Source: an uncultured Lentimicrobiaceae bacterium (lineage in GTDB: Bacteria > Bacteroidota > Bacteroidia > Bacteroidales > 4484-276). Taken from it: a DNA stretch of 64,000 nucleotides. Location: the NCBI GenBank assembly GCA_964593705.1, contig CAZQIV010000015.1, forward strand, positions 11,454-75,453. Direction: 5' to 3'. Position numbers and translations under genes: made by a program. Of the stretch, positions 1 to 64,000 are shown in pieces. The notes below the pieces were generated by a model that had not been told where the DNA came from, did no database searches, and worked only from the letters and a program-made list of their open reading frames with translations. Numbering within the stretch: the stretch's first letter is position 1; each line of letters opens with the position of its first letter.

Positions 1-373
1 ATAAAAGAAAATAGGCTATTTGATTTACAACCTGTAAATGATATTGATCTGAAAAATTATTGCCGATGAGAAAATGGAAATATGCTTAAAGTATTTATAC
101 TCATCTCAATAATTGGTAGTACATCTGCTTTAAAACGAATATTAAACTTGAACTCTTCCAATAGGGCTTATCCGGATTATTGTTTTTATAATTTTAAAAT
201 GAATATTGAATCTCTTTCATAGAAACCCACTTTCCAATAACACTCCTCTGCTTATTGAGTATTAATCCCATCAATAACCATCCCTTAATAATCAATTCAT
301 CTCATCACATAAATTATTGCCATACTTTTTCTACTTTTGCACCCAATTTTTTTATATTAAAAATAGAAATACA

Positions 374-3172
374 ATGGATTACAATTTTCAGGATATCGAA
401 AAAAAATGGCAAAAGTACTGGAGCGATAATAAAACCTTCAAAGCTGATAATAACTCTGACAAACCCAAATATTACGTGTTGGATATGTTTCCTTATCCTT
501 CCGGATCGGGGCTGCATGTTGGTCACCCCTTAGGGTATATTGCATCCGATATTTACGCGCGGTATAAAACCCTTAATGGGTTCAATGTTCTCCATCCCAT
601 GGGTTACGATGCTTACGGGCTACCCGCCGAACAGTATGCCATCAAAACCGGAACCCATCCCGAAATTACAACCGAAAAAAACGTAAAAAGATACAGGCAG
701 CAATTAGACCATATTGGCTTTGCCTACGACTGGGATCGTGAAGTAAAAACCAGCGACCCCAAATATTACAAATGGACACAATGGACTTTCATCCAGCTAT
801 TCAACCATTGGTTCGATAACAAAACCGGCAAAGCACAAACCATTGAAGACCTGTTGAAGCACTTCGAAAATCATGGAGATAGTTTGCTTGATGCCGCTTG
901 CGATGAACATGATGCTTTTGATGCTGCCGCATGGAAAGCCATGGATGAAAAGCAGCAACAGGAAATGCTAATGAATTACCGGCTCGCCTATCTTGCTGAT
1001 ACCATGGTTAACTGGTGTCCTGAACTGGGAACCGTTCTGGCCAACGATGAGGTGAGCGAGGGCTTTTCGGTGCGCGGCGGCCATCCCGTGGTAAGAAAAG
1101 AAATGAGGCAGTGGTCGCTCAGAATCACAGCTTATGCCGAGCGTTTGCTCGAAGGCCTCGACAGGGTGGATTGGTTCGATTCTGTTAAAGACATCCAACG
1201 CAACTGGATTGGCCGATCGGAAGGAGCCTCAGTAACTTTTGAGGTTGAAGATCACCCCGAAACCATCGGGGTTTTCACAACCCGCCCTGATACACTTTAT
1301 GGGGCAACATTTATGGTTTTAGCGCCCGAACACGAGTATGCACTTGCACTTACCACACCACAAAATCGCGGCCCGGTAAGGGAATATATCGAAAAATCAA
1401 AAAATCGTTCGGAGCGCGAACGCATGGCCGAAGTAAGCAAAATTACGGGGGTTTTCACAGGATCGGTTGCCATCAACCCGCTCAATGGTGAGCACATGAA
1501 AATTTATGTTGCTGATTACGTTTTGGCGGGCTATGGCACGGGAGCTATCATGGCTGTTCCAGCCCACGACAACCGCGACTTTGCTTTTGCCAAACATTTT
1601 CTGCTTCCCATTTTTCAGGTGGTGCACAAAAAAGATGAAGTAATGATCGACCCACGCGAATGGGATGACTCTTACGATGCAAAAGATGGCGAAATGATCA
1701 ACTCCGGAATAATCACCGGAATGGAGGTGTTGCCCGCCATCAGCAAAATAATCGACCATCTCGAAGAAGAAGGAATAGGGAAAAGACAAATTAACTACCG
1801 CCTTCGCGATGCAGCATTCAGCCGTCAACGATATTGGGGTGAGCCATTTCCTGTTTATTACAAAAATGATATCCCTTATGTATTCGATGAAAAAGACCTC
1901 CCTTTAGAGTTACCTCCGGTTGATAAATATTTGCCCACCGAAACAGGTGAGCCCCCTTTGGCCCGGGCCAAAAACTGGCAAACAAAAGAAGGATATCCAA
2001 TCGAAACCAATACCATGCCCGGGTTTGCCGGCTCAAGCGGATATTATTTCAGGTATATGGATCCTCACAACGATGAAGCCTATTTTTCGAAAGAAGCCAA
2101 TGCTTACTGGAAGAGCGTTGACCTGTATTTTGGTGGTGACGAACATGCCACCGGCCACCTGATTTATGCACGATTCTGGAATAAATTTCTCTTCGACCTC
2201 GGATTGGCTTGTGAAGATGAACCCTTTAAAAAAATGATAAATCAGGGCAAAATTCAGGGTCGATCAAGTATAATGTATCGCTTAAAAAACAAGAATACTT
2301 TCGTATCATTAGGTTTAAGAAAAGATTATAATAACGAAGAGATTTCGCCCATTCACGTTGATATAAGCCTTGTGAATGAACATGATGAACTTGATATTGA
2401 CGCATTCACAGCATCGCACCCCGAGAATGCAAATGCTGAGTTTTTGCTCGAAAACGGGAAATATATTTGTGGATTCGAAATCGAAAAAATGTCGAAGTCG
2501 CTCTATAATGTTGAAAATCCTGATGAGATTATCGAAAAGTATGGGGCGGATACTTTCAGGCTTTACGAGATGTTTTTGGGGCCACTCAAAAACCACAAAC
2601 CCTGGGACACCAAAGGAATTGAGGGCGTTTTCAGATTTATCAGAAAACTCTGGCGTTTGTTCCACGATGAAAATAATGCTTTCCTTATCTCTGAAGAAAA
2701 GCCAACTCAGGCCGAGCTTAAAGTGATTCATCGCACCATAAAAATGGTGAAAGATGATATCGAACGCTTTTCGTTCAACACAGGTGTGAGCAATTTTATG
2801 ATTTGTGTAAACGAATTGCAGGAACTAAAATGCAACAAGCGCGTAGTTCTCGAAGATTTGGTTAAGATCATTTCGCCTTATGCTCCGCACATTGCCGAAG
2901 AACTCTGGGCTCAGTTAGGGCATACCGAAAGCGTTACCCTGGAAACCTTTCCCGAATACAACGAAAAATATCTTACCGAAAGCGAATTTGAGTATCCCGT
3001 TTCATTTAACGGCAAAATGAGATTCAAACTCACACTGCCCCTTGATATGCCAAAAGATGAAATTGAGAAGATTGCTTTGGCTGCCGATGAAGCCAAAAAA
3101 TGGATCGAAGGGAAACAAATTCGAAAAGTAATTGTTGTGCCAAAGAAAATTATAAATATTGTGGTGGGATAA
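374..3172 (+). CDS. leuS: Leucine--tRNA ligase
   Basis: Track ORF 317..3172. Class I aaRS signatures 'HVGHPLGY' and 'KMSKS' are present. The conserved N-terminus '[16 protein letters not shown]' begins at ATG 374, so the 19 upstream codons are probably not translated. Confidence 0.96.
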
Positions 3173-3232
3173 GCCTGCAATTTTTTGCTCAAATTGTAGT
3201 TTTATCAGGGCTTAAGAAAATTATCATTATTA

Positions 3233-4033
3233 ATGAAAAACCTCGTATTCGTCCTCACTTCAAGCTTTCTATTGTTACTGTCCAATGCTTCGGGTCAGGA
3301 CTTTGTTTTTAGGGAACTCGAAAACAACGCCTTTCAGGCGGGGGAAAGCCTAAAATATAAGGTGTATTATGAGTCGATGCTAACAGGCAAAGTAAATGCA
3401 GGTACTGCAATTTTGGAGGTAAAAGAAAGCAACCGGCGTTTCTACGACAGAGAAACTTACCATATTTCTGGAATCGGAAAATCAAATGCTGCCTTCGATA
3501 TGTTTTTCAAGGTAAGGGATAAGTACGAATCTTATGTTGACAAACAAGGCCTTTTCCCATATTTATTTATCAGGAAAACCAAAGAAGGTGGTTATGTTTA
3601 TAATGATGAGGTTTATTTTGATCATGAAAATCTGACAGCGAAAAGCTCCCGCAAAACCAAAAAGATAACTTCATATATTCAGGATATTGTTTCCGCTTCC
3701 TATTATACCCGTACACTAAGTGCTGATACCCTGGAGGAAGGGGATTACATTTCTGTCAATTTTTTTCTGGATGACTCGGCCTATATTTCGGTTATTCAGT
3801 TTGAAGGCCGGCAAAATGTGGAAACGGAACTCGGTGTTTTCAGGTGCCTTACCTTTAAGCCCATGGTTGCAACCGGTGAGGTTTTCAGCAATTCATATCC
3901 CATGACTCTTTGGATTACCGATGATGAAAACAAAATGCCTGTTCTTGGGAAATCAGCCGTTATTGTTGGGTCTGTAAAAATGGAACTGATAAAATATTCC
4001 GGGTTAAAAAATCCTGTTAAGGCTCTACATTAA
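3233..4033 (+). CDS. DUF3108-like secreted protein
   Basis: 266-aa ORF with an N-terminal signal peptide (MKNLVFVLTSSFLLLLSNASGQ). The body resembles the DUF3108 family (beta-rich, 'GESLKYKVYY...GKVNAGTA'). Family assignment is from memory only. Confidence 0.6.
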   Translation: MKNLVFVLTSSFLLLLSNASGQDFVFRELENNAFQAGESLKYKVYYESMLTGKVNAGTAILEVKESNRRFYDRETYHISGIGKSNAAFDMFFKVRDKYESYVDKQGLFPYLFIRKTKEGGYVYNDEVYFDHENLTAKSSRKTKKITSYIQDIVSASYYTRTLSADTLEEGDYISVNFFLDDSAYISVIQFEGRQNVETELGVFRCLTFKPMVATGEVFSNSYPMTLWITDDENKMPVLGKSAVIVGSVKMELIKYSGLKNPVKALH

Positions 4034-4117
4034 TTTGAAAATTAAAGCCGCTTCGCGGGAGTCACCCTCCAGACAAAACAGGCAGCACCCATCTATAAAT
4101 CAAAGAAAAAAGTTATC

Positions 4118-4182
4118 ATCGAATTACACTAATTAATCAAATTATTACCTGCCTTTGGCAGGTACAATTCGTGTAATTCGAT
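4118..4182. repeat. Nested palindrome upstream of hydE
   Basis: A 12-bp outer stem (atcgaattacac / gtgtaattcgat) encloses an inner hairpin (acctgcc-ttt-ggcaggt). The word 'catcgaattac' recurs in the tandem repeat at 39344-39642. Confidence 0.7.
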
Positions 4183-4341
4183 CAATTAGATGACAAAAAA
4201 ATATCGTTAACATGTTAGCATTAGTGACTTTTTAAGAGCCTAGTAGAGTAATTTGAAGCTTGCTTTTACAACACCGGAATTTATTAGCTATTTAAAAAAA
4301 TATCATTGAGTTTAGTCTGAGAATCCCACTAATATTGAGGT

Positions 4342-5400
4342 ATGGATTTTACAACACTTACAAAAAATAAAATTTTAGAAGCATTATCGCTGGAAGGGGA
4401 GGCGCTACAATTGCTTTACGATTACGCGGCACAGGTAAAACAGCGCCATGTTGGCAACAAAGTGTATTACCGGGGACTGATTGAATACTCGAACCGCTGT
4501 GTGAAAAACTGCTTTTATTGCGGGGTGCGGCGCGACAATAAAAATGTGGATCGCTATACCCTCGAAGACAGTGAAGTGATTGCAGCGGCAAGGCTGGCCC
4601 ACAAAAAGCAGTTTGGCTCGCTTGTGTTGCAATCGGGCGAAAGGTGTGATAATTATTTTGTGGAGAAGGTGGCTTTTTTACTGCGCGAAATTAAAAAGGA
4701 AACGGGGGGCGAGATGCATGTAACCCTTTCGATGGGCGAGCAAAGCCGGGAAACGTATGATCTGTGGCGCGAAAGTGGCGCCCATCGCTACCTGTTGCGC
4801 ATAGAGGCATCCAATCGTAAATTGTATAAAAAACTGCATCCCTATGATGATTTGCACAGTTTTGATAAAAGAATTGAAGCCCTGGAATTGTTACGCGATA
4901 CCGGATACCAGGCAGGAACAGGTGTAATGATCGGCTTGCCCTTTCAAAGCCTGGAAGATCTGGCTAACGATTTATTGTTCATTAATAAAGCGGATGTGGA
5001 TATGGTGGGGATGGGTCCTTATATTGAGCACGAGGCCACGCCCTTGTTTCGGTATAAAGACCAACTTCTGCCCGAAGAAAAGCGTTTTGAGTTGTCGATG
5101 AAAATGGTGGCTTTGCTCCGCATTTTGATGCCAGACATCAACATAGCAGCAACTACTGCCATGCAAACGCTGCATCCCCGGGGTCGCGAGTTTGCGCTGA
5201 AAATCGGAGCCAACGTCATTATGCCCAATCTAACGCCCCTCAAGTACCGCGAAGGATACCTGCTTTACGAAAACAAGCCCAATATTCACGAAGAAACGGA
5301 TGTAAGTCTCGAAAACCTCCAACACTCCATTGAGCAGGCCGGGTGCGTTTTGGCTCTTGGCGAGTGGGGCGATTCAAAGCGATTTCGTGAGAGGGGGTGA
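4342..5400 (+). CDS. hydE: [FeFe]-hydrogenase maturase HydE (radical SAM)
   Basis: 352 aa with the CX3CX2C motif 'CVKNCFYC'. It is colinear with HydE-type biotin-synthase-like proteins ('YYRGLIEYSNRC', 'GTGVMIGLPFQSLEDLANDLLF', 'NIAATTAMQTL', 'GANVIMPNLTP'). Confidence 0.85.
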   Translation: MDFTTLTKNKILEALSLEGEALQLLYDYAAQVKQRHVGNKVYYRGLIEYSNRCVKNCFYCGVRRDNKNVDRYTLEDSEVIAAARLAHKKQFGSLVLQSGERCDNYFVEKVAFLLREIKKETGGEMHVTLSMGEQSRETYDLWRESGAHRYLLRIEASNRKLYKKLHPYDDLHSFDKRIEALELLRDTGYQAGTGVMIGLPFQSLEDLANDLLFINKADVDMVGMGPYIEHEATPLFRYKDQLLPEEKRFELSMKMVALLRILMPDINIAATTAMQTLHPRGREFALKIGANVIMPNLTPLKYREGYLLYENKPNIHEETDVSLENLQHSIEQAGCVLALGEWGDSKRFRERG

Positions 5401-5501
5401 TTTCACTAAAAACGCGATAGTAGCTAATACGAAAGTAATTTGTTTAAAAAAACAACGTTTTAGAAGCAAATTGAAAACATTTTGTTATTATTTTATAAAC
5501 C

Positions 5502-6167
5502 ATGACAGCCATTGAATTTGTAAGTGATTTGATAATACCGCTTGGTCTTGACGACAAAATATCAACCGGTCTTCGGTACATGGATGAAAACCACGTTGCC
5601 CATCTTCCGGTTACCAATCAAAAAAAGTTTCTTGGAATTGTAGCCGAGGATGATTTGTTAATGATCGACAATCATGAATCAGCAGTGCATAATTTGGTTA
5701 GTACCTTGCAGCAGATTAAAATTGACCAGCACGATCACATTTATAATGCCTTTAAAATTATTTCCGAAAAACAGATTGGCTTACTTCCGGTTACCGACAG
5801 CGCTGATTTTTATCTTGGTTCTATATTGCGTGAGGACATGGTGGATGAAGCCTCGGAAATACTATCGGCTGGCAATCCGGGAGGGATAATTGTGCTCCAG
5901 GTAAGCGAAAATAATTTTTCATTATCAGAAGTTTCAAGACTGGTTGAGTCGAATGACGTTAAAATATTAAGTGTTGGAATCCGATCAGTTCCCGGCGCTT
6001 CACTATTGCATATTACCCTCAAACTTAATAAAATAAACATCGAACCGGTAATTCAAACCTTTAACAGGTTTCAATATGAAATAATTACTTATTTTGGTGA
6101 AAATGAAAAAGATGAAGCCTTGCTTCGCGAACGCTATGATTCGTTAATGCAATACCTTAACATCTAA
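5502..6167 (+). CDS. CBS-domain pair protein
   Basis: 221 aa. Two CBS-like segments ('HLPVTNQKKFLGIVAEDDLL', 'LLPVTDSADFYLGSILREDMV') are followed by a C-terminal ACT-like region. Confidence 0.7.
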   Translation: MTAIEFVSDLIIPLGLDDKISTGLRYMDENHVAHLPVTNQKKFLGIVAEDDLLMIDNHESAVHNLVSTLQQIKIDQHDHIYNAFKIISEKQIGLLPVTDSADFYLGSILREDMVDEASEILSAGNPGGIIVLQVSENNFSLSEVSRLVESNDVKILSVGIRSVPGASLLHITLKLNKINIEPVIQTFNRFQYEIITYFGENEKDEALLRERYDSLMQYLNI

Positions 6168-6183
6168 ATACACAAACCCGCCC

Positions 6184-6398
6184 CTAATTAGTGTCTGTCC
6201 ATAAAGTACGTCTTTTAGAAATTTCAATAGCCCCGTCCTTTAGGGCGGGGATTGAAATTTGAGCGTAAAAAAACCCCGCATTTTCGCCACGCCTTTGGCG
6301 TGGCGAAAATGCGGGGGTGGTAAGAACAACTTAATTATTCCCCGGGCTAAAGCCCGGGGCTAGTGAAAAACATTGACTTTATGGATCGACACTAATTA
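6184..6398. repeat. TIR-bounded composite of three GC-rich hairpins (MITE-like)
   Basis: The termini ctaattagtgtctgtccataaagt and gactttatggatcgacactaatta are inverted copies. Inside are hairpins at 6219-6260, 6274-6316 (20-bp perfect stem ccccgcattttcgccacgcc/ggcgtggcgaaaatgcgggg) and 6340-6359. Confidence 0.8.
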
Positions 6399-6442
6399 CC
6401 CCGCTTAGAAATTTAATTTACTTTTGGTTTTTTGCAATTGGA

Positions 6443-7912
6443 ATGTACATGAGATTTATTTTTGTATTGGTGTTTTTAATATCTGCACTGTTGTGCTTTG
6501 GCCAAAGAAAAGCAAATGGTGTTGCCATTACCGAAAACGACAGCATTTTTATCCATTCCGATCTCTCTGATTCTCGTGTACATTTTGTTATTGACACGAT
6601 TGTTCTTTGTGGAAACAAAACTACACACCGTTCAATCATATTAAGAGAACTTACTTTTTCTCAATCAGACACCATTTCAGCATTCGAATTTGTAAGCAAA
6701 TTAACCCGTTCGAGGCAGAACCTCCTGAACACATCTCTTTTTAACTTCGTTACCATGCACGATTCTGTAATATCAGGAAATGAATTCGCACACATACAAA
6801 TACACATTCAATTTATCGAGCGCTGGTATCTTTGGCCGATACCAATATTTGAAATTTCCGACAGGAATTTTAATACATGGTGGGAAACAAAAGATTTTAA
6901 CAGAATTTCTTATGGCCTTCTGCTTGTTAAGGAAAATATGAGGGGCCGGATGGAAACATTAAAAATGTTGCTGCGTTTCGGTTGGGACGAAACCTATCAA
7001 ATAGCTTACAATATTCCTTATATCAATAAAAAACAAACTTTTGGCTCCGGATTTGGAATGGGATTTTCTCAAAATCACGAGGTTGCTTACAAAACCGTTG
7101 GAAACAAACCTGTGAATGTAAGAGATAATAATGAAAACATTGTAATGCGGTTTTATTCTAATTTTAATATATCCCACCGACCATCATTTTATCAATATCA
7201 CTCCTTACAGCTTGCTTACAATTACTATGTGTTTGGCGATACTTTGCTCCAACTCAATCCGGATTATTCGTTCAACGGAAACAATGTAAATGAGTATTTA
7301 ACCCTTGATTATCGTTATATTTCCGATCACAGAGATTCAAAGGTTTATCCTCTTACAGGTGATTATTTTGAAGCAGCATTAACCAAAAGCGGGTTTGGGA
7401 TTTTTAAGGATGGAGATATTTCGATGATGAATATTACCGGTTCGTATCGAAAATATTGGGATGTTTCAAAACTATTTTACTTTGCAACTGATTGGACCGG
7501 AAAAATATCCACCTCACGAAATCAGCCCTACTTTTATCAGCAAGGGCTTGGATATGGACGTAATTATGTGCGGGGGTATGAACTTTATGTGATTGATGGC
7601 CAAAGTTATGCTTTATCAAAAAACACCCTGAAATTCAACCTTGTGCCGACAAGAGTAAAGGAAATCGGGTTTATCCCATCAGAAAAATTCAGTAAGTTAC
7701 ACTATGCTCTCTATCTAAACTGGTATATTGATGCAGGTTATGTTGATGATTTTAAGAATTCAGAAGGCAACGAGCTGGCCAATCAAATTCTGCTGGGAAC
7801 CGGTCTTGGATTAGACCTGGTCACCTATTACGATATGGTTTTCAGGGTTGAATTTTCGGTGAACAGCCAGGGAGAGTTTGGCGTGTTTTTCCATGTTGCA
7901 AATACTTTGTAG
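6443..7912 (+). CDS. Omp85/BamA-family outer membrane protein (POTRA plus beta-barrel)
   Basis: 489 aa with a signal peptide, a POTRA-like segment ('HRSIILRELTFSQSDTIS') and a long Y/F/G/N-rich region with alternating pattern typical of a beta-barrel. Confidence 0.6.
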   Translation: MYMRFIFVLVFLISALLCFGQRKANGVAITENDSIFIHSDLSDSRVHFVIDTIVLCGNKTTHRSIILRELTFSQSDTISAFEFVSKLTRSRQNLLNTSLFNFVTMHDSVISGNEFAHIQIHIQFIERWYLWPIPIFEISDRNFNTWWETKDFNRISYGLLLVKENMRGRMETLKMLLRFGWDETYQIAYNIPYINKKQTFGSGFGMGFSQNHEVAYKTVGNKPVNVRDNNENIVMRFYSNFNISHRPSFYQYHSLQLAYNYYVFGDTLLQLNPDYSFNGNNVNEYLTLDYRYISDHRDSKVYPLTGDYFEAALTKSGFGIFKDGDISMMNITGSYRKYWDVSKLFYFATDWTGKISTSRNQPYFYQQGLGYGRNYVRGYELYVIDGQSYALSKNTLKFNLVPTRVKEIGFIPSEKFSKLHYALYLNWYIDAGYVDDFKNSEGNELANQILLGTGLGLDLVTYYDMVFRVEFSVNSQGEFGVFFHVANTL

Positions 7913-8083
7913 CTGTGCAATTAAATGGATTCGAAATCAATAGAAAGGTTAAAGTGTTGAATTTTACATTAATGTTTTAAATTCACCTGATTAATAATAA
8001 GAAATTGTGTTGCCTCCAAGAGATAAATATTGGATATGTTTGCATTTTAAATGAACGTATTATCCGTAATAAATATTCAAACA

Positions 8084-8962
8084 ATGAAAATCGGACTGTT
8101 CGGCAAATCACTCTCTATCGAAGGTATTGCCTATTTGCAGCAACTCATCGATAAATTAAATAATGTAAACTGCAAGTTGCATATTTACAGTCCCTTTCTT
8201 GATAAAATAAAGGAGAAAATTTCAATACATGAAGATGTTAAAACTTTTCATACTCATCAGGAATTAAAGGGTAATACTGATATTTTATTTTCGATTGGCG
8301 GAGACGGAACATTGCTGGACAGCATAGCCTTAGTTCGTGATTCGGGAATTCCCATACTTGGTGTAAACCTTGGCAGGCTTGGGTTTTTATCAAGTATCTC
8401 GTGCGAAGAAATATTGCCGGCCATCGATAATGTAATTGAAGGAAATTATCAATTAGAACAACGAACATTGCTCAAACTTAAAAGCCCCGAAGGCTTATTT
8501 GGCGAGTTAAGCTACGCGCTTAACGAGCTCTCCATCACCAAAACCGACTCCAATTCACTGGCGGTAGTGGGTGTGTATATCAACGATAAATTTTTAAACA
8601 CCTATTGGGCCGATGGATTAATTGTTGCCACACCCACCGGTTCAACGGCTTATTCGCTGAGTTGTTATGGCCCGATTATCACACCAGGTTCCGAAAATTT
8701 TGTAATCACACCCATTGCAAGTCATAACTTAACGGTTAGGCCCATCGTAATTCCCGATAATACCGAAATCAGGCTAAAGGTTGGCGGGCGGAATAAATTG
8801 TACCAGATCGGCCTGGACTCCAGATACCATACCATCGATAACACCGTTGAGCTGGTTATACAACGGGCCGATTTTAAAATTAACCTCATCCAGCTTCCCA
8901 ACAAAGATTTCTACAGCACTATTCGCGAAAAATTACTCTGGGGTAAGGATCAGCGGAATTAG
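8084..8962 (+). CDS. nadK: NAD kinase
   Basis: Carries the 'GGDGTLL' motif and 'ATPTGSTAYSLS'. The start is placed at 'MKIGLFGK' (ATG 8084) inside track ORF 8051..8962. Confidence 0.9.
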   Translation: MKIGLFGKSLSIEGIAYLQQLIDKLNNVNCKLHIYSPFLDKIKEKISIHEDVKTFHTHQELKGNTDILFSIGGDGTLLDSIALVRDSGIPILGVNLGRLGFLSSISCEEILPAIDNVIEGNYQLEQRTLLKLKSPEGLFGELSYALNELSITKTDSNSLAVVGVYINDKFLNTYWADGLIVATPTGSTAYSLSCYGPIITPGSENFVITPIASHNLTVRPIVIPDNTEIRLKVGGRNKLYQIGLDSRYHTIDNTVELVIQRADFKINLIQLPNKDFYSTIREKLLWGKDQRN

Positions 8963-9162
8963 TGTCGGTCAATAAACTATCATTTAGAAAAATATAAGAT
9001 TTCAGATTAACCCGCCTTGCCGCCTGGTGTGGCTCATGCTTAGGCGAGGCAGGCGATTTTAGATTTAAGATGTTGGTGATACTCAATAAAATCTAAAATC
9101 TCCGATCGTTAATCATCAATCATAAATCAAAAAATCGTTGACTTTATGGACACGCACTAATT
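8957..9162. repeat. MITE-like element with the same terminal inverted repeat family as 6184-6398
   Basis: Left end aattagtgtcggtcaataaact, right end gactttatggacacgcactaatt. The left end overlaps the nadK stop codon (TAG 8960-8962). The interior carries the 116-bp module at 8988-9103. Confidence 0.75.
8988..9103. repeat. 116-bp module, copy A (identical to 35892-36007)
   Basis: By eye it matches copy B base for base: aaaaatataagatttcagattaacccgccttgccgcctggtgtggctcatgcttaggcgaggcaggcgattttagatttaagatgttggtgatactcaataaaatctaaaatctcc. Confidence 0.9.
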
Positions 9163-9323
9163 AGTGTCGGTCTATAAACTCTCCATCCACCATACACCCC
9201 TCTAACTCCCCTAAAGGGGAGAACCAGCCAGTGCCTTGGCAGCGAGGGATTTCCCCTTTAGGGGACTAAGGGGTCGCGCAGGCAAAATCAGGAAAGATCT
9301 GACTTTATGGACACGCACTAATC
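9159..9323. repeat. Second tandem MITE-like element of the same TIR family
   Basis: Left end aattagtgtcggtctataaact, right end gactttatggacacgcactaatc. It abuts the previous element at the palindromic junction cactaattagtg. Its interior holds different hairpins (tcccctaaagggga, cccctttagggg). Confidence 0.75.
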
Positions 9324-9594
9324 AGTGTAATGCTGCCATTTTGTTGTGGTATAGATATCACAATGTCGATTTCCAGTCGTTGGTCTTGTGAGAACTATAG
9401 ATGAGTTTCTAAGCATCGGGATTATTTCAAAACAGTAAATGTGACCAACGAAATTTTTAGTTTTGATAGTTTAATGTACTAGGTTCAAAACCATATTGTT
9501 CGTCCTTGATAGTAATAGTTTTGTAGTTAATGTAGAAGAAGGGTAGTTATTGGGTTAATTGTTTATTTTTGTGTTTAATAAAATAGAAACACCG

Positions 9595-9828
9595 ATGGAT
9601 AACTTGTTAAATCGTATTACAATAAATACTGATATTTGCCATGGAAAGCCTACAATTAGAGGAATGCGCTATCCGGTTGAAATGATACTTGATTTATTAT
9701 CAGCGGGAATGACCCACCAGGAAATATTAGATGATTACCCTGCTATTGAAGCCAATGATATTAAAGCATGTCTTGCCTATGCTTCCCGACTTACTAAAGT
9801 GAAATCAATCCATAAAGTGGTAGCATAA
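9595..9828 (+). CDS. DUF433 domain protein (antitoxin-like), orphan
   Basis: 'ICHGKPTIRGMRYPVEMILDLLSAGMTHQEILDDYPAIEANDIKACLAYA' matches the DUF433 pattern. The start is placed at ATG 9595 ('MDNLLNRI'). Confidence 0.72.
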   Translation: MDNLLNRITINTDICHGKPTIRGMRYPVEMILDLLSAGMTHQEILDDYPAIEANDIKACLAYASRLTKVKSIHKVVA

Positions 9829-9919
9829 AATTCCAGACATCGAATCCAATCCTAATTCCCGGGTTACATACTAAAAATTAACTCCATGAGTTTATGAAAG
9901 GAATTCAGAATTATAGTTT

Positions 9920-10549
9920 ATGGTGCGTTTTAAATGGGGTTTGTTTATAGTTGTTGTTTTTTTGGCCATATCCTGCCAAAAAGTGCAGGAAGATAAAATA
10001 CCCCCCACAATTATTCTACAAGGAAGCAACCCTGACACAGTTCTTGTTGGGTGTAACTATGATGAACCGGGTGCGCTTACCAGCGATGATAAAGATGGTG
10101 AAGTTTATTGGTGGGTGAGTGGCGAGATTATTACCGATTCTGCCGGGGTAGGTTATCTCGACTATATTGCTGTTGATGCTGATAGCAATTATGCATACCA
10201 GCAACGGAAAGTTATTGTACTGCCTTTGACAGAAGATTTTTTTGTTGGTAATTTTTATGCAACTGATACCCTGCTTAATATTCCAAGAATAATCACAAAC
10301 TATTTGGTTTCGGTGGATAGGATAAGCTCGGGTCTTTTCAGGATGAGCAATTTCAATGATTTTGGAAGTTCCTTTCAACTATTAATCCAGCCTGATACTA
10401 CGGGCAGTTTTTTACTGGATTATAACAATGCTGATACCATTATTCAGGGGCATGGAAATGCTACATGCAACGGCAGGGGATTCAGGATTTCTTATACTGT
10501 GGATATGCCTGATAGTTTTAAAACACACTTCACCACCTACGAAAAATAA
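9920..10549 (+). CDS. Lipoprotein with Ig-like (DUF5011-type) N-terminal domain
   Basis: Signal peptide and lipobox 'LAISC'. 'PPTIILQGSNPDTVLVGCNYDEPGALTSDDKDG' resembles the DUF5011 Ig-like fold. Confidence 0.5.
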   Translation: MVRFKWGLFIVVVFLAISCQKVQEDKIPPTIILQGSNPDTVLVGCNYDEPGALTSDDKDGEVYWWVSGEIITDSAGVGYLDYIAVDADSNYAYQQRKVIVLPLTEDFFVGNFYATDTLLNIPRIITNYLVSVDRISSGLFRMSNFNDFGSSFQLLIQPDTTGSFLLDYNNADTIIQGHGNATCNGRGFRISYTVDMPDSFKTHFTTYEK

Positions 10550-10558
10550 GTATTGAGT

Positions 10559-11368
10559 ATGATTAAAAGGGAATTTTCTAATTTCTTACTTGGATTTTTG
10601 CTTTTAATTTCCGTTGGGGGTTATGCACAGGAAATGGAATTTGGAGCAATGGCCGGAGGAACTTATTATTTGGGTGAACTAAATCCCGGAAAACAGTTCT
10701 TGTTTACCAAGCCTGCTTTGGGAGGAATGATTCGTTTAAACCTTGATACGCGCTGGTCGGTACGGCTTCAGTTCTTGCACGGCACCTTAGCCGGCGATGA
10801 TGCGGTAAGTTTGGCAAACGAAATGCGCAATTTACGATTCAGATCCAGTATTAATGAAATTGCAATAATTGGAGAATTCAACTTTTTAGAATACTTCATT
10901 GGAAGCAAGATTAACTTTTTTACACCTTTTCTTTTTGCCGGACCAGGTTACTTTACTTTTAACCCCAAAGCCCCATACCATGATGAATACATTGAGTTAC
11001 GCGGATTGGGTACTGAAGGTGTTGAGGATAAATATAAACTTTATGGCTTTGCTGCAGTTTTTGGCTTTGGTTTCCGATATAGTTTAACCAACAGGATTGG
11101 CCTTGGAGTTGAGTGGGGAATGCGCAAAACTTTTACAGATTACCTGGATGATATCAGTACCGAATATTATCTTGATTTCACCAGCTTAAATGAAATAAAA
11201 AAGGAAGATTATCTCTCTGACCCTTCCTCTACTAAACATGCACCGGGCATGCAAAGAGGAAATCCACGGAATAACGATTGGTATTCTTTTGCAGGCTTAA
11301 CCATATCATACAGGTTTAGACTGGGCGAGAAAACAACATGCAGAGATTTTGAGAATTCGAATAATTAA
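10559..11368 (+). CDS. DUF6089-type outer membrane beta-barrel protein
   Basis: Signal peptide followed by 'EFGAMAGGTYYLGELNP'. Its position just upstream of uppS is typical for this family in Bacteroidota. ATG 10559 is preferred over the TTG at 10553. Confidence 0.65.
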   Translation: MIKREFSNFLLGFLLLISVGGYAQEMEFGAMAGGTYYLGELNPGKQFLFTKPALGGMIRLNLDTRWSVRLQFLHGTLAGDDAVSLANEMRNLRFRSSINEIAIIGEFNFLEYFIGSKINFFTPFLFAGPGYFTFNPKAPYHDEYIELRGLGTEGVEDKYKLYGFAAVFGFGFRYSLTNRIGLGVEWGMRKTFTDYLDDISTEYYLDFTSLNEIKKEDYLSDPSSTKHAPGMQRGNPRNNDWYSFAGLTISYRFRLGEKTTCRDFENSNN

Positions 11369-11461
11369 TCCTACTTTTGCACCCTGAAAAAGACCGGCCT
11401 TATGGAGCTAAAAGATAGGAAAACAATAATTTACATAGATATCACGGACTAAGGAAAGCCA

Positions 11462-12220
11462 ATGAGCTACAAAGATAAAATTGACAAATCGAAACTTCCT
11501 AAGCATATTGCCGTGATAATGGATGGCAATGGGCGATGGGCTAAAAAGAAAGGAATGCTCAGAATCTTTGGGCATGAAAATGGGGTGATATCAGTTCGCG
11601 AAACTGCCGAAGCTGCCGCTGAACTTGGCGTTGAGTATTTAACACTTTTTGCCTTTTCAACCGAAAACTGGAATCGCCCAAGGCTGGAGGTTGAAGCCCT
11701 GATGACCTTGTTGATCAGAACAATTAATGCAGAAGTAAAAACTTTAAATGATAATAACATCCGTTTGCTCGCTATTGGCGATTTGAATTCACTGAATAAA
11801 AGTGTTCGTTCACGCTTACAAAAAGCAATGGACGAAACCAAAAACAATACACGGATGAACCTTGTGTTAGCGCTCAGTTACAGCTCGCATCAGGAAATTG
11901 TAGAAGCCGTTAAGCAGATCGCTACAAAATATAAAAATAATAATATTACACTTGATGATATTAATGATAACCTTGTGTCAAACCATCTCTTTACGAAAGA
12001 TTTCCCTGATCCCGAATTACTGATCAGAACCAGTGGAGAGTTCAGGATAAGCAACTTTTTGCTATGGCAGCTTGCCTACTCCGAAATTTACATTACCCCA
12101 AAATTTTGGCCTGACTTTAGAAAGGAAGATTTTTATGAAGCAATCGTTAATTTCCAGTGCCGCGAAAGAAGGTTCGGAAAAACAAGTGAACAAATTCTCA
12201 AGCAAGAGGAAGTAAAATAA
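11462..12220 (+). CDS. uppS: Isoprenyl transferase (undecaprenyl-diphosphate synthase)
   Basis: Motifs 'IMDGNGRWA', 'FAFSTENWNRP' and 'LIRTSGEFRISNFLLWQLAYSE'. Confidence 0.95.
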   Translation: MSYKDKIDKSKLPKHIAVIMDGNGRWAKKKGMLRIFGHENGVISVRETAEAAAELGVEYLTLFAFSTENWNRPRLEVEALMTLLIRTINAEVKTLNDNNIRLLAIGDLNSLNKSVRSRLQKAMDETKNNTRMNLVLALSYSSHQEIVEAVKQIATKYKNNNITLDDINDNLVSNHLFTKDFPDPELLIRTSGEFRISNFLLWQLAYSEIYITPKFWPDFRKEDFYEAIVNFQCRERRFGKTSEQILKQEEVK

Positions 12221-12224
12221 GACA

Positions 12225-14891
12225 ATGAGGGAAGAAAAAACGTTTTCACACCAATTTGCTGTTTCTCTCTTTATTATAGGAATGGTTTCGGGTATTTGGC
12301 TTTTTCTGCCATTTTATTCTGTAGCACAGGTAAGTATTGGTACCGAAGAACTAAAACTTGATTATGCACAACCAAAAGACTACGAAATAGGTGGTGTTAC
12401 GGTTACCGGTGTTAAATATCTTGATAAAGGAGTGCTTATCATGATTTCCGGCCTTAAGGTCGGGACAAAAGTTAAGGTTCCGGGCGATGATTTTCGAAAA
12501 GCAATTAATAAACTTTGGGACCAGGGATTATTTGAATATGTAAATGTTTCGGCAACCCGCCTCGAAGGCGGATTAATCTTTTTAAATATCGATTTGCGCG
12601 AACGCCCCCGCCTCTCACGCTTTACCTTTAATGGGATAAAAAAAGCAGAAGCAGATAATATTCGTGATGAAATACAGCTTGTTCGTGGCGATGTAGTTAC
12701 CGATAACCTGATTAAAACAGCCAACAACCGGATTGTAAATTATTTTACTAAAAAAGGATACCTCGATGCTGAGGTCGATATTGTCCAAACGCCGGATACC
12801 GCTAAAGCCAACAATGTGGTTTTAACTTTCGATATTCACAAAAACGACAGGATAAAAATCTATAATATTGATATTGTTGGCAATAAACATATTACTGAAC
12901 AAAAAGCCCTCAAAGCTTTTAAAAACACTAAAGAGAAAGGTGCATTTAAACCATTAGATGACATTGAGCTGCTGATATGGAATTCAATAAATGCCACCCT
13001 GAAACTAAATTTTGATACCATCCCAATTGTTGCCAACGATTACGTGAACGAAAACATAAAGCTCCGGATTTTTAAATCATCAAAGTATATCGAAAGTGAT
13101 TTTGATGAGGATAAACAAAAGCTTATCGACAAGTACAATTCGCTTGGATTCAGGGATGCTAAAATCATTAGTGATTCAATTTACCGACACGATGAAAAAA
13201 CAATTAACATCGATGTAAAAATTAATGAAGGTGAACGGTATTATTTTGGAAAAATTAACTGGATTGGAAACACCAAATACTCGGATGATGTTTTAAACAG
13301 CATCCTCAAAATAAGGGAAGGCGATATTTACAATAAGGAGGCCCTGAACACCAATTTATCGTTCAATCCCGCCGGAATGGATGTGAGTTCGCTTTACCTC
13401 GATGATGGTTATCTCTTTTTCCAGGCTATTCCTATCGAAACCAGGGTTGAAAACGATACCATTGATCTGGAAATAAGAATCCGCGAAGGCAAGCAGGCCC
13501 GCATCAACAAAGTGCTGGTGAAAGGAAACACCAAAACCAACGACAGGGTAATTATCCGTGAGATCAGGTCGAGGCCCGGGCAGTTGTTTAGCCGTTCAGA
13601 TATAATTCGTACTACCCGCGAACTTGCCCAACTTCGCTTTTTCAATCCCGAAACCATCGAACCGGATATTCAGCCCAATCCGGTTGACGGTACCGTTGAC
13701 ATCATTTATAAGGTCGAAGAAACCTCCGCCGACCAGATCGAGCTTTCGGGGGGTTGGGGCTATGGCAGAATTATTGGAACCTTAGGGCTTTCGTTCAATA
13801 ACTTCTCTTTGCGCAATGTTTTTAATGGCAAGGCCTGGCGGCCGATTCCCTCGGGGGACGGACAAAAACTTTCACTCCGCCTTCAATCTTATGGAAAAGG
13901 CTACATAAGCTATAGTGTTTCATTTACCGAGCCCTGGCTGGGTGGAAAAAAACCCAACGCTTTCAGTGTTTCATATTATCACTCGCTTTATTCCAACGGC
14001 CTTTCAAAAAGCAATCCGCTTCGGTCTTCATTCACCATCGACGGAATTACCTTTGGCCTGGGCAAACGCTTAAGATGGCCCGACGATTATTTCAGCCTCT
14101 ACCAATCCATCAACCTCCAGGTTTATAATTTAACCAACTATTCATCCATTTTCCCGGTAGGCGATGGAAACGGCCAATACAACAACTTCAACTATAATAT
14201 TGTACTCTCCAGAAACTCCATTGATGCACCTATTTTCCCAAGGTCAGGGTCGGAGGTTTCCTTAAGCCTGGAACTCACGCCTCCCTATTCTGCATTTTCC
14301 GATAAAAACTACGACATTTTATCTGAAAACGAAAAATACAAGTGGATTGAATATCATAAATGGAAAATCAAGGCGAATTTCTATACAAAATTGATTGGTA
14401 ACCTTGTTTTGAGTACCAGAACACAATTCGGGTTTTTGGGATCCTATAGTACGCAGCTTGGTGTAACACCTTTCGAACGTTTTTACCTTGGTGGTGATGG
14501 CTTGTCAGGCTACAATAACCTGGATGGGCGAGAGCTTATCGGGATGCGCGGATATGGAAACGAAACCATTACCCCCGACTATTATTTGAATTCTAACCTT
14601 GGTGGAACCATTTACAGTAAATATACATTTGAGTTTCGTTACCCGCTTTCTCTCAACCCAAGTGCAACAATTTATGCACTTACTTTCCTGGAGGCAGGTA
14701 ATTCATGGGCGAATTTTGCAGACTTTAACCCATTTAAAGTCTATCGCTCAGCAGGTTTTGGTATCAGGGTATTCCTGCCAATGTTTGGTGTTTTGGGATT
14801 AGACTGGGGTTATGGATTTGATGCCGTTCCCGGAATACCCGGAGCAAACAAAGGCCAGTTCCACTTCTCAATTAACCAGTCTATCGATTAA
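12225..14891 (+). CDS. bamA: Outer membrane protein assembly factor BamA
   Basis: 888 aa with repeated POTRA segments and a C-terminal surface-antigen barrel ('FYLGGDGLSGYN', 'RSAGFGIRVFLPMFGVLGLDWGYGF'). Synteny is uppS-bamA-skp. Confidence 0.93.
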   Translation: MREEKTFSHQFAVSLFIIGMVSGIWLFLPFYSVAQVSIGTEELKLDYAQPKDYEIGGVTVTGVKYLDKGVLIMISGLKVGTKVKVPGDDFRKAINKLWDQGLFEYVNVSATRLEGGLIFLNIDLRERPRLSRFTFNGIKKAEADNIRDEIQLVRGDVVTDNLIKTANNRIVNYFTKKGYLDAEVDIVQTPDTAKANNVVLTFDIHKNDRIKIYNIDIVGNKHITEQKALKAFKNTKEKGAFKPLDDIELLIWNSINATLKLNFDTIPIVANDYVNENIKLRIFKSSKYIESDFDEDKQKLIDKYNSLGFRDAKIISDSIYRHDEKTINIDVKINEGERYYFGKINWIGNTKYSDDVLNSILKIREGDIYNKEALNTNLSFNPAGMDVSSLYLDDGYLFFQAIPIETRVENDTIDLEIRIREGKQARINKVLVKGNTKTNDRVIIREIRSRPGQLFSRSDIIRTTRELAQLRFFNPETIEPDIQPNPVDGTVDIIYKVEETSADQIELSGGWGYGRIIGTLGLSFNNFSLRNVFNGKAWRPIPSGDGQKLSLRLQSYGKGYISYSVSFTEPWLGGKKPNAFSVSYYHSLYSNGLSKSNPLRSSFTIDGITFGLGKRLRWPDDYFSLYQSINLQVYNLTNYSSIFPVGDGNGQYNNFNYNIVLSRNSIDAPIFPRSGSEVSLSLELTPPYSAFSDKNYDILSENEKYKWIEYHKWKIKANFYTKLIGNLVLSTRTQFGFLGSYSTQLGVTPFERFYLGGDGLSGYNNLDGRELIGMRGYGNETITPDYYLNSNLGGTIYSKYTFEFRYPLSLNPSATIYALTFLEAGNSWANFADFNPFKVYRSAGFGIRVFLPMFGVLGLDWGYGFDAVPGIPGANKGQFHFSINQSID

Positions 14892-14987
14892 CCATTGTTT
14901 AAATCATACACATTTTAATTTTGGAATGTTATTTGTAAACACGCATTAAATTTTTTATTTGAAACAAATAATACGGAGGACCAGTCA

Positions 14988-15542
14988 ATGAAAAAACATG
15001 CAATATCTACCGGCACTACAATTTTGTTTGGGTTGATCTTTGTTTTTGCTGCATTCAACACCACCAGCGCTCAAAAAGTTGGATATGTTGATACAGAGTA
15101 TATCCTGCAAAACATTCCTGAATACCAGGATGCCCAAAATGAAATTGAGGATTTTTCGAAACAATGGCAGGAAGAAATTGAAGAAAAATATGCCGAGGTT
15201 GATAAGATGTACAAGGCTTACCAGGCCGATGCAGTTTTACTGCCCGAAGATTTAAGGCAGCGGCGCGAACAGGAAATTATCGACTTTGAACGCGAAATAA
15301 AAGAGCTCCAGAAAAAACGTTTTGGAAGCGAAGGAGAATTGTTCAAAAAAAGGCAGGAGCTGGTAAAACCCATCCAGGAAAAAATATTTAATGCTATTGA
15401 AGAAATTGCTACCAAAAAAAATTACGGATTTATTTTTGATAAAGCCGGAGGCCCCGTAATCATGTATGTTGATGCAAAATATGATATCAGCGATGAGGTG
15501 CTCGACCAAATTGGCAGCATCATGGGCGTGAGGGGAAATTAA
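14988..15542 (+). CDS. skp: OmpH/Skp periplasmic chaperone
   Basis: 184 aa with a signal peptide and a lysine/glutamate-rich coiled-coil. It sits directly after bamA. Confidence 0.85.
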   Translation: MKKHAISTGTTILFGLIFVFAAFNTTSAQKVGYVDTEYILQNIPEYQDAQNEIEDFSKQWQEEIEEKYAEVDKMYKAYQADAVLLPEDLRQRREQEIIDFEREIKELQKKRFGSEGELFKKRQELVKPIQEKIFNAIEEIATKKNYGFIFDKAGGPVIMYVDAKYDISDEVLDQIGSIMGVRGN

Positions 15543-15659
15543 TGTTTCAACTTAAATGAGGTATAAATAAGGCACTTATCAAAAATATTTACGCTGTTTA
15601 CCTGAAATAGTATATTTTTGTCAACTTAAAAATTAATGAATAAATTTAAAATATTGACA

Positions 15660-16175
15660 ATGAAAAGAATAAGTAAAGTTTTAGTAATAGTAGTTTTTAT
15701 GTCGCTGGCTTTTACAGCCACTGCACAAAAGGTTCAAAAAATTGGGCATATCGACTTTCCTGTTTTAATTCAAAGTATGCCGGGTCAGGATTCGATAAAT
15801 AAGGCTTACGAGACTTACGCAAAAGGCCTCGAAAACCAAATGACAACGATGCAGGCTGAATTGGAAAACAAACAAGCAGAATATGAAGCTAACCAGGCTA
15901 CAATGTCGGCTCCTATAAAGAGTACCAAGGAAAGAGAATTACAGGATTTGTACAACAGGCTGATGGAGTTTCAACAAAAAGCGCAAGGTGATCTGGGAAA
16001 TTATGAAAATGAATTACTCAATCCACTCATCGAAAAAGCCAGGAAAGCTGTTAACGAAGTTGCAAAAGAAAAAGGATTTACCTACATTTTAAATACTGCC
16101 CAGGGCATGGTTCTCTTCTCCGAGAATGGTGAAAACATTATGCCTTTTGTAAAAGTAAAACTTGGAATGCAATAA
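15660..16175 (+). CDS. skp: OmpH/Skp periplasmic chaperone (second paralog)
   Basis: The signal peptide starts at 'MKRISKVLVIVVFMSLAFTATAQ' (ATG 15660 within track ORF 15636..16175). The body is a coiled-coil. Confidence 0.85.
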   Translation: MKRISKVLVIVVFMSLAFTATAQKVQKIGHIDFPVLIQSMPGQDSINKAYETYAKGLENQMTTMQAELENKQAEYEANQATMSAPIKSTKERELQDLYNRLMEFQQKAQGDLGNYENELLNPLIEKARKAVNEVAKEKGFTYILNTAQGMVLFSENGENIMPFVKVKLGMQ

Positions 16176-16204
16176 GACAGGTTCCCACACACGAAATACA
16201 AAAA

Positions 16205-16235
16205 GCACCCTTCGCTATGGAGGGTGCTTTTTTTT
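16205..16235 (+). terminator. Rho-independent terminator after skp
   Basis: Stem gcaccct-(9 nt)-agggtgc followed by T8, starting 30 nt after the stop codon. Confidence 0.75.
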
Positions 16236-16275
16236 GTTTTTCTTTGTTTATGATTTTTGTTACACTAAAAATAAA

Positions 16276-16848
16276 ATGATGAAATATTATCTATTATTAT
16301 TGAGCCTTTTTATCATGGTTTTGCCATTATCCGGACAGGAATTTGTCAATGACAAAAATGCAACGATTTTATCGCTGAGTGGAGATTTCTCAAGTTTTGG
16401 TGGCGAGACTTTTACTACAAACAAAAATCCCTTTCTCTTTTCTTTTGATGTTGCTGCAAATTACTTTTTACAGCCTTGTTTTTTTATTGGTGGTGGAATT
16501 GATTTTTCACTTTCGTCTGACGAAGATAAAAATGAAGTAAATTCCATAGGGGTTGGGCCTGTATTTGGCTATATGTTTGGTGATGCTGAAAGTATTGTAT
16601 TTCCATATTTAAGCGTGGGTTTAAATCTGTACAACCGGAATATAAATTTTAGAAATAGTGATGAAATAGATTTGGTGGGTGTGGATCTTGTGTTGGGGGC
16701 AGGAGTTGTTTTCGAATTAGAAAATCACCTTGGCGTTTTAATCAAGGGCAGTTATCACCTGCTAAGTTTAAAGGAATGGGATACAAAGGAACATTTCAAC
16801 GGCAACTATATCTCCCTAAGTATAGGGCTTACAGGCTTTTTTTACTAA
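16276..16848 (+). CDS. Hypothetical outer-membrane beta-barrel-like protein
   Basis: Signal peptide 'MMKYYLLLLSLFIMVLPLSGQ' (ATG 16276), a G/F/S-rich alternating sequence, and a C-terminal 'GLTGFFY'. The track ORF start at 16162 overlaps skp and the terminator, so it is rejected. Confidence 0.5.
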   Translation: MMKYYLLLLSLFIMVLPLSGQEFVNDKNATILSLSGDFSSFGGETFTTNKNPFLFSFDVAANYFLQPCFFIGGGIDFSLSSDEDKNEVNSIGVGPVFGYMFGDAESIVFPYLSVGLNLYNRNINFRNSDEIDLVGVDLVLGAGVVFELENHLGVLIKGSYHLLSLKEWDTKEHFNGNYISLSIGLTGFFY

Positions 16849-16943
16849 TATTTGCAAAATAATCTGTGTTTATCTTTACCCATCTGTGGTGGGTAAAAAC
16901 TAAAAAATATCTGATGTTTCGCTTATGCAATGCATGGCGTTTT

Positions 16944-17681
16944 TTATCCCGCATGGCGCTGCGCAAAGCAGCGTACCATTTCCAGGGTTTTGGTTTTTGC
17001 TTCCATAAATCCCATGTGGCCTACCTTACCCAAAATCAAAACTTCGCTATGTTGCGGCAAAATTGCCTGAGCCATTATATTTTGAACCGGTATTCTGGGA
17101 TCTTCTTTTCCGGCAATAAACAAAACCGGCACCACTGTATTTAAAAGCATTTCTATTTTCCCACTCCTGCCGCGCATGGCTTCAAGGGCTGCAATAATCC
17201 CTTTTGCAGGAGTTTCCGAGGCAATTTCCTGGAGCTTTGTAATTTCCGCATCAAATTTTTCCACATTATCTTCAGCAAATAAATCCGGGATAAATTGATT
17301 GATAAAACCTGCCTTATTAAGCTTTACAATATTAATGGAACGCCTCCTGTTTTCTTTGGATTCTTCAGTATCAGCCGATGCGTGGGAATGGAATAAGCCA
17401 AAAGCAGATAACATTTCAGGGTATTGCAATGCAAATTCAAGGCTTACATAGCCTCCCATCGAATGGCCTATCATAATACAGCGCTCCACCTGTAAATGAT
17501 CCAAAACGGCTTTCACCCAGCGAGCCATAATTTCCATAGTTAAGCTATCTTTATACACCGGCGATTTTCCATGCCCCGGAAGGTCGATGCAGATCACCCG
17601 AAAATCATTTGAAAGTCCTGCAACAAATCCATCCCACATTTCCAGCGATTCCAGGAATCCATGCAAGAATACAATGGGCAT
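16944..17681 (-). pseudogene. Alpha/beta hydrolase, 5'-truncated paralog of 21590..22390
   Basis: 245 aa, near-identical to residues 30-275 of track ORF 21590..22417. It lacks the N-terminal ~30 residues. Homology stops abruptly at ~17688, where a terminator-derived 19-mer begins. Confidence 0.7.
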
Positions 17682-17757
17682 TCCTTCACCATGGAGGGTG
17701 CTTTTTTTTTATTAAATAAATCCCTACCTTTATCCCCTAATTTAAGCACTCAAAACC

Positions 17758-19178
17758 ATGAAACACCTTTTACTTTTTATACTTCCCTTAATCTTTGCCT
17801 TCCCTGCTACCGCCCAGGAGTGGAGTACGCCGGTGAATGTGTCGAATATGAACGATATGATATTGTCTTCTGACTTTACAATCGACAATTCGGGTGTGAT
17901 CCATTGTGTATGGAGTTTGAAATATGAGGCGAATTACGGAGTAATATACTTCGCCAAGTCTGAAGATGACGGAGTGACCTGGACAGAACCGGTAAGCATT
18001 TCACAAAATCAGGATTTGTATTGCACCTCTCCTCAAAAGCACATGATTCACAAAACAATCTTTTTGCGGTTTACGATCTTTATGATTTTTCACCTGTTAC
18101 CTGGGGGGTTTATGCCACCATAGTAATCAACGAGGGAAGCAGTTGGCAGAACCCAAATTCGTTAGCAGAAGGATTGGGAACAAAAGTTGTCGTTGGTAAC
18201 AACGACCGGGTATATGTTTTTTGGTACCAGGGCGCACCGCACAATGGTGAGTTTTGCTATCAATACCTTGAGAATGGTAAATGGAGTGAGATATTTATTC
18301 CTTTTGATGACCCAAATACCCTTACTGGATTATGGGAAATTGAAGCTGATTCTGGTAACAACCTCCATTGTGGAGGGTATTATGATCCTACAGGTTATGC
18401 AAGTATGCATCCAGCATATTACAGGTTCGATTACACCACACAGACATGGGATAGTATTACGATACTTTCGAATGGTACTTCTACAAGCGATATTGATATT
18501 GCCATGGACAATGTCGGATTGCCACATATTTGCTGGAGTGAGTCGGATACCTATTATTCAACTTTTGATGGACAAAATTGGACGGTGGCCGATACAGCAG
18601 GACACCGCGATTCTCAGCGTGTTGAAATTGTAGTGGATGATGTGGGTAAAATTCATATTGCAACAACCGAAACCTATAGTGGTTTTGCCAATCTGTTGTA
18701 TTATCACAGGCCTGATGGTGTTAATTGGGAAAACATGATTGTAGATCAATGCACCAATGTTATTTTTACTCCAGAATTTGAAATATTTGAGAATCAACTT
18801 TATGCTCTATATGACAAAAGTGATGTCGTTCCAAGAGGTGATATCTATATATCTAAACTTGATATCCTGTCTGACATCTTTGAACACAATTGTACTGTAA
18901 GAGATATGAAAAAGTTAAAAGCTTTTCCAAATCCATTCAAACAACACACCAATATTTTTTATAGTATAGATCAACCTGGTTTTGTTAAAATTTGTATAAT
19001 TGGATTGAATGGGAAGCTGATAAATACGCTGTTTGTCGAAAATCAAATACCTGGAAACCATATCGTTCAATGGGATGGTAAAGATTCTCAAATTCAAATG
19101 GTTTCACCTGGTATTTACTTTTGTGTTATCAATACTCCTAATCATCAATTAATTGATAAAATTATTTATGTCCAATAA
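17758..19178 (+). pseudogene. BNR/Asp-box repeat protein with T9SS C-terminal domain, frameshifted
   Basis: ORFs 17758..18123 (signal peptide, 'SEDDGVTW' Asp-box) and 18021..19178 (C-terminal 'AFPNPF...GIYFCVI' sorting domain) are consecutive parts in different frames. The switch is near the A-run at ~18035-18045. Confidence 0.7.
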
Positions 19179-19193
19179 TAAAATTATAACATT

Positions 19194-21560
19194 ATGAAAA
19201 CAAAAACATTTACATTTTTTATTGCTTAATTCTCATTACACAATTGTGTTTTCCACAGGAAAAATATGCCATTATTCTTAATGCTTACGCTCCAGATACT
19301 TTTTACAGCGAAAATAGTTGGGCTGATGCAAACCCAAGCTCCGAATTGTATTATGAGTTCTGGAATGATATTTACCTGATGTGGGAAATGTTGTATGAAC
19401 GCGGGTTTGAAAATGAGAATATCTTTGTGCTCTATGCCGGCGGTGAAGATTATCCAGTTGCTAACCCTTGGTACAATCAAAGATATAAGGCAGCTTATCA
19501 TTATTTGGACTCTATTACTGATTACCGTGCATTTGGGACTACGGTTGATTCTGTATTTGCTGGCCTGGCACAAGGAAGTTTGGGATTTCCTCAAATACAG
19601 GAAGATGACTTTTTTGTTTTATATGTATTTGGACATGGGGTACCAACAGGAATAAAATTGGAACCCTTTGAGCCTGAACCAGGCCCTTTTATTGATTGAT
19701 CCGAGTTGTCAGATTATCTCTCTGCAATAAACTGCCATAAAAAGAATTGGCCCGGCTGGTACTTCAACATTCTATCAAACTGGTCTTACAAATTTTCCTC
19801 TCAGCAGTGCTGATTCAAATGCTGATAATTACACATCCTTAGCGGAAGCATTTTCCTGGATTCGGTCTTTTGATAGCAACATGAGATATGATAGTTCAAA
19901 TAGGTGGGATGATCCTCAAAAGAGCGATATCAGCAACATTATGCACCAAACCTCATTTGAATACCCAACACTTTTACATTCCAACATTGGCAGTGATGGC
20001 TTGCAGCAAACCCACCGCGGCATTATCGGTATTTCTAAAACCATCCATGTTTTGTCGGGCTGTCAGCTTACACTAAAAACAAATGCCAACATCCAACTGC
20101 TCAACCAAGCCAAACTAATTGTAGATGCCGGGGCTACCCTGATTATCGAAGCCAACGACACCATTATTGCCACCAACCCACAAAACCAGATTATAGTAAA
20201 TGGAAATATTTCCATCGGCGAAGGCGTAGTGTTTACTTCACAAAACAACCTGCAATGGCTGGGCCTGGCACTTAACAATCCGGTCCTTTCACTTTCGCTC
20301 CAAAATGTGGATTTCGGGCATTGCATTGTAACCGGATGTCCAGCCTCATTCACCCTCGATAATTGCGATTTTTCAAACGGCGGTATCGATGTGATTCGTG
20401 GAAATATTTACATCAGCGGGGGCATGTTCGCCGGCAGCTTTGCCCGGGTAAGTTATGCCCTTTCCGGAAATAGCTTTGTAAACATCGAAGATTGCCAATT
20501 TGCAAATACCGGTAATAACAACGCTGCCATTATTATCGAATCCTATCCCGCTTACAGCATTTCGGGATGCACCATTTCGGGGTGTATAGGCAATGGTATT
20601 TCAATTTCAAATTCAGGAAGCTCGGCCAACGAAAATCATTTGATTACTGATAACATCATTACCGGGAACGGAACATCAAGTATTACTGCAGCCGGGCTGT
20701 ACATTTATCATAGCTATGCCGATGTAACGGATAACGTGGTGTTCTCTCAAAATCCTTACGGCATTCAATGCCTTAACAACAGCGAAATATCCATCACGGG
20801 GAACCGGCTGGCCGAATACGATTACCAAACCCAGCAAATCCGCGACAACGCCGTGAACCAGGTTTATGCCACACGCGGCAGCTTCCCGCGCGAGGTAAAA
20901 TGGAACGCCATCGTGGACGAAGACAACGATTACGCCACGCTAAAAAGCTACTACCTTACCATTGACGAAAACGAAATCCTTGAAAAACTGGCCGGACAGC
21001 TTGCTACATTTTGCGATGTAGCCCTCGAAAACTGGCAGCCTGCTATAGAAAGCTTTGAAGGATTTATTGAATATCCATCGTCCTACGAGGATTCGTTGTT
21101 TGCTATAATCGACCTTGCCCACACATACATACTCATGGAACAAAGTGCTTATAAATCTGTATTTACAGGTAAGCTAAGCCAATACCGGTATAATTCGACC
21201 GTAGAATTTGATCAGAGCAAAGATTATCACATCAGCCTGCTTTTTGGCGAATCGGATACTTCGCTTAATCCCTCGCCTCAAGATCAATCTGAACCAGCCG
21301 GGCGAATTATTGGAAATCAGCCCAACCCATTTTCGGGAACTACGCAAATATCCTTTGCCCTACATGAAGATGCAGATATCAATATCTATCTCATCAACGA
21401 ATTGGGACAAAAGGTTGAGATAGTTCAACAATCCAATGTTTCGAAAGGATTACACAGGATTTATTTTTCTTCCCACGAATATAAAAATGGAATGTATGTT
21501 TGTGTGCTTGAGATGAACAAGCAAATTATAGCCAGTCACAAGGTAATGATCCTGAATTAA
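19194..21560 (+). pseudogene. Caspase-fold (C13/C25-like) peptidase plus parallel beta-helix plus T9SS CTD, multiply disrupted
   Basis: The ATG 19194 signal-peptide stub (MKTKTFTFFIA*) is out of frame with 19244..19699 ('FVLYVFGHG' His-Gly dyad). Between 19700 and 19880 the frame changes again, and the expected catalytic-Cys segment is not visible. 19881..21560 carries beta-helix repeats and the CTD 'NQPNPFSGTTQISF...'. Confidence 0.65.
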
Positions 21561-21589
21561 AAAGCATTTAAATTATGAACTAACGCTAA

Positions 21590-22390
21590 TTATTTGGCTT
21601 GTGCCCGCTGCACAAAGCAGCGTATCATTTCCAATGTTTTGCTTTGGGCTTCCATAAAGCCCATGTGGCCAACCTTTCCCAAAATCAAAACTTCGCTATG
21701 TTGCGGCAAAATTGCCTGCGCCAAAATATTTTGAACCGGTATTCTGGGATCTTCTTTTCCGGCAATAAACAAAACAGGAACCACTGTATTTAAAAGCAAT
21801 TCTATTTTCCCACTCCTGCCGCGCATGGCTTCCAGGGCTGCAATAATTCCTTTTGCAGGAGTTTCCGAGGCAATTTCCTGGAGTCTTGTAATTTCCGCAT
21901 CAAATTTTTCCACATTATCTTCAGCAAATAAATCCGGGATAAATTGATTGATAAAACCTGCCTTATTAAGCTTTACAATATTAATGGAACGCCTCCTGTT
22001 TTCTTTGGATTCTTCAGTATCAGCCGATGCGTGGGAATGGAATAAGCCAAAAGCAGATAACATTTCAGGGTATTGCAATGCAAATTCAAGGCTTACATAG
22101 CCTCCCATCGAATGGCCTATCATAATACAGCGCTCCACCTGTAAATGATCCAAAACGGCTTTCACCCAGCGAGCCATAATTTCCATAGTTAAGCTATCTT
22201 TATACACCGGCGATTTTCCATGCCCCGGAAGGTCGATGCAGATTACCCGAAAATCATTTGAAAGCCCTGCAACAAATGCATTCCACATTTCCAGCGATTC
22301 CAGGAATCCATGCAACAATACAATGGGCATTCCTTTTCCGTGATCCGAAAAACTAATCCTGTGATCTTCAAATTTAATTATTTCATTCAT
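21590..22390 (-). CDS. Alpha/beta hydrolase
   Basis: Nucleophile elbow 'GHSMGG' and 'LLHGFLES'. The start is placed at 'MNEIIKFED' (22390), because the first 9 codons of the track ORF are a repeat module. Confidence 0.85.
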   Translation of the reverse strand: MNEIIKFEDHRISFSDHGKGMPIVLLHGFLESLEMWNAFVAGLSNDFRVICIDLPGHGKSPVYKDSLTMEIMARWVKAVLDHLQVERCIMIGHSMGGYVSLEFALQYPEMLSAFGLFHSHASADTEESKENRRRSINIVKLNKAGFINQFIPDLFAEDNVEKFDAEITRLQEIASETPAKGIIAALEAMRGRSGKIELLLNTVVPVLFIAGKEDPRIPVQNILAQAILPQHSEVLILGKVGHMGFMEAQSKTLEMIRCFVQRAQAK

Positions 22391-22502
22391 CTGTATATAA
22401 ATTAGCCACTGATGCACGGATAAAATTGAATACTGTTTTATTCATGTCAGCAGGTGTTAATAATTAAAATGGATATTTCAAATTGTAATTATTTAGTTGT
22501 TT

Positions 22503-23792
22503 CTATTCATTCATCAGGTCCTCAATTTCATCGGCTTCGCGGGGAATATTTTCCGACAAGTCAACAGGCTCGTTTTCGGTTATTAGAATATTATTCTCAA
22601 TACGGATACCTATGTTTTCATCACGGATATAAATTCCGGGTTCGCAGGTAAAAACCATTCCGGGTTTAAAAGGTTTGTGTTTGTCGTAAACATCATGCAC
22701 ATCAAGGCCAAGGTGATGCGCTGTACCGTGCATAAAATATTTCTTGTACAAAGGCATTTCAGGATTCTGGATTCTCACCTTTTCCACATCCAGCAATCCT
22801 ATGCCAATCATTTCTATTTCCATTTCATTGTTTACGAAATTATTGTACAATTCCATGGTATTCCCCGGCACAAACTGTTGAATGGCTTTTTTCTGTACCC
22901 GTAAAACCAAATCGTATATTTCGCGTTGGCGTGGTGTAAATTTTCCGTTTACCGGGATGGTTCTGGAAATGTCGGCAGCATAATTGGCATATTCAGCGCC
23001 AAAGTCAAAAAGCACCAAATCTCCATCTTTACATTCTTTATCATTTTCCACATAATGAAGTACGCATGAGTTTTGTCCCGAAGCAATGATGGGATGATAG
23101 GCGCTTCCGGTAGCGCCATTAAAAACAAATTCATGCTCCATTTCCGCTTCAATTTGATATTCCATTACGCCGGGTTTCACAAATTTCAACATCCGCCTAA
23201 AAGCTTTACCGGTAATTTCGTTGGCCTTTTTAATCAGTTCAATTTCGTGTCCTGATTTGATCATCCGTAGATTGGTTAATATGGGTGCTGACCGCACATA
23301 GCGGTGGGCGGGATAAACGGACTTTAATGTATTGGCAAAGCGTATGTCCCTCGAAACCACTTCAGTTTGGTGTTTTGGATATTCGTAAGCATTAAGATAA
23401 ACATTGCTGCACCACTGCATGAGCTCACGTACAATCATGTCGAAACCCTCAAGCCAGCGAATATTTTGAATGCCCGAAATTTGTTCGGCCTCCTCTTTCG
23501 TGTATTTATGGCCTTCCCATATCGAAATTTTTTCGTTGGTTTCGATCAAAAACAATATCTCATGATATTGTGGATCGGGATAATCCGGTGCCAGAATCAA
23601 TACACTTTTTTCCTGATCAATACCAGTTAAGTAAAAAAAATCGGATTGTTGCCTAAAGGGGAAAAACTGATCTCCATTTCGCGGCATCTGATCGTTTGAA
23701 TGAAAAATGGCAATACTGTTTGATTTAAGCTGTGAGCAGAACCGATTCCGGTTTTCCTTAAACAACTCATTATTAATTGACTTGTATCTCAT
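22503..23792 (-). CDS. pepP: Xaa-Pro aminopeptidase (M24B, aminopeptidase P family)
   Basis: 429 aa with an AMP_N-like N-terminus ('FRQQSDFFYLTG') and the M24 metal-ligand context ('DFGAEYANYAADISRT', 'HGTAHHLGLDVHD', 'FTCEPGIY'). Confidence 0.88.
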   Translation of the reverse strand: MRYKSINNELFKENRNRFCSQLKSNSIAIFHSNDQMPRNGDQFFPFRQQSDFFYLTGIDQEKSVLILAPDYPDPQYHEILFLIETNEKISIWEGHKYTKEEAEQISGIQNIRWLEGFDMIVRELMQWCSNVYLNAYEYPKHQTEVVSRDIRFANTLKSVYPAHRYVRSAPILTNLRMIKSGHEIELIKKANEITGKAFRRMLKFVKPGVMEYQIEAEMEHEFVFNGATGSAYHPIIASGQNSCVLHYVENDKECKDGDLVLFDFGAEYANYAADISRTIPVNGKFTPRQREIYDLVLRVQKKAIQQFVPGNTMELYNNFVNNEMEIEMIGIGLLDVEKVRIQNPEMPLYKKYFMHGTAHHLGLDVHDVYDKHKPFKPGMVFTCEPGIYIRDENIGIRIENNILITENEPVDLSENIPREADEIEDLMNE

Positions 23793-23958
23793 TTTATGCG
23801 ATAATAATTTAAATACATTACAAATTACTTATGCAACTAAATTTAGAATGATTTCAAAGAAATTAAACCCTAAATTTGCTCCATTCTTCTACAAAAGAAG
23901 ATAATTTTTAACATAAGCATTAGAATCTTTTCCAAAAATTTTTGAAAATCTTAAATCT

Positions 23959-24651
23959 ATGAGCAATTTAACATTAAGGTACTCCTCAATTACCAAAAAA
24001 GTCATCATGGCTTTTGCGGGGTTGTTCCTGATTACATTTTTGTTTGTTCACCTGGGTATCAACTTCACGCTGTTGATTCCGGGCGATGAACGAGAATTTT
24101 TCAACAGGGCAGCACACTTTATGGGAACTTTTCCATTAGTAAAGGTATTTGAAGTGGTTTTGTTTGGTGGCTTTATCATCCATATTATATATGGTTTGAT
24201 ACTCCAGATTCAAAACTGGTTGGCCCGTCCGACGCGTTACAAAAAAGAAGGCTGGTCGCACACTTCGGTGTTTTCCAAATTTATGATCCACACCGGGATT
24301 GTTATTTTTATTTTTCTAGTTATACACTTGATGGATTTTTACATCAAGGCCAAATTCTTAGGAGAAGTTGAGCCAGTAACCTATGGCGAAGAAACCCTGC
24401 ATGACCTTGGTGCTCTGGTTATTTCAAAATTCAAATATTTGGGTTTTGTAATTGGATATTGCATTGCCTTTATTTTACTGGGTTTCCATTTGCATCACGC
24501 TTTTCAGTCGGCGTTTCAAACGCTGGGGCTGAACCACAGCAAATACACACCATTTTTAAAAGGATTGAGTACGATTGTTTCTATTGTACTTTTCCTGGGC
24601 TTTACATTTATTTCATTGTTTATTTATTTCAATCCTTCAATTCAAGTATAA
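23959..24651 (+). CDS. sdhC: Succinate dehydrogenase/fumarate reductase cytochrome b subunit
   Basis: 230 aa with five predicted transmembrane helices and conserved His residues. It sits immediately upstream of the flavoprotein subunit (Bacteroidota frdCAB-type order). Confidence 0.82.
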   Translation: MSNLTLRYSSITKKVIMAFAGLFLITFLFVHLGINFTLLIPGDEREFFNRAAHFMGTFPLVKVFEVVLFGGFIIHIIYGLILQIQNWLARPTRYKKEGWSHTSVFSKFMIHTGIVIFIFLVIHLMDFYIKAKFLGEVEPVTYGEETLHDLGALVISKFKYLGFVIGYCIAFILLGFHLHHAFQSAFQTLGLNHSKYTPFLKGLSTIVSIVLFLGFTFISLFIYFNPSIQV

Positions 24652-24663
24652 TTACTGTAAGTT

Positions 24664-26607
24664 ATGGTAAAATTAGATGCTAAAATTCCAGCCGGCCCTT
24701 TGGCCGAAAAATGGACAAAATATAAATCAGACCAAAAGCTGGTGAATCCCGCCAACAAAAGGAAGTTGGAAATTATTGTTGTAGGAACAGGATTGGCCGG
24801 AGCCGCTGCCGCTGCAAGTTTTGGCGAGCTTGGTTTTAAAGTAAAAGTTTTCGGAATCCACGACAGCCCCCGCCGGGCACACAGTATCGCTGCGCAGGGT
24901 GGGATTAACGCCACCAAAAATTACCGCAATGATGGCGATTCGGTTTACCGACTATTTTACGATACCATCAAAGGGGGTGACTACCGCTCTCGCGAAGCCA
25001 ACGTTTACAGGCTTGCCGAGGTGAGCTCCGAAATTATCGACCAGTGCGTGGCTCAGGGTGTGCCCTTTGCCCGCGAATACAGTGGTTTACTCGACAATCG
25101 TTCCTTTGGCGGAGCCCTGGTTTCGCGAACATTTTACGCCCGCGGACAAACCGGACAGCAATTGTTACTTGGTGCCTACGGCGCATTAAGCAAAGAAATC
25201 CACAACGGAAGCTGCGAAATGCTTACCATGCAGGAAGTGCTTGATATTGTAATCGTGGATGGCCGCGCCCGTGGTGTGGTTTCGCGACACAGCATTACCG
25301 GCGAAATTCAGCGCCATTCGGCCCACGCCATCGTTTTGGCAACCGGGGGCTATGGAAACGTTTTCTTCCTATCCACCATGGCCATGAACTCAAACGGCAG
25401 TGCTGCCTGGAGAGCCTATAAAAGTGGTGCCGTATTTGGAAATCCTTCTTTCACGCAAATCCACCCAACCTGTATTCCCGTTCACGGTGATTATCAGTCT
25501 AAGCTTACGCTGATGAGCGAAAGTTTGAGGAACGACGGTAGAATTTGGGTGCCGAAGAAAAAAGAAGATGCCGTAAAAATTCAGAAAGGTGAATTAAAGC
25601 CTACACAGATAGCCGAAGAAGACCGCGATTATTATCTCGAAAGAAGATACCCAGCCTTTGGTAATCTGGTGCCCCGCGATGTGGCCTCACGTGCTGCCAA
25701 GGAACGCTGCGATGCCGGAAACGGTGTAGGTAGTACAGGCTTGGCTGTTTATCTCGATTTTGAAGATGCGATAAAACGTTTGGGTAAAAATGTGATAGAG
25801 GCACGTTATGGTAATCTCTTCGTGATTTATGAGAAGATTGTTGATGACAACCCCTACGAAACGCCGATGATGATTTATCCGGCTGTGCATTATACCATGG
25901 GTGGCCTTTGGGTGGATTACGAATTGCAAACCAGCATTCCTGGATTATTCGCTGCCGGCGAAGCCAACTTCTCCGATCACGGTGCTAACCGTTTGGGAGC
26001 TTCTGCATTGATGCAGGGACTCAGCGATGGTTATTTTATAATTCCTTACACCTTGCAAAATTATCTTGCTGATCAGATCAATGTACCCTTTTTTAAAACC
26101 GATCTGCCCGAGTTCGACGCTTCCGAAAAGAAAGTGCGAGCTGAACTTGACAAGTTGCTCAACATAAAAGGAAAGCAAACGGTGGACACCTTCCATAAAA
26201 AACTTGGCCATATTATGTGGGATCATGTGGGTATGACGCGAAATAGAGAAGGACTGCTGGAGGCAATTACCATGATTCAGGACTTACGCAAAGAATTCTG
26301 GAAAGACGTGAAGATTCCCGGTGGGATTGATGGTAAAAATATGGAGTTAGAGAAAGCCTGGCGTGTGGCCGATTTTCTGGAGTTGGGCGAGCTGATGGCT
26401 CGTGATGCCATGGATCGTGAAGAGTCCTGTGGCGGACACTTTCGCGATGAACATAAAACCCCCGAAGGCGAAGCATTGCGCCATGATGATAAATACACCC
26501 ATGTTTCGGTGTGGGAATATAAAGGTGATGATAATGAGCCTGTACGGCACAAAGAGCCGCTCAACTATGAATTTATCGAAGTGAAAACAAGAAATTATAA
26601 AGTTTAA
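24664..26607 (+). CDS. sdhA: Succinate dehydrogenase/fumarate reductase flavoprotein subunit
   Basis: 647 aa with FAD-binding '[12 protein letters not shown]', '[11 protein letters not shown]' and 'SCGGHFR'. Confidence 0.95.
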
Positions 26608-26619
26608 AACAACATAGCT

Positions 26620-27378
26620 ATGGATTTTAATTTGAAAATCTGGCGTCAGAAAGATTCCAAATCCAAAGGAAGCTTTAAGACCTATGAGGTTAAGAATATA
26701 TCGGAAGACGCATCATTTTTGGAGATGCTCGACATACTCAACGAAGAGTTGGTGATGAAAGACGAAATGCCCATCAACTTCGAGAACGACTGCCGCGAAG
26801 GGATTTGTGGTACCTGTGGTTTGTACGTGAATGGCAGACCCCATGGCCCCGATACGGGCATTACCATTTGCCAGGTTCACATGCGCAAGTTCAAAAGCAT
26901 AAAAACCATTGTTATCGAGCCCTGGCGTTCAAAAGCTTTTCCTGTGCTCACAGATTTGATTGTTGACCGCTCAGCCTTCGACCGCCTGATTCAGGCCGGG
27001 GGTTATGTTTCGGCGCGCACGGGTGGTGTACCCGATGCCAACGCCATCCCCATTGCCAAAGATAAATCCGACGAAGCCATGGATGCTGCTGCCTGCATTG
27101 GTTGTGGTGCCTGTGTGGCGGCCTGTAAAAATGCTTCGGCCATGCTCTTTGTTTCGGCCAAGGTAGCCCAACTGGCACTATTGCCACAGGGACAAGTGGA
27201 AGCCAAACGCCGTGTACAAAAAATGGTGAAACAAATGGACATCGAAGGTTTTGGCAACTGCACCAACACCGGTGCCTGCGAAGCCGAATGCCCCAAGGAA
27301 ATTACGCTGGTGAACATTGCACGCCTGAACCGCGAATTTATTGGTGCCAAGTTGGGTGCCCAAAAAATGGCGATGTAA
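26620..27378 (+). CDS. sdhB: Succinate dehydrogenase/fumarate reductase iron-sulfur subunit
   Basis: Motifs '[10 protein letters not shown]', '[11 protein letters not shown]' and '[12 protein letters not shown]'. Confidence 0.95.
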
Positions 27379-27390
27379 TATATTATAGTT

Positions 27391-27988
27391 AGTCACCCCG
27401 TGAATTCTGGTGTCGGATGTACAATTCCTTAGGGATTTTGCCATCTTTTCACAAAGCTTTCACGGGGTGACTTAGGGAATGTGAAAAGTCATCCGATGAA
27501 TAGTGCATAAGCAAATGACACTATACTCATGGAAAAATTATAGCTTCCGGGAGTAATTCATCGGATGACTAAAAACCGGTAATCCTGGAAAAGCCATCCG
27601 ATGAATAGTGCATAAGCAAATGACACTATACTAATTGAAAAATTACAGCTTCCAGGAGTTATTCATCGGATGACTGAACACCGGTAATCTGGAATAGTCA
27701 CACCGTGAATTACCCTTGGACACAGCACTTTTCGCAAAAAGTAAGGTGCTGCTGCCCGGCAGTATTCACGGTGTGACTAAAAACCGGTAATCCTGGAAAA
27801 GTCATCCGATGAATACTGCTTAAGCAAATATCACTTTTCGCATGGAGACATTGAAACTCCCGGAAGTTATTCATCGGATGACTAAAAACCGGTAATCCTG
27901 GAAAAGCCATCCGATGAATAGTGCATAAGCAAATGACACCTTACGCATGGAGACATTGAAACTTCCAGGAGTAATTCATCGGATGACT
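27391..27988. repeat. Tandem array of six ~83-bp hairpin units (REP/BIME-like)
   Basis: Units at 27391-27472, 27488-27570, 27592-27675, 27696-27778, 27800-27883 and 27905-27988. Each has a 14-16-bp stem (e.g. agtcatccgatgaat / attcatcggatgact) around a ~50-nt loop. Units 2-6 are separated by the linker aaaaaccggtaatcctggaaa or a close variant (units 1-2 are joined by a different 15-nt linker). Confidence 0.9.
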
Positions 27989-28059
27989 GATTGCAAAGCA
28001 TGAAACTATTGTCCTTTTACGAAGCCCATTTTACCCTTAAAAGATAGGCGGATAGATCG

Positions 28060-31000
28060 TTAGTCTCCTTTAATAAACACCTTTTCAGAATAAACTACTT
28101 CTCCGGCTACTATCATCACAATATAAATACCGGTTTTCAGATTTACATGAAAAGCGTTTTGTTCTATGCCACTGATATTCTCCTCCAGGACGGTTTTGCC
28201 CATAATATCCGAAATAAGCACTTTTCCTTTTACAGCACCTTTTATGAGGATTTGTTGGCCATGAGCAGAAATTGAAATATTGCTTTGTTCCATAGTATTT
28301 TCCCCGATTCCAACCGTGTTCAAATGGAGTTTAAACCGTTTCTCATCATCATTGATATCCCAGGTAAACTCATAAGCTCCTCCCAGATAACTATCGGGAT
28401 GAAGCTTATGGAATTCTTGTGTTTTGGTGTCTTCCAGGATGGCTTCGGAAATATTTGCAATTTCTTTTATCCTGATGCTGTACATGCCATTTTCGTCGCT
28501 TTGGAAACCAAGCTGGATGTTTTCTGTTTCCGGGCGTACGTCAACCACGAGTTTGTTATTATTGGCGATGCTGTAAATTTCGGGCATGCCTTGTGTTCCT
28601 GAAAATAATTTCCAGGTATCGGTCTAAAGCTCAAATCCTGCCTGCGACTCATTATCGAAAAGCAATAACATATCATTCTTCAAACCAACATTATTGCTTG
28701 CTTCCAGGCGAATGCCATGGGAAATATTGTCTCCTCCCGATTTATAGTATGATGAAGTGTTTTCATGTGTACGAGCAGTGTTGTTGATAGTAAAATCCTT
28801 TGCAGTAGTTGTGTAAACAAAAAAGCCCTGCATGGGTGGCAGGTATTGTTGTCCGCCGTTTGTAGCGCCACTGCCGGACCATGTATCATAATGGCTGTTT
28901 TCGCTATCCCAGTAATATACTGCACCATAAGTTTCAACCAATACATCCCAGTCGATGGAAGACGGGTACGGATTTCCCAGAAGGTTCATTCCATCGTTAT
29001 CACCACCACCTGCCGATGTCATCGCTATGGTCTTCTCGCCGCTTGTAGGAGTTCCGGTAAAAGTATAAGTTGTCGCTTTTGATGTCGCCCAGAGGCCATA
29101 TCCTTGTGCAGGGATAAGTGCGGTTGTGGCTTGTGTTATATCTAACCATTCAGCACTGGCTTCATCCCAGGTTTGCAGAAAATCGCCATCAAAGGTATTG
29201 GCTGTGCTCACATTATTTGGTGCGGAAATTAGGTGCCACACATCCTCACTAATATATCGTTTTATGTCCACCGTTCCGTTGTTGGTGATTGTGCCGTCTG
29301 TGATAAGAGAGCCTGAGCCCGATGCATCACTTTCGACTGTAAGAGATGCTCCATCGTTAATTGTGAGATTGTTGCAGCTTGCTGTACCGCTAGCTCCGAT
29401 AATTGGTGCCGATGCCTTGGCTACAGTAGGAATTGTAACATCATAAGGTGAGGATGGAACATCGCTGACATTCCAGTTTTCTGCTGTGTTCCAGTCTGCG
29501 CTTTCAGAACCATCCCATACAATAGTGAATATTCCATCGTACTCATAGGCTCCAATATCTGTTGTGCCATATCTGTATACACCACGCTGATCGCTTGTTT
29601 GTGCGCCGGTATTTGTTCCGGCATCAATAGCAAAACTACCGGAGAGTAAGGCAAGTGTTTGAGATCCGTTTAAGGTGCTGTTGTCTGCCAGCGTTGTTGA
29701 AAGGTTGAGGTTTTGGTTGCCTAAGGCTGTGTTATTTCTGTTCCATGATGTACTTGATGTCCCATCTGCCTTGTAGTTGTAAAGAATATTCGTTGTAGCG
29801 GTAAATTTCCAATTTGAAGGAGAGCCACTTCCAGTTTGATTTTCAATAATATTATATCCATTATCAACCAATGTTCCTGCACTTTTAACATGATAATCTG
29901 ATGTGCCGTTGTTTGCGACAACCGTATTGCATATATTCAGTGTGTTCCCATTAATAAATATTCCATCGCCTTCAGATCCTGTGTTATTACAAATATTGCA
30001 GCCCTGTAATGTTACAGTACCAGTTCTATTTGAAATACCACCACCATAACCACCAACAGAACTATTTCCATAAATAGTAGGATTAATAAATGTTGAAGTA
30101 CCTTGATTGAGGAATCCTCCACCCCAGCTACTTGAGCCTGGTGCCGCATTATTACAAATTGTACTGTTTGTTACTGTTAGAGTACCATAAATATTATGAA
30201 TTCCACCTCCGGAAGAATAACTACCTGTTGTACTGTTATTACATATTGTTGAATTTGTTAGGGTAAGTGTTCCTTTATTTTTAATACCACCTCCCGCGCC
30301 CGACTTCTTTCCATGTCGAATTGTAACATCTTTAATCGTAACTATTTTGGAATAATTAATATAAAAAACACGATGTGTAGCAGTATTTTCCAGGGCATGT
30401 GCCTGGATTATAGTAGCTGCTGCCCCGGCTCCCAGAAAAGTGAGGTCTTTGTTTACCGTGAGTTCAGGTTCGGTATATGTCCCTTCTGCAATATTGATTA
30501 TATCCCGATCCTCAGAGGCAGCAATTGCAGCAGTTATAGTCGTGTAATCCCCACCACTTATTGCTACTTCGACTTGCTGTATAAAATCTACATCCAAATT
30601 ACTTTTTGTTGAATTTGTTACTCCGGACGCATCCCCCTCGTTGAAAGCAGTATTGTTGAACGCGATTCGCAGATTGGTGATGTCGTTGGTATTGTTACTG
30701 TTAGTGGCAGTTCCGGTGAGGGAAACACTTAGCTCTGTATCGCTGTTTTTGGTAATTACCATTGTTAATCCGGAAGGAACATTTGTTTCGGTGTACTTAC
30801 TGGTTGCAAAAGTACCAGTACTTCCTGTAAAATAATCTGATTCAGGATATTCTAAAGTAATCGTCAGACTATTTTCTATAGTTCCATTATTTGCTTCTGA
30901 TTCTTGAAAAACTTCAGAGTTGTATGCAAGTTTTGCCGATGCTTCTAAACATATGGAGTCGGATAGCCCCCATAATCAACTTCCCAATCTGATAATGGAG

Positions 31001-31265
31001 GAGTTTCTTGGTTGTCATCTGAGAAATATAATGTCAAACCACCTCCCCATATTTCCCAACGACTATTAGAGCTTTCATATCTCAAATAATACTCCTCGCC
31101 ATCTAATTTGTATTGAAGCTTGTTGTTGTATTGGCCGGCTTCAAAATAGAAGCCGTTTGCCCCTTCTCTACCTGCTTCGCTTACGAGATAACCGGTAGCC
31201 ATAAGGCTTGTGCTCATGGTTAAGGCCATTAGCAGGGTTAATAATTTTGCTGTTGATTTTTTCAT
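28060..31265 (-). pseudogene. Large parallel beta-helix (Pmp-like repeat) T9SS cargo protein, disrupted
   Basis: Three colinear ORFs make up the gene. 30945..31265 holds the signal peptide and is one frame off. 28624..30762 holds 'GGGIxN / NSTICNN' beta-helix repeats, and its reading frame stays open upstream to ~30975. 28060..28587 holds the T9SS CTD and is in frame, but separated by TAG at 28624-28626. Confidence 0.7.
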
Positions 31266-31530
31266 AATATCATTGTTTTAATTTTTTGATAAGATAATTC
31301 ATTTTTATTCATGAAGTTTTGAAATGAAGTCTGTTAATTTTAATGTGTTTTGAAATAACAACAAAAGTAAATATTTTTTTTAGATGTTTTAGTGTGAGGG
31401 TGTTATTGCTCGGTGCTGATAGATGGAAAGCGTCAGCCAGCTGGCTGAGATAAATCCACCTGCGATGAAATAAATCCTCCTACGTTGGAGGATGGAAAGT
31501 TTCACTTCCGTTTTTCCATGCGTTCGGAAA

Positions 31531-31614
31531 AGTCATCCGATGAATAGCGCTTAAGCAAATGACACCTTGCGCATGGGAAAATTACTGCTTCCGGGAGTAA
31601 TTCATCGGATGACT
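31531..31614. repeat. Solo copy of the 27391-27988 hairpin unit
   Basis: agtcatccgatgaata...taattcatcggatgact followed by the linker fragment gaacaccggt. It overlaps the 3' end of the degraded gene at 31602-32052. Confidence 0.85.
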
Positions 31615-32052
31615 GAACACCGGTCTTTTCTTCTTAACAATACTATTATTGTGATAACAGTTGCAATGGTAATCATAATAATTGCCCAGATTTCAGGGGA
31701 TATACCAAAGCTGTTCCAGTTATATTTGATGATGCCAGGCGAAAATCCAGGCCATGTTGGCCAGCGAAGAAACGAAAAATCAAATATCAATCCGGTACAA
31801 AAACTTGTTTCGCGGGATGTTGCTTTCGCCAAAAATTCCTTTCGACTAATACACCGTAAAAAGGATGAGCAGTAAATAAATGATGCCCCATATCGAAAAT
31901 GTGAATCCGGCAAGTATAAAAAGGCTCGGGTACAAATCGGATAATTCTCCGGTGTTTTTCCCGGCGATGGGCAAGGCATTGGCCAAAATATTTATGGTGA
32001 TCACCCCAAGTAGCCCAATGATATTAAGTATTTGATAGGTTTTTATTTTCAT
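31602..32052 (-). pseudogene. Trp-rich small membrane protein (TspO-like?), frameshifted and 3'-truncated
   Basis: 'MKIKTYQILNIIGLLGVITINILANALPIAGKNTGELSDLYPSLFILAGFTFSIWGIIYLLL' stops at 31846. The hydrophobic W-rich continuation is in another frame (31602..31979) and runs into the repeat. Family assignment is weak. Confidence 0.35.
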
Positions 32053-32276
32053 TTTTTTATATAATAGCCACTGATGCACGGATAAAATTGAATTATTCAT
32101 TTCCCCCGAATGATCGGGGCAAACGTGGGTGTTAATAATTAGCTATGCCTGCCCGCCCTCATGGCGGAAGTATTTCATGTTTTTAAAAAATAGCCACGCC
32201 TGTCCCGATTTTTCGGGAAATGCACGGATAAAAAATAATGTTAACAACAAATAACCCAATAACGAATAACCATTTA

Positions 32277-34436
32277 CTATTTTCCTTTTCTTTCCCACAC
32301 GGTAAAATTCGACAACGTGTGCTGGAATTTATTTTGGGTTTCACGAATTACAAAAGGCACTTTAAATGGCTCGGCGATGCACTTGAAATGCTTGTCAAGG
32401 TGGCGGTGCAATCCATCGAGGGTGGTAACGGGTTCGCCGTCCTCTTTGTAGCCGCCCAGCCATTTTTCGCGTTTGGTGTATTCTGCCAGCCAGGTGTAGG
32501 GTGAGGCAATTACAAGGATGCCGCCGGGATTTAATCGCCCGGAGATCATCTCCAGAAACTTGCCGGGATCATAGAGCCTGTCGATAAGGTTGCCGGCGAA
32601 GATCAGATCGTAGTTTGTAAAATGTGGTTTAAGGTTTACAGCATCGGCCTGGAAAAATTCGACTTTCTTTTCCAAACCCTTAAAACCAAATTCCTCCATC
32701 GAAACTTCGTGGTACGAAACCAGTTCGCCTTCTTCGGGCAGCACATAGTGGATATATCCTTTTTCGATGAGTTCATCTGCAATTTTTATAAAGCGTGCCG
32801 AAAAATCGAGCCCGGTTACCTTATCGAATTTACGTGCCAGTTCAAAGGTTGACCGTCCGGTAGCACAACCCAGGTCGAGGGCTCGTTTCATTGGGCAACC
32901 TTCCATATATTTTAAGCAAATTTCGGCTGAATTTTTAGGGAAGTTGGGAACATCATAGTATTCCTTGCCATAGTGGGATTCGCAATACTGCGAAACCAAA
33001 GCATCGGTTTCGTAAACATCTTCGCGTACTTTTACCGGTGCATCACTCTGGATATATCTAAAACCTGCATGTTGGAAAAAATGCCTGCGGAAGGCATACC
33101 GCGCATCAAGGGTGGCTTCATTTCCGGTGGAAATCCACGATCCGCCTTTTATGATATTGTGTTTGGTGTCGAAGGTAGGGGTTGAAAAATCGTCGTATAA
33201 GGGATGAACCTCAAAGCCCGGGAAACCGGAAATGGGCGTTTCGGTCCATTGCCACACGTTGCCAACTACATCGTAGAAGTCGTTAAATTTAAAGGTATCA
33301 ACCGGTACTGAGGAGGCAGCTACTTCAAGGTTGATATTACCGGGAGCTTTGTCCCAATTATGTAGATCGGGTACCTTTTGCAAATCCCGGAAATATGTCC
33401 ATTCTTCTTCGGTGGGTAGCCTGAATGTTTGGCCGGTTTTTTTACTCTTCCAGTTGGTGAAGGCTTTTGCTTCCAGTTGGTTCACTTCTACTGGCCAGTT
33501 CCAGGGCATGTCGATAATTTCGGCCATAGTGCGGAATTTCCAGCTTCCGTCATTTTGTTTTATCCACCATAATGGGTGGATGACCTTTTTAAAGTTGCGC
33601 CAGTTCCAGCCTTCTTCAGTCCAATATTCCTGAGTTTCGTAAGCATTATCCTCAACAAATTCAAGAAACTCACCGTTTGACACCAGGAATTTCGAGGCTT
33701 TGAAAGGGTGGATTTCTTCGCTTATTTTACCATATTCATTATCCCAGCCGTAAAGGGCATGATCCCGTGTTTTTCCAAGTGTTACTTCGCCACCGGGCAC
33801 TTCAATTAATTGGTTTTCGGGAGCTTTGCCCCAGTGCTCATGGATTTTCCACAAGGGATGTTTTTTAAGCTGTTCGATGGGAAGCTGGCGGATGAGCACC
33901 GATGAAGTTTCGAGGTGGATGCGTTCGTGTTCGATTCCCATAAGGATAGGCCACCAGGGGCTTTCCCAATTGATGGGTATGTCGAGGGGCAGGGTGTTAA
34001 TCAAATGATCAATCACTTTGCGTACTTCATCACGGTAATCCTGAACTTCCTTAATTGTTGGCCAGTCGTAGTGTTTATCATTTAAATCATCCCACGACAT
34101 TTCGTCAACACCAATGGCGAAAGTGGATTCGAAACCGGGGTTTACGCGTTGGTCGATGAGCTTGGCAAGAATGAGCTTGTTGATAAAAAATGTTGCCGTA
34201 TGTCCAAAATAAAAAACCAGTGGATGACGCAAGGGATCGGCACGCATGTAATATGCCTCATCGCTGCTAAGTACTTCGAAAAGTTTCTCGTAAACATCGT
34301 AAGTTTCATGAAAGTAAGCGAGGATTTCATTTCGCTTTTCTTCGGGGTTTCCATTATTTAAAATGATTGTTTTTGTAATTAATGTTGATGTCGTCATAAA
34401 TATTATTTTTTCAGTTTCATTACTATTTTTAAACAA
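32277..34436 (-). CDS. ovoA: Ovothiol biosynthesis protein OvoA (5-histidylcysteine sulfoxide synthase / methyltransferase)
   Basis: 719 aa with three domains in order: DinB-like ('HPLVFYFGHTATFFINKL', 'GIEHERIHLETS'), FGE-sulfatase-like ('GNVWQWTETP') and a C-terminal SAM methyltransferase ('LDLGCATGRSTFELA'). Confidence 0.85.
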   Translation of the reverse strand: MFKNSNETEKIIFMTTSTLITKTIILNNGNPEEKRNEILAYFHETYDVYEKLFEVLSSDEAYYMRADPLRHPLVFYFGHTATFFINKLILAKLIDQRVNPGFESTFAIGVDEMSWDDLNDKHYDWPTIKEVQDYRDEVRKVIDHLINTLPLDIPINWESPWWPILMGIEHERIHLETSSVLIRQLPIEQLKKHPLWKIHEHWGKAPENQLIEVPGGEVTLGKTRDHALYGWDNEYGKISEEIHPFKASKFLVSNGEFLEFVEDNAYETQEYWTEEGWNWRNFKKVIHPLWWIKQNDGSWKFRTMAEIIDMPWNWPVEVNQLEAKAFTNWKSKKTGQTFRLPTEEEWTYFRDLQKVPDLHNWDKAPGNINLEVAASSVPVDTFKFNDFYDVVGNVWQWTETPISGFPGFEVHPLYDDFSTPTFDTKHNIIKGGSWISTGNEATLDARYAFRRHFFQHAGFRYIQSDAPVKVREDVYETDALVSQYCESHYGKEYYDVPNFPKNSAEICLKYMEGCPMKRALDLGCATGRSTFELARKFDKVTGLDFSARFIKIADELIEKGYIHYVLPEEGELVSYHEVSMEEFGFKGLEKKVEFFQADAVNLKPHFTNYDLIFAGNLIDRLYDPGKFLEMISGRLNPGGILVIASPYTWLAEYTKREKWLGGYKEDGEPVTTLDGLHRHLDKHFKCIAEPFKVPFVIRETQNKFQHTLSNFTVWERKGK

Positions 34437-34439
34437 GTC

Positions 34440-34720
34440 ATTTACAACATTGCAGCTGCTTTAGCGCAGGCTGCGGCAGGCCCGCCTTGCCTAGCGAAGG
34501 CTCTTGTTTCCGGCGTGGCAGGCCCGCCTTGCCGAGCGAAAGCCCAGGCTGCCGGCGCGGCAGGGATTGAAGCGACACCCCAACGAAGTGGCTGCTGATG
34601 TTTTTGTTGGTGGGTGGCGGCTGACAGATCCCGCAACTGCGGGACCGCACCACCTACAAAAACACAGCAGGCACAAGTTGGGTACAGCGAAAAGCCCGCC
34701 AGGCCGCCCAAAAAAAACCA
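34440..34720. repeat. GC-rich block of 'cccgccttgcc'-family modules
   Basis: ggcaggcccgccttgcc occurs twice. A further hairpin is ggtggcggctgacagatcccgcaactgcgggaccgcaccacc. Local GC is far above the surrounding sequence. The track ORFs here are Ala/Gly/Pro-rich repeat translations. Confidence 0.6.
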
Positions 34721-34875
34721 AACAAGGTGATCATGTAAAAATTATGGTGTATTCCTGTTTTGGTTTGTCCAAGTTAGTTGGCAAAATTTATAAATGCATA
34801 TTTTGCAATTAAGAGCTTTATTATTTATCTTCCTTTCATATTAACGTCAATGCATTTTAAATTTTGCTTGGGTAC

Positions 34876-34922
34876 CTTATCTCTAATATTCTGCCATTTT
34901 TTGGCAGAATATTAGAGATAAG
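34876..34922. other. Perfect 21-bp stem / 5-nt loop hairpin
   Basis: cttatctctaatattctgcca-ttttt-tggcagaatattagagataag. No T-run follows on either strand. Confidence 0.85.
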
Positions 34923-35175
34923 AGCCTAACAACGTTTTGTATTGATTGTTTAAGATTTTTCGCTACAATAAATTAAAACAAACACATTGAAACTTCATAT
35001 TTTTGGAGCTTAAACAAAATGATAATTTTTCTGTTTTCACTATTAAAGAAAGCAAACATAACATAAAAAAATAAATTTAATTAGTATGGACTGGTATTTT
35101 GCAGCATTGATTGTACCTGCACCTTTTTTGTACTGCGAAGAGGTGTTTGGAAAAAATACGGAAAAGGCAGCGTAA

Positions 35176-35834
35176 ATGAAACACATTACAATATTTTGGT
35201 TTCGCAGATATTTGCGAATAGAAGATAATGCGGGTTTATACCGTGCATTGTAAGAAAGGGGAAATGTGCTTCCCCTTTTTATTTTTGATGCGGATATTAT
35301 TGATAAGCTGGAGTATAAAAAGGATAAACGTATTTCGTTTATTTATGATCAGGTGAAGCGGATTAAAAAGGAGTTTGAAGCGAAGGTATCTTCACTATTG
35401 GTTAAATGCGGCAGGCCTTGTGCAAAGGAAAAACCGGCTACCCTATTGTGGATGCCGGAATGCATCAACTGAACGAAACCGATTTTATGCACAACAGGGT
35501 GCGGATGATTGTGGCCAGTTTCCTGGTGAAGCATCTGTTGATCGACTGGCGCTGGGGTGAAGCTTATTTTGCCAAAAAATTGCTGGACTTTGAATTGTCA
35601 TCGAATAACGGGGGGTGGCAGTGGGCAGCAAGTTCGGGATGCGATGCTGTGCCATATTTCAGGGTTTACAACCCGGAACGGCAAACCAAAAAGTTTGACC
35701 CTGATTTAAAATATATCAAAAGGTGGGTTCCTGAATTTCTGGATCTGAATTATCCCAAACCAATCGTTGATCATAAATTTGCCCGCGAAAGGGTGCTGAA
35801 AGAGTATAAACGAGCTTTGGCTGAGGGGGAGTAA
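35176..35834 (+). pseudogene. phrB: Deoxyribodipyrimidine photolyase remnant
   Basis: N-terminus 'ITIFWFRRYLRIEDNAGLYRAL' followed by an in-frame TAA, then 'VLPLFIFD...'. It jumps in another frame to the C-terminal FAD-binding part ('[33 protein letters not shown]...WQWAASSG'). Only ~660 bp remain of a gene normally ~1.3 kb. Confidence 0.8.
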
Positions 35835-35891
35835 AAGTGGGAGAAGTTGTGGGGTTGTTGAGTTATTGTCGGTCTTTAAAGTAACTTTTAT

Positions 35892-36007
35892 AAAAATATA
35901 AGATTTCAGATTAACCCGCCTTGCCGCCTGGTGTGGCTCATGCTTAGGCGAGGCAGGCGATTTTAGATTTAAGATGTTGGTGATACTCAATAAAATCTAA
36001 AATCTCC
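35892..36007. repeat. 116-bp module, copy B (identical to 8988-9103)
   Basis: Same 116-nt string in the same orientation, here without the attagtg-type terminal repeats. Confidence 0.9.
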
Positions 36008-36181
36008 TCCATAGGAGTCCTTCGGGCGATCGACTGCCTTGACGACTCTTGAGCTATTTTGGGCAACTCGCTTTGCCATCAAGGCGAGCTATTCTGGTTA
36101 ATCTTCTACGTAGGAGTTCTTCGGACATTCTAAAATTATTTAGAAGGCCGGTAAGTTACAAAACTGTTTGTCGGGGTTGAA

Positions 36182-38238
36182 TTATTTCTTCGAATCGGCT
36201 GCCATGATATCCAGGAACGTATCTTCGTAGTATTCCATTACTTGCACAGAACCGACTTTGGAAAAATGGTCAACATCGCTGAAATAGATATTATTCCCCA
36301 CCTGGCTATTGCATGTGCCATCTTCGCAGAAAGGTTCAGATGGGTCGATAAAATAGAAGTTATCTTTAGCTTCGAAATAATCCTTCATGAAATTATTCAT
36401 ATCTATGGCCGATTGCCCTTCCTGAAACGAATTTGAAACAGGTGAAATAAATGACAGGTAGGAGGGCTTAAGTAACTTATCGATGTAATTTAAATTCCCT
36501 GCCCGAACAGGAGATTCGCCGATGATGATAATTTTCCTGTCCTTTCCTAAAACATTCCTAAACTTTTCTATTTTTTCGCAAAGTAGATGATAGCCATCCT
36601 TTCTTTCTAATAAATCAGGATCGATTTCTTCGCCGGTTTTTTCATCAATTGCTAAACAGGTCGAAAACAGACGAAACCTCCAATAATAGCTAAGAACCAG
36701 TGGAGCACCCGGGTTTTGTTCCAGTAGCTTCATTTTTGATCTTATTACCGAATCGGCATCAAGTGTACATTTGTCATTGGTCGAAACCATCTCAGGCAAA
36801 ACAAAACAACTCACATAAGAAATATGCACTTTCATGCCATGTTTTTTCACCAGTATCGAATCCAGTCCGGCCGCAAAATGCCCCGAATGGCTGTCGCCCA
36901 GCCACACCATATCAATGGTGTCCCTGGGGTTTTGTTTGTTTTCTATTTCCGATTCAAATTTATAATATGCCCCACCCCAATTGGTATAGTGATATTTAAT
37001 GGGAACGCCGATTTCTTCGATCAGTTCAAGGTTCTTATCATCAAGCCTCCATATCCAGCCCTCATTACCTGTAACATCTTTTTTAATGGCATAAGATCCT
37101 CCAATAAAAAGCAAAAAGATAAAGCCCATCTTAGCGTAATCCAGTTTGATGTTTTTAAATGTATTCCGCCTGAATGGAGTTTCGTAATATTTGTAAACAA
37201 TTAACGAAATTCCAATGGATAGCAAAAATAAAACCAGGCCGCTGAAAAAATTTAAAGGTTGGTCGTAAAGGTGTTTGTAATAAACAACAACCGGCCAGTG
37301 AAACAGGTAAATTGTATAACTGGCATTTCCGATTTCACGGAGCATATTGTTATAAAAAAACCATTTAAAATATTTGGATTGCGGTGCAATAATGAGCAGC
37401 GAAATTCCCAGGCAGGGAATGATGTTTAAAATGCTTAGAAAGGTAAGTCTATCGTCAAATAAAATTCCCGGTAAAACAATGAGCAGAAAACCCAAAGTTA
37501 TAATCATGCCTTTGGTTTTTTCGCTTTTTATGTGGATTTCGGGAAGAAAAACCAGGAGTGCCCCCATAAGGAATTCGTAAGTTCGGAAGGGTAGCAAATA
37601 AAACAGAAATGACTGCAAATCGGTTGGGGATTCGGGATGTCGGGAAAAGAAATTCAGGATGTTTTCAGAAATGCCATTGGCATTGATGTATAAAGTTGCT
37701 ACAATTGTTATTATCGATAATAGTAGGATGAGGATGTAGGTTTTGAATTTGCGAAATCCTTTCAAAACAAGAACAATGTAAGAGGCCAGATAAAATAATA
37801 TTGTTCCTCCACCGAAAGCGACCAGGTATGCAGCAAGGGTTTTAATTTGGCTGCTGTATCAAAATAGCCTGACTCTCCGAGAAAGTAAAAATTTGACAAA
37901 GCAATCGATCCCGCGAAAATCGAATCGGTGAGCCCGATAAGGTCTGATGGGGATAAAAGCAGAAATCCAAAAATAAAAACAAAAATTGACGTTAAAAAAT
38001 AAGATGGCAATAGTCTTTTGACCCTACGATAATAAAACCTGGTAAAATTAAATGCCTGGGTGCTTGTATATTCGTGGTTAATGTTGCGGGTAATTAAAAA
38101 CCCGCTGATGACAAAAAACACATCCACACCCAAAAATCCTCCTTTAAAAAAGGTAATGTCGAGGTGGAAAAGCAATACAAGCAATACTGCAAGCGCTCTT
38201 AACGAATCAATATGATCGAGGTATTTTAATTTGGGCAT
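36182..38238 (-). pseudogene. Acyltransferase-3 (OafA/YrhL-like) with C-terminal SGNH domain, split by a frameshift
   Basis: The 158-aa ORF 37762..38238 ('LDHIDSLRALAVLLVLLFH...SLSVEEQYYFIWP') and the 527-aa ORF 36182..37765 (more transmembrane helices plus an SGNH-like tail) together equal one typical ~685-aa protein. The junction lies in a T-run, and the downstream ORF has only a TTG start. Confidence 0.7.
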
Positions 38239-38884
38239 GGAAAAAAGTTAAGCCTTTATGCCGGCTAATTTTGGAGAGATAAAAAAAGGTTAACTAATCT
38301 GAACATTCTGCAATAATAGTATTGTTAAAATTTTAATATCAAGGTTTAGCGATAACAAATTGTAATTTCTGATTATTTTGAAACGCAAAAGTAGAATTAT
38401 ATTTTTTATAGCAGAAATTTGTTGAAGATTTGCAGCGTGTGCAAAGGCTGATCTTTTCGAGAGTTAACCCAAAATTTTTGGGCATAATGAGGCAATGTTG
38501 AGTGAAGCAGCCTGCCCCGTTTTTTCGGGGAAATCCCGCCCTTGCGGGAACATTATGGAATAGATTTCTCCCTCCAAAACTTGCTATGCTGCGTTTTTCA
38601 AGTACTAATGACAACTTTTTGCAAAACGTTGAAAAACTAACTGTTAAACAGACCCCCGCCTTGCTCGCCTCGCTGGAGTCTTGGCGAAGCGGGCCGCGAG
38701 ACAGGTAATCAACTTGTTACAAAAACTTGTCATTGGTAGGAGCTTGCGACTGAAAGACCTGTCCAGCAACATGTACTCCAGCTTCTTACCAATACTTGCC
38801 ATTAGTATATTTAACAAATTGATGCTCTATTAAACATTTTTGCATAGATTTTTCTTTTATCCTTGTAAACTAAAAATTAATACA

Positions 38885-39343
38885 ATGAAGATAAAAGTTG
38901 GCTCAACGATTCCATTTTTTGTTTTACCCGATCAGGATGGAAACAATGTTGAGATCAAAGATAAAATTGGGAAAACCAATCTTGTGATTTATTTTTATCC
39001 AAAAGATGATACCCCGGGTTGCACTGCCGAAGCATGTACGTTTCGCGATCAGTTTGTTGATTTTCAGGATGCCGGGGCTGAAGTCATTGGGATCAGCTCC
39101 GATTCGGTTCAATCGCACAAAAAATTTGCTGAGAAACACCGTCTTCCATTCCGACTCTTGAGCGATATCAACAAAAAGGTCAGGAAATCTTTTGGTGTGC
39201 CAGCCAATATGTTGGGACCCATTCCGGGAAGAGTAACTTATGTTATCGATAAACAAGGTGTGGTGAAGCATGTTTTTAACTCACAATTGAATGCCGCAAA
39301 ACATGTTGAAGATGCTATTTCGGTATTGAAGCGCTTGGATTAG
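38885..39343 (+). CDS. bcp: Thioredoxin-dependent peroxiredoxin Bcp
   Basis: 'YFYPKDDTPGCTAEAC' peroxidatic Cys context and 'ISSDSVQSHKKF'. Start at ATG 38885 ('MKIKVGS'). Confidence 0.9.
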   Translation: MKIKVGSTIPFFVLPDQDGNNVEIKDKIGKTNLVIYFYPKDDTPGCTAEACTFRDQFVDFQDAGAEVIGISSDSVQSHKKFAEKHRLPFRLLSDINKKVRKSFGVPANMLGPIPGRVTYVIDKQGVVKHVFNSQLNAAKHVEDAISVLKRLD

Positions 39344-39642
39344 AGTCTTTCATCGAATTACGCGGATTAAACGGATAAGAGAAATTGTGCATCCGGTGCA
39401 TCCGGTGCATCCGATACATCCGATGATAGTCTTTCATCGAATTACGCGGATTAAACGGATAAGAGAAATTGTGCATCCGGTGCATCCGATCAATCCGATG
39501 ATAGTCTTTCATCGAATTACACGGATTAAACGGATAAGAGAAATTGTGCATCCGGTGCATCCGATCAATCCGATGATAGATTATGATGATGGTTTTTCAT
39601 CGAATTACATGGATTAAACGGATAGGATACATTGTACATAAG
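39344..39642. repeat. Tandem repeat, ~75-bp unit x 3 plus a degenerate fourth
   Basis: Copies at 39344-39427 (84 bp, with an extra gtgcatccg), 39428-39502, 39503-39577 and a degenerate 39578-39642. The unit is agtctttcatcgaattacRcggattaaacggataagagaaattgtgcatccggtgcatccgatcaatccgatgat. Confidence 0.88.
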
Positions 39643-39827
39643 ATTCATTACTTTAGTCTGCGGATTTTGGATATTGATTAAAACCAGGTTCGGTATGTTT
39701 TAAATTCCACTGGACGGATTTTTTAGGTATTCCTTGTAAAAAAGTTTAAGCTCGTACAAAGGGTGTCAAAATTAAACCTTTAGGTTTTTCAACAAAAGTT
39801 AACGAAATTTGCCAAAATTTTAACCAA

Positions 39828-40742
39828 ATGAAAATCGTCATCATTGGCGCAACAGGATTTATTGGGAGCAGGTTGTTTTCCTTTCTCCACAAGGAGGAAT
39901 TTGATCTCACGGTAGTTTCACGCGATATCGAATCAGCAAAAGAACAATTGGGCGATCATGCGGAATTTTGTGAGTGGGATGGAAAAACCAGTGAGACTCT
40001 CGACAACATCATTCACGATGCCTGGGCAGTGATAAACCTGGCCGGCGAAAGTTTGACATCTGGCCCCTGGACCGACAAGCGAAAAGAACAGATAATTAAC
40101 AGTCGCACCGAATCCGTAACCGCGGTTGTAAATGCCATAAACCGGGCTAATCAAAAACCTGATGTGTTAATTCAAGCCTCAGCCATTGGTTATTATGGTT
40201 CTGATTTTAAAAAGACTTTTGATGAGGGTGATTTACCCGGCGATACTTTTCTTGCGGAAGTTACCAAAAAGTGGGAAGATGCCACTAACGGCCTCGACCT
40301 TGAAGTAAGGCTGGTTTTGATAAGAACCGGTGTTGTGATTGGTCCTGATGGCGGGGCGTTGCAGGAAATGGCCAAGCCTTTTAAGCTTAGATTTGGCGGG
40401 CATATTGGTTCGGGCAAACAATGGTTTTCGTGGATTCATATTGATGATGAGGTACGCGCTATCCAGTATTTCCTTGAAAATAAAGATACACGGGGTATAT
40501 ACAATCTCACCGCCCCAAACCCTGTTACCATGAAAGTATTTGCGCAGGAATTAGCAAAGGTATTGCACAGGTTGTCGTGGTTTCATGCTCCGGCTTTTAT
40601 AATCAAAATGCTCATGGGGAATAAGGGTAAGGAGATGCTGTTGGGAAGCCAGAAGGTTGTCCCCAAACGCCTGGACGATGAAGGTTTCACCTTTCACTTT
40701 GACGATGTAAGGATGGCGCTGACCAATATTTATAATTCGTAA
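39828..40742 (+). CDS. TIGR01777/YfcH-type NAD-dependent epimerase-like protein (DUF1731 C-terminus)
   Basis: Rossmann motif 'IIGATGFIGSRL' at the N-terminus and 'SWIHIDDEVRAI'. Length 304 aa. Confidence 0.82.
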   Translation: MKIVIIGATGFIGSRLFSFLHKEEFDLTVVSRDIESAKEQLGDHAEFCEWDGKTSETLDNIIHDAWAVINLAGESLTSGPWTDKRKEQIINSRTESVTAVVNAINRANQKPDVLIQASAIGYYGSDFKKTFDEGDLPGDTFLAEVTKKWEDATNGLDLEVRLVLIRTGVVIGPDGGALQEMAKPFKLRFGGHIGSGKQWFSWIHIDDEVRAIQYFLENKDTRGIYNLTAPNPVTMKVFAQELAKVLHRLSWFHAPAFIIKMLMGNKGKEMLLGSQKVVPKRLDDEGFTFHFDDVRMALTNIYNS

Positions 40743-40804
40743 AAAATACTGATTGAACATTCCACCTGATAGTTTTCGGGATGATTGATAAATATTACTA
40801 CCAT

Positions 40805-41922
40805 TTACTTTAAAATCATCTTTCTGACCACACGGTCGTTTCCATTTTCGATTACCAGAAAATATACTCCTGTATTTAAATCATGAGGATTCCACAGTAT
40901 ATTATGATCTCCGGCATCCATCTTTTCATTTAGAATCATGTCAACTGTTTCACCCAGGTTATTCATTACTTTCATAGAAATCATCATGCTTTTATCCAAC
41001 GAAAACTGAATATTTGTTGAAGTAGTGAATGGATTTGGGAAATCTTGTAGCGACGAAATATCTGAATGTGTAAAACTTTCGGGAATAGCTGAAGACGAAA
41101 TCAGGGGGCTGCCGGCTTCAGTCCATGCCGAGTAAATTAATTCGGCCAGGGCATGTGAAGCGTTTTTAAATAAAAGCGTGGTAAAATCCTGCGAATACTC
41201 CCACAATGCCTGCTTGTATGCCGATGAATTGGTGTTTCCCGAAAAGCTTTTCGCGTAATCATCGGCCAGTAAAACTGAATCTACGTAAGTATAGTTTGCG
41301 TAGATATAATCAAAAACATACTGATTTACATTTTCAACCATACTGATTTGCGAACCATTATAGCTTATTTGTGAGATGTAGGCATTTATCATGGTCGATT
41401 CATACCGTGAATGAATTCCCGAGTTATTAGAGTATTGTCCGTTGTAATTCCTGGTGATATGCAGTGGCATGTGGCCATCGGCAACATAATGCCCGAGGTC
41501 GGAGGCAAAAAGCACGGCTTTATCCCAATTCAGACGTGAAAAGCAAGCTACCAAAGAATCGTAGGTTTTGAGCGTTGCCCACGGAAGCACGCCCTGATCG
41601 TAAACAAAATAATTTCCGTAAAGCATTATTACCGAATCGAGGGTTTGGGGAATACGCCCGCTTGTAACAAAGTCGTTATAATTATCAATGTCGATATAAT
41701 GGCGTGGCCCTTCATCCGGGTCTGTGCTTTTGCGATAGTCTGCATCAGAGGCATGGTCGGCAAGAATTTGTGTCCATTGGTTGAATTGCTGCATTTGCTC
41801 GTTGTAGGACAAGGATGCGCGATAACTAATGTGATAATGCCCGGTAGAAACCCCACCCGGAAAATAAAAATGCAGCTACAATTAGTATAGGAATAATGAT
41901 GTGTTTGTTTTTCAAAATTCAT
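40805..41922 (-). pseudogene. S1/P1-type nuclease with T9SS CTD, N-terminal frameshifts
   Basis: The main ORF 40805..41812 has 'HYVADGHMPLH' and 'GIHSRYES' metal-ligand motifs and the CTD 'FPNPFTTSTNIQF...GVYFLVI'. The start, signal peptide and 'SGWGFY' segment are spread over two other frames between 41812 and 41922. Confidence 0.65.
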
Positions 41923-42141
41923 TTATTTTAATGAATGTGCAAAGGTACTCATTTGACAAAAATTAATTTAAAAAAACTTTACTGAAATTTGAGCTTGACG
42001 CAATGCCAAAATTCAGAAAATGAAACCTATAAATAGGGTCTGCTAAAAAAGGCCTAATCCATTGGTTAATCAAAAGTTAATCCAGAACATTTGATTCCTT
42101 GTGCAAGGTTTTGGAGGCTGTTTATTCAAAAACCTTGCATC

Positions 42142-42300
42142 AAATATTTCGGTGCGCTGCACCTTTTTACAAATTGCCGTATAAAATTCTACAAAGATTA
42201 CCGGTGCTCTGCACCTGGAAGATAAGCCACAGCGTGGCGATAATCTTTGTAGATGTATCTATTAGAATTGATACGCGAGGTGCAGCGCACCGAAATATTA
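42142..42300. repeat. 159-bp element bounded by 23-bp perfect inverted repeats
   Basis: aaatatttcggtgcgctgcacct ... aggtgcagcgcaccgaaatatt, with an inner inverted pair ctacaaagatta / taatctttgtag. It is preceded by the hairpin tgcaaggtttt...aaaaccttgca at 42103-42140. Confidence 0.85.
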
Positions 42301-42390
42301 AAGCTAACAATATGGTTTTGAGTTTTTCAGAAAGTCAAAATTTTATTGGCAGGGTTTTATTAATTTTGGGATTTTATGGAACGCTTTAAA

Positions 42391-44766
42391 ATGCAAAGAT
42401 TCAATATTTTCATCATCATTATCTTTTGTGTAATATTTCCTGTTTTGATACTTCATGCGCAGGAAGATAAAATTATACCAAGCCGGATAGTAAAGCCTTG
42501 CTATTTTGGGAAAACTTCCCCTCTAAAAAGTTTGCCGCTTATTAAACCACAAGTTTTCCCGGATGATAGTACATCGGGTGAAATAGAAAACACCGATTTA
42601 TTGATTGGGGAGAATTTCCCCGGGATGAATCCTGGCCAAGATCCTGTTCTTCAGGAAAATTATTATGGTAATAACCGGGGTGAGATTGTTCAAAATTTTG
42701 AAGGCCTTAGCAATCTGCAATATAAAATCCCTCCCGATACCGAGGGCGATGTTGGTAAAAATCATTACATACAAATGATCAACATGTCATTTGCCATATT
42801 CGGCAAAACCGGGAATATTGTTTTTGGTCCGGCTTCAAACCTTTCGCTTTGGCAGGAGGCCCCCGAAATCTGGGCATCATACAGCAATGGCGACCCCATC
42901 GTATTGTATGATGAGTTAGCCGATAGATGGTTGATGAGTGAACTTTCATTTCCAAACCATCCACTCGGCCCCTATTATCTTAAACTTGCCATATCTGAAA
43001 CCAATGATCCACTTGGCTCATGGTATTTGTATGGCTACGAATACGAATATTTTTGTGACTACCCGAAGCTTTCGGTTTGGCACGATGGCTATTATCTAAC
43101 CACCAACAACAACTTCTGGATAAATTCACAATGGGACTTTCATGCAGTGGGTGTTTCAGTTTTCGAGCGCGACAGCCTGCTTGCCGGATCGCCAAATGCC
43201 CGCAGGATTTTTTACGATTTTTTTCCAAATCAGCAAGCCTGGAGCATGTTGCCTGCCGATTTCGATGGGATGCCACCACCTCAACAAACCCCGGCATATT
43301 TGGCATACCTTAAGGAGGGTGCAACAGATCGCATTTTTATTTACCAGGTTGAAACCGACTGGCAACACATCAACAATTCTGCGGTAAGCTATCTTAGCAC
43401 TTTACTGCCCGAATCATTCGATGATAATCTGGCTGCCGGAATTTCGCAGCCCGAAAATGCTCCCTACCTTGCCCCGATGACCAACCGTTTGATGTACAGG
43501 TTGCAATACCGCCATTTTGATGATTTTGATTGTTTGGTGGCAAACCACACTGTTAATCGGGGAGATGATGTTGCCGGTATTCGCTGGTATGAATTCATAA
43601 ATTATGGATCGGGATGGGAAATCAATCAGCAGGGTACTTATTCGCCCGATCATGTCCATCGCTGGATGGGCTCAGTGGCTATGGATGGCTATGGAAATAT
43701 TGCAGTGGGATATTCTGTATCAGGGGTTTCTACCTATCCATCAGTTCGTGCTGCTGGCAGAACAGCAGATGCACTTCCCGGGCAGTTCGATGTTACCGAG
43801 CTTTCAATTATCGAGGGATCCGGAGTTCAAACCAATCCAAATCACCGCTGGGGCGATTACAGTGCCATGCAGATTGACCCCAAAGACCAAACCACTTTTT
43901 GGTACACCCAGCAATATTACGAAACCACGGGCGATCGCAGTTGGCAAACACGAATTGCAGCTTTCCATATCAACGATTATCTTGAACTAAATTTATCCAC
44001 CGCATTCGATACAATTTGCTTTGGTGATGAGATTCAATTGTTTGCAACAGCGACTGGGGGTTCGGGGAACTATTTATTTTCATGGAATACTGTTCCCCCC
44101 GGGTTCCAGTCGGACGAGCAAAATCCTTTGGTTTCTCCCACAACAAACACCATCTATTTTTGTGTAGTTAGTGATGGTGTGAATGAAAAGTCTGATTCTC
44201 TCGGTGTTTATGTAAACCCAGCACCAAATATCAGTGCCGGATCTGATACCATTATTTGTTTAAATCAAAGCTATTTTATTGCTGATGCAGTTGCTGAGAA
44301 TTTTGTGAGCCTGGGGTGGGAAACTTCAGGTGATGGAACCTTTGATCATCCTGAAATCCTTTCCCCAATTTATTCGCCGGGCTCTGATGATATTTCTAAC
44401 GGAATAGTTTCGTTAACTCTTATTGCGCAAGCTTTATCAGGATGTGGTGAACAGACTGATACGATGGAGTTGATTATTGATCCATGTACAGGATTGAGTC
44501 CCTTGACAAGTACGAAACCATCGATCATTATTTTCCCTAATCCTGTCGGGGAATTCCTAAATATCCGTTTTGATGAAAAGCCGGAAGCAGATCAGGTTTT
44601 GTATATTTATAGCTTAACAAGAAAACTGGTCGGGGTTTATAAGCTTATCTGTGGAAACAAAAAGACAATTAGTCTTGATGTTTCAGAATACAGGAATGGT
44701 GTTTATTTACTTCAAATCCAAAATAATTCCGGAACAATATCAAAAAGAATTGTTATCCGAAAATAA
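42391..44766 (+). CDS. Secreted protein of unknown function with T9SS C-terminal sorting domain (intact)
   Basis: Signal peptide 'MQRFNIFIIIIFCVIFPVLILHAQ', a ~530-aa uncharacterised domain, Ig/PKD-like segments and the CTD 'IIIFPNPVGEFLNIRF...NGVYLLQIQ'. Confidence 0.7.
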   Translation: MQRFNIFIIIIFCVIFPVLILHAQEDKIIPSRIVKPCYFGKTSPLKSLPLIKPQVFPDDSTSGEIENTDLLIGENFPGMNPGQDPVLQENYYGNNRGEIVQNFEGLSNLQYKIPPDTEGDVGKNHYIQMINMSFAIFGKTGNIVFGPASNLSLWQEAPEIWASYSNGDPIVLYDELADRWLMSELSFPNHPLGPYYLKLAISETNDPLGSWYLYGYEYEYFCDYPKLSVWHDGYYLTTNNNFWINSQWDFHAVGVSVFERDSLLAGSPNARRIFYDFFPNQQAWSMLPADFDGMPPPQQTPAYLAYLKEGATDRIFIYQVETDWQHINNSAVSYLSTLLPESFDDNLAAGISQPENAPYLAPMTNRLMYRLQYRHFDDFDCLVANHTVNRGDDVAGIRWYEFINYGSGWEINQQGTYSPDHVHRWMGSVAMDGYGNIAVGYSVSGVSTYPSVRAAGRTADALPGQFDVTELSIIEGSGVQTNPNHRWGDYSAMQIDPKDQTTFWYTQQYYETTGDRSWQTRIAAFHINDYLELNLSTAFDTICFGDEIQLFATATGGSGNYLFSWNTVPPGFQSDEQNPLVSPTTNTIYFCVVSDGVNEKSDSLGVYVNPAPNISAGSDTIICLNQSYFIADAVAENFVSLGWETSGDGTFDHPEILSPIYSPGSDDISNGIVSLTLIAQALSGCGEQTDTMELIIDPCTGLSPLTSTKPSIIIFPNPVGEFLNIRFDEKPEADQVLYIYSLTRKLVGVYKLICGNKKTISLDVSEYRNGVYLLQIQNNSGTISKRIVIRK

Positions 44767-44895
44767 GGCTATTTCAATTTAAATCAAATCCCGGTATTCT
44801 CACCAAACAAGTTCTTTCTTTTTTCTCATTGAAATTAAAGTTTGAGATATTTGCTTTTTCACCAATTTACAGTTTTAAAAACGTTTTTTATATTC

Positions 44896-45711
44896 ATGAA
44901 AAATTTCAAAAACACAAGTTTGTTGCTGTTTCTGATTGTTATACTGCTTTCCGCCTGCGAGAGAGTATTTGAGTACACCCCCTATTCAGCAAATGTAAAG
45001 GATAAAAGAAAATTCTCAAGAGAAAAACGCCTTGATGCACTTGAAAATATTGAAAAGAATACTTTGGGCCAGGGTCGTTTTAAAATTGCCCTGATATCCG
45101 ATAGCCACACCTATTACAATCGTTTGACTGATGCGGTAAATCTTATCAGGCAAGATGATGAGGTGCTATTCGCGATTCATGGTGGCGACATGACTGATGG
45201 TGGGATGATAGCCGAGTACACAATTTTTTACGATATTATGGAGAAACTCCAAAAACCCTATTTTACCGTAATCGGAAACCACGATGTGCTGGCCAACGGG
45301 AGGGTTATTTACAACGATCAGTATGGGCCTGAAAACTATTCATTCGTTTTTAAAAACTGTAAGTTTATTTTTTTCAACGATATTATCTGGGAACTTAATT
45401 ATGAAGAACCCGATTTCGCCTGGCTGATTAATGAAGTGAGTAACGCTGCCGGTATCGACAGGGTTTTTGTTATTGCCCATATTCCGCCATGGTCCGATCA
45501 GTTTTCACCCCTCAACACATGGGCATACAAAACTATTATGGATAGCGCAAATGTTTCCATGTCAATTCACGGGCATCAGCACGAGCATTATTTCGGTAAA
45601 TATTTTGATGATAGCATTTCCTATCTTGTTATTGGAACCCCAGGTAAAGATGTTTTTTGCAAATTAACTGTCGAGCCTGATACATTAATTCTTGAAACCA
45701 TAAAATATTAA
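44896..45711 (+). CDS. Calcineurin-like metallophosphoesterase lipoprotein
   Basis: Lipobox 'LLSAC' plus 'ISDSHTYYN', 'HGGDMTDGG', 'GNHD' and 'HGHQH'. Confidence 0.8.
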   Translation: MKNFKNTSLLLFLIVILLSACERVFEYTPYSANVKDKRKFSREKRLDALENIEKNTLGQGRFKIALISDSHTYYNRLTDAVNLIRQDDEVLFAIHGGDMTDGGMIAEYTIFYDIMEKLQKPYFTVIGNHDVLANGRVIYNDQYGPENYSFVFKNCKFIFFNDIIWELNYEEPDFAWLINEVSNAAGIDRVFVIAHIPPWSDQFSPLNTWAYKTIMDSANVSMSIHGHQHEHYFGKYFDDSISYLVIGTPGKDVFCKLTVEPDTLILETIKY

Positions 45712-45715
45712 ACTG

Positions 45716-46336
45716 ATGGATCGTAAACTTTTAGTTTATCTTATTCTCCCTGCTATATTATTCTTTTGTGCCCTACAAGCATCAGGACAGGACACGATAA
45801 TCCGCTACAAAAAAACATTGACCCCCAATTATGTCAACTTTCAGTATGCCGGAAATTATGGCGCTTACATCGTTGGTGCAGGGTATTATTTAAATCCGAA
45901 ACATAGCATCCAACTCGTGGCAGGATTTGGTTACGCTTCAAAACATAAGGCAGCCCAGCGTATTTACAACTTGTTTCTTAAGGGTATCATTGTTCCCCAT
46001 ACCTGGGATTTGAAAAAAAACTGGTTCTTGTTACCACAAACCGGAATAACCATAAGCCGCCAATTTGCGGGTGCGGGAAACACATTTTCGAGGTTGCCCA
46101 AAACTTACCCTGAAGGGTACTATGCCCCCAATGCTTTTCGGTTTCATTTCAATATAGGATTAAAGGCAAAAAAGTTTTTTAGCCAGGAAACTTTTGTTAA
46201 GGCTATCGAGCTATACGCCGAAACTACCACAAACGATCTTTATGCGAAGTATTTTTTTAAATCACACGAAGTAGGCCTTCGGGATATTTTTAGCATGGCC
46301 ATCGGGGTTAACATTATAATTTTTAATAAAAATTAG
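45716..46336 (+). CDS. Hypothetical secreted / outer-membrane protein
   Basis: Signal peptide 'LFFCALQASGQD' and an aromatic/glycine-rich body. No family recognised. Confidence 0.45.
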   Translation: MDRKLLVYLILPAILFFCALQASGQDTIIRYKKTLTPNYVNFQYAGNYGAYIVGAGYYLNPKHSIQLVAGFGYASKHKAAQRIYNLFLKGIIVPHTWDLKKNWFLLPQTGITISRQFAGAGNTFSRLPKTYPEGYYAPNAFRFHFNIGLKAKKFFSQETFVKAIELYAETTTNDLYAKYFFKSHEVGLRDIFSMAIGVNIIIFNKN

Positions 46337-46815
46337 AGTCGAAGGATTATAAATCGCTTGGTTTTGAGACATCATCTTAACTTCCACCATTCAGGATTAT
46401 CTTGCCGTTTGGCAGATGAAAAACGGTGTGTAATTGCAATTTCTTTTGCAAAGCGGAGCTGGTTGGCATGATTTAACAAATGTTCATCTTTCATATTATT
46501 TAGAATTAAAACATTTTGACTTTATTTACAACAACATGGTACTCATTAATAGCGTGTTACGCAGTAAATGGTTTTTGATGTGTTAATAATTAAAACATTT
46601 TCCGCATTTTTGCATTAATATTACACAACAACAAACAACAATTAGCATGTCAAAGAGGGTAGTAATGACATTTTTCCTTGATGGTTTCTTTTACGTCTTC
46701 GGACTCTCTGATAACCCTATTAAAAAGATCCATTCGGAACTTAAGTTCTACGATGATCAAAATGGTATCGCTGATTCTTGGCGTAAAGTTGGAATGGATA
46801 TAAAATCAACTTTTT

Positions 46816-47211
46816 ATGAATCAACCTCAACATTTCAAAAGTAATAAGGGTAAAAAGAGTGAGCCATCACAACCTGCTCTCATTGCATCTCAATCATTTT
46901 ATCAAGGACAGATTCCTCCTCCGGAAATGATGGAACACTATAAAATGGTTGACGAAGATTTCCCTAAACGAATTATAAAAATGGCTGAGGATGAGGCCAG
47001 ACATCGCCATGAAAGTGAAGCCTCTACAAGAAAAATGCTCGTCAGGACATCATATCTGGGTATGATTTTCGCCTTTCTTTCTGTATTAATTGTCAGCACA
47101 ATTGTTTTTTATACTTTATATAAAGGTTACGCTTGGGAAGCTTCAACAATAGCTACTGGTGTTATTGTCGGAATAGCTGGTGTTTTTCTTTACCGTCGAA
47201 AGAATAAGTAA
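46816..47211 (+). CDS. DUF2335-like membrane protein
   Basis: 'PPPEMMEHYKMVDEDFPKRIIKMAEDEARHRHESE' followed by two transmembrane helices. Confidence 0.6.
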   Translation: MNQPQHFKSNKGKKSEPSQPALIASQSFYQGQIPPPEMMEHYKMVDEDFPKRIIKMAEDEARHRHESEASTRKMLVRTSYLGMIFAFLSVLIVSTIVFYTLYKGYAWEASTIATGVIVGIAGVFLYRRKNK

Positions 47212-47354
47212 TTAAATCCCTTTTCATCTTCCATTTGTCAATCTAATTAACCAAATGTTCATACGTGTATTTTGCGTAAACAAATGGTTGGGTATGTTAA
47301 GGGTGAATTCACAAAAAAAAGCTTGTTGAATCAATCAACAAGCTTTTGATTTTG

Positions 47355-47425
47355 AGGTACCAAGCGGAGTCGAACCGCTGTACACGGTTTTGCAGACCGC
47401 TGCCTAACCACTCGGCCATGGTACC
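47355..47425 (-). tRNA. tRNA-Cys (GCA)
   Basis: The minus-strand sequence GGTACCATGGCCGAGTGGTTAAGGCAGCGGTCTGCAAAACCGTGTACAGCGGTTCGACTCCGCTTGGTACCT folds as a cloverleaf: 7-bp acceptor stem, anticodon loop CTGCAAA, T-loop TTCGACT, discriminator U. CCA is not encoded. Confidence 0.92.
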
Positions 47426-47647
47426 GTTTAGGCCAGTGCAAAAGTAATATTTTTTTAAAACTACAAAGATTATTTCAAACCAATTATTTCTTGAATTGTT
47501 TCCGAAAAAGTTTGCAATTCCTTTGTTAAATGCTGTTTGAGTGGAATAAGTGAGGAAAAAAACATGATATCCGGATCATCTTCTTTTAGTAATTATTTAG
47601 GTAGTATGCTTACAACAATTGTTTCAGTCTTTTCACCGTCAATGCCC

Positions 47648-47791
47648 CATCCCCGACCCTTCCCCGACGCGGGGAAGGGAACTATCTTACGTGACATAAT
47701 GGGAAAACCCAAATGGAGTGCTTCGTTTGACAAACCACCAAACTGCCCGGCAGAAGCGCTCCCCTCTCCAATTGGAGAGGGGTCGGGGGTG
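47648..47791. repeat. Nested palindromic composite
   Basis: An outer inverted pair (catccccgaccc / gggtcgggggtg) encloses hairpins at 47657-47679 (cccttccccg-acg-cggggaaggg) and 47761-47782 (cccctctcc-aatt-ggagagggg). Confidence 0.75.
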
Positions 47792-47860
47792 AGGCAAAAA
47801 AAGAAGTTCTCCATGTTCTTAAGAATCAAGTATTCAATAGCAGCTAAATAATTACTTCTT

Positions 47861-49045
47861 TTAAATGAACTCTATCACCACTTCTTTTAAAAATTTATCT
47901 TCGAGGATGGCTGCAATTCTTTTAATTACAGTTCTGCGTATTTCGAGTTCGATGGGCAGGGTTGGATCCTGATGGGCAATGTTGATGCGTGTTCCAATGA
48001 TGAAATCTATTTCATCACTTTCAATGATCATTTTTACAATACGGTCGGCGGGGCCTTTGCCCAACATTGTTTGATTGTTATAATCTTTAAGGATAATCGA
48101 AACCTTGGTCAGGGTAAGGATGCCTTCGGTGATCAGGTCAACACCATCCATAAATGAAACCGGCGGGAGGTCAGGGTCTTCAAAATCAAAGGTGTCTTCG
48201 ATTTCTTTGCCCCATTCGCGTGCTATTATGTCGCCGGTTGTGGCTCCTGATAGTACTTTTAGGCCGGCAAAGTTTTTTACTTTTTCAGCATAAATTTTAT
48301 CGTGATCTTTTTCATAAGGAGGCCCTGAACATATAAGCATTTTTCGGGGTTCCCTAAAGTAGATTTGGGCACAACTTGTATCATCTTTCGATTCGAAATT
48401 ATCGTTTTGAACCGCTTTTTTTACCACCCTGGCGCTCAGTTCTGCTGCTGATAAGTCAGGGTGCTTCACAACTTCCCCTATTAAAAATTCTATCAAATCT
48501 TCTCGCCCCCAGCCAAATGGGTATTTATCAGTACCTAAGCCCGATTGGGTAATGCCATCGGAGCAAAAAATAATGCGGTCTTCCTTTTCGGGTGTAAAGG
48601 AACAGGTGCGTAATTCCTTACCCTGATTTTGTTCAGAATTCAGGAATACCTGTTGCCATCCCGGATCCATAATTGTGTTATCCCTAACGATAATAGTCTG
48701 TGGATTATCATATTCGAGAATACTAACATTTCCAGCAATTTCAATATCGAGAATAGTAAAGGTAGCGTAACTGATTTTACGTTCGCTGCATACCGGAAGG
48801 GTGTTCATAATAATCTCTGCAATCTTCTCCAAATTCTGGTGTTCTACCGTAAAATTCAGCGCCATTGTCGAAGTGAGTGTTGCCAGCATATTGGCTTTCA
48901 CGCCGTGCCCCATGCCGTCAGAAAGCACAGCGATAATCCGGTTTTCTTCCTTCACCTTTTTGTGCAGGAATACATCCCCACATATCCGCTCCCCGGCATG
49001 GTTCCGTTGCTGACAATTAACTTCTATATGGAATTCCTTTGACAA
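47861..49045 (-). CDS. PP2C/SpoIIE-family protein phosphatase with uncharacterised C-terminal domain
   Basis: 'ERICGDVFL...AVLSDGMGHGVKANMLATLT' and 'IIFCSDGITQSG'. About 190 aa at the C-terminus match no family I recognise. Confidence 0.8.
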   Translation of the reverse strand: MSKEFHIEVNCQQRNHAGERICGDVFLHKKVKEENRIIAVLSDGMGHGVKANMLATLTSTMALNFTVEHQNLEKIAEIIMNTLPVCSERKISYATFTILDIEIAGNVSILEYDNPQTIIVRDNTIMDPGWQQVFLNSEQNQGKELRTCSFTPEKEDRIIFCSDGITQSGLGTDKYPFGWGREDLIEFLIGEVVKHPDLSAAELSARVVKKAVQNDNFESKDDTSCAQIYFREPRKMLICSGPPYEKDHDKIYAEKVKNFAGLKVLSGATTGDIIAREWGKEIEDTFDFEDPDLPPVSFMDGVDLITEGILTLTKVSIILKDYNNQTMLGKGPADRIVKMIIESDEIDFIIGTRINIAHQDPTLPIELEIRRTVIKRIAAILEDKFLKEVVIEFI

Positions 49046-49334
49046 AATATGACTGAGTTTTGTAACTATTTAGCTATTTTTCCTCTCCCCCTGCCCCTCT
49101 CCATAAGGAGAGGGGAGCCCTCTCTCATGGGATTTGTACATGTATGCTTTAGCCGAAGCGCTTTGCTTTTTCATTTCCTCCAAGTCCCATGAGTTCAGGC
49201 ACCCTTTCCCAGTTGGGGAAAAGGTGTCGGTGCCGAGACGAAGTCTCGTGCATGCACGAGCAAAGCTCGGCAGGATGGGGTCATGATGATTAGGTATTCA
49301 ATCCACCACCTAAATAATTACTGATTTTTAATAT

Positions 49335-49417
49335 TAAAAAAACCCTCCCGCAGATTTCGCTGACCTGCCTAGCCGGCAAGGCTGGTTTGCGCAGATTTAA
49401 TCAGCGAAATCTGCGGG
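49335..49417 (-). terminator. Possible minus-strand terminator / long-loop hairpin between hydS and the phosphatase gene
   Basis: A 17-bp stem (cccgcagatttcgctga / tcagcgaaatctgcggg) is followed on the minus strand by a T7 run. The 37-nt loop is atypically long. Confidence 0.35.
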
Positions 49418-49574
49418 AAAAAATACTAAAAAGACCGATACTAATGAATCCCCGATCATCATCCAAAAAAACAATAACCCTTGATCCCGATAGCTATCAG
49501 AATTATCGGGGTAACAATTAGCAATATCTTATTACCAATAACCATTAACTAATAACTATTAACCAATAACCCTT

Positions 49575-51425
49575 TTACCCCTTCTTTTTCCTGTGCAATT
49601 GAATAATCGAATTTAGCATGGCCTCCGTTTTTGATGCCCCTTCACCCAGCAAAAAACCAATTTGTTGTACCATCCCCAAATTCTGGTCGATAACTTCGGT
49701 TACCCTTTGAATAATTTGTTCGTTACGCACTTCAGGCGAAAACATATCCCTTACTATACCTCCAACCACTTTTTTATCTTTTATCGAAAATACACTTAGA
49801 TTTAAAAATGCTTCATCAATCTTAACATCCCTGCTCAGGATATTTTCGCCGGTAACAAGCACATTTTGAAACACTTTATAAAACTGCACAGGCACCAGGG
49901 TTTTAAGGTCGGCACCCCGAAGGCCGGGTATTATTTCATCTATGTCGCGGGCTTCGTCACCAAGGATTTCAATAAAACTGCGGTTTGAAGAAGTGATTTT
50001 TAACTTGTGATCGACAATAACCACGCCCGAAGGAATCTGATTCATGATGGCACGCGAAGTCTCCAGCTTGTCGTTTGTAAGTTCAAATTCTAACAGACGT
50101 TCTTTAAGTTCCTTTTTAAGATGCTCGATTTCTTTCTCTGATTTCGATTTCGAGTTGCGGAGTGTTTCGATGTATTTATTTTTATTTTTATTATTAAAAT
50201 CCAAACACATATCAGTACGTGTAATTCCATTTGCCACAGCTTTTGCAAACGACTGGCAGGAATCAAAGCCGCAACTGGTACACATCCCGGTTGATTCCCC
50301 GGATTTATCAAGCAAGGTCAAAATTTCATCCACCCTCGAGGCGGCAGGTTCTTCTGCACGCTGATCATCAGATTTAAACCGGCAATTCAGATTTAAGTCC
50401 TTGAATTTCTCCATTTCAAGCTGCCATTTCTTTTCATCCAGATTTTTTATTCTACGTTGGGTATAGTCTAAAACCTGGGCTGTCCTTAAATGTTTGTCAC
50501 CCTTTGGCGACATGCCCGGACCCATCATACATCCTTCGTTGTAAAACACATTAAAATGCTTCTGTACCCGTTCAGTGTTTTTTTCAAACGATTCGATGGC
50601 ATTCAATGAGGATATTTTTCCTTCGGCGCTTATTACCCTTCCATTAAGAAAACTTTGATCGATTGAAGCTGCTTCCAAAATGCCGCTGCTTAGTGGGTAT
50701 AATGAACCAAGATTGCCATGGGGCGGATCAAAATCAGAATATTCGAGTTGGCTTTCGTGTATGTCTTTGTCATCGAAAAGCTGCCTTAACTCGGCAAAAG
50801 TGAGCGCTGCATCAACCTCGGAATTTTCGTCAAATTCGCCCGACCAGAGTTTGGCCGCGATGCATGGCCCAACAAACACAGTTTTGGTTTGCTCGCCATA
50901 TACTGATTTTGCAACCCTTGCAGTTGCATCCATTGGCGAAATAACAGGGGTTAGATTTTTGGTGAGGTCGGGATGAAACTTACGAACCAACTCTACCACA
51001 GCCGGACAATTGGCGGTAATGTAATATTTTCCCCTGCTTTGTTCAAAAAGGGCTTTGTACTTTTGTGAAACAAGGTCAACACCAAAGGAAACATCCAGTA
51101 CAAATTCAAACCCGATCTGTCTTATCATCTCAACAAATTTGCGATAGTCAGTAATATCAGGAAATTCAGCTGAAACACTAGGGTCAACTAAAGCCGCAAC
51201 TTTATGCTCTGATTTTAGCAGGCTGTTAACTCTTGATTTTGAATCATAATATCTAATCCCATCACTTGAGCAGGCAGTAATACATGAACCACACCCAATG
51301 CATCGTTCAGGATCAATTTCGGGATGATCCTTGCCTACTTTTACAATAATGGCATGTACAGGGCAAACTCTTGCACAATGTAAACAATCAGTACATTTTT
51401 CAGGTATGATTTCGATCAGTGCCAT
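49575..51425 (-). CDS. hydS: Sensory-type [FeFe]-hydrogenase paralog with C-terminal PAS domain (HydS/HfsB-like)
   Basis: Two ferredoxin-type CX2CX2CX3CP motifs and an H-domain with 'ITANCPAV' and 'FVGPCIAAK'. Also carries the CX2CX4CX16C motif 'CTSCGFDSC...(16)...C', a coiled coil and a PAS domain ('IPSGVVIVDHKLKITSSNRSFIEILG'). Confidence 0.85.
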   Translation of the reverse strand: MALIEIIPEKCTDCLHCARVCPVHAIIVKVGKDHPEIDPERCIGCGSCITACSSDGIRYYDSKSRVNSLLKSEHKVAALVDPSVSAEFPDITDYRKFVEMIRQIGFEFVLDVSFGVDLVSQKYKALFEQSRGKYYITANCPAVVELVRKFHPDLTKNLTPVISPMDATARVAKSVYGEQTKTVFVGPCIAAKLWSGEFDENSEVDAALTFAELRQLFDDKDIHESQLEYSDFDPPHGNLGSLYPLSSGILEAASIDQSFLNGRVISAEGKISSLNAIESFEKNTERVQKHFNVFYNEGCMMGPGMSPKGDKHLRTAQVLDYTQRRIKNLDEKKWQLEMEKFKDLNLNCRFKSDDQRAEEPAASRVDEILTLLDKSGESTGMCTSCGFDSCQSFAKAVANGITRTDMCLDFNNKNKNKYIETLRNSKSKSEKEIEHLKKELKERLLEFELTNDKLETSRAIMNQIPSGVVIVDHKLKITSSNRSFIEILGDEARDIDEIIPGLRGADLKTLVPVQFYKVFQNVLVTGENILSRDVKIDEAFLNLSVFSIKDKKVVGGIVRDMFSPEVRNEQIIQRVTEVIDQNLGMVQQIGFLLGEGASKTEAMLNSIIQLHRKKKG

Positions 51426-51427
51426 AA

Positions 51428-51676
51428 TTATTTCAATAACTCTTCTTCGAGGATTTTCAGAATTTCATCTTCACCTACACGCTCATAGCGATGGTCGTTG
51501 ATTTTGAAACCGGGCCCATTTTCACAATTCCCAAAACAGTGTTTTCCTTTAAAGTTAACCTTATGTGTAAGTTGATTGTCTTCCAAAAACTTTTTCACAA
51601 TATACACCATTTGCTTATTGCCTCTTGCAAAACAAGAACTCCCAAGGCAAATTATCAGATCTTTCTTTTTTAACAT
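51428..51676 (-). CDS. Thioredoxin-like [2Fe-2S] ferredoxin (NuoE-fold, HfsA-like)
   Basis: 82 aa with a CX4C...CX3C pattern ('CLGSSC'...'CFGNC'). Its stop lies 3 nt from the hydS start. Confidence 0.72.
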   Translation of the reverse strand: MLKKKDLIICLGSSCFARGNKQMVYIVKKFLEDNQLTHKVNFKGKHCFGNCENGPGFKINDHRYERVGEDEILKILEEELLK

Positions 51677-51708
51677 ATCCTAACGAAGACTCAAATTTCT
51701 TTAACCTG

Positions 51709-51862
51709 ATTAATTCACAAACTCATTGAATTTGTGAATTAATCACCGAAGGCCGAAAATATTTATTTAAAATATTTTCGAGGGTTAATCCTCGAATTTC
51801 CTTTGGAAATTCGGCTCTGCAGGCTAAAAAGCCTGCAGAGTGAAAAATTCATGAATTTTTCA
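51709..51862. promoter_or_regulatory. Five consecutive palindromes in the divergent hydS / hydCBA control region
   Basis: P1 51709-51743 (attaattcacaaa-N9-tttgtgaattaat). P2 51754-51780. P3 51793-51813. P4 51815-51840 (ctctgcaggc-taaaaa-gcctgcagag). P5 51841-51862 (tgaaaaattca|tgaatttttca). A Bacteroidota -7-like box TAATTTTG lies at 51950-51957, 35 nt before the hydC ATG. Confidence 0.5.
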
Positions 51863-51992
51863 GATTAAAAAGCAAAGATCATAAAAAATATTTTAATAAT
51901 AGTTTAATGTTAAAAATTTAACAATGTGAAACAATTAACAAAAAAGTAGTAATTTTGTCATTGTTAAGCATAACTATTTAATTACTAATTGA

Positions 51993-52457
51993 ATGAATAA
52001 GATAGAGGAGGTGCTTCAAAACTTTCCGAATCACGATCGGGAAAATTTGCTCCCGATTTTGCAGGAAATACAAAAAGCCGAAGGATACATTTCGGAAGAT
52101 GCCGTAGTAAAAGTTGGGAGTTATCTAAATATTCCTACCAGTAAAGTGTATGCAGTATCCACCTTTTACGACCAATTTAGGTTTACAGATAAGGCAAAAT
52201 ACCAAATACATCTTTGCAATGGTACTACCTGCCATCTGGAGGGTGCAGGTAACTTGTTGAAGGCATTTGAAAAGCAACTGAATATTTCGTCAGGACAATT
52301 GACAAAAGACAAATTGTTTGGCATAGCTACCAAACCTTGCATGGGCGCTTGTGGTATGGCTCCGGTTGTTAAAGTAAATGAAAAATTTTATACAGGTTTT
52401 ACTTTGGACAGGGTACAAGAGCTAATTGCTTCGATAAAAGAAAGCGAGGGGGTGTGA
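51993..52457 (+). CDS. hydC: [FeFe]-hydrogenase NuoE-like [2Fe-2S] subunit
   Basis: 154 aa with 'HLCNGTTCHLEGA' and 'KPCMGACGMAPV'. Overlaps hydB by ATGA (52454-52457). Confidence 0.9.
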   Translation: MNKIEEVLQNFPNHDRENLLPILQEIQKAEGYISEDAVVKVGSYLNIPTSKVYAVSTFYDQFRFTDKAKYQIHLCNGTTCHLEGAGNLLKAFEKQLNISSGQLTKDKLFGIATKPCMGACGMAPVVKVNEKFYTGFTLDRVQELIASIKESEGV

Positions 52458-54397
52458 TGGTAACAGAACCCGATTCAAAATATTTAATCGAAAATGTAGT
52501 ATCGAATTTCACACGCGAATACGATGAAAAGGTTCAAAAAAAGATGAACTTTTTGTTGAGGAGAAATTTGAAAAAGCCTGTGATTTTTGTCGGAACCGGT
52601 ACCTGTGGCATTGCAGCAGGGGCAGATCAAACACTTGTAGCTGTTGAAACGTATTTAAAAAAAAATCAATTAGATGCCGATATAGTTGAAGTTGGCTGTA
52701 TTGGACTGTGTAGTGCAGAGCCCCTGCTCGACTTTCAAACACCAGGAAAAGCACGGGTGAGTTTTCAGAAAGCAGGCCATTCAAAAGTTGAAACCATCCT
52801 TGATGAATGTTTTCATAACCATATTTCGGGCAATAATGTTTTAGGTCAGGTTAGGAATGATGAACATGAGTATTGGGAAGGTATTCCCATCATCAATGAT
52901 TTGCCTTTTTTTAAAAAACAAAAACGGGTGTTGCTGTTTGACTGTGGCGAAATTGCACCAAACAGTATTAATGAATACATGGCCCGGGAAGGCTACATGG
53001 CTTTTGTCAAAACCATTTTAAATTACCCCCCCGACATGGTCTGCAATATGATCGAACAAAGTGGCCTCAGGGGAAGGGGTGGTGGGGGTTTTCCAACTGC
53101 CAAAAAATGGAATGTGGTGAGGTCGATCGGTGGAGAACAAAAGTACCTGGTTTGCAATGCCGATGAAAGCGATCCCGGAGCCTATATGGATCGGGCGCTT
53201 GTTGAGGGAAATCCCCACAGGCTGATTGAAGGAATGGCCATTGCCGCGTATGCCATCGGGGCTACGAAAGCTTATGTTTACATCCGCTCTGATTATTCGG
53301 TTGCAGTAAAGCGTTTAAAAAGCGCTTTGGAACAGGCAAAAGAAAATGGGTTTTTGGGAAGGAACATATTTGGCAGCGGAGTTAATTTGCAGATATTTTT
53401 ACGCGAAGGCCCGGGTGCTTTTGTGTGTGGTGAAGAAACAGCATTATTGAAAAGCCTGGAAGGCCGGCGGGGTATGCCACGATCAAAACCTCCCTATCCA
53501 AGCGAAAAAGGATTATTTGGTAAGCCTACGATTGTAAACAATGTGGAGACCCTGGCAAATGTTCCCTTGATTATTTTGAATGGTCCCAAGTGGTTTAAGG
53601 CCATCGGAACACCCGAAAGTGCAGGCACAAAACTCTTTGCCCTGGCTGGTGATACGATAAATACAGGAATTATTGAAGTTCCTTTTGGCATCGGCCTCGA
53701 TGAGATAATTTACGAAATTGGCGGAGGACTGAAAGATGAAAAAATGCTTAAAGCTGTCCAAATCGGTGGGCCTTCGGGCAGCCTGATTCCCGAACAAAAT
53801 ATCGATATAAAAATAGATTACGATGCTTTCAAAGCTGCTTACCTGATTATGGGTTCCGGTGGTCTTGTGGTAATGGACAACAGGAAGTGCATTGTTGATA
53901 CTGTTAAGTATTTTATTGATTTCCTCCAGAAAGAATCTTGTGGGAAGTGCATCCCCTGCCGCGAAGGCACCAACAGAATGTACAAGATTTTGGATGCCAT
54001 TACACAACGGCCTGATGAGGATAATGGCCATGAGTCTCTTATGCGATTTAAGGGTATTTTGCAACTCGAAAGCCTGGCTGAAGTAATCAGCGAAACCTCA
54101 CTTTGTGGCTTGGGTAAAACTGCTCCAAATCCTGTTCTGTCGGCGCTCAAATGGTTCAGGGACGAGTTTGAAGAACACATTTACGAAAGGAAATGCAGGG
54201 CCAATGTTTGTAAGGATTTACGTACTTATATAATCAGTGCCGAACGGTGTACCGGATGCATGGTGTGTTTGAAAAAATGCCCGGAAGATGCCATCACAGG
54301 TTCTGCCAGGCAAACACATTTTATCAACCAGGCAAAGTGTACAAAATGCGGTGTTTGCTATGATGTATGTAAATTTTCAGCTATTGATATTTTATAA
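52454..54397 (+). CDS. hydB: [FeFe]-hydrogenase NuoF-like flavoprotein subunit (NAD(P)H-binding)
   Basis: 647 aa. N-terminal thioredoxin-like 2Fe-2S, FMN site 'GLRGRGGGGFPT', 'CGKCIPCREG', and two C-terminal 4Fe-4S motifs ('CTGCMVCLKKCP', 'CTKCGVCYDVC'). Confidence 0.92.
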   Translation: MMVTEPDSKYLIENVVSNFTREYDEKVQKKMNFLLRRNLKKPVIFVGTGTCGIAAGADQTLVAVETYLKKNQLDADIVEVGCIGLCSAEPLLDFQTPGKARVSFQKAGHSKVETILDECFHNHISGNNVLGQVRNDEHEYWEGIPIINDLPFFKKQKRVLLFDCGEIAPNSINEYMAREGYMAFVKTILNYPPDMVCNMIEQSGLRGRGGGGFPTAKKWNVVRSIGGEQKYLVCNADESDPGAYMDRALVEGNPHRLIEGMAIAAYAIGATKAYVYIRSDYSVAVKRLKSALEQAKENGFLGRNIFGSGVNLQIFLREGPGAFVCGEETALLKSLEGRRGMPRSKPPYPSEKGLFGKPTIVNNVETLANVPLIILNGPKWFKAIGTPESAGTKLFALAGDTINTGIIEVPFGIGLDEIIYEIGGGLKDEKMLKAVQIGGPSGSLIPEQNIDIKIDYDAFKAAYLIMGSGGLVVMDNRKCIVDTVKYFIDFLQKESCGKCIPCREGTNRMYKILDAITQRPDEDNGHESLMRFKGILQLESLAEVISETSLCGLGKTAPNPVLSALKWFRDEFEEHIYERKCRANVCKDLRTYIISAERCTGCMVCLKKCPEDAITGSARQTHFINQAKCTKCGVCYDVCKFSAIDIL

Positions 54398-54429
54398 AGT
54401 AAAATTCATGAAGTTTCAAGTAAACGAAC

Positions 54430-54518
54430 ATAACGAATAATACCGGGCTTCGCTCGAGCATCCTCGAAAAGTTACGAAAATCAAGATTTTCTACTTTTCG
54501 GGACAATTAACCAATAAC
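54430..54518. repeat. Composite hairpin element E1, 'empty' form, in the hydB-hydA spacer
   Basis: ataacgaataataccgggcttcgctcgagcatcctcgaaaagttacgaaaatcaagattttctacttttcgggacaattaaccaataac. It is homologous to 56701-56797 and, in reverse orientation, to 61160-61271 and 62300-62432. Confidence 0.85.
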
Positions 54519-54531
54519 TCCAAAGCTTCAC

Positions 54532-56253
54532 ATGATCTTCAATATCGAAGTAAATAATAAAACCATCAGAGCAAAGAAAGGAGACACCATTCTTGAAACA
54601 CTCAGGAGAAATGGTATTTCGGTGCCAACGCTTTGCAACATGGAGACATTCTCGCCTACGGGAGCTTGCCGGATTTGTGTGGTTGAAGTAGATGGCCACG
54701 ATGACCTGATTCCTGCCTGCTCGCACCCTGTGGATGAGTGGATGAAAATACATACTCATTCTCCAAAGGTGATAAGGGCAAGAAGAACGATTGTTGAATT
54801 ATTGCTTTCCAGCCATCCGGATGATTGCCTTTACTGCATCCGAAATAAGAATTGTGAATTGCAAACCCTGGCCGAAGAATTGGGAATTAGGGAGCGTCGT
54901 TTGCCGATTGTAAAAAAGAATCTGAAAAAAGACCCCTCCTGTTCCAGCATAGTGCGCGATCCGGATAAGTGCATTCTTTGTGGAAGGTGTGTGCGGATGT
55001 GTAAAGAGAAAATTGGGGTTTCCACCTTCGATTTTATCGGAAAAGGAATGAAAACAATTGTTGGCCCAACATTCAACAATCTGCTCAATATTTCCAATTG
55101 CATCACCTGCGGGCAGTGCATCATGGTTTGCCCAACGGGAGCATTACACGAGAAAGAACATATAGGTCAGGTGCATGAGGCCTTGCAAAATCCAGAGAAA
55201 TACACAGTTGTCCAGATTTCGCCAACAATTTCAGTTTCGCTGGCCGAAGAATTTAATGTGAAATCAGGTAAGGAAATGGATGGACTTTTGGTAGCAACAC
55301 TTCGGAAGATCGGTTTTAAAAAAGTTTTTAAAACAGCTTTTGCTGCCGATATTATGGTGTTGCAAATCGTTGAAGAACTGGTAAGCCGGATTGAGCAAAA
55401 TGAAAACCTCCCCATGTTTTCGAGCGATTGTCCGGCATTTATCAAGTATATGGAAGAATACCATCCCGACATGCTTCATCATATTTCGGTTTACAAATCA
55501 CCACAACAAATCATGGGCAGCCTTATCAAACATCATTTTTCGCGTCAACAAAAGATAAAGGCTGAACAGATTCATTCAGTATCGCTTATGCCCTGTACTG
55601 CAAAAAAGTTTGAAGCACAACGCGAGGAAAACACGCACAAGGGTATCCAGGATGTGGATTCGGTGCTTACTACACGTGAGCTTGCACGACTAATTCGTCT
55701 CTATGGATTGGATATTCAGCAGGCCGAACCTGAATTAGCTGACAGCCCTTTTGCCATTCGCAGTTCGGCGGGTAAAATAATTGGAGCAAGCGGGGGGGTG
55801 GCCGAGGCGGTTTATCGCACACTTTATCACACCATGACAGGTAAAAATCTTTTAAACTTCAAAATTACAGCCTTGCGAAGCAACAAAAATGTGAAAGAAC
55901 TCCATAGCAAAATTGGAAAAACCAAGATTGGTATTGCCGCGGTAAATGGACTTGAAAATGCTAAGGATCTCATACGACAAATTAAAGCAGGCAGGGACGA
56001 TTTACAATTTATCGAGGTAATGGTTTGTCCGGGAAGTTGCATTAACGGTGGAGGACAACCCATATCAAAGAATAAAGAGGCCGTAAAAGCCAGGATGAAA
56101 TCATTGTATGATATCGATGAAAAGGAGTCGATAAAAGTATCGTATAAAAATCCGGCAGTGAAAGATCTGTTTGAAAAATACGATGGAAAGGAGAAAGAAT
56201 CATTCAGGGAAAAACTCAAAACAAGTTACAGAAAAAGGGATGTATTGCTATAA
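54532..56253 (+). CDS. hydA: [FeFe]-hydrogenase large subunit (M3 architecture) with non-canonical L1 motif
   Basis: 573 aa. N-terminal plant-type 2Fe-2S, a His/Cys 4Fe-4S, and 2x[4Fe-4S] ('CILCGRCVRMC', 'CITCGQCIMVCP'). H-domain motifs are 'PMFSSDCPAF', 'LMPCTAKKFE' and 'EVMVCPGSCINGGGQP'. Confidence 0.9.
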   Translation: MIFNIEVNNKTIRAKKGDTILETLRRNGISVPTLCNMETFSPTGACRICVVEVDGHDDLIPACSHPVDEWMKIHTHSPKVIRARRTIVELLLSSHPDDCLYCIRNKNCELQTLAEELGIRERRLPIVKKNLKKDPSCSSIVRDPDKCILCGRCVRMCKEKIGVSTFDFIGKGMKTIVGPTFNNLLNISNCITCGQCIMVCPTGALHEKEHIGQVHEALQNPEKYTVVQISPTISVSLAEEFNVKSGKEMDGLLVATLRKIGFKKVFKTAFAADIMVLQIVEELVSRIEQNENLPMFSSDCPAFIKYMEEYHPDMLHHISVYKSPQQIMGSLIKHHFSRQQKIKAEQIHSVSLMPCTAKKFEAQREENTHKGIQDVDSVLTTRELARLIRLYGLDIQQAEPELADSPFAIRSSAGKIIGASGGVAEAVYRTLYHTMTGKNLLNFKITALRSNKNVKELHSKIGKTKIGIAAVNGLENAKDLIRQIKAGRDDLQFIEVMVCPGSCINGGGQPISKNKEAVKARMKSLYDIDEKESIKVSYKNPAVKDLFEKYDGKEKESFREKLKTSYRKRDVLL

Positions 56254-56700
56254 AAGAGTATGGAAATTGGAGAATAAATAGAAAAGAAAACTTGATTATC
56301 AATAATCAAAAACGATTAATCTGCCGCTGGCCGGAAAAGCTCAACAACTAATAAAAGGTACTACTGCGAATTTAGTGGAAAGTAAAATATTAATCATGAG
56401 TAGTAAAATAGATTTCTCAGTCCCCGAAGTGTCGGGGCAGGCTGCAAACTTCTTCGAAATGACAGGGCTTTGGCGGGTTTGTTGGGGTGGTTGAAAGTGG
56501 GCGCTTCGCGCCCACTTTCAACCACCCCTTGTGGAGTCCTATCCTTGTGTTTTCGAACCGCCAACTGGCGGTGAGACCTACCTCGCCAACACCATTGCTT
56601 ACACTAACGGCCCGCTTCGCAGCGAGGCGAGCAAGGCGGGAATCTGTTTACGGTGATAGTAATTATTTACATCCACGAAAATGGTAATAGAACCTAATAT

Positions 56701-56797
56701 AATAACGAATAACTAATAATGCCGAGCTTTGCTCGGGCATCCTCGAAAAATTACGAAAATCAAAGATTTTCTATTTTTCGGGACCAATAACCATTAA
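56701..56797. repeat. Composite hairpin element E1, 'empty' form, upstream of the hydrogenase-kinase gene
   Basis: ataacgaataactaataatgccgagctttgctcgggcatcctcgaaaaattacgaaaatcaaagattttctatttttcgggaccaataac..., in the same orientation as 54430-54518. Confidence 0.85.
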
Positions 56798-56875
56798 CGA
56801 ATAACCAATAACCATTAACGAATAACCATTAACCAATAACCATTAACCAATAACGAATAACTAATAACGAACACC
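56784..56875. repeat. Degenerate heptamer microsatellite (NAWTAAC x ~13)
   Basis: caataac cattaac gaataac caataac cattaac gaaataac cattaac caataac cattaac caataac gaataac taataac. It ends 4 nt before ATG 56879. Shorter runs of the same words occur at 49531-49572, 54505-54518 and 32243-32275. Confidence 0.85.
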
Positions 56876-56878
56876 CCA

Positions 56879-58867
56879 ATGAGTCACTCGAAACGTAAAC
56901 AATTGGTATTTACTGTAAAAGACCGCTGCAGGGTATGCTACACCTGCGTAAGAGAGTGTCCTGTAAAGGCCATTCGTATTGAAAATGGCCAGGCCGAAGT
57001 GATCAATGAGCGCTGCATTGGCTGCGGTAATTGTACCATAGTGTGCAGCCAGGGCGCTAAAGTTTTTTTGCAAACAGGTGATGATTTAAAAACCTTGCTA
57101 CAGGAAGGGCAAAAAGTAGCAGCAATCATTGCCCCAAGTTTTCCGGCTGAATTTACCGAAATAGATGATTACAAAACCTTTGTCGGGATGGTAAGGAAAT
57201 TAGGTTTTAACCTGGTTTGCGAGGTAGCTTTTGGTGCAGATATGGTAGCGAGGGAATATAAAAAAATGCACCATGAGCGGGGTAAGCTTGGGAGCATCTC
57301 ATCTGATTGTCCCGCGATTGTATTTTATATTGAGCATTACCATCCCCACCTGGTAAAGGATTTGGCAAAAGTTGTTTCGCCTATGGTAGCCATGACACGG
57401 GTTGTAAAAGAAAAATATGGCAGCGATACCAAAGTTGTTTTCATTGGCCCCTGCATTGCTAAAAAAGCTGAGTCGGATGAAGTTGATGAGTCTATTACTT
57501 TTAAGGAATTAAGAGATCTTTTTACAGCAAACAATATTACCCCAAAAAACACCGACTCCACAGACTTTGATCCGCCCCATGCAGGAAAAGGAGCAATTTT
57601 CCCTGTAAGTCGCGGATTGTTGCAAACAGCAGGTATTTCAGAGGATATCATTAACGAAAATGTAATTGTTGCTTCAGGGAGGGTTAATTTCAGGGAGGCT
57701 GTCAGGGAATTTGAAAACGAAGAAGAAGATAAGCACCACCTAGAGCTCTTATGCTGTCGGGGTTGTATTGTTGGTCCGGGAATGTCGAAACGAGGTTCGA
57801 GATACAGCCGACGTACCAAGGTGAGTAATTACGTTAGAAAAAGATTGCAGGACATCGACAAGAGTGAATGGGGAAAAAATGTAGAAAAGTACAGCACACT
57901 CAATTATCAGCAGCAGCACGATGTTCGGGATCGCAGGCTGCCGGTGCCAAGCGAAGACCAAATCAGGGAAGTATTGGAAACTATTGGGAAATTTGAAGAA
58001 AAAGATCATTTAAATTGTGGTTCCTGCGGTTACGATACCTGCCGCGAACATGCCATTGCCATTGTGCAGGGACTGGCCGAGGATGAAATGTGTCTTCCCT
58101 ACAGCATCGAAAAATTACATCAATCCATTAGTGACCTTAACACCTCAAATAAAAACCTGGCTTCAACAAGACAGGCATTGAAGCAATCAGAAAAACTCGT
58201 AAGCCTGGGGCGCCTTTCAGCCGGAATTGCGCATGAGCTTAACAATCCCCTGGGTGTAATTACCATGTACAGCAACATTCTTAAAGATGAAGCGGCCGAA
58301 GACGATCCGGTCCGTCAGGATCTTGATCTCATTATAGAACAGGCTGCAAGATGCAAGAAAATTGTTGGTGGCTTACTCAATTTTGCACGGAAAAGTCAGG
58401 TTAACCTTAGCCCAACCAATATTATCGATTTTGTAAAACAAAGTCTAACATCCGTAATTAAACCTGAGAATATCATCATTGATTTTCAAAGTGAAATATC
58501 AAATCCAATGGCCAATATTGATACCGACCAGATGATGCAGGTGCTAACCAACCTTGAAAAGAATGCGGTGGAAGCCATGCCCGATGGTGGAATACTTAGT
58601 ATAACTCTTAATAATGATGCTGAACAAATTTTTATCAATATTGGCGATACAGGTACAGGTATTTCAAAAGAAAATATGGAACATGTTTTCACGCCATTTT
58701 TTACTACAAAAGGAATTGGCCAAGGTACAGGGCTCGGCCTGCCGTTGGTTTATGGAATAGTAAAAATGCACAAGGGGAAGATTGATGTCGTTTCAAATGC
58801 CGATCCTGAATCCGGGTCAACAGGAACTACTTTTAAAGTAAGCTTTCCGCGAGCTTTGGAGAATTGA
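56879..58867 (+). CDS. Sensory [FeFe]-hydrogenase H-domain fused to a histidine kinase
   Basis: 662 aa. 2x[4Fe-4S] ('CRVCYTCVRECP', 'CIGCGNCTIVCS'). H-domain 'ISSDCPAIV', 'FIGPCIAKKAE' and 'LLCCRGCIVGPG'. CX2CX4CX16C motif ('CGSCGYDTC...C'). Then HisKA 'SAGIAHELNNPLG' and HATPase_c boxes ('NLEKNAVEAM', 'IGDTGTGI', 'GTGLGLPLV'). Confidence 0.87.
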   Translation: MSHSKRKQLVFTVKDRCRVCYTCVRECPVKAIRIENGQAEVINERCIGCGNCTIVCSQGAKVFLQTGDDLKTLLQEGQKVAAIIAPSFPAEFTEIDDYKTFVGMVRKLGFNLVCEVAFGADMVAREYKKMHHERGKLGSISSDCPAIVFYIEHYHPHLVKDLAKVVSPMVAMTRVVKEKYGSDTKVVFIGPCIAKKAESDEVDESITFKELRDLFTANNITPKNTDSTDFDPPHAGKGAIFPVSRGLLQTAGISEDIINENVIVASGRVNFREAVREFENEEEDKHHLELLCCRGCIVGPGMSKRGSRYSRRTKVSNYVRKRLQDIDKSEWGKNVEKYSTLNYQQQHDVRDRRLPVPSEDQIREVLETIGKFEEKDHLNCGSCGYDTCREHAIAIVQGLAEDEMCLPYSIEKLHQSISDLNTSNKNLASTRQALKQSEKLVSLGRLSAGIAHELNNPLGVITMYSNILKDEAAEDDPVRQDLDLIIEQAARCKKIVGGLLNFARKSQVNLSPTNIIDFVKQSLTSVIKPENIIIDFQSEISNPMANIDTDQMMQVLTNLEKNAVEAMPDGGILSITLNNDAEQIFINIGDTGTGISKENMEHVFTPFFTTKGIGQGTGLGLPLVYGIVKMHKGKIDVVSNADPESGSTGTTFKVSFPRALEN

Positions 58868-58911
58868 ATTAATGGAGATTGGTTAAAAGTTTAATGAGTA
58901 AAATCTAAAAA

Positions 58912-58986
58912 CCCAAACGCTACTGATTTTTAGCGCTTCTCCCTTTAGGGTCTGGGGTAAAAAGCGCTAAAAATCAGTAGTTTGGG
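58912..58986. repeat. Long hairpin with another module in its loop
   Basis: The stem cccaaacgctactgatttttagcgctt / aagcgctaaaaatcagtag-tttggg encloses ctccctttagggtctggggt, a module also seen at 61022-61045. Confidence 0.8.
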
Positions 58987-59080
58987 AAAGTCCCCTTCAG
59001 GGGATTTAGGGGTATTAAGGCTTTTTAGATTGGTCTCTTTAATTATTTAACAATTAAAAACTGAAAAATTAGTATAGAAA

Positions 59081-59467
59081 ATGAAGAAAACAATTTTGAT
59101 TGTTGATGATGATATGGATTACCTGTTTCAATTGAAATTAAAAGTTGAAAAGTTTGGCTTTGATGTGGTAACTGCTGATGGGCAACGCGAAGGTGAAAAA
59201 GTAATTGAATCGCTCAAGCCCGATTTGGCCATTATTGATTTGATGATGGAAAACGAAGACAGTGGATTTGTATTGAGCTATAAAATAAAAAAGAAATACC
59301 CCAATGTGCCGGTAATCCTCGCCACCGCAGTTACTGCCGAAACAGGCATGGGTTTCGATCTGAGCGAAGCAAGTAACAAAGAATGGATTAAGGCCGATTT
59401 AATCCTGGACAAAGGTATCCGGGGCGATCAACTCGAAAAAGAGATTAAGAAATTATTAAAAATATAG
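59081..59467 (+). CDS. Stand-alone response-regulator receiver (CheY-like)
   Basis: 128 aa with 'ILIVDDD', phospho-acceptor context 'DLAIIDLMM', and a conserved T/K region. No output domain. Confidence 0.85.
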   Translation: MKKTILIVDDDMDYLFQLKLKVEKFGFDVVTADGQREGEKVIESLKPDLAIIDLMMENEDSGFVLSYKIKKKYPNVPVILATAVTAETGMGFDLSEASNKEWIKADLILDKGIRGDQLEKEIKKLLKI

Positions 59468-59805
59468 ATATCGTTGCATATTTAATGGACAGCTTTAATT
59501 GTTTTTTTTGAACCTTTGTGCCTCCGTGCCTCTGTGGTTTGTATTTTGACCACGAAGTCACAAAGGCACAAAGTAAAATATTGCCGCCATAATTTATTTA
59601 ATATTTTGAGATGATATGATTCAGAAAAACTGTATGTTAAAAATTTTAATACAAAAATCAATGGTAAATAGAAATTCGCTGATGGCTATCGGGGCTAAGG
59701 ACTGATCCCGAAAGCTATCGGGACTGAGAACTGATGTGTAAAAAAGCAATTGAATTTATAAGTAGGTGTTCAAAATAATAGTCGCAGAACTAAATTATAC
59801 AAAGT

Positions 59806-60924
59806 ATGGCAAAACTAAAAATACTGGTTGTTGATGATGAACCGGGCATCCGCTCTGGAGTTATACGCATCTTACGAAACTTTAAGGTGGATTATCCTTT
59901 TATGGATGAACACTATGATTTCCAGGTGTTCGAGGCTGCCGATGGGGAAGATGGAATAGCGCTTATAGATGGCGAGCAACCGGATATTGTGCTACTCGAC
60001 AACAAGCTTCCCGGCATACAGGGGGTGGAGGTATTGGAGTACATCCGCAACAAAAAGTACGATATGTTTGTGGTAATGATCACGTCTTATGCCTCCTTGG
60101 AACTGGCCGTAAAGGCTACCCACGATGGGGCAGTTGACTTTATCCCGAAACCATTCACACCCCAGGAACTCAAATCATCGCTCGAAACCATTGTAAAGCA
60201 GATTTACCTTAAGCGTATGGCCCGCGAAATGAAACAGCAGGGCAAACAAATCCGCTTTCAGTTTTTATCAGTTTTATCACACGAGCTTAAAGCGCCCCTC
60301 AATGCCGTTGAAGGTTATCTTAATATAATTAAAGACCGCCAGTTGGGAGATAATATTAACGATTACAACGAACTTATCAATCGGTCGTTGAAAAGGCTGT
60401 CGGGGATGCGTAACCTGATTTTTGATCTTTTGGATCTTACTAAAATAGAATCGGGCAAACAAAGCCAGCGGACGGAAAACACTGATTTGGTAACTATTGT
60501 GCGCAATGCTATCGATACCATGATGCCTTTTGCCATCCAGAAAGAAGTGGAGGTAGCATTGAATGGACCTGAAAAAATGATTAAATTTATCGATCCCGAA
60601 GAAATGGAAATCATTTTAAATAACCTCATTTCAAATGCTATAAAGTACAACAGGCAAAAAGGAACAGTGAATATTAACCTTGCTGAAGGAGATGGTAAAA
60701 CAACAATTCGGGTTGAAGATTCGGGAATTGGCATCAATAAAGAGGACCAGGCAAAGCTTTTCAAGGACTTTTCGAGGATAAAAAATCCGAAAACAAAAAA
60801 TATAACAGGAAGTGGGCTGGGATTATCCATTGTAAAAAAAATAGTTGAACTAAATAAGGGAAGTATCCAAGTTGAAAGCGAACCGGATAAAGGGACTGTT
60901 TTTACTGTAATCTTACCTGTTTAG
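59806..60924 (+). CDS. Hybrid receiver-histidine kinase (REC-HisKA-HATPase_c)
   Basis: 372 aa with 'ILVVDDEPGIR', 'DIVLLDNKLPG', H-box 'LSVLSHELKAPLNAV', N-box 'NLISNAIKYN', and G-boxes 'VEDSGIGI' and 'GSGLGLSIV'. Confidence 0.88.
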   Translation: MAKLKILVVDDEPGIRSGVIRILRNFKVDYPFMDEHYDFQVFEAADGEDGIALIDGEQPDIVLLDNKLPGIQGVEVLEYIRNKKYDMFVVMITSYASLELAVKATHDGAVDFIPKPFTPQELKSSLETIVKQIYLKRMAREMKQQGKQIRFQFLSVLSHELKAPLNAVEGYLNIIKDRQLGDNINDYNELINRSLKRLSGMRNLIFDLLDLTKIESGKQSQRTENTDLVTIVRNAIDTMMPFAIQKEVEVALNGPEKMIKFIDPEEMEIILNNLISNAIKYNRQKGTVNINLAEGDGKTTIRVEDSGIGINKEDQAKLFKDFSRIKNPKTKNITGSGLGLSIVKKIVELNKGSIQVESEPDKGTVFTVILPV

Positions 60925-60927
60925 TCC

Positions 60928-61077
60928 TTGCAAGAAAACTATTAATGTTGAAAATCAGCATTCACCCCGGCCCTAACTCGCTTCGCAGCGGGAGGGAGTT
61001 TTGATTTTCAACAGTTTGCTCCCTTTAGGGATGGGGTGATCAAGCTGTTGAAAATCTAATTGTCGGAGTTTTCTTGC
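60928..61077. repeat. Nested palindromic composite after the hybrid kinase gene
   Basis: The outer pair tgcaagaaaact / agttttcttgca encloses the tgttgaaaatca...ttgattttcaaca hairpin. That hairpin's loop carries a cgcttcgcagcggg module. A ctccctttagggatggggtg module also lies inside. Confidence 0.8.
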
Positions 61078-61150
61078 AAACACTATTTAAGTGAGAGAGA
61101 AAATATAATGTGTATCAGGGTATTTTTCCAAGTCAACAGTCTTTGCCAAC

Positions 61151-61280
61151 TGTGGACTGCCAATCCCGAAAAGTAGAAAATTTCAGAATTTCGTAACTTT
61201 TCGAGCCCGCCTTGCCGCCAGCATAGGCTTTTGTTTAGGCGAGGCAGGGATGCACGGGCGAAGCCCGGCACTGTGGACTG
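61151..61280. repeat. E1 composite (reverse orientation) carrying a 43-nt nested insertion
   Basis: cccgaaaagtagaaaat...ttcgtaacttttcgag | cccgccttgccgccagcataggcttttgtttaggcgaggcagg (61206-61248) | gatgcacgggcgaagcccgg. It is flanked by tgtggactg on both sides. Confidence 0.85.
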
Positions 61281-61340
61281 ATTTTTAAACAACAAAGGTT
61301 CACAAAAATTAAAGTAGAACAAAATATTAATGAAGCAAGC

Positions 61341-62279
61341 GTGAAAGTATTCAGAGACATTGAAAATCTTCCAGCCATCAGCAATTGTGTTGTTACAACC
61401 GGTTCCTTCGATGGAGTGCATATTGGCCATCAGGTGTTAATTGACAGGCTCAATGAGCTGGCCAGGACTATTGGCGGCGAATCCGTGCTCATCACTTTTT
61501 ATCCGCATGTGCGAAAAGTGCTCTACCCGGAAACCAAAGGTAAAGATCTGGAGATGATTAATTCGCAGAGCGAAAAAATTGAACTGCTCGAAAAAACCGG
61601 GCTGGATAACCTGGTGCTCATCAATTTTACACTTGAATTTTCAAAAACATCAGCCGAAGATTTTGTGCGGAAATTACTGGTAGGTAAGTTGGGGGCCAGG
61701 ATTATTGTTGTAGGCTACAACCATTATTTTGGTCATAATAAAGAGGGGAATTACGTTAAGTTGATAAAATTGGGGAAAGAGATCAACTTTGAAGTCGTGG
61801 AAATTCCAAAGCAGGAACTTGAGAAAGAAACAGTGGGCTCTACAAAAATCCGTAAGTCGCTCAAAAATGGTAAGATAATGCACGCCAATGCTTACCTCGA
61901 CCACATTTACTTTATCCACTCCGTTTTTTGTGTGGGTAGTGAGCTCTATAGTAATCTGGGGTTTAAAACTTTTGTGGTAAAAATTGAAGAAGACAGCAAG
62001 CTAATTCCTCCTGACGGAATTTATGCTATCAGGGCCGAAATTGATGGCCTTATCTCAAAAGGCATGATGCTCAATAATTACCATGGAACATTTATACACC
62101 CGGAACTCAAAAATGCGGTAGAAATATACTTGTTTGAAACCGGCCTTGACTATTGCAATAAATTCGGAAAAGTATTTGTACACAAGGAGATGAGCAGAAC
62201 AATTCAGCTAAACGATAAAGAAAAACTTCAAAGTCAGATGGTAACTATTAGGTCAGAAATTGAAGAACTAATATATTAA
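61341..62279 (+). CDS. ribF: Bifunctional riboflavin kinase / FAD synthetase
   Basis: 312 aa with 'TGSFDGVHIGHQ', 'GYNHYFGHNKEG' and 'STKIRKSL'. The start is GTG 61341. Confidence 0.9.
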   Translation: MKVFRDIENLPAISNCVVTTGSFDGVHIGHQVLIDRLNELARTIGGESVLITFYPHVRKVLYPETKGKDLEMINSQSEKIELLEKTGLDNLVLINFTLEFSKTSAEDFVRKLLVGKLGARIIVVGYNHYFGHNKEGNYVKLIKLGKEINFEVVEIPKQELEKETVGSTKIRKSLKNGKIMHANAYLDHIYFIHSVFCVGSELYSNLGFKTFVVKIEEDSKLIPPDGIYAIRAEIDGLISKGMMLNNYHGTFIHPELKNAVEIYLFETGLDYCNKFGKVFVHKEMSRTIQLNDKEKLQSQMVTIRSEIEELIY

Positions 62280-62289
62280 TTTGGTACTA

Positions 62290-62455
62290 CAGTGGACTGT
62301 GAATCCCGAAAAATAGAAAATCTATGATTTTCGTAATTTTTCGTGCCCGCCTTGTTCGCCTCGCTGCGAAGCGGGCCGCCAGTGCAGGCTTTTGTATAGG
62401 CGAGGCAGGGATGCACGGGCAAAGCCCGGCACTGCCAACTGTGGACTGCCAACTG
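62290..62455. repeat. E1 composite (reverse orientation) carrying a 64-nt doubly nested insertion
   Basis: The framework is the same as 61151-61280. The insert at 62346-62409 equals the 43-nt module plus a further 21 nt (ttcgcctcgctgcgaagcggg) inside it. It is flanked by gtggactg words. Confidence 0.85.
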
Positions 62456-62475
62456 ACTTAGTAAATTTTGAATTA

Positions 62476-63258
62476 ATGGACAATAAGAAGATTACAATAA
62501 CCTTTCTCGGAACAGGTACTTCCATAGGTGTGCCCGTTATTACCTGCGATTGCGCGGTATGCACCTCCACCGACCCACGCGATAACCGCACACGGGCTTC
62601 GGTGATGATAGAAGTTGATGACAAGGTTTTTGTGATCGACTGTGGCCCGGATTTTAGGATGCAGATGCTGCGCGAAAATGTGAAGAACTTATCGGCAATA
62701 CTATTTACCCACGAGCACCGCGATCATATTGCAGGTCTCGACGATGTAAGGGCTTTCAACTATGTGCTCAACAAGCGCATCGATATTTACGGATTGGATA
62801 GAACTCTTGAAATGGTTAAAACTGAATTTCCATACATTTTCACTCCTCAGCGCTACTTTGGAGCGCCACAAATCAATCTGAATATTATCGACTCGAATCC
62901 ATTTGCCATAGACGGATATAATTTTATCCCCCTTACGGTTTATCACGATAAGCTGCCCATTTTGGGTTTTCGTTTTGGCGATTTCACCTATATCACCGAT
63001 GCCAGTCGTGTTGATGATACTGAACTTGAAAAAGCGAAAGGATCAAAAGTCGTGGTTTTAAATGCTTTACGCAATTCAAGACATCCCTCACACTTTTCGG
63101 TGGATGAAGCACTGGAGATCATCGAAAAACTAAACCCTGAAGTTGCTTATCTTACACACATGAGCCACTTCATTGGCAAACACGAAGAACTTGATGCCCG
63201 ATTGCCCGAAAATGTTCACCCTGCCTACGATGGCCTGCGGATTGAACTTCCAGTGTGA
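62476..63258 (+). CDS. MBL-fold metallo-hydrolase (PhnP-like)
   Basis: 'ITFLGTGTSIGVP' and 'THEHRDHIAG'. The start is placed at ATG 62476 ('MDNKKITITFLG'), because the track ORF N-terminus is translated repeat sequence. Confidence 0.85.
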   Translation: MDNKKITITFLGTGTSIGVPVITCDCAVCTSTDPRDNRTRASVMIEVDDKVFVIDCGPDFRMQMLRENVKNLSAILFTHEHRDHIAGLDDVRAFNYVLNKRIDIYGLDRTLEMVKTEFPYIFTPQRYFGAPQINLNIIDSNPFAIDGYNFIPLTVYHDKLPILGFRFGDFTYITDASRVDDTELEKAKGSKVVVLNALRNSRHPSHFSVDEALEIIEKLNPEVAYLTHMSHFIGKHEELDARLPENVHPAYDGLRIELPV

Positions 63259-63414
63259 TGCTGTTAAATCCTGAACTTCATATCAGGGAATCCAACATTT
63301 ATAACCGTGTTAAACAACGCATTCTCTTGCAAAAGTAAACGTTCGATATTGTAAACTTTGCGAAGCAAATAATTGCTGTAATTTGTACTTTAAATTAAGT
63401 AAACGATTACCAAA

Positions 63415-64000
63415 ATGATATTCAATCCGGAGAAATACGCCATTCCTGACGAAGCCATGAAACCCTTCATCGACCCTGATGAAATTAATGGATACCTTCA
63501 AAAATCAAAAGCCACTAAGGCCAGGGTTAGGGAAATAATAGCCAAGTCGCTTTCCAAAAAGCGCCTTAACCTTGAAGAAACAGCCACGCTCATCAATGCA
63601 GATGACCCTGAGCTGATCGGGGAAATAAAAAATGGCGCCCGCGAACTCAAGAAAACGGTCTATGGGAATCGTATTGTTTTGTTTGCCCCGCTTTATATTG
63701 GTAATCATTGCATTAATAATTGTAAATACTGCGGTTTTAAAGCCTCCAACAAATTTGCAGTCCGCCGCAAATTAACAGATGAGGAAATTATACGCGAAAC
63801 CGAGGCTCTTGAAGATAATGGCCAAAAACGTCTTATTCTGGTTTATGGAGAACATCCCATGTACAACCCCGAATTTATTGCGCATTCTGTGAAGTTGGTT
63901 TATGGTGTGAAAAAAGGAAACGGTGAAATCAGGCGTGTTAATATTAATGCCGCACCACTCGACATCGAGGGTTTCCGCACGGTGAAAAATGCCGGTATAG
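63415..64000 (+). CDS. hydG: [FeFe]-hydrogenase maturase HydG (radical SAM, ThiH-like), 5' partial
   Basis: An open frame from ATG 63415 runs off the window, so it is absent from the ORF track. Translation: 'MIFNPEKYAIPDEAMKPFIDPDEINGYLQKSKATKARVREII...LFAPLYIGNHCINNCKYCGFKASN'. It has a CX3CX2C motif and a HydG-like N-terminus. Confidence 0.82.
   Translation, partial: MIFNPEKYAIPDEAMKPFIDPDEINGYLQKSKATKARVREIIAKSLSKKRLNLEETATLINADDPELIGEIKNGARELKKTVYGNRIVLFAPLYIGNHCINNCKYCGFKASNKFAVRRKLTDEEIIRETEALEDNGQKRLILVYGEHPMYNPEFIAHSVKLVYGVKKGNGEIRRVNINAAPLDIEGFRTVKNAGI

Follow-up and report, generated by a model that had tools for sequence, protein, structure and literature searches.

Six hairpins stand in a row directly behind sdhB in the DNA of an uncultured Lentimicrobiaceae bacterium, and the locus raises the question of whether they serve the sdhCAB operon, for instance at the end of its mRNA, or belong to a repeat that is at home in many other places. 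The window, i.e. the whole stretch of 64,000 nt that was analysed, holds these six hairpins (u1 to u6) and a seventh one standing alone.

Layout of the array

The first-pass annotation had described an array of six hairpins at 27391–27988 and a solo unit at 31531–31614. Both were borne out, the array as units of 82–84 nt and the solo unit by its arm motif, its flanks and a covariance model. The features are as follows:

26620..27378, + strand: sdhB, succinate dehydrogenase/fumarate reductase Fe-S subunit with Fer2_3 and 4Fe-4S domains, upstream of the array
27391..27472, − strand: unit u1, CCCCG stem version, inverted relative to u2–u6, 12 nt past the sdhB stop codon
27473..27486, no strand: u1-u2 junction, TAGGGAATGTGAAA, with only the terminal GAAA in common with the other linkers
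27487..27570, + strand: unit u2, TCCGA stem version, 66.1 bits with the covariance model
27571..27591, + strand: u2-u3 linker, AAAAACCGGTAATCCTGGAAA, made up of the family's tail on the right flank (TA...) and its lead on the left flank (GGAAAA)
27592..27675, + strand: unit u3, TCCGA version, stem position 3 being a C.A mismatch (AGCCAT)
27676..27695, + strand: u3-u4 variant linker, GAACACCGGTAATCTGGAAT, its first part also found flanking the solo unit
27696..27778, + strand: unit u4, CACCG version, the interior being a long imperfect palindrome
27779..27799, + strand: u4-u5 linker, AAAAACCGGTAATCCTGGAAA
27800..27883, + strand: unit u5, TCCGA version
27884..27904, + strand: u5-u6 linker, AAAAACCGGTAATCCTGGAAA
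27905..27988, + strand: unit u6, TCCGA version, with the AGCCAT variant as in u3
28060..28587, − strand: convergent gene encoding a T9SS C-terminal sorting domain and ending, with its stop codon, 71 nt from u6
31531..31614, + strand: solo unit, TCCGA version, with the lead GGAAAA and the tail TGAACACCGGT as in the array units, then CTTTTC

Tandem Repeats Finder called 27483–27988 with a period of 105 and 4.8 copies, and the u1-to-u2 spacing is 96. The inversion of u1 relative to u2–u6 was judged from flanks and loop. The common linker described earlier is exact in three of the five junctions, while u3-u4 has the variant GAACACCGGTAATCTGGAAT and the u1-u2 junction is unrelated. Units are built of two inverted 15-nt arms (A-GTCA-YNCSR-TGAAT) around a fast-drifting interior of ~52 nt, with a short lead (..GAAAA) on one side and an equally brief tail (TA..) on the other, and each arm is itself dyad-symmetric (TCAY-NNN-RTGA). 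The arm motif occurred 15 times in the window versus 0.5 expected; 14 of these occurrences are the arms of the seven units, and the remaining one (41399) is a chance match.

Stem pairing and folding

The terminal stems of 14–16 bp enclose 52–54 nt. Minimum free energies of the units ranged from −24.5 to −42.5 kcal/mol, with z-scores of −4.4 to −8.0 against shuffles, and both strands folded about equally well. Three stem versions whose arms change together had been claimed; TCCGA, CACCG and CCCCG were seen, with matching arms in every unit. The description of the stems as fully compensated holds for the 5-nt block, but the stems are not all perfect, because u3 and u6 carry the C.A mismatch at stem position 3 (AGCCAT / ATGACT).

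Compensation between the arms also holds family-wide: in 105 units, 97.6% of stem cells pair, four stem positions were changed on both sides in 19–40 of the 105 units, and the observed covariation score of the family stems was reached by 0 of 500 shuffles, numbers which, like the spectrum of variants, are affected by the genome-scan pattern through which the units were found, since it fixes part of the arms. The covariance-model search proposed at first pass was carried out with a model built from the 105 family members, which returned, with filters off, exactly the seven units of the 64-kb window and nothing else.

A dispersed repeat family in Bacteroidota

The first-pass annotation could be taken to describe a device specific to the sdh operon. 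This was not borne out: a pattern scan of species-representative genomes detected units in at least 37 assemblies, nearly all Bacteroidota, and at a total of at least 87 loci, and close relatives carry either three units or none behind sdhB. Among the matches listed, the arms were those of the window (A-GTCA-YNCSR-TGAAT), and the stem variants were TCCGA, CCCCG and CACCG together with CCCGG and TACGA. Loop classes are homologous across species, with L038 and L052 resembling the TCCGA units of the window, and 81 of 83 units were intergenic. Arrays of 2–6 units were present in the window and at L178, L035, L048, L052, L056, L061, L072, L086 and L093; as in the window, subfamilies are mixed in the arrays of L048, L052 and L086.

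A refuting condition named at first pass was that the stem versions are simply independent families without a shared loop or linker. They are genome-wide subfamilies with their own loop types, but the arm scaffold, the flank rule and the linkers are common to them, and the variants with matching arms would be subfamilies which preserved pairing.

We found no published sequence matching the arms in the literature, and the family is missing from the surveys of REPs, RAYTs and MITEs. It had no match in the plasmid collection, and viral contigs gave chance matches only, to a looser pattern. The array is probably a local cluster of copies of a dispersed repeat that is non-coding and forms hairpins, from an unnamed Bacteroidota family that behaves like MITE or REPIN/BIME-like mobile DNA.

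The sdhB site in relatives and growth of the array

Variation in copy number, which had been put forward as a check, was found at the orthologous sdhB site, where related lineages carry 6, 3 or 0 units. Three are present in a relative whose SdhB is 94% identical; in three more distant relatives the site is free of units, and ordinary terminators take their place. In the relative L178, the first unit (4772–4853, K1) is the orthologue of u1, with a loop 79% identical and arms identical at 29 of 30 positions, and is followed by TTTTTTGTTTT.

Within the window, the block of u5 and u6 is an 87% copy of that of u2 and u3, and part of the array arose by this duplication of a two-unit block. The array probably grew by insertion of units of different subfamilies beside an existing unit, and by unequal recombination or slippage.

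Mobility and the composite element

The units are short (<300 bp) and non-coding and have terminal inverted repeats, being 82–84 nt long with arms of 14–16 bp, or ~140 bp in a composite form; copies are dispersed and polymorphic for insertion, as the counts at the 87 or more loci and at the sdhB site show. In several lineages, the hairpin lies within this ~140-bp element, which has terminal inverted repeats of 18–20 bp. One MAG held four near-identical ~140-bp copies at unrelated loci, and target-site duplications of 3–5 bp were identified in 7 of 9 complete composite elements (three assemblies). The composite form is mobile, and the hairpin-only units are apparently mobile as well. For hairpin-only units of the window type no empty site was found, and no target duplication was visible in the flanks of those in the window.

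Four assemblies break inside units (short-read contigs), and the short-read contig of L187 starts inside the solo unit, which is present in all contigs of its population. The 106-aa protein adjoining the solo unit had no homologue. Arm pairs that are widely spaced are units with nested insertions, and the outer arm of the composite form occurred once, without a partner, in a phage contig.

RNA-level readings

Could the array be a selected cis-RNA element, a 3′-UTR hairpin stack that terminates or protects the mRNA of sdhCAB or of the convergent T9SS-cargo gene? In other bacteria, REP/BIME and some MITEs act as 3′ hairpin terminators or mRNA protectors. The array begins 12 nt past the sdhB stop with no terminator-like site between, at a position which canonical terminators hold in unit-free relatives; the stems are very stable, 34 family units lie ≤150 nt from a gene's 3′ end, TTTTTTGTTTT follows the u1 orthologue at L178, and TTTTCC stands after each of the u2–u6 hairpins on the strand of the convergent gene. 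However, terminator-like polarity is not selected, since over the family the T-run side was toward the upstream gene in 15 cases versus 19 for the opposite side, and tandem-gene contexts split 11 versus 19. A polarity rule was thus rejected, the T-run side being without bias relative to genes. On the sdhB strand a T-run follows only the L178 orthologue of u1 and is lost from u1 in the window, and no terminator-like sites were called in the array on either strand. Nor do the units look like intrinsic terminators, in which a short G+C-rich stem-loop runs straight into a U-run, for they have loops of ~52 nt and TAAAAACC after the hairpins on the sdhB strand. A stable stem suffices for a stabiliser, yet the arm sequence is invariant across the phylum; six units are unneeded for either role, and a close relative has three and more distant ones none. 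We consider such a selected element unlikely. With a dispersed repeat as the preferred reading, any effect on sdhCAB or on the convergent gene would be a by-product, which could take the form of a 3′ exonuclease barrier, partial termination or RNase III cleavage.

The other reading at the RNA level, a structured RNA, proved weak. If each unit were a small structured RNA gene and the array a multi-copy sRNA locus, the strong and statistically unusual folds and the conservation of the family across many genomes would be accounted for. The strands fold equally well, however, no orientation preference was seen (15 sense, 19 antisense) and there was no promoter-like excess. Apart from one tRNA, nothing in the window matched an Rfam 15 model at gathering score, and with E≤10 allowed the best hit over 27300–28100 was to an animal microRNA model (E=0.37). 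The interior drifts near-neutrally without conserved helices, and its folds are unrelated between subfamilies. A conserved interior fold was sought with RNAalifold in nine related TCCGA units; the covariation term was +0.38, i.e. no support. We regard an sRNA locus as extremely improbable.

Arm constraint and candidate partner proteins

The arms of the TCCGA units are identical at 30 of 30 positions, compared with 61–70% identity at third-codon positions of sdhA/sdhB and 65–79% in the loops. Conservation of the arms far exceeds that of neutral sites, which implies a putative partner protein. That the arms stay so similar in fixed orthologous copies speaks for a role at host level or for conversion that still goes on. 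A trans-acting protein, either a transposase or a host protein, may recognise the arms, most likely as the folded hairpin, and would thereby keep them alike.

The search for this partner covered several candidates. Transposase, integrase or RAYT genes were absent from the whole window, and none was linked to units elsewhere, the RAYT at L040 aside. That RAYT-like ORF lies 180 bp from a unit, but 80 other loci of the same family are without one (353 kb, subclass 2.4 type), and the gene holds its own GTAG-type REP pair inside; RAYT was rejected as the partner, a rejection that applies to this RAYT family. No autonomous element with matching ends was detected in the 87 loci listed, the window, the plasmids or the viral contigs (~0.7 Mb of carrier genomes). 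To look for a recurring neighbour transposase, the 818 ORFs of the 87 loci listed were clustered all against all, which yielded only SusC-like and T9SS-cargo families, and genes enclosed between two units, as candidates for a bracketed partner gene, were ordinary. Among genes whose 3′ end faces a unit site, 13 of 69 encode T9SS cargo versus 21 of 452 other ORFs, an enrichment in which orthologous sites count separately.

As a tentative and rather doubtful extension, a phylum-wide Bacteroidota system might exist in which a protein that is neither a RAYT nor an IS transposase recognises the folded arms, keeps them selected and spreads or maintains the units preferentially at the 3′ ends of T9SS-cargo genes. 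If true, Bacteroidota would have their own equivalent of the REP-RAYT partnership, built on another enzyme; or else the units might represent a hairpin element that was domesticated and takes part in the expression or diversification of genes for secreted proteins.

The arm constraint could also be read without mobile DNA, with the units as binding sites of a conserved host DNA-binding protein, which could be a topoisomerase, a dimeric regulator or a nucleoid-associated protein, on the model of BIMEs and their binding by gyrase, IHF and Pol I. Each arm is an 11-bp dyad (TCAY-NNN-RTGA) whose Y and R positions co-vary (T..A 60, C..G 38, mixed 7), although this co-variation may stem from a single ancestral split into two clades. 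Interior palindromes stand beside the arms, perfect in TTTTGCAAAA or TGCTTAAGCA, together with CCGG-centred boxes; the arms are constrained in orthologous copies, and there is no strand or orientation preference. On the other hand, the central NNN stays complementary between the arms, which is needless for double-stranded half-sites alone, no candidate protein was found, and binding is compatible with a spread by transposition as seen for the composite form. A role as host binding sites and not mobile DNA appears improbable to us.

Site-specific recombination would give the T9SS-cargo excess another meaning, the units being attC-like or inverton-type sites that mark exchangeable or invertible segments, possibly T9SS-cargo cassettes. 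Their size (~80 nt), imperfect inverted repeats and variable centre are attC-like, pairing is kept rather than central sequence, and they are located just past stop codons. But the arms lack the attC core (RYYYAAC / GTTRRRY), the window is free of integrases and recombinases and none recurs among the loci, neighbour genes lie in all orientations, and no cassette is enclosed by the six units at their 105-bp spacing. Every copy that could be oriented has its loop the same way round relative to its flanks, which gives no hint of inversion, and an inverton was rejected on this ground. We regard recombinase sites as very improbable, and keep the dispersed repeat as the preferred reading of this locus.

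Significance of the family

To our knowledge, small palindromic repeats are well studied in Proteobacteria and hardly at all in Bacteroidota. In the annotation of Bacteroidota genomes and MAGs, such hairpin arrays should be masked as repeats and not be called RNA genes, CRISPR-like arrays or operon-specific regulators, and the units account for contig breaks in short-read assemblies. The family stands out by arms that are invariant across several orders, by subfamilies with matching arms, by array building, by its hairpin-only and composite transposable forms and by its statistical link to T9SS cargo. It offers a tractable way towards the host factor or enzyme that acts on hairpins of this sort, and permits a test of hairpin influence on mRNA 3′ ends in Bacteroidota.

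Comparison with known systems

attC sites share with the units folding as imperfect inverted repeats, a similar length, the location after stops and the conservation of pairing over that of the centre. They have, however, a core, an integrase and a co-oriented cassette array, all of which are missing from the units, and no cassette lies between tandem units. A CRISPR array has identical repeats with unrelated spacers and usually lies close to cas genes, whereas the unit interiors, if taken as spacers, are homologous to each other (65–91%); from the solo and dispersed copies it is evident that the repeating unit is the hairpin, and no cas-type Pfam domain was found in the window.

Repeat families with terminal inverted repeats associate with RAYT-like 'TIRYT' genes (Di Nocera 2013, PMC3733652), and 'atypical secondary structures' flank the subclass 2.6 TnpA-Y1 genes of Bacteroidetes (Quentin 2018, PMC6006769). 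Repeats of these types are, like the units, moderately abundant inverted repeats without GTAG foot, sometimes in dimers or clusters, and occur in Bacteroidetes; the arm sequence was absent from two supplementary files of the latter study.

The hairpin MITEs (Correia/NEMIS of Neisseria, ERIC, RUP and Nezha) resemble the units in their 80–150 bp, lack of coding capacity, intergenic location, presence/absence differences between relatives and assembly breaks, and RNA hairpins are expected of both when co-transcribed; the MITEs of P. gingivalis, e.g. BrickBuilt (PMC4596501), count among these hairpin-folding MITEs. Terminal inverted repeats and short target duplications are shared with the composite form, although its conserved hairpin is internal to its own terminal repeats, unlike in MITEs. 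Head-to-tail arrays with linkers of 14–23 nt and mixed subfamilies are unusual for MITEs, and no parent insertion sequence with matching ends was found for the units. While most MITE clusters are genus-specific (PMC11602168), the unit family extends over several orders of a phylum with invariant arms. Strong arm conservation in fixed orthologous copies is atypical of purely selfish, decaying MITEs.

REP, BIME and REPIN sequences of E. coli, Pseudomonas and others are likewise short, non-coding, extragenic palindromic repeats. A REPIN has two inverted conserved arms and a variable spacer which form one long hairpin, REP/BIME cluster between convergent genes and after stop codons, and REP/REPIN have several subfamilies per genome with arms conserved above the spacer, all as in the units. 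On the other hand, the units lack the GTAG or CGTC foot of REP/REPIN, their arms starting with A-GTCA and ending with TGAC-T, and these arms, each with a tiny dyad inside, are no longer than 15 nt. REPIN copies flank a single-copy gene for a RAYT (TnpA-REP) transposase, forming a REPtron, whereas 0 of 80 RAYT loci (353 kb) hold a unit, and REP/REPIN lack the terminal inverted repeats and target-site duplications of the composite form. Among the three options of the first-pass annotation (3′ stabiliser or terminator, BIME-like array, structured RNA), the BIME-like one came closest, and the units are best read as a new family among well-known kinds of repeat such as MITEs and REP/BIME, not as a new RNA gene.

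Hairpin array downstream of sdhB and solo unit

The hairpin units that the first-pass annotation had described behind sdhB were confirmed, six at 27391–27988 and a seventh, solo copy at 31531–31614, each made of two inverted 15-nt arms around an interior (loop) of about 52 nt. The features concerned are the following.

23959–24651, sdhC-like gene
24664–26607, sdhA (domains FAD_binding_2 and Succ_DH_flav_C)
26620–27378, plus strand, sdhB (domains Fer2_3 and 4Fe-4S)
27391–27472, unit u1, starting 12 nt past the sdhB stop codon
27487–27570, unit u2
27592–27675, unit u3
27696–27778, unit u4
27800–27883, unit u5
27905–27988, unit u6
28060–28587, minus strand, gene with a T9SS C-terminal sorting domain, across the array from sdhB
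31531–31614, solo (seventh) unit

The array is thus flanked by convergent genes, sdhB on one side and the T9SS-sorting-domain gene on the other. Tandem Repeats Finder reported a period of 105 with 4.8 copies, and the arm motif occurs 15 times in the window against 0.5 expected by chance. Every window unit has a terminal stem of 14–16 bp (-24.5 to -42.5 kcal/mol, z-scores -4.4 to -8.0), with roughly equal folding strength on the two strands, and the family covariance model, run with filters off over the 64 kb, recovered these seven units and none besides. The three stem versions, named here by their 5-nt block (TCCGA, CACCG and CCCCG), and the linker were as first described, apart from the linker being exact at 3 of the 5 junctions and a C.A mismatch in u3 and u6.

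Block [u5 u6] copies [u2 u3] at 87%, AGCCAT variant included, and a block duplication therefore produced part of the array. The solo unit has the lead of the array units, GGAAAA, and their tail, TGAACACCGGT, with CTTTTC coming next, which indicates that the copied entity is at least about 101 nt long, with a vestige of the composite architecture described below.

Beside the solo unit, a 106-aa ORF (30945–31265, minus strand) matched only itself among 5.8 billion clustered proteins, and is either an orphan gene or a non-gene. The window also holds a [FeFe]-hydrogenase-type gene cluster (49578–58867), with NuoE/NuoF-like subunits and with sensory forms that carry fused PAS and histidine-kinase domains; it has no relation to the hairpin units.

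Distribution and anatomy of the family

A scan of bacterial and archaeal genomes, one for each species, with the pattern GTCAYNCSRTGAAT-N45-65-TTCAYSGNRTGAC gave at least 87 loci in at least 37 assemblies. Among the matches listed, all were from Bacteroidota but two, namely a typical unit in an assembly labelled delta-proteobacterium and an Armatimonadetes palindrome, apparently a chance match; the carriers listed were Lentimicrobiaceae, Prolixibacteraceae, Salinivirgaceae, Odoribacter- and Rikenella-labelled MAGs, Saprospiraceae, Chitinophagales and Cytophagaceae. A looser superset pattern returned only chance matches from 2.9 million viral contigs, the plasmids searched gave none, and the arm sequence was not found in the literature searched. 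The units are a family dispersed between genes and not a device of the sdhB locus. The interpretation in the first-pass annotation is partly right, "BIME-like" coming nearest among its options.

After orientation via flanks and loops, 105 distinct units showed the common scaffold A-GTCA-YNCSR-TGAAT ... ATTCA-YSGNR-TGAC-T, with a left flank ending in a GAAAA-like sequence and a right flank beginning with TA. The 5-nt block was TCCGA in 54 units, CCCCG in 13, CACCG in 10, CCCGG in 9, and TACGA and CGCCG in 5 each, besides a few others. The arms remain complementary across these variants: 97.6% of stem cells were paired, four stem positions were altered on both sides in 19–40 units, and the covariation score was reached by none of 500 shuffles, numbers that are somewhat biased since the arms, though not their complementarity, were partly fixed in the search pattern. 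Each arm is in itself a small dyad, TCAY-NNN-RTGA, in which Y and R co-vary (T..A in 60, C..G in 38, mixed in 7), a pattern that could originate in a single ancestral split.

Four subfamilies were present in one Lentimicrobiaceae MAG (CAZGAO), and arrays of mixed subfamilies occur in the window and at the loci L048, L052 and L086. As they coexist in one genome and in one array, the stem versions are best described as subfamilies on a common scaffold; the alternative of independent families holds for the loops, each version having its own loop class, but not for the arms, the flank rule and the linkers, which are common to all.

The sdhB locus in relatives

The same array, whole or partial, was found in each of four contigs with identical SdhB. 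In the lineage of locus L178 (SdhB 94% identical) there are three units: a u1 orthologue (K1), with TTTTTTGTTTT after it, and a pair of TCCGA units whose linker is similar. Lineages with 93%, 92% and 89% identical SdhB have no units and carry ordinary intrinsic terminators there, e.g. AAACCGGCTTTGAGCAATCAGAGCCGGTTTTTTTT; the 92% lineage (MAG GCA_021740425.1) has units elsewhere (L086 and L093). Units are thus present, absent or changed in copy number at one orthologous site, and, with the block duplication, this identifies the array as lineage-specific and dynamic, the outcome of the copy-number comparison that the first-pass annotation had suggested.

Third-codon identity between the window and L178 is 70% for sdhB and 61% for sdhA. 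The u1/K1 loops are 79% identical and their arms match at 29/30 positions, while the TCCGA units show 65–76% in loops and 30/30 in arms; by our own calculation, the probability of at least 29/30 matches at 70% per-site identity is about 3x10^-4. The interior drifts, and the arms, conserved above the neutral level, are kept by selection or continuing conversion.

Composite form

Several lineages carry the hairpin inside a larger element of about 140 bp in total, with the layout TGAGTCCRCTCCGAAAAG, hairpin, TA-N16, CTTTTCGGAGYGGAYTCA (L037 2092–2222; L060, L063, L066, L029, L055 and L059). Its outer inverted repeats are 18–20 bp with TG..CA ends (TGAGTCCRCTCCGAAAAGT, in several Bacteroidales MAGs), and one MAG carries four near-identical copies at unrelated loci. 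A direct flank duplication of 3–5 bp (ATAT, TATT, ATT, TAAT, GTTT, ACCC or AAACT) was found in 7 of 9 complete copies, the nine coming from five assemblies and the seven from three, where the chance of a 4-bp flank match is 1/256 per element. Given these target-site duplications, the composite form is a genuine MITE with the hairpin as an internal module. The hairpin-only form occurs in the window and in Lentimicrobiaceae-like genomes, often as arrays of 2–6 units with linkers of 14–23 nt; short-read assemblies break within units at L003, L004, L179 and L187.

At L046 (about 1700–1810) another inner hairpin, CGGTCTGACGGCT ... AGCCGTCTGACCG, precedes the outer arm TTTTCGGAGYRGACT, an arm that also occurs once, without a partner, on a phage contig (L188 3417–3435). 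These occurrences suggest a modular superfamily whose inner hairpins are exchangeable. In L085 (2927–3326), a CCCGG-type unit is interrupted by a nested insertion of about 320 bp bearing the short repeat TTACGGTGCGCTGCACC twice.

Other readings and search for a partner enzyme

A terminator selected for polarity was rejected: the T-run side pointed toward the upstream gene in 15 cases and the opposite way in 19 (11 vs 19 in tandem-gene contexts). The structured-RNA proposal is weak, as no Rfam family matched the units and their interior has no conserved fold. CRISPR was ruled out by the mutual homology of the interiors and the solo copies, an inverton by the constant loop orientation relative to the flanks, and an integron attC site by the absence of both core sequence and integrase.

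No transposase, integrase or RAYT domain was detected in the 50 window ORFs of at least 100 aa, and no mobility gene recurs near the units of other genomes. At L040, a unit lies 180 bp upstream of a RAYT-like (Y1_Tnp) gene (3779–4444), which has an in-frame GTAG-footed REP pair within its coding region (GTAGGGGCGCCCC... / ...GGGATTGCCCCTAC) and in this resembles the subclass 2.4 TnpA-REP genes. The adjacency is apparently a coincidence; 80 other loci of that RAYT family had no unit, and a link with this family was rejected.

Association with T9SS genes

Among the 69 genes with their 3′ end toward a unit site, 13 carry a T9SS C-terminal sorting domain, compared with 21 among the 452 remaining ORFs of these loci (odds ratio 4.8, Fisher p = 1.3x10^-4), counts that depend on crude gene calls and on genes that cluster and tend toward long 3′ intergenic spaces. 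The domain was called by Pfam in five proteins (one below the gathering score) and by an in-house profile in the rest. Units lie directly downstream of T9SS genes at L016, L026, L030, L038, L048, L052, L056, L065, L071, L091 and L093, and the window array (gene at 28060–28587) is another such case. As the units next to these genes belong to different subfamilies, they were not simply inherited along with gene duplicates.

Paralogous T9SS cargo proteins of one Lentimicrobiaceae MAG (L026 1487–2386, L034 1533–2987 and L038 3225–8000) share, at the protein level, an odd low-complexity segment, PSNSPWRGRTD..GTGLCGGTP.., which looks like an in-frame insertion of another small repeat. In the window, a 93% identical direct repeat (16957–17256 and 21606–21905, 4.65 kb apart) corresponds to two alpha/beta-hydrolase paralogues around three genes, a T9SS cargo gene among them, and is probably a segmental duplication.

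Proposed mode of spread and relation to known repeats

The mixing of subfamilies within arrays suggests that hairpin-only units may insert beside existing ones, and arrays would then expand or contract via unequal recombination. A putative trans-acting protein would recognise the arms, probably in the folded form, since the arms have central triplets that vary yet remain complementary to each other; any effects on adjacent mRNAs would be side effects. Taken together, we regard the units as probably a new family of an already known kind, that of MITEs or REP/REPIN-like hairpin repeats.

Follow-up and report, generated by a model that had tools for sequence, protein, structure and literature searches.

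In catalytic [FeFe] hydrogenases, the cysteine that relays protons to the H-cluster and Glu279 of the adjoining pathway are said to be strictly conserved (PMC3485046, PMC6226526, PMC11803613). The hydA gene of an uncultured Lentimicrobiaceae bacterium, located in a stretch of 64,000 nucleotides that was analysed as a whole and is called the window here, encodes an aspartate at the relay position, which raised the question of whether its product is a natural carboxylate-relay hydrogenase, as a preliminary description had suggested, or a protein on its way out of hydrogenase chemistry. We found no description of a natural Asp relay variant in the open-access literature searched.

The protein is built from a 2Fe-2S, a His-ligated 4Fe-4S and two 4Fe-4S cluster domains, the H-domain and an SSU-like tail, with the Pfam domains Fer2_4, NADH-G_4Fe-4S_3, Fer4 (twice), Fe_hyd_lg_C (PF02906, 4e-80) and Fe_hyd_SSU. 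Its score of 417 against TIGR02512 exceeded the curated cut-off of 405.95, which places the H-domain in group A; against NF040763 it reached 676.8 bits, below the cut-off of 765, yet this was the best-matching NCBIfam model. The best structural match was HydA1 of the Thermoanaerobacter kivui HydABC complex (8a6t, E 2e-149), which has the same domain architecture in 571 amino acids, and the NuoE-like and NuoF-like partner genes of this complex and of other group A3 enzymes (T. maritima 7p5h, A. woodii 7q4v) are also present here. In an AF2 model the H-domain (pLDDT 80-94) confirmed the fold and matched both 8a6t and CpI, and residues 269-288 formed one helix with pLDDT around 90; the ferredoxin domain was modelled poorly, with pLDDT under 50 for residues 120-207.

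Table 1. Features of the hydA locus and sequence motifs of HydA in the window (residue numbers as in HydA).
Feature	Position (nt)	Strand	Details
Second sensor module, divergent	47861..51676	-	three parts, listed below
SpoIIE-type phosphatase	47861-49045	-	part of second sensor module
HydS-PAS	49575-51425	-	part of second sensor module; Asn at relay column
Small thioredoxin-like 2Fe-2S protein	51428-51676	-	part of second sensor module
hydC, NuoE-like thioredoxin-like 2Fe-2S subunit	51993..52457	+	PF01257, 1.4e-44
hydB, NuoF-like FMN/NADH subunit	52454..54397	+	Complex1_51K, NADH_4Fe-4S, Fer4 x2; nuoF_fam 2e-141
hydA, M3-type [FeFe] hydrogenase catalytic subunit	54532..56253	+	573 aa; Asp299 at relay position
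Helix segment QIVEELVSR	55363..55389	+	aa 278-286; Gln278/Ile279 for CpI Glu278/Glu279; Glu282, Arg286 kept
L1 motif LPMFSSDCPAF	55408-55440	+	aa 293-303; Asp299 for relay Cys; Phe303 for Trp
L2 motif MPCTAKKFE	55588..55614	+	aa 353-361; M353, C355, K358, E361 all kept
IGASGGVAEAV	55780..55812	+	Ile417 for Phe417; Ala424 for Met424; GASGGVAEAV is aa 418-427
L3 motif EVMVCPGSCINGGGQP	56014..56061	+	aa 495-510; M497, C499, C503 kept; Ser502 for Gly
hydS-HK, sensory [FeFe] hydrogenase-histidine kinase fusion	56879..58867	+	Fe_hyd_lg_C, PF04060, HisKA, HATPase_c
Response regulator; hybrid receiver-histidine kinase	59081-59467; 59806-60924	+	conserved 3' of hydS-HK
hydG, 5' part (H-cluster radical-SAM maturase)	63415..64000	+	gene cut by window end; TIGR03955 168 bits over 195 aa

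As listed in Table 1, the M3-type HydA is co-encoded with a NuoF-like HydB and a NuoE-like HydC, the set of a HydABC complex, and HydB has the N-terminal extension and C-terminal 2x[4Fe-4S] domain of the bifurcating-type layout. This operon is kept in 80 loci, and since the gene order hydC-hydB-hydA-hydS(HK)-RR-HK is identical in Asp-type and Cys-type loci, their HydA proteins are positional orthologues. The maturase gene hydG lies about 7 kb downstream both here and in Lentimicrobium saccharophilum; a complete copy encoding 475 amino acids is present on a contig of the same strain (L086), and for the orthologue in L. saccharophilum the TIGR03955 score is 510 bits.

Asp299 (codon GAT, nt 55426-55428) aligned without gaps with the first cysteine of TSCCP in T. 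kivui HydA1 and fell, likewise without gaps, on Cys299 of CpI, whose top-scoring entry for the H-domain was the C299D variant 6glz. No alternative alignment placed a cysteine in the relay column; between residue 207 and about residue 370 the alignment contains no gaps, and the motif has a single cysteine, the intact cluster ligand Cys300. Instead of the canonical TSCCPxW, HydA reads SSDCPAF. The motif positions given in the preliminary description were correct, and so was its statement that the cluster ligands are kept: all four H-cluster cysteines (C300, C355, C499, C503) are present, the L2 pattern MPCxxKxxE and the L3 pattern ExMxCxxGCxxGGGQP are retained with M353, K358 and M497, except for Gly502 to Ser, and the degenerate pocket in which the Cys ligands remain while K358, M353 and other [2Fe]-binding residues are gone was not seen in this protein. 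The H-cluster ligands, M353, K358 and M497 are shared with T. kivui HydA1, whereas its TSCCP, Glu278-Glu279, Trp303, Phe417, Met424 and Gly502 are replaced here by SSDCP, Gln278-Ile279, Phe303, Ile417, Ala424 and Ser502. Further changes, absent from the list in the preliminary description, are E279 to I, E278 to Q, F417 to I, W303 to F, D267 to K, A230 to S and S232 to T. The preliminary description had also singled out Ala424 as a second-sphere change, which we do not uphold, as M424 is not an established second-sphere methionine (M353 and M497 are both kept) and Thr or Ala already occupies this position in many Cys-type relatives.

The mutagenesis background invoked for a carboxylate relay agrees with the literature, in which Asp is the only active substitute and shifts the pH optimum (PMC3485046, PMC6226526). 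The engineered variants CaHydA C298D, CpI C299D (6glz) and CrHydA1 C169D have Asp at the same column as window HydA; in them the carboxylate is able to pass protons on to the adt amine, with which it forms a 2.7 A hydrogen bond in a crystal structure of a mutant, and they keep 10-80% of H2 evolution, with the pH optimum lowered and the bias shifted to evolution (PMC3485046, PMC6226526, PMC9563086). In these mutants, however, the pathway is otherwise intact (Glu279, water, Ser319, Glu282), whereas window HydA lacks both Glu279 and Glu278 and shows several co-varying changes. Along the canonical pathway C299-E279-S319-E282-R286 it reads D299, I279, S319, E282 and R286, so that the outer three residues are intact and the inner two replaced. 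Since CpI E279A and E279Q have less than 1% activity, the gap not being filled by water (PMC6226526), Ile279 should by that yardstick block the canonical route, and from the HydA sequence no alternative proton route replacing the Glu279 path was identifiable. The loss of Glu279, which the preliminary description overlooked, is a bigger anomaly than Asp299 itself. As it also breaks the canonical pathway, this is not a mere Cys/Asp swap in an otherwise intact relay, and the suggested carboxylate relay stands only in part: the clade-wide conservation of Asp299, the HydABC operon and the nearby hydG fit it, but the intact surroundings do not hold.

Lack of conservation of both the relay Cys and Glu279 is also a property of the sensory groups C/D (TmHydS, TamHydS), for which other paths of proton transfer have been suggested (PMC10055695, PMC10407848, PMC11803613), and the sensor adjoining hydA carries Asp as well. 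Sensors, however, mostly have Ala, Pro or Ser at 299, have lost M353 and M497, and possess PAS/kinase domains and a C-terminal Fe-S motif; window HydA is unlike them in retaining both methionines, having a NuoG-like F-domain and lacking both a signalling domain and PF04060. Both HydS neighbours of hydA show the sensory traits, namely a signalling domain, PF04060 and M353/M497 loss.

In a broad comparison the relay aspartate proved rare, being present in 2 of 149 representatives as against 107 with Cys, and it falls into two Bacteroidales clades. It is invariant in the clade of the window HydA, which comprises roughly 50 clusters: all 43 members compared (100%), with identity down to about 70%, have Asp299, encoded by both GAT (6) and GAC (4), which argues that the amino acid itself is under selection. 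The first shell of this clade (P231, C300, S323, P324, Q325, M353, C355, K358, E361, M497, C499, C503) is 93-100% conserved. The second, separate clade contains 21 sequences, among them that of L. saccharophilum TBC1, an organism whose products of sugar fermentation include H2 (PMC7190589, citing Sun 2016).

Asp at 299 was accompanied by changes at its neighbours. Glu279 was found in none of the 75 Asp-type sequences as opposed to 66 of 113 Cys-type ones, and Glu278 in 18/75 versus 112/113; the Asp-type sequences keep Glu282 (75/75), Arg286 (73/75) and Ser or Thr319 (71/75). This co-variation at 299, 279 and 278 points to a functional tie between the aspartate and proton transfer. Sister groups to the Asp clades, and the source of both, are Cys-type Bacteroidales HydA proteins without Glu279 (for example P0065-P0078, P0088-P0097, L047 and L062), which have the same operon, 57-61% identity, Ser230 and Thr232, and still contain Glu278; unlike window HydA they retain Cys299, Trp303, Gly502 and an aromatic residue 417. 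Asp299 appears to have arisen independently at least twice, each time on a Glu279-less background, and the loss of Glu279 apparently came before the Cys to Asp change in both clades.

With the relay Asp present and the next Glu gone, HydA looks like a natural, rewired counterpart of the laboratory mutant. We consider it somewhat probable that it belongs to a functional HydABC hydrogenase in which a carboxylate serves as relay and the inner proton path has been remodelled, and which probably favours H2 production; the sub-threshold NF040763 score counts against this. HydA would be the H2-forming subunit of a group A3, electron-confurcating complex into which electrons would enter from NADH at HydB and from reduced ferredoxin, to arrive at a normal, presumably occupied H-cluster. 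There the bridging amine would be protonated by the Asp299 carboxylate instead of the usual Cys299 thiol. As Ile279 and Gln278 delete the inner half of the route known from textbooks (Glu279 and its water), Asp299 would be the only buried acid, and it would have to be linked to the retained outer Ser319, Glu282 and Arg286 via water or a slightly shifted route. The Cys-to-Asp mutants suggest by analogy that the pH optimum would be lower and that H2 evolution would be favoured, and the latter would fit a fermenter whose sole need is to dispose of reductant. Since the H-cluster is unlikely to be rate-limiting in a bifurcating complex, a slower proton path may be tolerable. More tentatively, at a little short of an even chance, two Bacteroidales lineages may have rebuilt the inner path independently, by losing Glu279, then replacing Cys299 with Asp as sole buried acid, after which Glu278 became dispensable.

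The same observations could be read as those of an attenuated or decaying enzyme, in which H-cluster assembly continues but the proton path is broken, Asp299 is tolerated or weakly compensating, and selection on fast catalysis is relaxed, in a clade heading to the loss of hydrogenase chemistry that is already complete in an Asn299/K358Ala sub-clade. We regard this as unlikely, but the sub-clades with Asn299 and K358 loss, together with faster H-domain evolution, make it a real rival. Nested within the clade are sub-clades with Asn299, inactive in CaHydA, with K358 changed to A, G, R or E and with M353 changed to E or T, which resembles progressive decay of the site. Among non-Cys representatives K358 is lost in 32 of 41 and kept in just 9, so that Cys loss usually goes with a degenerate pocket. 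The ratio of H-domain to F-domain divergence, used in place of dN/dS with synonymous sites saturated at 70-80% protein identity, was 1.50 for the window clade and 3.31 for the second Asp clade versus 1.12 for canonical relatives; position 417 is variable as against 100% Phe in these relatives, and the very low activity of the CpI Glu279 variants points the same way. Decay is, however, difficult to reconcile with complete retention of Asp in 43 sequences despite synonymous codon turnover, with the conservation of the remaining first shell, or with the organism-level H2 production of a cultured member of the second clade (PMC7190589). Moreover, at least two Asp origins on a Glu279-less background, with Glu278 released only afterwards, resemble compensation more than drift. 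A more radical variant, which we find improbable, is that HydA holds iron-sulfur clusters only and the HydABC-like complex is an NAD(P)H/ferredoxin oxidoreductase. The Stn-type transhydrogenases, which are hydrogenase-derived, offer a parallel, many M3-type HydA-like representatives have the four cysteines without C299, E279, K358 and M353, and the nested Asn299/K358Ala sub-clade, an abundant one, retains the operon. But window HydA retains K358, M353, M497, P324, Q325, S323 and E361, which hold the [2Fe] subcluster, hydG is nearby, and position 299 strictly keeps an ionisable residue, of the only kind known to support catalysis.

Two further explanations concern where the aspartate came from. 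The preliminary description had noticed SSDCPA in the kinase-fused sensor too, and we located it there at residues 141-146 (nt 57299-57316), with Asp in the relay column and Gly at the equivalent of M353; from this it had been proposed that the catalytic and sensory paralogs are close relatives or have swapped sequence. The same hexapeptide in two genes separated by about 1.9 kb, one from a family in which Asp is ancestral and which could have been the donor, would indeed be compatible with gene conversion from hydS-HK. However, the two proteins are only 24% identical overall, which speaks against close kinship; under the motif 12 of 18 nucleotides match, the second Ser being AGC in one gene and TCT, a different class of Ser codon, in the other, and the surrounding 108 nt are 49% identical; and the second Asp clade reads SSDCPAW with different flanks. 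Since (S/T/N)(S/T)DCP is found in the sensor at 66 of 68 loci, 56 of them with a Cys-type HydA, the sensor Asp occurs regardless of the HydA residue, and the shared hexapeptide does not appear to reflect exchange. We therefore hold conversion to be very improbable, and even an ancient event would account for the origin of the residue, not for its function. An artefact of sequencing or assembly, or a pseudogene, has a practically negligible probability: nothing we saw speaks for it, the 573-aa frame is intact, 6 contigs from several samples encode exactly the same protein, and Asp recurs in dozens of MAGs of independent origin as well as in the genome of one isolate.

A working carboxylate-relay hydrogenase, if that is what HydA is, would be the first natural H-cluster enzyme of its kind. 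The Cys-to-Asp exchange is the key engineered variant behind the argument that the pKa of the donor governs both the pH optimum and the catalytic bias, and an Asp-type enzyme with a co-adapted second sphere would make this model testable in a protein shaped by selection instead of a single mutant, as a natural experiment on how the pKa of the proton donor sets the bias; the cultured L. saccharophilum TBC1 makes such a HydA experimentally tractable. For the group A3 HydA of Bacteroides thetaiotaomicron low activity has been reported (PMC12578642), and we found no sequence link between that enzyme and the clades described here. Motif-based screens drop sequences without L1 (PMC6085437) and would miss or misclassify these enzymes, which are abundant in Bacteroidales of anaerobic digesters and sediments, and homology-based annotation counts the Asn299/K358Ala forms, which are probably not hydrogenases, as 'group A hydrogenases'. 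The natural Asp-type enzyme would also show if bifurcating complexes can do without the canonical proton pathway, and the same clades, with Asn299 and K358 loss, would display the stages that follow on the way to a hydrogenase-derived non-hydrogenase.

HydA is built on the M3 plan shared by CpI-like and bifurcating hydrogenases; Pfam recognised Fer2_4, the His-ligated NADH-G 4Fe-4S domain, two ferredoxin-type 4Fe-4S motifs, Fe_hyd_lg_C (4e-80) and a small-subunit-like tail. Among solved structures it comes closest to HydA1 from the HydABC complex of Thermoanaerobacter kivui, which is electron-bifurcating (8a6t, E 2e-149), followed by CpI (~1e-110). The protein was modelled with AlphaFold2 on a 39-sequence alignment; the H-domain was modelled confidently (pLDDT 80-94), residues 269-288 forming one helix, and the cofactor-dependent ferredoxin domain poorly. 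Foldseek placed 8a6t first for this model, then A. woodii HydA1 and CpI.

Because HydA and CpI align without gaps from residue 207 to about 370, the two share CpI numbering over this range. The strings quoted in the preliminary description, including Asp at the relay position 299, were all found where it had placed them, and the exactly identical protein is carried by six contigs from several samples. HydA retains the ligand cysteines 300, 355, 499 and 503 as well as Met353, Lys358, Glu361 and Met497, while the canonical Gly502 is Ser. The top-scoring CpI entry against its H-domain was the C299D variant (6glz). In fold, ligands, L2/L3 and operon HydA conforms to group A/A3, and it departs from group A in the L1 relay Cys and the canonical proton pathway; it falls outside the sensory groups C/D and the fully degenerate HydA-like proteins. 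At one locus (L085; ENA ERZ27316679, k141_223980) an identical HydA is followed by an unrelated epimerase and glycosyltransferases where the kinase-fused sensory hydrogenase (hydS-HK) would be expected, which is a strain-level rearrangement or a chimeric assembly.

Features of the hydrogenase region and other elements of the window
Feature	Position	Strand	Remarks
ovoA	32277-34436	-	full length
Second sensor module	47861-51676	-	upstream, divergent; HydS-PAS, small thioredoxin-like 2Fe-2S protein, SpoIIE-type phosphatase
hydC	51993-52457		NuoE-like; upstream of hydA
hydB	52454-54397		NuoF-like with extra Fe-S domains; upstream of hydA
hydA	54532-56253	+	intact, 573 aa
Codon 299 of hydA	55426-55428		proton relay; CpI Cys, HydA Asp (GAT)
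hydA-hydS spacer	56254-56878		625 bp
Palindrome in spacer	56484-56528		45 nt, GC-rich
Copies of spacer element	49534-49571; 54430-54518; 61164-61205; 62304-62343		intergenic
hydS-HK	56879-58867	+	downstream of hydA; followed by response regulator and hybrid kinase
SSDCPA of hydS-HK	57299-57316
hydG, 5' part	63415-64000	+	H-cluster maturase, TIGR03955; window ends within gene

The textbook group A pathway, R286-E282-S319-E279-water-C299-adt (adt being the bridging amine ligand of the H-cluster), has been called strictly conserved (PMC6226526). HydA retains E282, R286 and S319 and has Ile in place of Glu279 and Gln in place of Glu278. In CpI, C299D keeps 30-80% of activity, whereas E279A and E279Q leave <1%, since the gap stays without water (PMC6226526). 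Thus, although HydA has Asp at the same column as 6glz, the additional loss of Glu279 and Glu278 means that it is not merely a natural CpI C299D, and the inner half of its pathway is rebuilt or broken. Further clade-specific changes are F417I, beside the adt amine, W303F, D267K, Y335H, A230S and S232T. The preliminary description had also listed the Met-to-Ala change in GGVMEA as second-sphere; Ala424 is indeed present, but the established second-sphere methionines are M353 and M497, both retained in HydA, and Met424 does not belong with them; many Cys-type relatives already have Thr or Ala at 424.

The preliminary description had suggested counting Asp at this column across [FeFe] hydrogenases. 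From 1.84 billion representatives, scanned exhaustively with HMMER, we obtained 149 usable nearest ones (50% clustering); residue 299 was Cys in 107, Ser in 15, Ala in 5, Asn, Phe and His in 4 each, and Asp in 2. We also searched 5.8 billion clustered proteins for close relatives, and the top 120 matches were exclusively Bacteroidota MAG proteins; those at >=68% identity formed a single clade with the motif S-S/G/A-D-C-P, and at 57-61% Cys-type proteins were intermixed with a second Asp-type set (SSDCPAW). Asp299 is rare family-wide yet fixed in certain lineages. The >=68% clade also included one basal Ser299 protein (P0063) and, nested within it, Asn299 sub-groups (P0047-P0060, P0086; loci L006, L008). 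The latter, in which the [2Fe]-subcluster anchor K358 is Ala, Gly or Glu, retain the four Cys and the entire hydCBA-sensor operon, and the Asn299/K358Ala form is abundant (P0052 occurs on 264 contigs, the longest of 2.86 Mb); labelled '[FeFe] hydrogenase, group A' in the sources, they are probably hydrogenase-derived proteins that have lost [2Fe]H.

We arranged 208 HydA sequences in a tree by neighbour joining, with the diagnostic columns excluded from the distances. It contained a canonical Bacteroidales clade (62 sequences; E278, E279, C299, W303, F417, M424, G502), several Cys-type clades (47 sequences) in which E279 is already gone and E278 retained, an Asp clade D2 (21 sequences), sister to Cys-type sequences without Glu279, and the window's clade D1, with 43 Asp sequences retaining M353 and K358, plus nested variants. 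D2 includes the protein of a cultured organism, Lentimicrobium saccharophilum TBC1 (GAP44922.1 / WP_062044872.1), whose sugar fermentation yields H2 among its products (PMC7190589). Asp299 also occurred outside D1 and D2 in two more representatives, P0173 and P0229, the latter from a Propionibacteriaceae MAG with an adjoining NuoF-like gene. The 47 Cys-type proteins have Leu, Val or Met at 279, Glu278 in 100% and A230S, so group A3 enzymes that look ordinary in other respects either do not need Glu279 or have a substitute for it. Separately, many M3-type HydA read TSCSP, with Ser at position 300, where CpI has the Cys that ligates [4Fe-4S]H (A. woodii HydA1, 7q4v_A; 20/107 Cys-type representatives; L079).

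Within D1 the Asp is 100% conserved down to ~70% identity, encoded by GAT at 6 loci and GAC at 4, and the first shell (P231, C300, P301, S323, P324, Q325, M353, P354, C355, K358, E361, M497, C499, C503) is conserved at 93-100%, varying only at 417. Residue 299 co-varied sharply with the adjoining glutamates: Glu279 was present in 0 of 75 Asp299 and 66 of 113 Cys299 sequences, and Glu278 in 18 and 112, respectively (Fisher p ~4e-20, sequences treated as independent of phylogeny). All of the at least four independent Asp origins lie on a non-Glu279 background, as against Glu279 in 100/107 Cys-type representatives. The outer residues persist in Asp-type sequences (E282 75/75, R286 73/75, Ser/Thr319 71/75). 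The simplest reading of these patterns would be a stepwise remodelling of the inner pathway, EE+Cys -> E-x+Cys -> E-x+Asp -> Q-x+Asp, in which Asp299 would take over as the buried acid and the adjoining glutamates would turn dispensable.

Essentially every one of the 80 Bacteroidales loci retrieved had the order hydC-hydB-hydA-hydS-RR-HK, irrespective of whether HydA carried Cys, Asp or Asn; the Asp-type genes are thus orthologous by position to ordinary group A3 hydrogenase genes. Since a second module lies upstream besides the downstream hydS-HK, a single hydrogenase operon is flanked by two distinct sensor systems; HydS-PAS of that module has Asn at the relay column (ITANCPAV), and among the retrieved loci the module accompanied Glu279-less HydA clades, not canonical ones. 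A complete hydG (475 aa) is present on a same-strain contig (L086), and L. saccharophilum (L081) has a full hydG (510 bits) and a Rex redox repressor gene between the hybrid kinase and ribF. The hydA-hydS spacer, 625 bp here but ~15-260 bp at most related loci and enlarged by multi-kb insertions at a few, contains the palindrome and an AATAACC-like repetitive tract; its 40-90 nt element recurs at at least four other intergenic sites and looks like a REP/MITE-like repeat. Elsewhere the window encodes OvoA (5-histidylcysteine sulfoxide synthase and methyltransferase; TIGR04344 700 bits, TIGR04345 350 bits). Known OvoA enzyme requires O2; the host looks like a strict anaerobic fermenter.

From the SSDCPA string shared by HydA and the sensor, a close relationship or sequence exchange between the two had been proposed. 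This did not hold: they are 24% identical, the DNA under the motif matches at 12/18 bases, with one Ser encoded by AGC versus TCT, and identity over the 108 nt around it is 49%, with no sign of recent exchange. Moreover, the relay residue of HydS-HK is Asp in 66/68 Bacteroidales loci (Asn in the other two), and 56 of those 66 pair with a Cys-type HydA, so this Asp is an old trait of the sensor family. In published surveys of sensory hydrogenases the residues named for this column are Ala (~43%), Cys (17%), Pro and Ser (PMC10055695); conservation of Asp in a sensor sub-family is in itself a small new observation.

That HydA is a natural carboxylate-relay hydrogenase, as the preliminary description had suggested, is plausible and better supported than before, although Glu279 is also missing from the pathway. 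We lean towards a functional Asp-relay enzyme. An attenuated or decaying hydrogenase, which we regard as less likely, stays alive as a rival because of several features. Besides the D1 sub-lineages that shifted to Asn299 with K358 replaced (CaHydA C298N is inactive; PMC3485046), others have K358->Arg or M353->Glu/Thr; non-Cys representatives keep K358 in only 9/41 and M353 in 4/41, and loss of the relay Cys usually marks a degenerate pocket. In clades without Glu279, evolution of the H-domain is accelerated when measured against the F-domain, the H/F divergence ratio being 1.12 in canonical HydA, 1.42 in the Cys-type without Glu279, 1.50 in D1 and 3.31 in D2. HydA also passes the broad group A model narrowly (417 against a cut-off of 405.95) and stays under that of NF040763, the specific model it matches best (676.8 against 765).

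We found no description of a natural Asp at column 299 in a group A enzyme in the open-access literature searched, and several papers call the relay Cys and its pathway strictly conserved (among them PMC6226526). In engineered Cys-to-Asp mutants the pH optimum is lowered and catalysis is biased toward H2 evolution (PMC3485046, PMC9563086). By analogy with them, HydA would most likely belong to a confurcating HydABC hydrogenase with a carboxylate-fed H-cluster.

Follow-up and report, generated by a model that had tools for sequence, protein, structure and literature searches.

The locus raises the question of whether H2 could be sensed and turned into a phosphorylation signal within a single protein, and which genes such a protein would control. 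The window, meaning the whole 64-kb stretch of Bacteroidales DNA analysed, encodes HydS-HK, in which a hydrogenase-like sensor and a histidine kinase share one reading frame. Judged from its sequence, HydS-HK is probably a soluble, presumably dimeric H2-sensor kinase for the HydABC hydrogenase encoded upstream. The gene and its parts are as follows.

56879..58867, + strand: hydS-HK, open reading frame with an ATG start, 662 aa; HydS-type [FeFe]-hydrogenase sensor plus histidine kinase (Pfam)
56927..57049, + strand: two [4Fe-4S] motifs of the ferredoxin type, CX2CX2CX3C, at residues 17-28 and 46-57 (Pfam, motif positions)
57110..57778, + strand: H-domain, Fe_hyd_lg_C residues 78-300 (Pfam, CpI mapping, Foldseek)
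57299-57313, + strand: L1 motif SSDCP, residues 141-145
57446-57466, + strand: L2 motif GPCIAKK, residues 190-196
57743-57781, + strand: L3 motif ELLCCRGCIVGPG, residues 289-301
58016..58093, + strand: C-terminal CX2CX4CX16C cluster motif, residues 380-405 (PF04060)
58094..58231, + strand: 46-residue signalling helix/coiled coil from the last cluster Cys to His452 (AF2, heptad pattern)
58205..58852, + strand: HisKA (443-505, His452) and HATPase_c (548-658) with N, G1, F and G2 boxes (Pfam)

The Fer4-type dicluster spans residues 13-60 (Pfam) and contains CRVCYTCVRECP at 17-28 and CIGCGNCTIVCS at 46-57. The Fe_hyd_lg_C match (E 1e-46) covers the full profile (1-245), and the H-domain also matches [FeFe]-hydrogenase structures in Foldseek (E about 1e-20). 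PF04060 'FeS' (378-407) holds CGSCGYDTCX16C at 380-405. All eight ferredoxin-motif cysteines are invariant in an alignment of 46 homologues, as are C380, C383, C388 and C405. In the kinase half, HisKA scores 52 bits and HATPase_c 77 bits, each above the Pfam cutoff. The H-box HELNNPL lies at 452-458, the N box NLEKNAVEAM at 558-567, G1 DTGTGI at 590-595, the F box FTPFFTTK at 604-611 and G2 GTGLGL at 616-621. With the H-box histidine in a DHp hairpin (helices 440-471 and 477-504 in the AF2 model) and all four ATP-binding boxes, this is a HisKA-family sensor kinase. Of the solved structures, the cytoplasmic domain of ZraS (9jfj) matches it best, at E 1e-33.

No Pfam match of any kind, PAS included, occurs between residues 407 and 443, and no membrane segment is found in HydS-HK (maximum Kyte-Doolittle 19-residue mean 1.18). 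A hidden PAS or transmembrane segment in the linker was rejected, as Pfam, the AF2 helices and hydropathy are all against it. The earlier note had described two ferredoxin-type clusters, a HydS-type CX2CX4CX16C motif and a complete HisKA/HATPase_c core in one 662-aa frame, with neither a transmembrane nor a PAS segment between sensor and kinase. Each of these descriptions holds, and Pfam, the alignment and AF2 agree with a HydS-sensor/HK protein.

The fusion is colinear in 120/120 nearest homologues, which are full-length at 62-94% identity and belong to Bacteroidota wherever the source names an organism. It also occurs in about 40 independent clusters at the 50%-identity level. The earlier note would have been refuted if every relative encoded its kinase separately, and these counts show otherwise. 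An assembly or fusion artefact was likewise rejected, since the exact protein is present on 6 independent contigs and the fusion is universal among the homologues. The kinase-fused HydS type is common in Bacteroidota; its breadth beyond that phylum is taken from a few named matches (Chloroflexota, Delongbacteria) and the literature, the contig scan having reached close relatives only. Elsewhere the sensor module is fused to PAS-HK, GAF-HK, HK-REC and sigma54 activators, and so behaves as a portable input domain.

The H-domain keeps the residues expected to hold an H-cluster. Mapped on Clostridium pasteurianum CpI, C300, C355, C499 and C503 correspond to C144, C192, C293 and C296, and the CN-binding K358 to K195; all five are invariant across the 46 aligned homologues. 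The sensory-type substitutions proposed earlier are confirmed, including Gly for the L2 Met (M353 to G190). M497 is replaced by L291 and the proton-relay C299 by D143; the earlier note mentions neither the Leu nor the Asp. The stretch that holds E279 and E282 in CpI is deleted, Ala replaces S319, and the group A proton path is lost. Among group A enzymes, Asp is the only C299 substitution that retains activity; HydS-HK might therefore have a higher H2 turnover than sensing as such calls for. The C299 position is Asp in 120/120 close homologues, whereas the usual residue in sensory enzymes is Ala (PMC10407848).

The conserved H-cluster Cys and Lys, the lost proton path and the N- and C-terminal clusters place the domain in group C (putative sensory, HydS), although the PAS that follows the C-terminal cluster in the M2f architecture of TmHydS is absent. 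Group D enzymes (M2e, TamHydS-like) have Ser/Thr in place of M353 (PMC8163306) and no output domain, whereas HydS-HK has Gly190 and a fused kinase. Similar proteins have been assigned to group C1 (PMC7768429) or C3 (PMC11406978).

The linker suggests how a signal could reach the kinase. In the AF2 model nothing but helix (406-433 and 440-471) lies between the FeS domain and the DHp. The heptad is unbroken, with L406, L413, L420, L427, L434, V441 and A448 in d positions and Asn424 in an a position, so that the linker reads as an unbroken leucine zipper. The spacer equivalent to Cys405-His452 is quantised in heptads in relatives (32, 39, 46, 53 and 67 residues) and is congruent to 4 mod 7 in 33/39 non-redundant fused clusters. 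When spacers other than 46 are considered, 15/21 are in register (binomial p about 5e-9, phylogeny ignored). The heptad-quantised spacers and the zipper support transmission through the coiled coil, as far as a model and sequence patterns can. Of the short coiled linker placed earlier at about residues 400-440, the coiled helix stands, but its limits are better set at 406-451.

The genes on either side suggest what the kinase might serve.

51907..51941, + strand: pair of adjacent palindromes resembling Rex boxes, at -86 and -69 relative to the start of hydC
51993-52457, + strand: hydC (Pfam, NCBIfam)
52454-54397, + strand: hydB (Pfam, NCBIfam)
54532-56253, + strand: hydA (Pfam, NCBIfam)
59081..59467, + strand: stand-alone receiver, 128 aa (Pfam Response_reg), the most constant downstream neighbour (synteny)
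59806..60924, + strand: REC-HisKA-HATPase_c hybrid, 372 aa, with an LvrB-like layout (Pfam, synteny)

Both downstream proteins named in the earlier note, the receiver and the receiver-kinase hybrid, are recovered by Pfam. Their presence as a REC / REC-HK relay is not due to chance, as the pair is syntenic in every Bacteroidota locus whose flank is long enough, apart from L017, where the stand-alone REC is missing, and also in relatives at 38-48% identity. In 10 Bacteroidota loci covering the whole cassette the gene order is hydC-hydB-hydA-hydS/HK-REC-REC/HK; shorter contigs are consistent with it, and it recurs in relatives at 38-49% identity. In the relatives hydCBA is always directly upstream of hydS-HK, and Rex and hydE/G/F genes often adjoin the cassette. 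The maturase genes hydG/E/F are also near the locus in the window contig. A Chloroflexota relative has the fusion followed by a classical NtrC-type response regulator and no adjacent hydABC.

The hydCBA genes (51993..56253) putatively encode an electron-bifurcating [FeFe]-hydrogenase of the HydABC type, which is the presumed target of regulation. The cassette encodes no DNA-binding output; therefore, this target is a guess from adjacency. No further response regulator or Rex gene was found by tblastn within the 64-kb window; the final output component lies outside it. The gap between hydA and hydS-HK is 626 bp and repeat-rich, so their co-transcription is not assured in the window. A heptamer array upstream of the start codon was considered as a phase-variation tract, but this is unsupported because its length is equal in four assemblies. 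Counts of sigma70 promoters and terminators in 51400-61400 were no better than in shuffles, Bacteroidota promoters being outside the model. An Rfam scan of 47000-64000 returned one tRNA and nothing else, and the intergenic repeats match no known RNA family. The palindromes upstream of hydC are candidate Rex sites, and are suggestive only; in L005, L007 and L008 similar sites are seen around -70, in L015 at -123.

These Rex-like boxes and the Rex genes of relatives imply that redox inputs matter, and HydS-HK itself could be a sensor of redox poise rather than of H2. Its two conserved ferredoxin-type clusters would equilibrate with ferredoxin and the kinase would report ferredoxin or cellular redox state, while the H-cluster would merely couple that state to H2 or be dispensable. 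The reduction of an N-terminal cluster by H2 in TamHydS (PMC13104023) fits this explanation. However, a dispensable H-cluster is hard to square with ligands and a K358 equivalent that never vary in the 46 homologues, and a plain Fe-S/PAS sensor would be cheaper. We consider redox-poise sensing unlikely.

It is more doubtful still that HydS-HK is a stably bound fourth subunit of HydABC ('BfuT') that modulates activity directly, its kinase having the complex or itself, and not gene expression, as target. The gene does directly follow hydA, overlapping it in L004, and a survey names it as a subunit, T, of the gene cluster (PMC11406978). Such a subunit is absent from the matched solved HydABC structures (8a6t, 7p8n, 7q4w), though, and a complete HisKA kinase with adjacent receivers suggests phosphotransfer signalling. 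The Chloroflexota fusion has an NtrC-type regulator and no hydABC beside it, which also speaks against a subunit.

A second sensor module (47861..51676, - strand) is divergent from hydCBA.

47861-49045, - strand: SpoIIE/PP2C phosphatase (Pfam)
49575-51425, - strand: PAS-HydS, 616 aa (Pfam)
51428-51676, - strand: small 2Fe-2S protein (Pfam)

PAS-HydS is 37% identical to HydS-HK over 443 aa, and lacks the C499-equivalent Cys and the K358 equivalent. The module is kept in L005, L007, L008 and L015. Although this paralogue indicates that degeneration occurs in the family, and H-cluster motifs are reported to be hard to find in some group C1 sequences (PMC11406978), HydS-HK is very unlikely to be a degenerate, Narf/Nar1-like Fe-S protein that has no [2Fe] subcluster and senses O2 or Fe-S status, as it keeps C300, C355, C499, C503 and K358 and has maturase genes nearby, both on the window contig and in relatives.

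We favour the H2-sensor kinase, which could work as follows. The input module would be a complete HydS-type group C [FeFe]-hydrogenase, putatively sensory. A reaction of H2 at the H-cluster would alter the H-domain, either in redox state or in conformation, with the two N-terminal [4Fe-4S] clusters as an electron outlet. The change would pass to the C-terminal CX2CX4CX16C domain, whose Cys405 opens the continuous 46-residue coiled-coil helix. This helix would continue into the DHp helix with His452 and shift the kinase/phosphatase balance. Phosphoryl groups would then go to the stand-alone receiver, the REC-HK hybrid or both, and the relay would tune expression or activity of the upstream HydABC and the maturases to the H2 level. 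The separate PAS-HydS/PP2C module, and probably Rex (NADH/NAD+), would act on the same locus. [quoted passage not shown]

A wider reading, which we put forward only tentatively, is that the locus brings three inputs to bear on a single bifurcating hydrogenase: an H2-sensing kinase, a degenerate PAS-HydS and Rex. The C-terminal [4Fe-4S] domain would then be a mechanical anchor for a register-locked coiled coil and not a redox relay. The degenerate PAS-HydS would respond to a signal other than H2, with the PP2C phosphatase as its output, and the H2 response of the kinase would be tuned by the invariant Asp in place of the proton-relay Cys. If true, H2 sensing by an [FeFe] system would for the first time be readable directly as phosphorylation.

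To our knowledge, TmHydS of Thermotoga maritima (group C/M2f) and TamHydS of Thermoanaerobacter mathranii (group D/M2e) are the only characterised sensory [FeFe]-hydrogenases. [quoted passage not shown] Gly at M353 is common to HydS-HK and TmHydS, and Leu at M497 to HydS-HK and TamHydS; at C299 both characterised enzymes have Ala, in contrast to the Asp of HydS-HK. Whereas HydS-HK carries a kinase, TmHydS terminates in a PAS, TamHydS lacks an output domain, and a kinase is absent from both. The [NiFe] regulatory system HoxBC-HoxJ-HoxA (group 2b) of Cupriavidus and Rhodobacter shares the logic of a slow sensor hydrogenase that acts through a kinase on hydrogenase expression. Its metal site and fold are unrelated, its output is NtrC-type, and its sensor and kinase are separate proteins joined via the HoxJ PAS. 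The only hydrogenase domains in HydS-HK and its neighbours are PF02906 [FeFe]; with neither NiFe subunits nor a separate HoxJ kinase at the locus, the likeness is a functional analogy only. Among ZraS/AtoS/NtrB-type HisKA kinases, ZraS (9jfj) is the nearest to the kinase core. Leptospira LvrB (REC-HK; 8vc9), another solved relative of the kinase half, has the domain order of the downstream 372-aa protein. These kinases have periplasmic or PAS inputs and none has an Fe-S or hydrogenase input, unlike HydS-HK.

The novelty implied earlier was overstated, as this kind of fusion is already catalogued in databases and one survey paper and the two-sensor layout also appears in genome surveys (PMC5037454; PMC11406978). 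HydDB describes [FeFe] group C1 as 'histidine kinase-linked (putative)' (PMC5037454), an example being Petrimonas mucosa ING2E5A_0849, which adjoins hnd genes (PMC7768429). It resembles the present case as a putative H2 sensor with kinase signalling, in Bacteroidales beside a bifurcating hydrogenase, although 'linked' denotes a class association with co-transcribed regulatory elements and does not make the fusion explicit. Kinase-bearing 'BfuT' group C genes are reported in sub-type V BfuABC clusters of Caldithrix abyssi (WP_006928132.1) and Hydrogenedentota (mSystems 2024, PMC11406978). Compared by description, these match HydS-HK as sensory hydrogenases with a histidine kinase domain directly downstream of bfuA/hydA. 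In the Bacteroidota Perlabentimonas, Tenuifilum and Williamwhitmania a second bfuT lies upstream of bfuC (PMC11406978), and this layout equals the window order of PAS-HydS (- strand) followed by hydC, hydB, hydA and hydS-HK, also seen in L005, L007, L008 and L015. The BfuT study (PMC11406978) is a genome survey without analysis of the linker, the REC/REC-HK relay or active-site residues.

The value of HydS-HK is tractability rather than discovery. The sensory role of group C and D [FeFe]-hydrogenases is still termed 'putative' (PMC8924675), and a 2026 study of TamHydS calls the signalling partner the critical missing step (PMC13104023). Since the partner is covalently attached in HydS-HK, autophosphorylation under H2 versus inert gas would be a direct readout that needs no partner search. 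The kinase fusion could therefore offer a simple test of true H2 sensing by sensory [FeFe]-hydrogenases, and the heptad-locked linker is a concrete hypothesis that can be tested by in-register versus out-of-register indels. The HydS-HK family is abundant in Bacteroidales of anaerobic digesters, sediments and guts, habitats in which the partial pressure of H2 governs the fermentation balance; these Bacteroidales may therefore set their hydrogenase levels in large part through HydS-HK.

The gene hydS-HK encodes a HydS-type [FeFe]-hydrogenase sensor followed by a histidine kinase. The domains below are from Pfam, each exceeding its curated cutoff, and the motifs are exact string positions.

56879-58867 (+), hydS-HK open reading frame, ATG start, 662 aa
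Residues 13-60, ferredoxin-type dicluster
Residues 78-300, full-length Fe_hyd_lg_C H-domain (E 1e-46)
Residues 190-196, motif GPCIAKK
Residues 289-301, motif ELLCCRGCIVGPG
Residues 378-407, PF04060 Fe-S motif
Residues 380-405, motif CGSCGYDTC-X16-C
Residues 443-505, HisKA
Residues 452-458, H-box HELNNPL
Residues 548-658, HATPase_c

The N, G1, F and G2 boxes are all intact by string check. The earlier note's fusion of an H-domain to a complete kinase is therefore confirmed by the domains and kinase boxes, and its quoted motifs are all present. By Foldseek, the N-terminal ~430-450 residues resemble [FeFe]-hydrogenases, and the C-terminus resembles the cytoplasmic domain of ZraS; none of the matched PDB chains carries a description as sensory HydS.

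Six independent metagenome contigs encode exactly this protein. The best 120 database homologues (62-94% identity, 89-100% coverage, at least 98% in all but two) carry the hydrogenase, FeS, HisKA and HATPase_c domains without exception; in the two shortest, nothing but the N-terminal Fer4 motifs is missing. Named sources are Bacteroidales/Bacteroidota MAGs, and Bacteroidota is likewise consistent with T9SS sorting domains found at other places in the window. When 1.84 billion 50%-identity representatives were scanned in full with HMMER, ~40 clusters matched colinearly and over their full length at 35-49% identity, one of them from Chloroflexota. Since these homologues and distant clusters carry the fusion, a fusion artefact, with the kinase a separate gene in all relatives, is ruled out.

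Residues of the H-domain were mapped by HMMER alignment to C. pasteurianum hydrogenase (CpI) and against the canonical HydA that the window also encodes.

CpI C300, C355, C499 and C503 (H-cluster ligands): C144, C192, C293 and C296
CpI K358 (CN-binding Lys): K195
CpI M353 (second sphere): Gly190
CpI M497 (second sphere): Leu291
CpI E279 and E282 (proton path): inside a deletion
CpI S319 (proton path): Ala
CpI C299 (proton relay): Asp143

Because the ligands are kept and the second-sphere and proton-path residues are changed, the H-domain is, judged by its residues, of the same sensory type as TmHydS and TamHydS (PMC10055695, PMC8163306). The substitutions listed earlier hold, including Gly190 at the M353 position in the CpI alignment, but the Asp at the proton-relay position had been overlooked. 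The characterised sensory enzymes have Ala at this position (PMC10407848), whereas Asp is present in 120/120 close homologues (SSDCP in 119, ASDCP in one). The HydA in the window (54532-56253) also has Asp in place of the relay Cys (FSSDCPAF versus canonical TSCCP), with L2 and L3 motifs otherwise canonical. Its orthologues in related loci have Asp (L004, L008), Asn (L007), Ser (L015) or Cys (L009, L010, L011, L013), leaving out L005 for a doubtful regex match; the M353 position is Glu in L008 and Ala in L015. A non-Cys relay residue is unusual in a bifurcating group A enzyme, which this presumed catalytic HydA would be.

The absence of a PAS or membrane segment between sensor and kinase is upheld by Pfam, by the AlphaFold2 model (mean pLDDT 78), which has only helices there (406-433 and 440-471), and by hydropathy (highest 19-residue mean 1.18). 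The helix begins directly after the last cluster ligand, Cys405. Taking I410 as an a position, the heptad repeat runs without a break to His452, with L406, L413, L420, L427, L434, V441 and A448 at d positions and Asn424 among the a positions. Asn at an a position is a hallmark of parallel dimeric coiled coils. The spacer from last Cys to phospho-His is 32, 39, 46, 53 or 67 residues in 33 of 39 non-redundant fused clusters, leaving six out of register; among spacers other than 46, 15/21 are in register (binomial p ~5e-9, kinship among clusters ignored). Such heptad steps would be expected of a rigid signalling helix, by which the DHp bundle would follow the position of the cluster domain.

The favoured mechanism would begin with reaction of H2 at the H-cluster and end with the coiled coil passing the change on by rotation or piston, altering kinase versus phosphatase activity. 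In TamHydS, H2 causes secondary-structure changes, yet the C-terminal cluster is not reduced (PMC13104023). By this analogy the C-terminal cluster of HydS-HK is regarded as a structural anchor and not a redox relay, which refines the earlier proposal that cluster redox or H2 state is transmitted. Sensing of ferredoxin or redox poise may be part of the truth; however, the invariance of every H-cluster ligand speaks for a role of H2 chemistry.

The gene is part of a hydrogen-metabolism island. It is preceded on the same strand by hydC (NuoE-like), hydB (NuoF-like) and hydA, a group A enzyme with N-terminal 2Fe-2S, NuoG-type and 2x[4Fe-4S] domains; together they make up a HydABC-type hydrogenase, presumably electron-bifurcating. 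Pfam also recovers both proposed downstream relay genes, listed here with the maturase gene at the window end.

59081-59467 (+), stand-alone 128-aa receiver (REC)
59806-60924 (+), 372-aa REC-HisKA-HATPase_c hybrid (REC-HK)
63415-64000 (+), start of a radical-SAM/BATS gene, HydG- or HydE-like maturase, extending past the window end (76% identity to the L004 gene)

By tblastn of window proteins, the order hydC-hydB-hydA-hydS/HK-REC-REC/HK is found in 10 Bacteroidota loci spanning the whole cassette (Lentimicrobiaceae, Rikenellaceae and Marinilabiliaceae among the families), and the shorter contigs agree with it. The sole exception is a 4.5-kb contig (L017) with hydC, hydS-HK and then directly REC-HK. 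A Rex gene and a radical-SAM/BATS maturase often follow the cassette. The order recurs in relatives at 44% identity (with a REC-PAS-HK variant), 38% (followed by hydE and hydG) and 48% (hydG and hydF nearby); at 49%, the stand-alone REC is the only relay gene retained. From this retention, the stand-alone REC is the most constant partner of hydS-HK. In sequence, the NtrC-type receiver resembles the hybrid's receiver (67-74 bits) more than the stand-alone REC (25-34 bits). Judged only by adjacency, the output would be control of hydCBA and the maturation genes. The name 'BfuT' used for similar proteins suggests instead a stable fourth subunit of HydABC, but a complete two-component kinase speaks against this, as does the Chloroflexota relative, in which a classical NtrC-type regulator accompanies the fusion and hydABC is not adjacent.

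Loci L009, L010, L013 and L014 (~3220-3735), without the divergent module described below, have a stand-alone receiver just upstream of hydC. That of L009 has 171 aa with a long insertion, and a NarL/LuxR-type response regulator lies farther upstream; L025 has Rex and REC upstream of hydC.

A second sensor module is transcribed divergently from hydC and encodes an 82-aa 2Fe-2S protein, a 616-aa PAS-containing HydS (PAS-HydS, 49575-51425, -) and a SpoIIE/PP2C phosphatase. PAS-HydS shares 37% identity with HydS-HK over 443 aa. A degenerate protein without H-cluster is unlikely for HydS-HK, but plausible for PAS-HydS because the C499-equivalent Cys (motif FYN[E/Q]GC) and K358 (Ala or Thr, PCIAAK) are absent in 5/5 orthologues (window, L005, L007, L008, L015). 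PAS-HydS may thus be without a normal H-cluster; despite these losses, it is conserved together with the phosphatase.

The intergenic DNA contains the following palindromes.

51907-51941, two adjacent Rex-box-like palindromes upstream of hydC (-86 and -69 relative to its start), ATGTTAAAAATTTAACAA and ATGTGAAACAATTAACAA
51708-51746, separate 39-nt palindrome nearer the divergent small 2Fe-2S gene, TGATTAATTCACAAA...TTTGTGAATTAATCA

Similar Rex-box-like sites lie at ~-70 in L005, L007 and L008 and at -123 in L015, giving 6 in 4 kb of upstream DNA versus a background of 0.057 per kb. These putative boxes suggest that Rex also acts at the hyd locus; no Rex gene lies within the 64-kb window. A heptanucleotide array (ACCAATA, 12.3 copies, 56783-56868) stops 10 nt short of the hydS-HK start codon, and a shorter one (5.4 copies, 49534-49571) lies directly against the PAS-HydS gene at its 3' end. 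Three other assemblies of this sequence have the same copy number, which gives no hint of phase variation. The operon gaps (54397-54532, 56253-56879, 58867-59081, 59467-59806, 60924-61341, 62279-62392) are much larger than in relatives (hydA/hydS-HK 626 bp versus overlapping or ~10-100 bp). They contain dispersed repeats, including 54430-54484/56709-56763, 61214-61280/62375-62441 and the inverted copies 56577-56783 versus 62304-62409, which look like REP or MITE-type elements, have no Rfam match and give spurious ORFs (e.g. '...PGFARASLPRL...').

The finding is real and, as far as sequence goes, soundly interpreted, but this type of sensor-kinase fusion is already known and catalogued. HydDB defined [FeFe] group C1 in 2016 as 'histidine kinase-linked (putative)' (PMC5037454), and a C1 enzyme of this kind is reported beside hnd genes in the Petrimonas mucosa genome (PMC7768429). 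The most direct precedent, from mSystems in 2024, is a set of group C 'BfuT' proteins with a histidine-kinase domain, encoded downstream of bfuA in Caldithrix and Hydrogenedentota; in three Bacteroidota an additional bfuT precedes bfuC, as in the window (PMC11406978). Mechanistic literature and reviews treat group C as PAS-fused only and do not mention kinases (PMC8924675, PMC11216029, PMC13104023), and no experimental study on a kinase-fused HydS turned up in full-text literature searches. The cited literature on sensory [FeFe]-hydrogenases holds no description of the heptad-quantised linker, the invariant relay Asp or the deeply conserved REC/REC-HK cassette; these are modest additions and not a new system.

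The HydS module is fused elsewhere to PAS-HK, GAF-GAF-HK, HK-REC, PAS-HK-REC-REC, a sigma54 AAA+ activator and PAS-sigma54 activators, and thus behaves as a portable input module. Three representatives (P0189, P0191, P0214) join it directly or via PAS to sigma54-type AAA+ activators with HTH_8 or HTH_50 domains. No mention of these was found in the same cited literature; each would be a one-component H2-responsive enhancer-binding protein. The practical interest of HydS-HK lies in its fused kinase, a built-in readout for a question still regarded as open in the field.

Follow-up and report, generated by a model that had tools for sequence, protein, structure and literature searches.

How do hairpins of a few tens of nucleotides come to sit precisely inside one another? 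The question is raised by the sequences on either side of ribF in an uncultured Lentimicrobiaceae bacterium, in a 64,000-nt stretch of contig CAZQIV010000015.1 (the window). An earlier note, made from the letters alone, had described there four copies of a framework, here called E1, two with contiguous halves and two in which a palindromic module, M1, separates the halves, and all of its coordinates and sequences for these copies were confirmed.

Hairpin modules in the window and in related genomes

The left arm of E1 (CCCGAAAARTAGAAAAT) has four exact matches in the window, at 54486(-), 56766(-), 61165(+) and 62305(+), against a chance expectation of 0.06, and its right part (GATGCNCGRGCRAAGCCCGG) occurs at the same four loci with 0-1 mismatch (chance expectation 0.00). 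The two halves are contiguous in both copies on the (-) strand, and in the copy upstream of ribF the M1 at 61206-61248 separates ...TTTTCGAG from GATGC (Table 1). E1 consists of a 41-nt imperfect hairpin, followed by GATG and a second hairpin of one of two kinds: short (cNcgRgc-GAA-gcYcgg), or long and then an inverted relative of hairpin 1, which makes such copies REPIN-like inverted doublets. The hairpin is maintained by compensatory changes: 1424 of 1442 stem cells are Watson-Crick, and one stem pair varies by double changes among G-C (55), A-T (44) and T-A (2). The stem mismatches (G·T 6 versus A·C 3) are too few for a strand asymmetry to be read from them. At least 61 loci with the E1 hairpin were retrieved from species-representative genomes, almost all of them in Lentimicrobiaceae or Bacteroidales MAGs, and neither E1 nor M1 was present in the viral contigs searched.

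Table 1. Positions of E1, M1, S21 and associated features in the window, and of hairpin blocks that the window has in addition to the related loci L147 and L107.
Feature	Position	Strand	Remark
E1, junction empty	54441-54503	-	orthologous to empty E1 in L064
E1, junction empty	56720-56783	-	within ACCAATA heptamer array; array alone in L064 and L069
E1 upstream of ribF, G-C subfamily, TCCCG...CGGCA	61164-61270	+	M1 at central junction
M1, 43 nt, CCCGCCTTGCC...GGCGAGGCAGG	61206-61248	+	between CGAG and GATGC
ribF (FAD synthetase / riboflavin kinase)	61341-62279	+	between both filled E1 copies
E1 downstream of ribF, A-T subfamily, rare CGTG variant	62304-62431	+	M1 holding S21
M1 with nested S21, 64 nt	62346-62409	+	same composite and loop variant in a different E1 at L118
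S21, 21-nt near-palindrome TTCGCCTCGCTGCGAAGCGGG	62355-62375	+	after position 9 of M1 5' arm
M1-type element outside any E1	56577-56640	-	S21 (56611-56631) at usual internal site
M1 without S21, inside TIR-MITE (8957-9165)	9011-9053	+	identical copy 35915-35957
Two tandem M1-like units, 42 nt each	34481-34564	+	
Minimal 21-mer host with S21 bearing 9-nt central insert	38655-38705	+	extra nesting level
Extra hairpin block	4027-4243		
Extra hairpin block	6190-6387		
Extra hairpin block	8966-9624		
Extra block, five consecutive hairpins	51700-51863		intergenic region otherwise highly conserved
Extra hairpin block	around 58912-58986		

M1 is composed of an outer 21-nt palindrome and a 22-nt loop module. 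A context-blind scan of metagenomes for the M1 pattern yielded 76 matches, which reduce to about 69 distinct copies, many coming from JGI Ga0307990/Ga0307991, a sample that holds the window's own strain (L145, from this sample, is 100% identical to the window over 6974 nt). About 26 of the ~69 copies occupy the E1 junction, TTTTCG(A/T)G-M1-G(A/G)TG, in a single orientation throughout; about 10 lie within a TIR-MITE, about 10 in the context agacc-M1-tctcag and about 4 in heptamer arrays, the remainder being tandem copies. The E1 hosts of M1 vary in subfamily, in the type of the second hairpin, and in the presence or absence of M3 (a module of roughly 30 nt after GGATG, seen only inside E1) and of S20 (a 20-nt module in the loop of hairpin 1). 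All eight combinations (8/8) of junction state, M3 and second-hairpin type were found, identical 43-nt copies of M1 occur in four structurally different E1 hosts, and one M1 loop subfamily, usual where M1 lies in the MITE, turns up at the E1 junction as well. The left flanks of M1 (CGAG, CGTG, TTAA, GACC/GATT, ATAA, CAGG) share no conserved tetra- or pentanucleotide.

S21 is identical to the outer 21-mer of M1 at 16 of 21 positions (by eye) and directly follows CCCGCCTTG in 14 of 19 copies, across M1s of every context class; it is inverted once at this usual site (L124), and one copy stands alone at an E1 junction and one elsewhere. A lone 21-mer of the S21 family was found at the exact E1 junction in L050, within a sample selected for E1. 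S21, the L050 unit and a minimal hairpin, CCCGCCTTGCCGCGAGGCAGG (L053), agree at about 16 of 21 positions and form one 21-nt palindromic family. The earlier note had placed the 21-nt insert in a family with further members in the window; the family does recur, at 38660 and 56611, but not in an independent context, as these copies occupy the same position in M1-type hosts. It had also counted three levels of nesting, of which the nesting stands and the depth is exceeded, e.g., by the 9-nt insert at 38655: the full order is heptamer array, E1, outer 21-mer, S21 or 22-nt loop module, and 9-nt insert. In L114 and L134, CCCGCCTTG and S21 are followed directly by the flank, and these are not simple insertions; together with the confinement of M3 to E1, such variants indicate that deletion and recombination also shape the mosaic. 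The comparable nested hairpins proposed for other parts of the window indeed fold as nested stems (z -1.7 to -8.4, with 5 of 6 segments at -4.2 or below).

Empty and filled sites among relatives

Orthologous loci, obtained via RibF homologues, allow filled and empty states to be compared. The E1 downstream of ribF is shared with L064 (RibF 88% identical), where it lies at L064:10988-11053 with the same backbone, the AAA loop and the CGTG variant found in only 10 of 103 E1 copies; CGTG and GATGC are contiguous there, whereas the window holds 64 nt at this junction. No E1 is present on either side of ribF in L066, L069, L141, L142 and L143, and the upstream E1 is missing from 6/6 orthologous loci, being unique to the window. 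Given the orthologous empty site in L064 and the E1-free relatives, parsimony orders the states as absent, then E1, then E1 with M1 and S21. In a sample selected for E1 and blind to M1, drawn from two related Lentimicrobiaceae genomes almost without M1, 65 of 67 junctions are empty. M1 is plentiful in the window's strain but close to absent from CAZGAO01 and CAZBDF01. These comparisons support the earlier supposition that the empty junction is the older state and not a deletion. A further orthologous pair, L075/L126, diverges right after the gene and offers no usable filled/empty site.

The gene itself appears to play no part in this history. Both E1 copies around ribF do lie on the + strand, as previously remarked, but the bracketing is incidental, since they belong to different subfamilies (G-C versus A-T) and only the downstream copy is common to the nearest relative. 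A role of ribF as cargo of a composite element is ruled out: seven relatives keep the gene in synteny, whether or not they have the repeats, and it is therefore a bystander.

Differences of this kind extend beyond ribF. L147 and L107 come from the L064 genome, and their identity to the window is about 90%. Set against these two loci, the window carries the extra hairpin blocks listed in Table 1, and an 80-nt hairpin in L147 is missing from the window. The TIR-MITE at 6190-6387 (TAATTAGTGTC... TIRs, common to 8957-9165, 9159-9324 and 35861-36010) is flanked, relative to the empty site in L147, by a duplication of 6 nt, TAATTA. Variation between strains, which the earlier note had proposed to look for, was not found within the window's own strain: exact-protein look-ups with RibF, a response regulator and NAD kinase yielded contigs 99.97-100% identical, all of which agree with the window.

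E1, taken with one T before CCCG and CA after CGG, sits inside 7-nt tandem-repeat arrays of varied sequence. Excising T+CCCG..GGCA brings the flanks back into 7-nt phase, with a score of 0.51 (n=85), as compared with 0.17-0.33 at most phase-breaking boundary offsets and 0.44 within the flanks themselves (n=85). E1, too, has therefore been inserted precisely and has left no target duplication. What the sequences show directly is a filled/empty polymorphism that is precise, the polarity of that polymorphism, and the recurrence of the same units in different hosts.

Insertion signature and possible origins

In folding predictions, with loop positions partly read from the copies themselves, the insertion points coincide with one edge, 5' or 3', of an apical or central loop. 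Together with the fixed ends of the modules, these predicted positions bear out the earlier proposal of discrete units precisely inserted at hairpin loops or junctions. No target duplication longer than 1 nt is found at M1 or S21, and E1 also lacks one; since the TIR-MITE of the same window does show a duplication, its absence at E1, M1 and S21 is informative.

We consider it probable that E1, M1 and S21 are lineage-specific, non-autonomous hairpin elements of the Lentimicrobiaceae, whose insertion sites are the edges of loops in other palindromes. E1 (TCCCG...CGGCA), a REPIN-like double hairpin, would enter 7-nt arrays in phase and without target duplication. M1 (43 nt) and S21 (21 nt) would be smaller units with fixed ends, added later with base precision, in one orientation and again without target duplication, at the edge of an apical or central loop in a pre-existing palindrome. 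M1 would enter the centre of E1 between CG(A/T)G and GATG, and S21 the outer 21-mer of M1, its own relative, between positions 9 and 10; composites such as M1 carrying S21 would then travel as units.

We infer that an enzyme acting in trans, its gene lying elsewhere, carries out the insertion; it would recognise folded hairpin DNA, probably single-stranded, and not flanking sequence. As the earlier note had stated, the window encodes no transposase: Pfam and NCBIfam searches of all 51 window ORFs identified no such enzyme, and no integrase, reverse transcriptase or HUH protein either. The E1-/M1-bearing loci, about 1 Mb, likewise yielded no Y1/HUH protein, a weak negative given that this is a partial sample searched by phmmer, with approximate RayT, IS200 and IS608 sequences as queries, and by an HUH..Y motif. 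Clustering of the ORFs near E1 and M1 returned abundant paralogues only (TPR/PAS sensor proteins, T9SS cargo) and no nuclease or transposase. Element orientations within loci are mixed (7 same versus 9 opposite, tandem copies and the window excluded), and the lack of a shared flanking target argues against an IS200/IS605-like enzyme, as the mixed orientations may do, though not against mobility. By analogy only, a Y1/HUH (RAYT-like) enzyme, of the kind that the earlier note had suggested, would be the leading candidate for mobilisation. Bacteroidetes have their own TnpA_Y1 subclass (2.6), tied to atypical hairpins (PMC6006769), and a RAYT of this subclass is a candidate.

A bolder reading, possible but rather doubtful, is that the Lentimicrobiaceae harbour active palindromic elements of 18-22 nt, which would insert without duplication at the loop edges of palindromes and, in phase, in heptamer arrays, and would build ever larger composites from their own copies, by a mechanism outside the described transposase families and maybe shared with cyanobacterial SDRs and heptamers. 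The options for such a mechanism include a structure-specific single-strand integrase and hairpin-break repair with templated insertion.

The modules might also have no dedicated mobility at all and form a BIME-like mosaic shuffled by short-patch gene conversion, template switching or annealing of oligonucleotides at the fork, M1 having entered E1 once and later been copied to other E1s via flanking E1 homology. E1-associated M1 copies mostly belong to one loop subfamily, recombination would likewise yield all module combinations, deletion- or recombinant-like variants exist, and no transposase is found in the window or in the ~1 Mb of related loci, a partial sample. We nevertheless regard this as unlikely. 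The rare CGTG, 2 nt from the junction, is retained at the orthologous site, and the M1-with-S21 composite has its closest relative at L118, within an E1 that is of the CGAG type and bears M3, so that a conversion tract would have to match the module ends. Around S21, moreover, the shared M1 sequence extends just 9 and 5 nt before class-specific loops, which is too little for exchange by homology; in L124 an inverted S21 occupies this very site; and M1 is also found in MITE and heptamer contexts, which offer no E1 homology. It is very improbable that the hairpins are selected structured-RNA or terminator parts grown by local duplication, their repetition reflecting convergent function and not movement. 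The compensatory changes that keep the hairpins and the position of many of them just past stop codons would fit such parts, but the E1 copies of the window occur in either orientation relative to neighbouring genes, Rfam at gathering thresholds returned just a tRNA and no family matching the hairpins, and identical 43-mers at unrelated loci, together with indels between genomes 88-90% identical, point to copying and not to convergence. The hairpins may have acquired a secondary, co-opted function.

That the filled forms are ancestral, and the empty ones products of precise hairpin deletion via replication slippage across the palindrome, would accord with the proneness of palindromes to deletion and with the truncated appearance of L114 and L134. 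Against this stand the 65 of 67 empty junctions in two other genomes almost without M1 and the relatives without any E1 at ribF. M1 and S21 are flanked by a 1-nt direct repeat only, so that slippage would not exactly restore the consensus; the sole usable internal repeat, CGCC, should by reasoning give a product that is not observed, and an inverted S21 is impossible by deletion. Such a history is thus likewise very improbable. An artefact of metagenome assembly at repeats has a next to negligible probability: contigs do break at hairpin repeats, as at the ends of L140, but the differences concerned are shorter than one read, and three assemblies made independently contain the E1/M1/S21 stretch at 99.99-100% identity, L002 with a single mismatch, the agreeing sequences coming from ENA (two samples), Logan and JGI, which rules out an assembly artefact. 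Insertion of non-autonomous hairpin elements at loop edges remains the reading that we favour.

Relation to known systems and significance

Small dispersed repeats, SDR1-8, have reportedly been described in Nostoc and other cyanobacteria by Elhai and colleagues in 2008. Cyanobacterial SDRs are about 21-27 nt long, intergenic, without an encoded protein, and co-occur with heptamer tandem repeats. By analogy, they appear to be the closest counterpart of E1, M1 and S21: S21, the outer 21-mer (L053), S20 and the 22-nt loop module are dispersed non-coding units of similar size, and here too the units enter palindromes and one another precisely, and orthologous sites are found both filled and empty. 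In the HIP1 palindrome, SDR5 inserts precisely between nucleotides 3 and 4 (PMC4390886). The likeness is one of size and manner of insertion; the phylum differs (here Bacteroidales), and the units described here assemble in a REPIN-like host, E1, itself placed in phase in heptamer arrays. TAACTGA-type heptamer arrays have been reported in Cyanobacteria, Beggiatoaceae and a few Bacteroidetes (MacGregor 2015, PMC4679880). The 7-nt intergenic arrays flanking E1 (NNACTGN, ACCAATA and others) look like these TAACTGA-type/STRR heptamers, but the reports on the latter describe no hairpin elements in phase inside the arrays, as E1 is (PMC4679880).

With REP, BIME and REPIN sequences the elements share short imperfect intergenic palindromes in many copies, BIME-like mosaics of modules and the absence of target duplication, and the long form of E1 resembles a REPIN in being an inverted doublet of related hairpins. 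To our knowledge, however, unit-in-unit nesting is not a described property of REPs. REPs are recognised by a conserved unpaired 5' GTAG or CGTC tag (PMC3733652), whereas E1 starts with TCCCG and M1 with CCCGCC, and neither end bears such a tag; no RAYT was found in the window or in the partial sample of ~1 Mb of E1-/M1-bearing loci. IS200/IS605 elements and PATEs are likewise hairpin-dependent and make no target duplication, and the single-strand logic of IS200/IS605 could accommodate very small elements. In contrast with them, the elements studied here have no conserved 5' tetra- or pentanucleotide and are single near-symmetric palindromes in place of two different subterminal hairpins. The orientation bias relative to replication that marks IS200/IS605 elements might be missing as well, given the mixed orientations within loci, and the related loci sampled, in all about 1 Mb, yielded no TnpA. 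Classical MITEs (Correia, ERIC, RUP, BOX, Nezha) are 70-300 nt long, with TIRs and target duplications. They too are non-autonomous and intergenic, and sometimes nested or inserted at fixed points (ERIC, BOX modules), but E1, M1 and S21 lack target duplication, and the TAATTAGTGTC... TIR-MITE of the window provides an internal contrast.

No report of such elements in Lentimicrobiaceae was found in the literature searched. Elements of ~21 nt are, as far as we know, far under the size thought manageable by known transposition chemistries, and we know of no comparable case other than the cyanobacterial SDRs, for which a mechanism has been lacking since 2008. Elements of 18-43 nt would represent a rare kind of mobile DNA, and this lineage suits work on their mechanism by genome census and biochemistry, offering many clean filled/empty pairs between genomes 88-90% identical, fixed ends, a loop-edge target and a TIR-MITE for contrast. 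The finding ties the so far unexplained heptamer arrays to the insertion of hairpin elements. In these genomes, such hairpin regions break metagenome assemblies and inflate intergenic length, and their stepwise nesting illustrates a way in which long intergenic regions, and composites of REPIN type, can expand.

Heptamer arrays at E1 and the loops of small hairpins

In every case, both in the window and at loci L003-L063 from other genomes, copies of E1 (the REPIN-like double hairpin) are surrounded by 7-nt tandem-repeat arrays, whose units vary in sequence (ACCAATA, NNACTGN, GTCATTG and others) and which are similar to the heptamers (STRR/TAACTGA) that cyanobacteria and Beggiatoaceae carry. 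Removal of T+CCCG..GGCA, i.e., of E1, restores the phase of the array, and at the orthologous sites of two relatives (L064 and L069) the arrays are present without E1. In 6/103 E1 copies, the 20-nt module S20 sits in the apical loop of hairpin 1; the window also has S20 outside E1.

Many modules contain small hairpins, frequently with GCGAAGC or GCGAAAGC as their loop (e.g., 61253-61264, 62366-62372 and 54448-54456). This motif forms DNA mini-hairpins of unusual stability, which would be consistent with the modules folding as DNA.

Window coordinates of repeat families and of selected gene features
Feature	Window	Other loci
Heptamer arrays	49534-49571, 56783-56868, 61141-61163, 61271-61282, 62289-62303, 62432-62455	
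S20, double mini-hairpin module (TCCAAAGGAGTCCTTCGGAC)	36007-36026	L071, L075, L117, L131, L134, L137
TIR-MITE family (TAATTAGTGTC..GTC.ATAAA / TTTATGGA..GACACTAATTA)	6190-6387, 8957-9165, 9159-9324, 35861-36010	
105-nt unit, long terminal stem (GTCATCCGATGAAT..ATTCATCGGATGAC)	27483-27988, 31527-31624	
75-nt unit, tandem array, 3.6 copies	39344-39639	
Five-hairpin block, 164 nt	51700-51863	
OvoA (ovothiol synthase)	32277-34436	
[FeFe]-hydrogenase cluster (HydABC-like)	49575-58867	

TIR-MITEs and other repeat blocks

All copies of the TIR-MITE family have their TIRs in common and differ in their internal hairpin modules, the 43-nt palindromic module M1 lying inside two of the window copies. Comparison of the copy at 6190-6387 with the empty site in a related genome (L147) reveals a 6-nt duplication, TAATTA. 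The 164-nt block consists of five different hairpins in a row and is missing from the orthologous intergenic region of the same relative (L107), the rest of which is highly conserved. The 105-nt stem unit is present as 4.8 tandem repeats and one dispersed copy, and the 75-nt unit contains a 9-nt sub-repeat, GTGCATCCG, the ATCGAATTACAC motif of this array being seen again in the hairpin at 4118-4182.

Gene context

The hydrogenase cluster is accompanied by a hydrogenase-like sensor histidine kinase and response regulators. Two alpha/beta-hydrolase genes 4.65 kb apart (16178-21611; 16944-17681 and 21590-22417) share ~300 nt at 93% identity and bracket T9SS-cargo genes absent from the syntenic region of L147; the arrangement resembles an inserted or duplicated segment. 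Two possible pseudogenes lie at 35406-35834 and 36182-38238: a photolyase fragment that adjoins a MITE and is truncated to positions 45-155 of Pfam FAD_binding_7, and an acyltransferase-3/SGNH gene broken into two overlapping ORFs.

M1-like units in apparently unrelated organisms

Tandem arrays of M1-like units (CCCGCCTTG..AGGCGAGGCAGG) are found at L108 (5420-5515), L127 (2136-2605), L089 and L123, on contigs of apparently unrelated organisms, and at L123 the units lie within apparent coding sequence. Either some of these arrays may be chance matches, or the 21-mer family, which provides the outer part of M1, may be distributed beyond the Lentimicrobiaceae.
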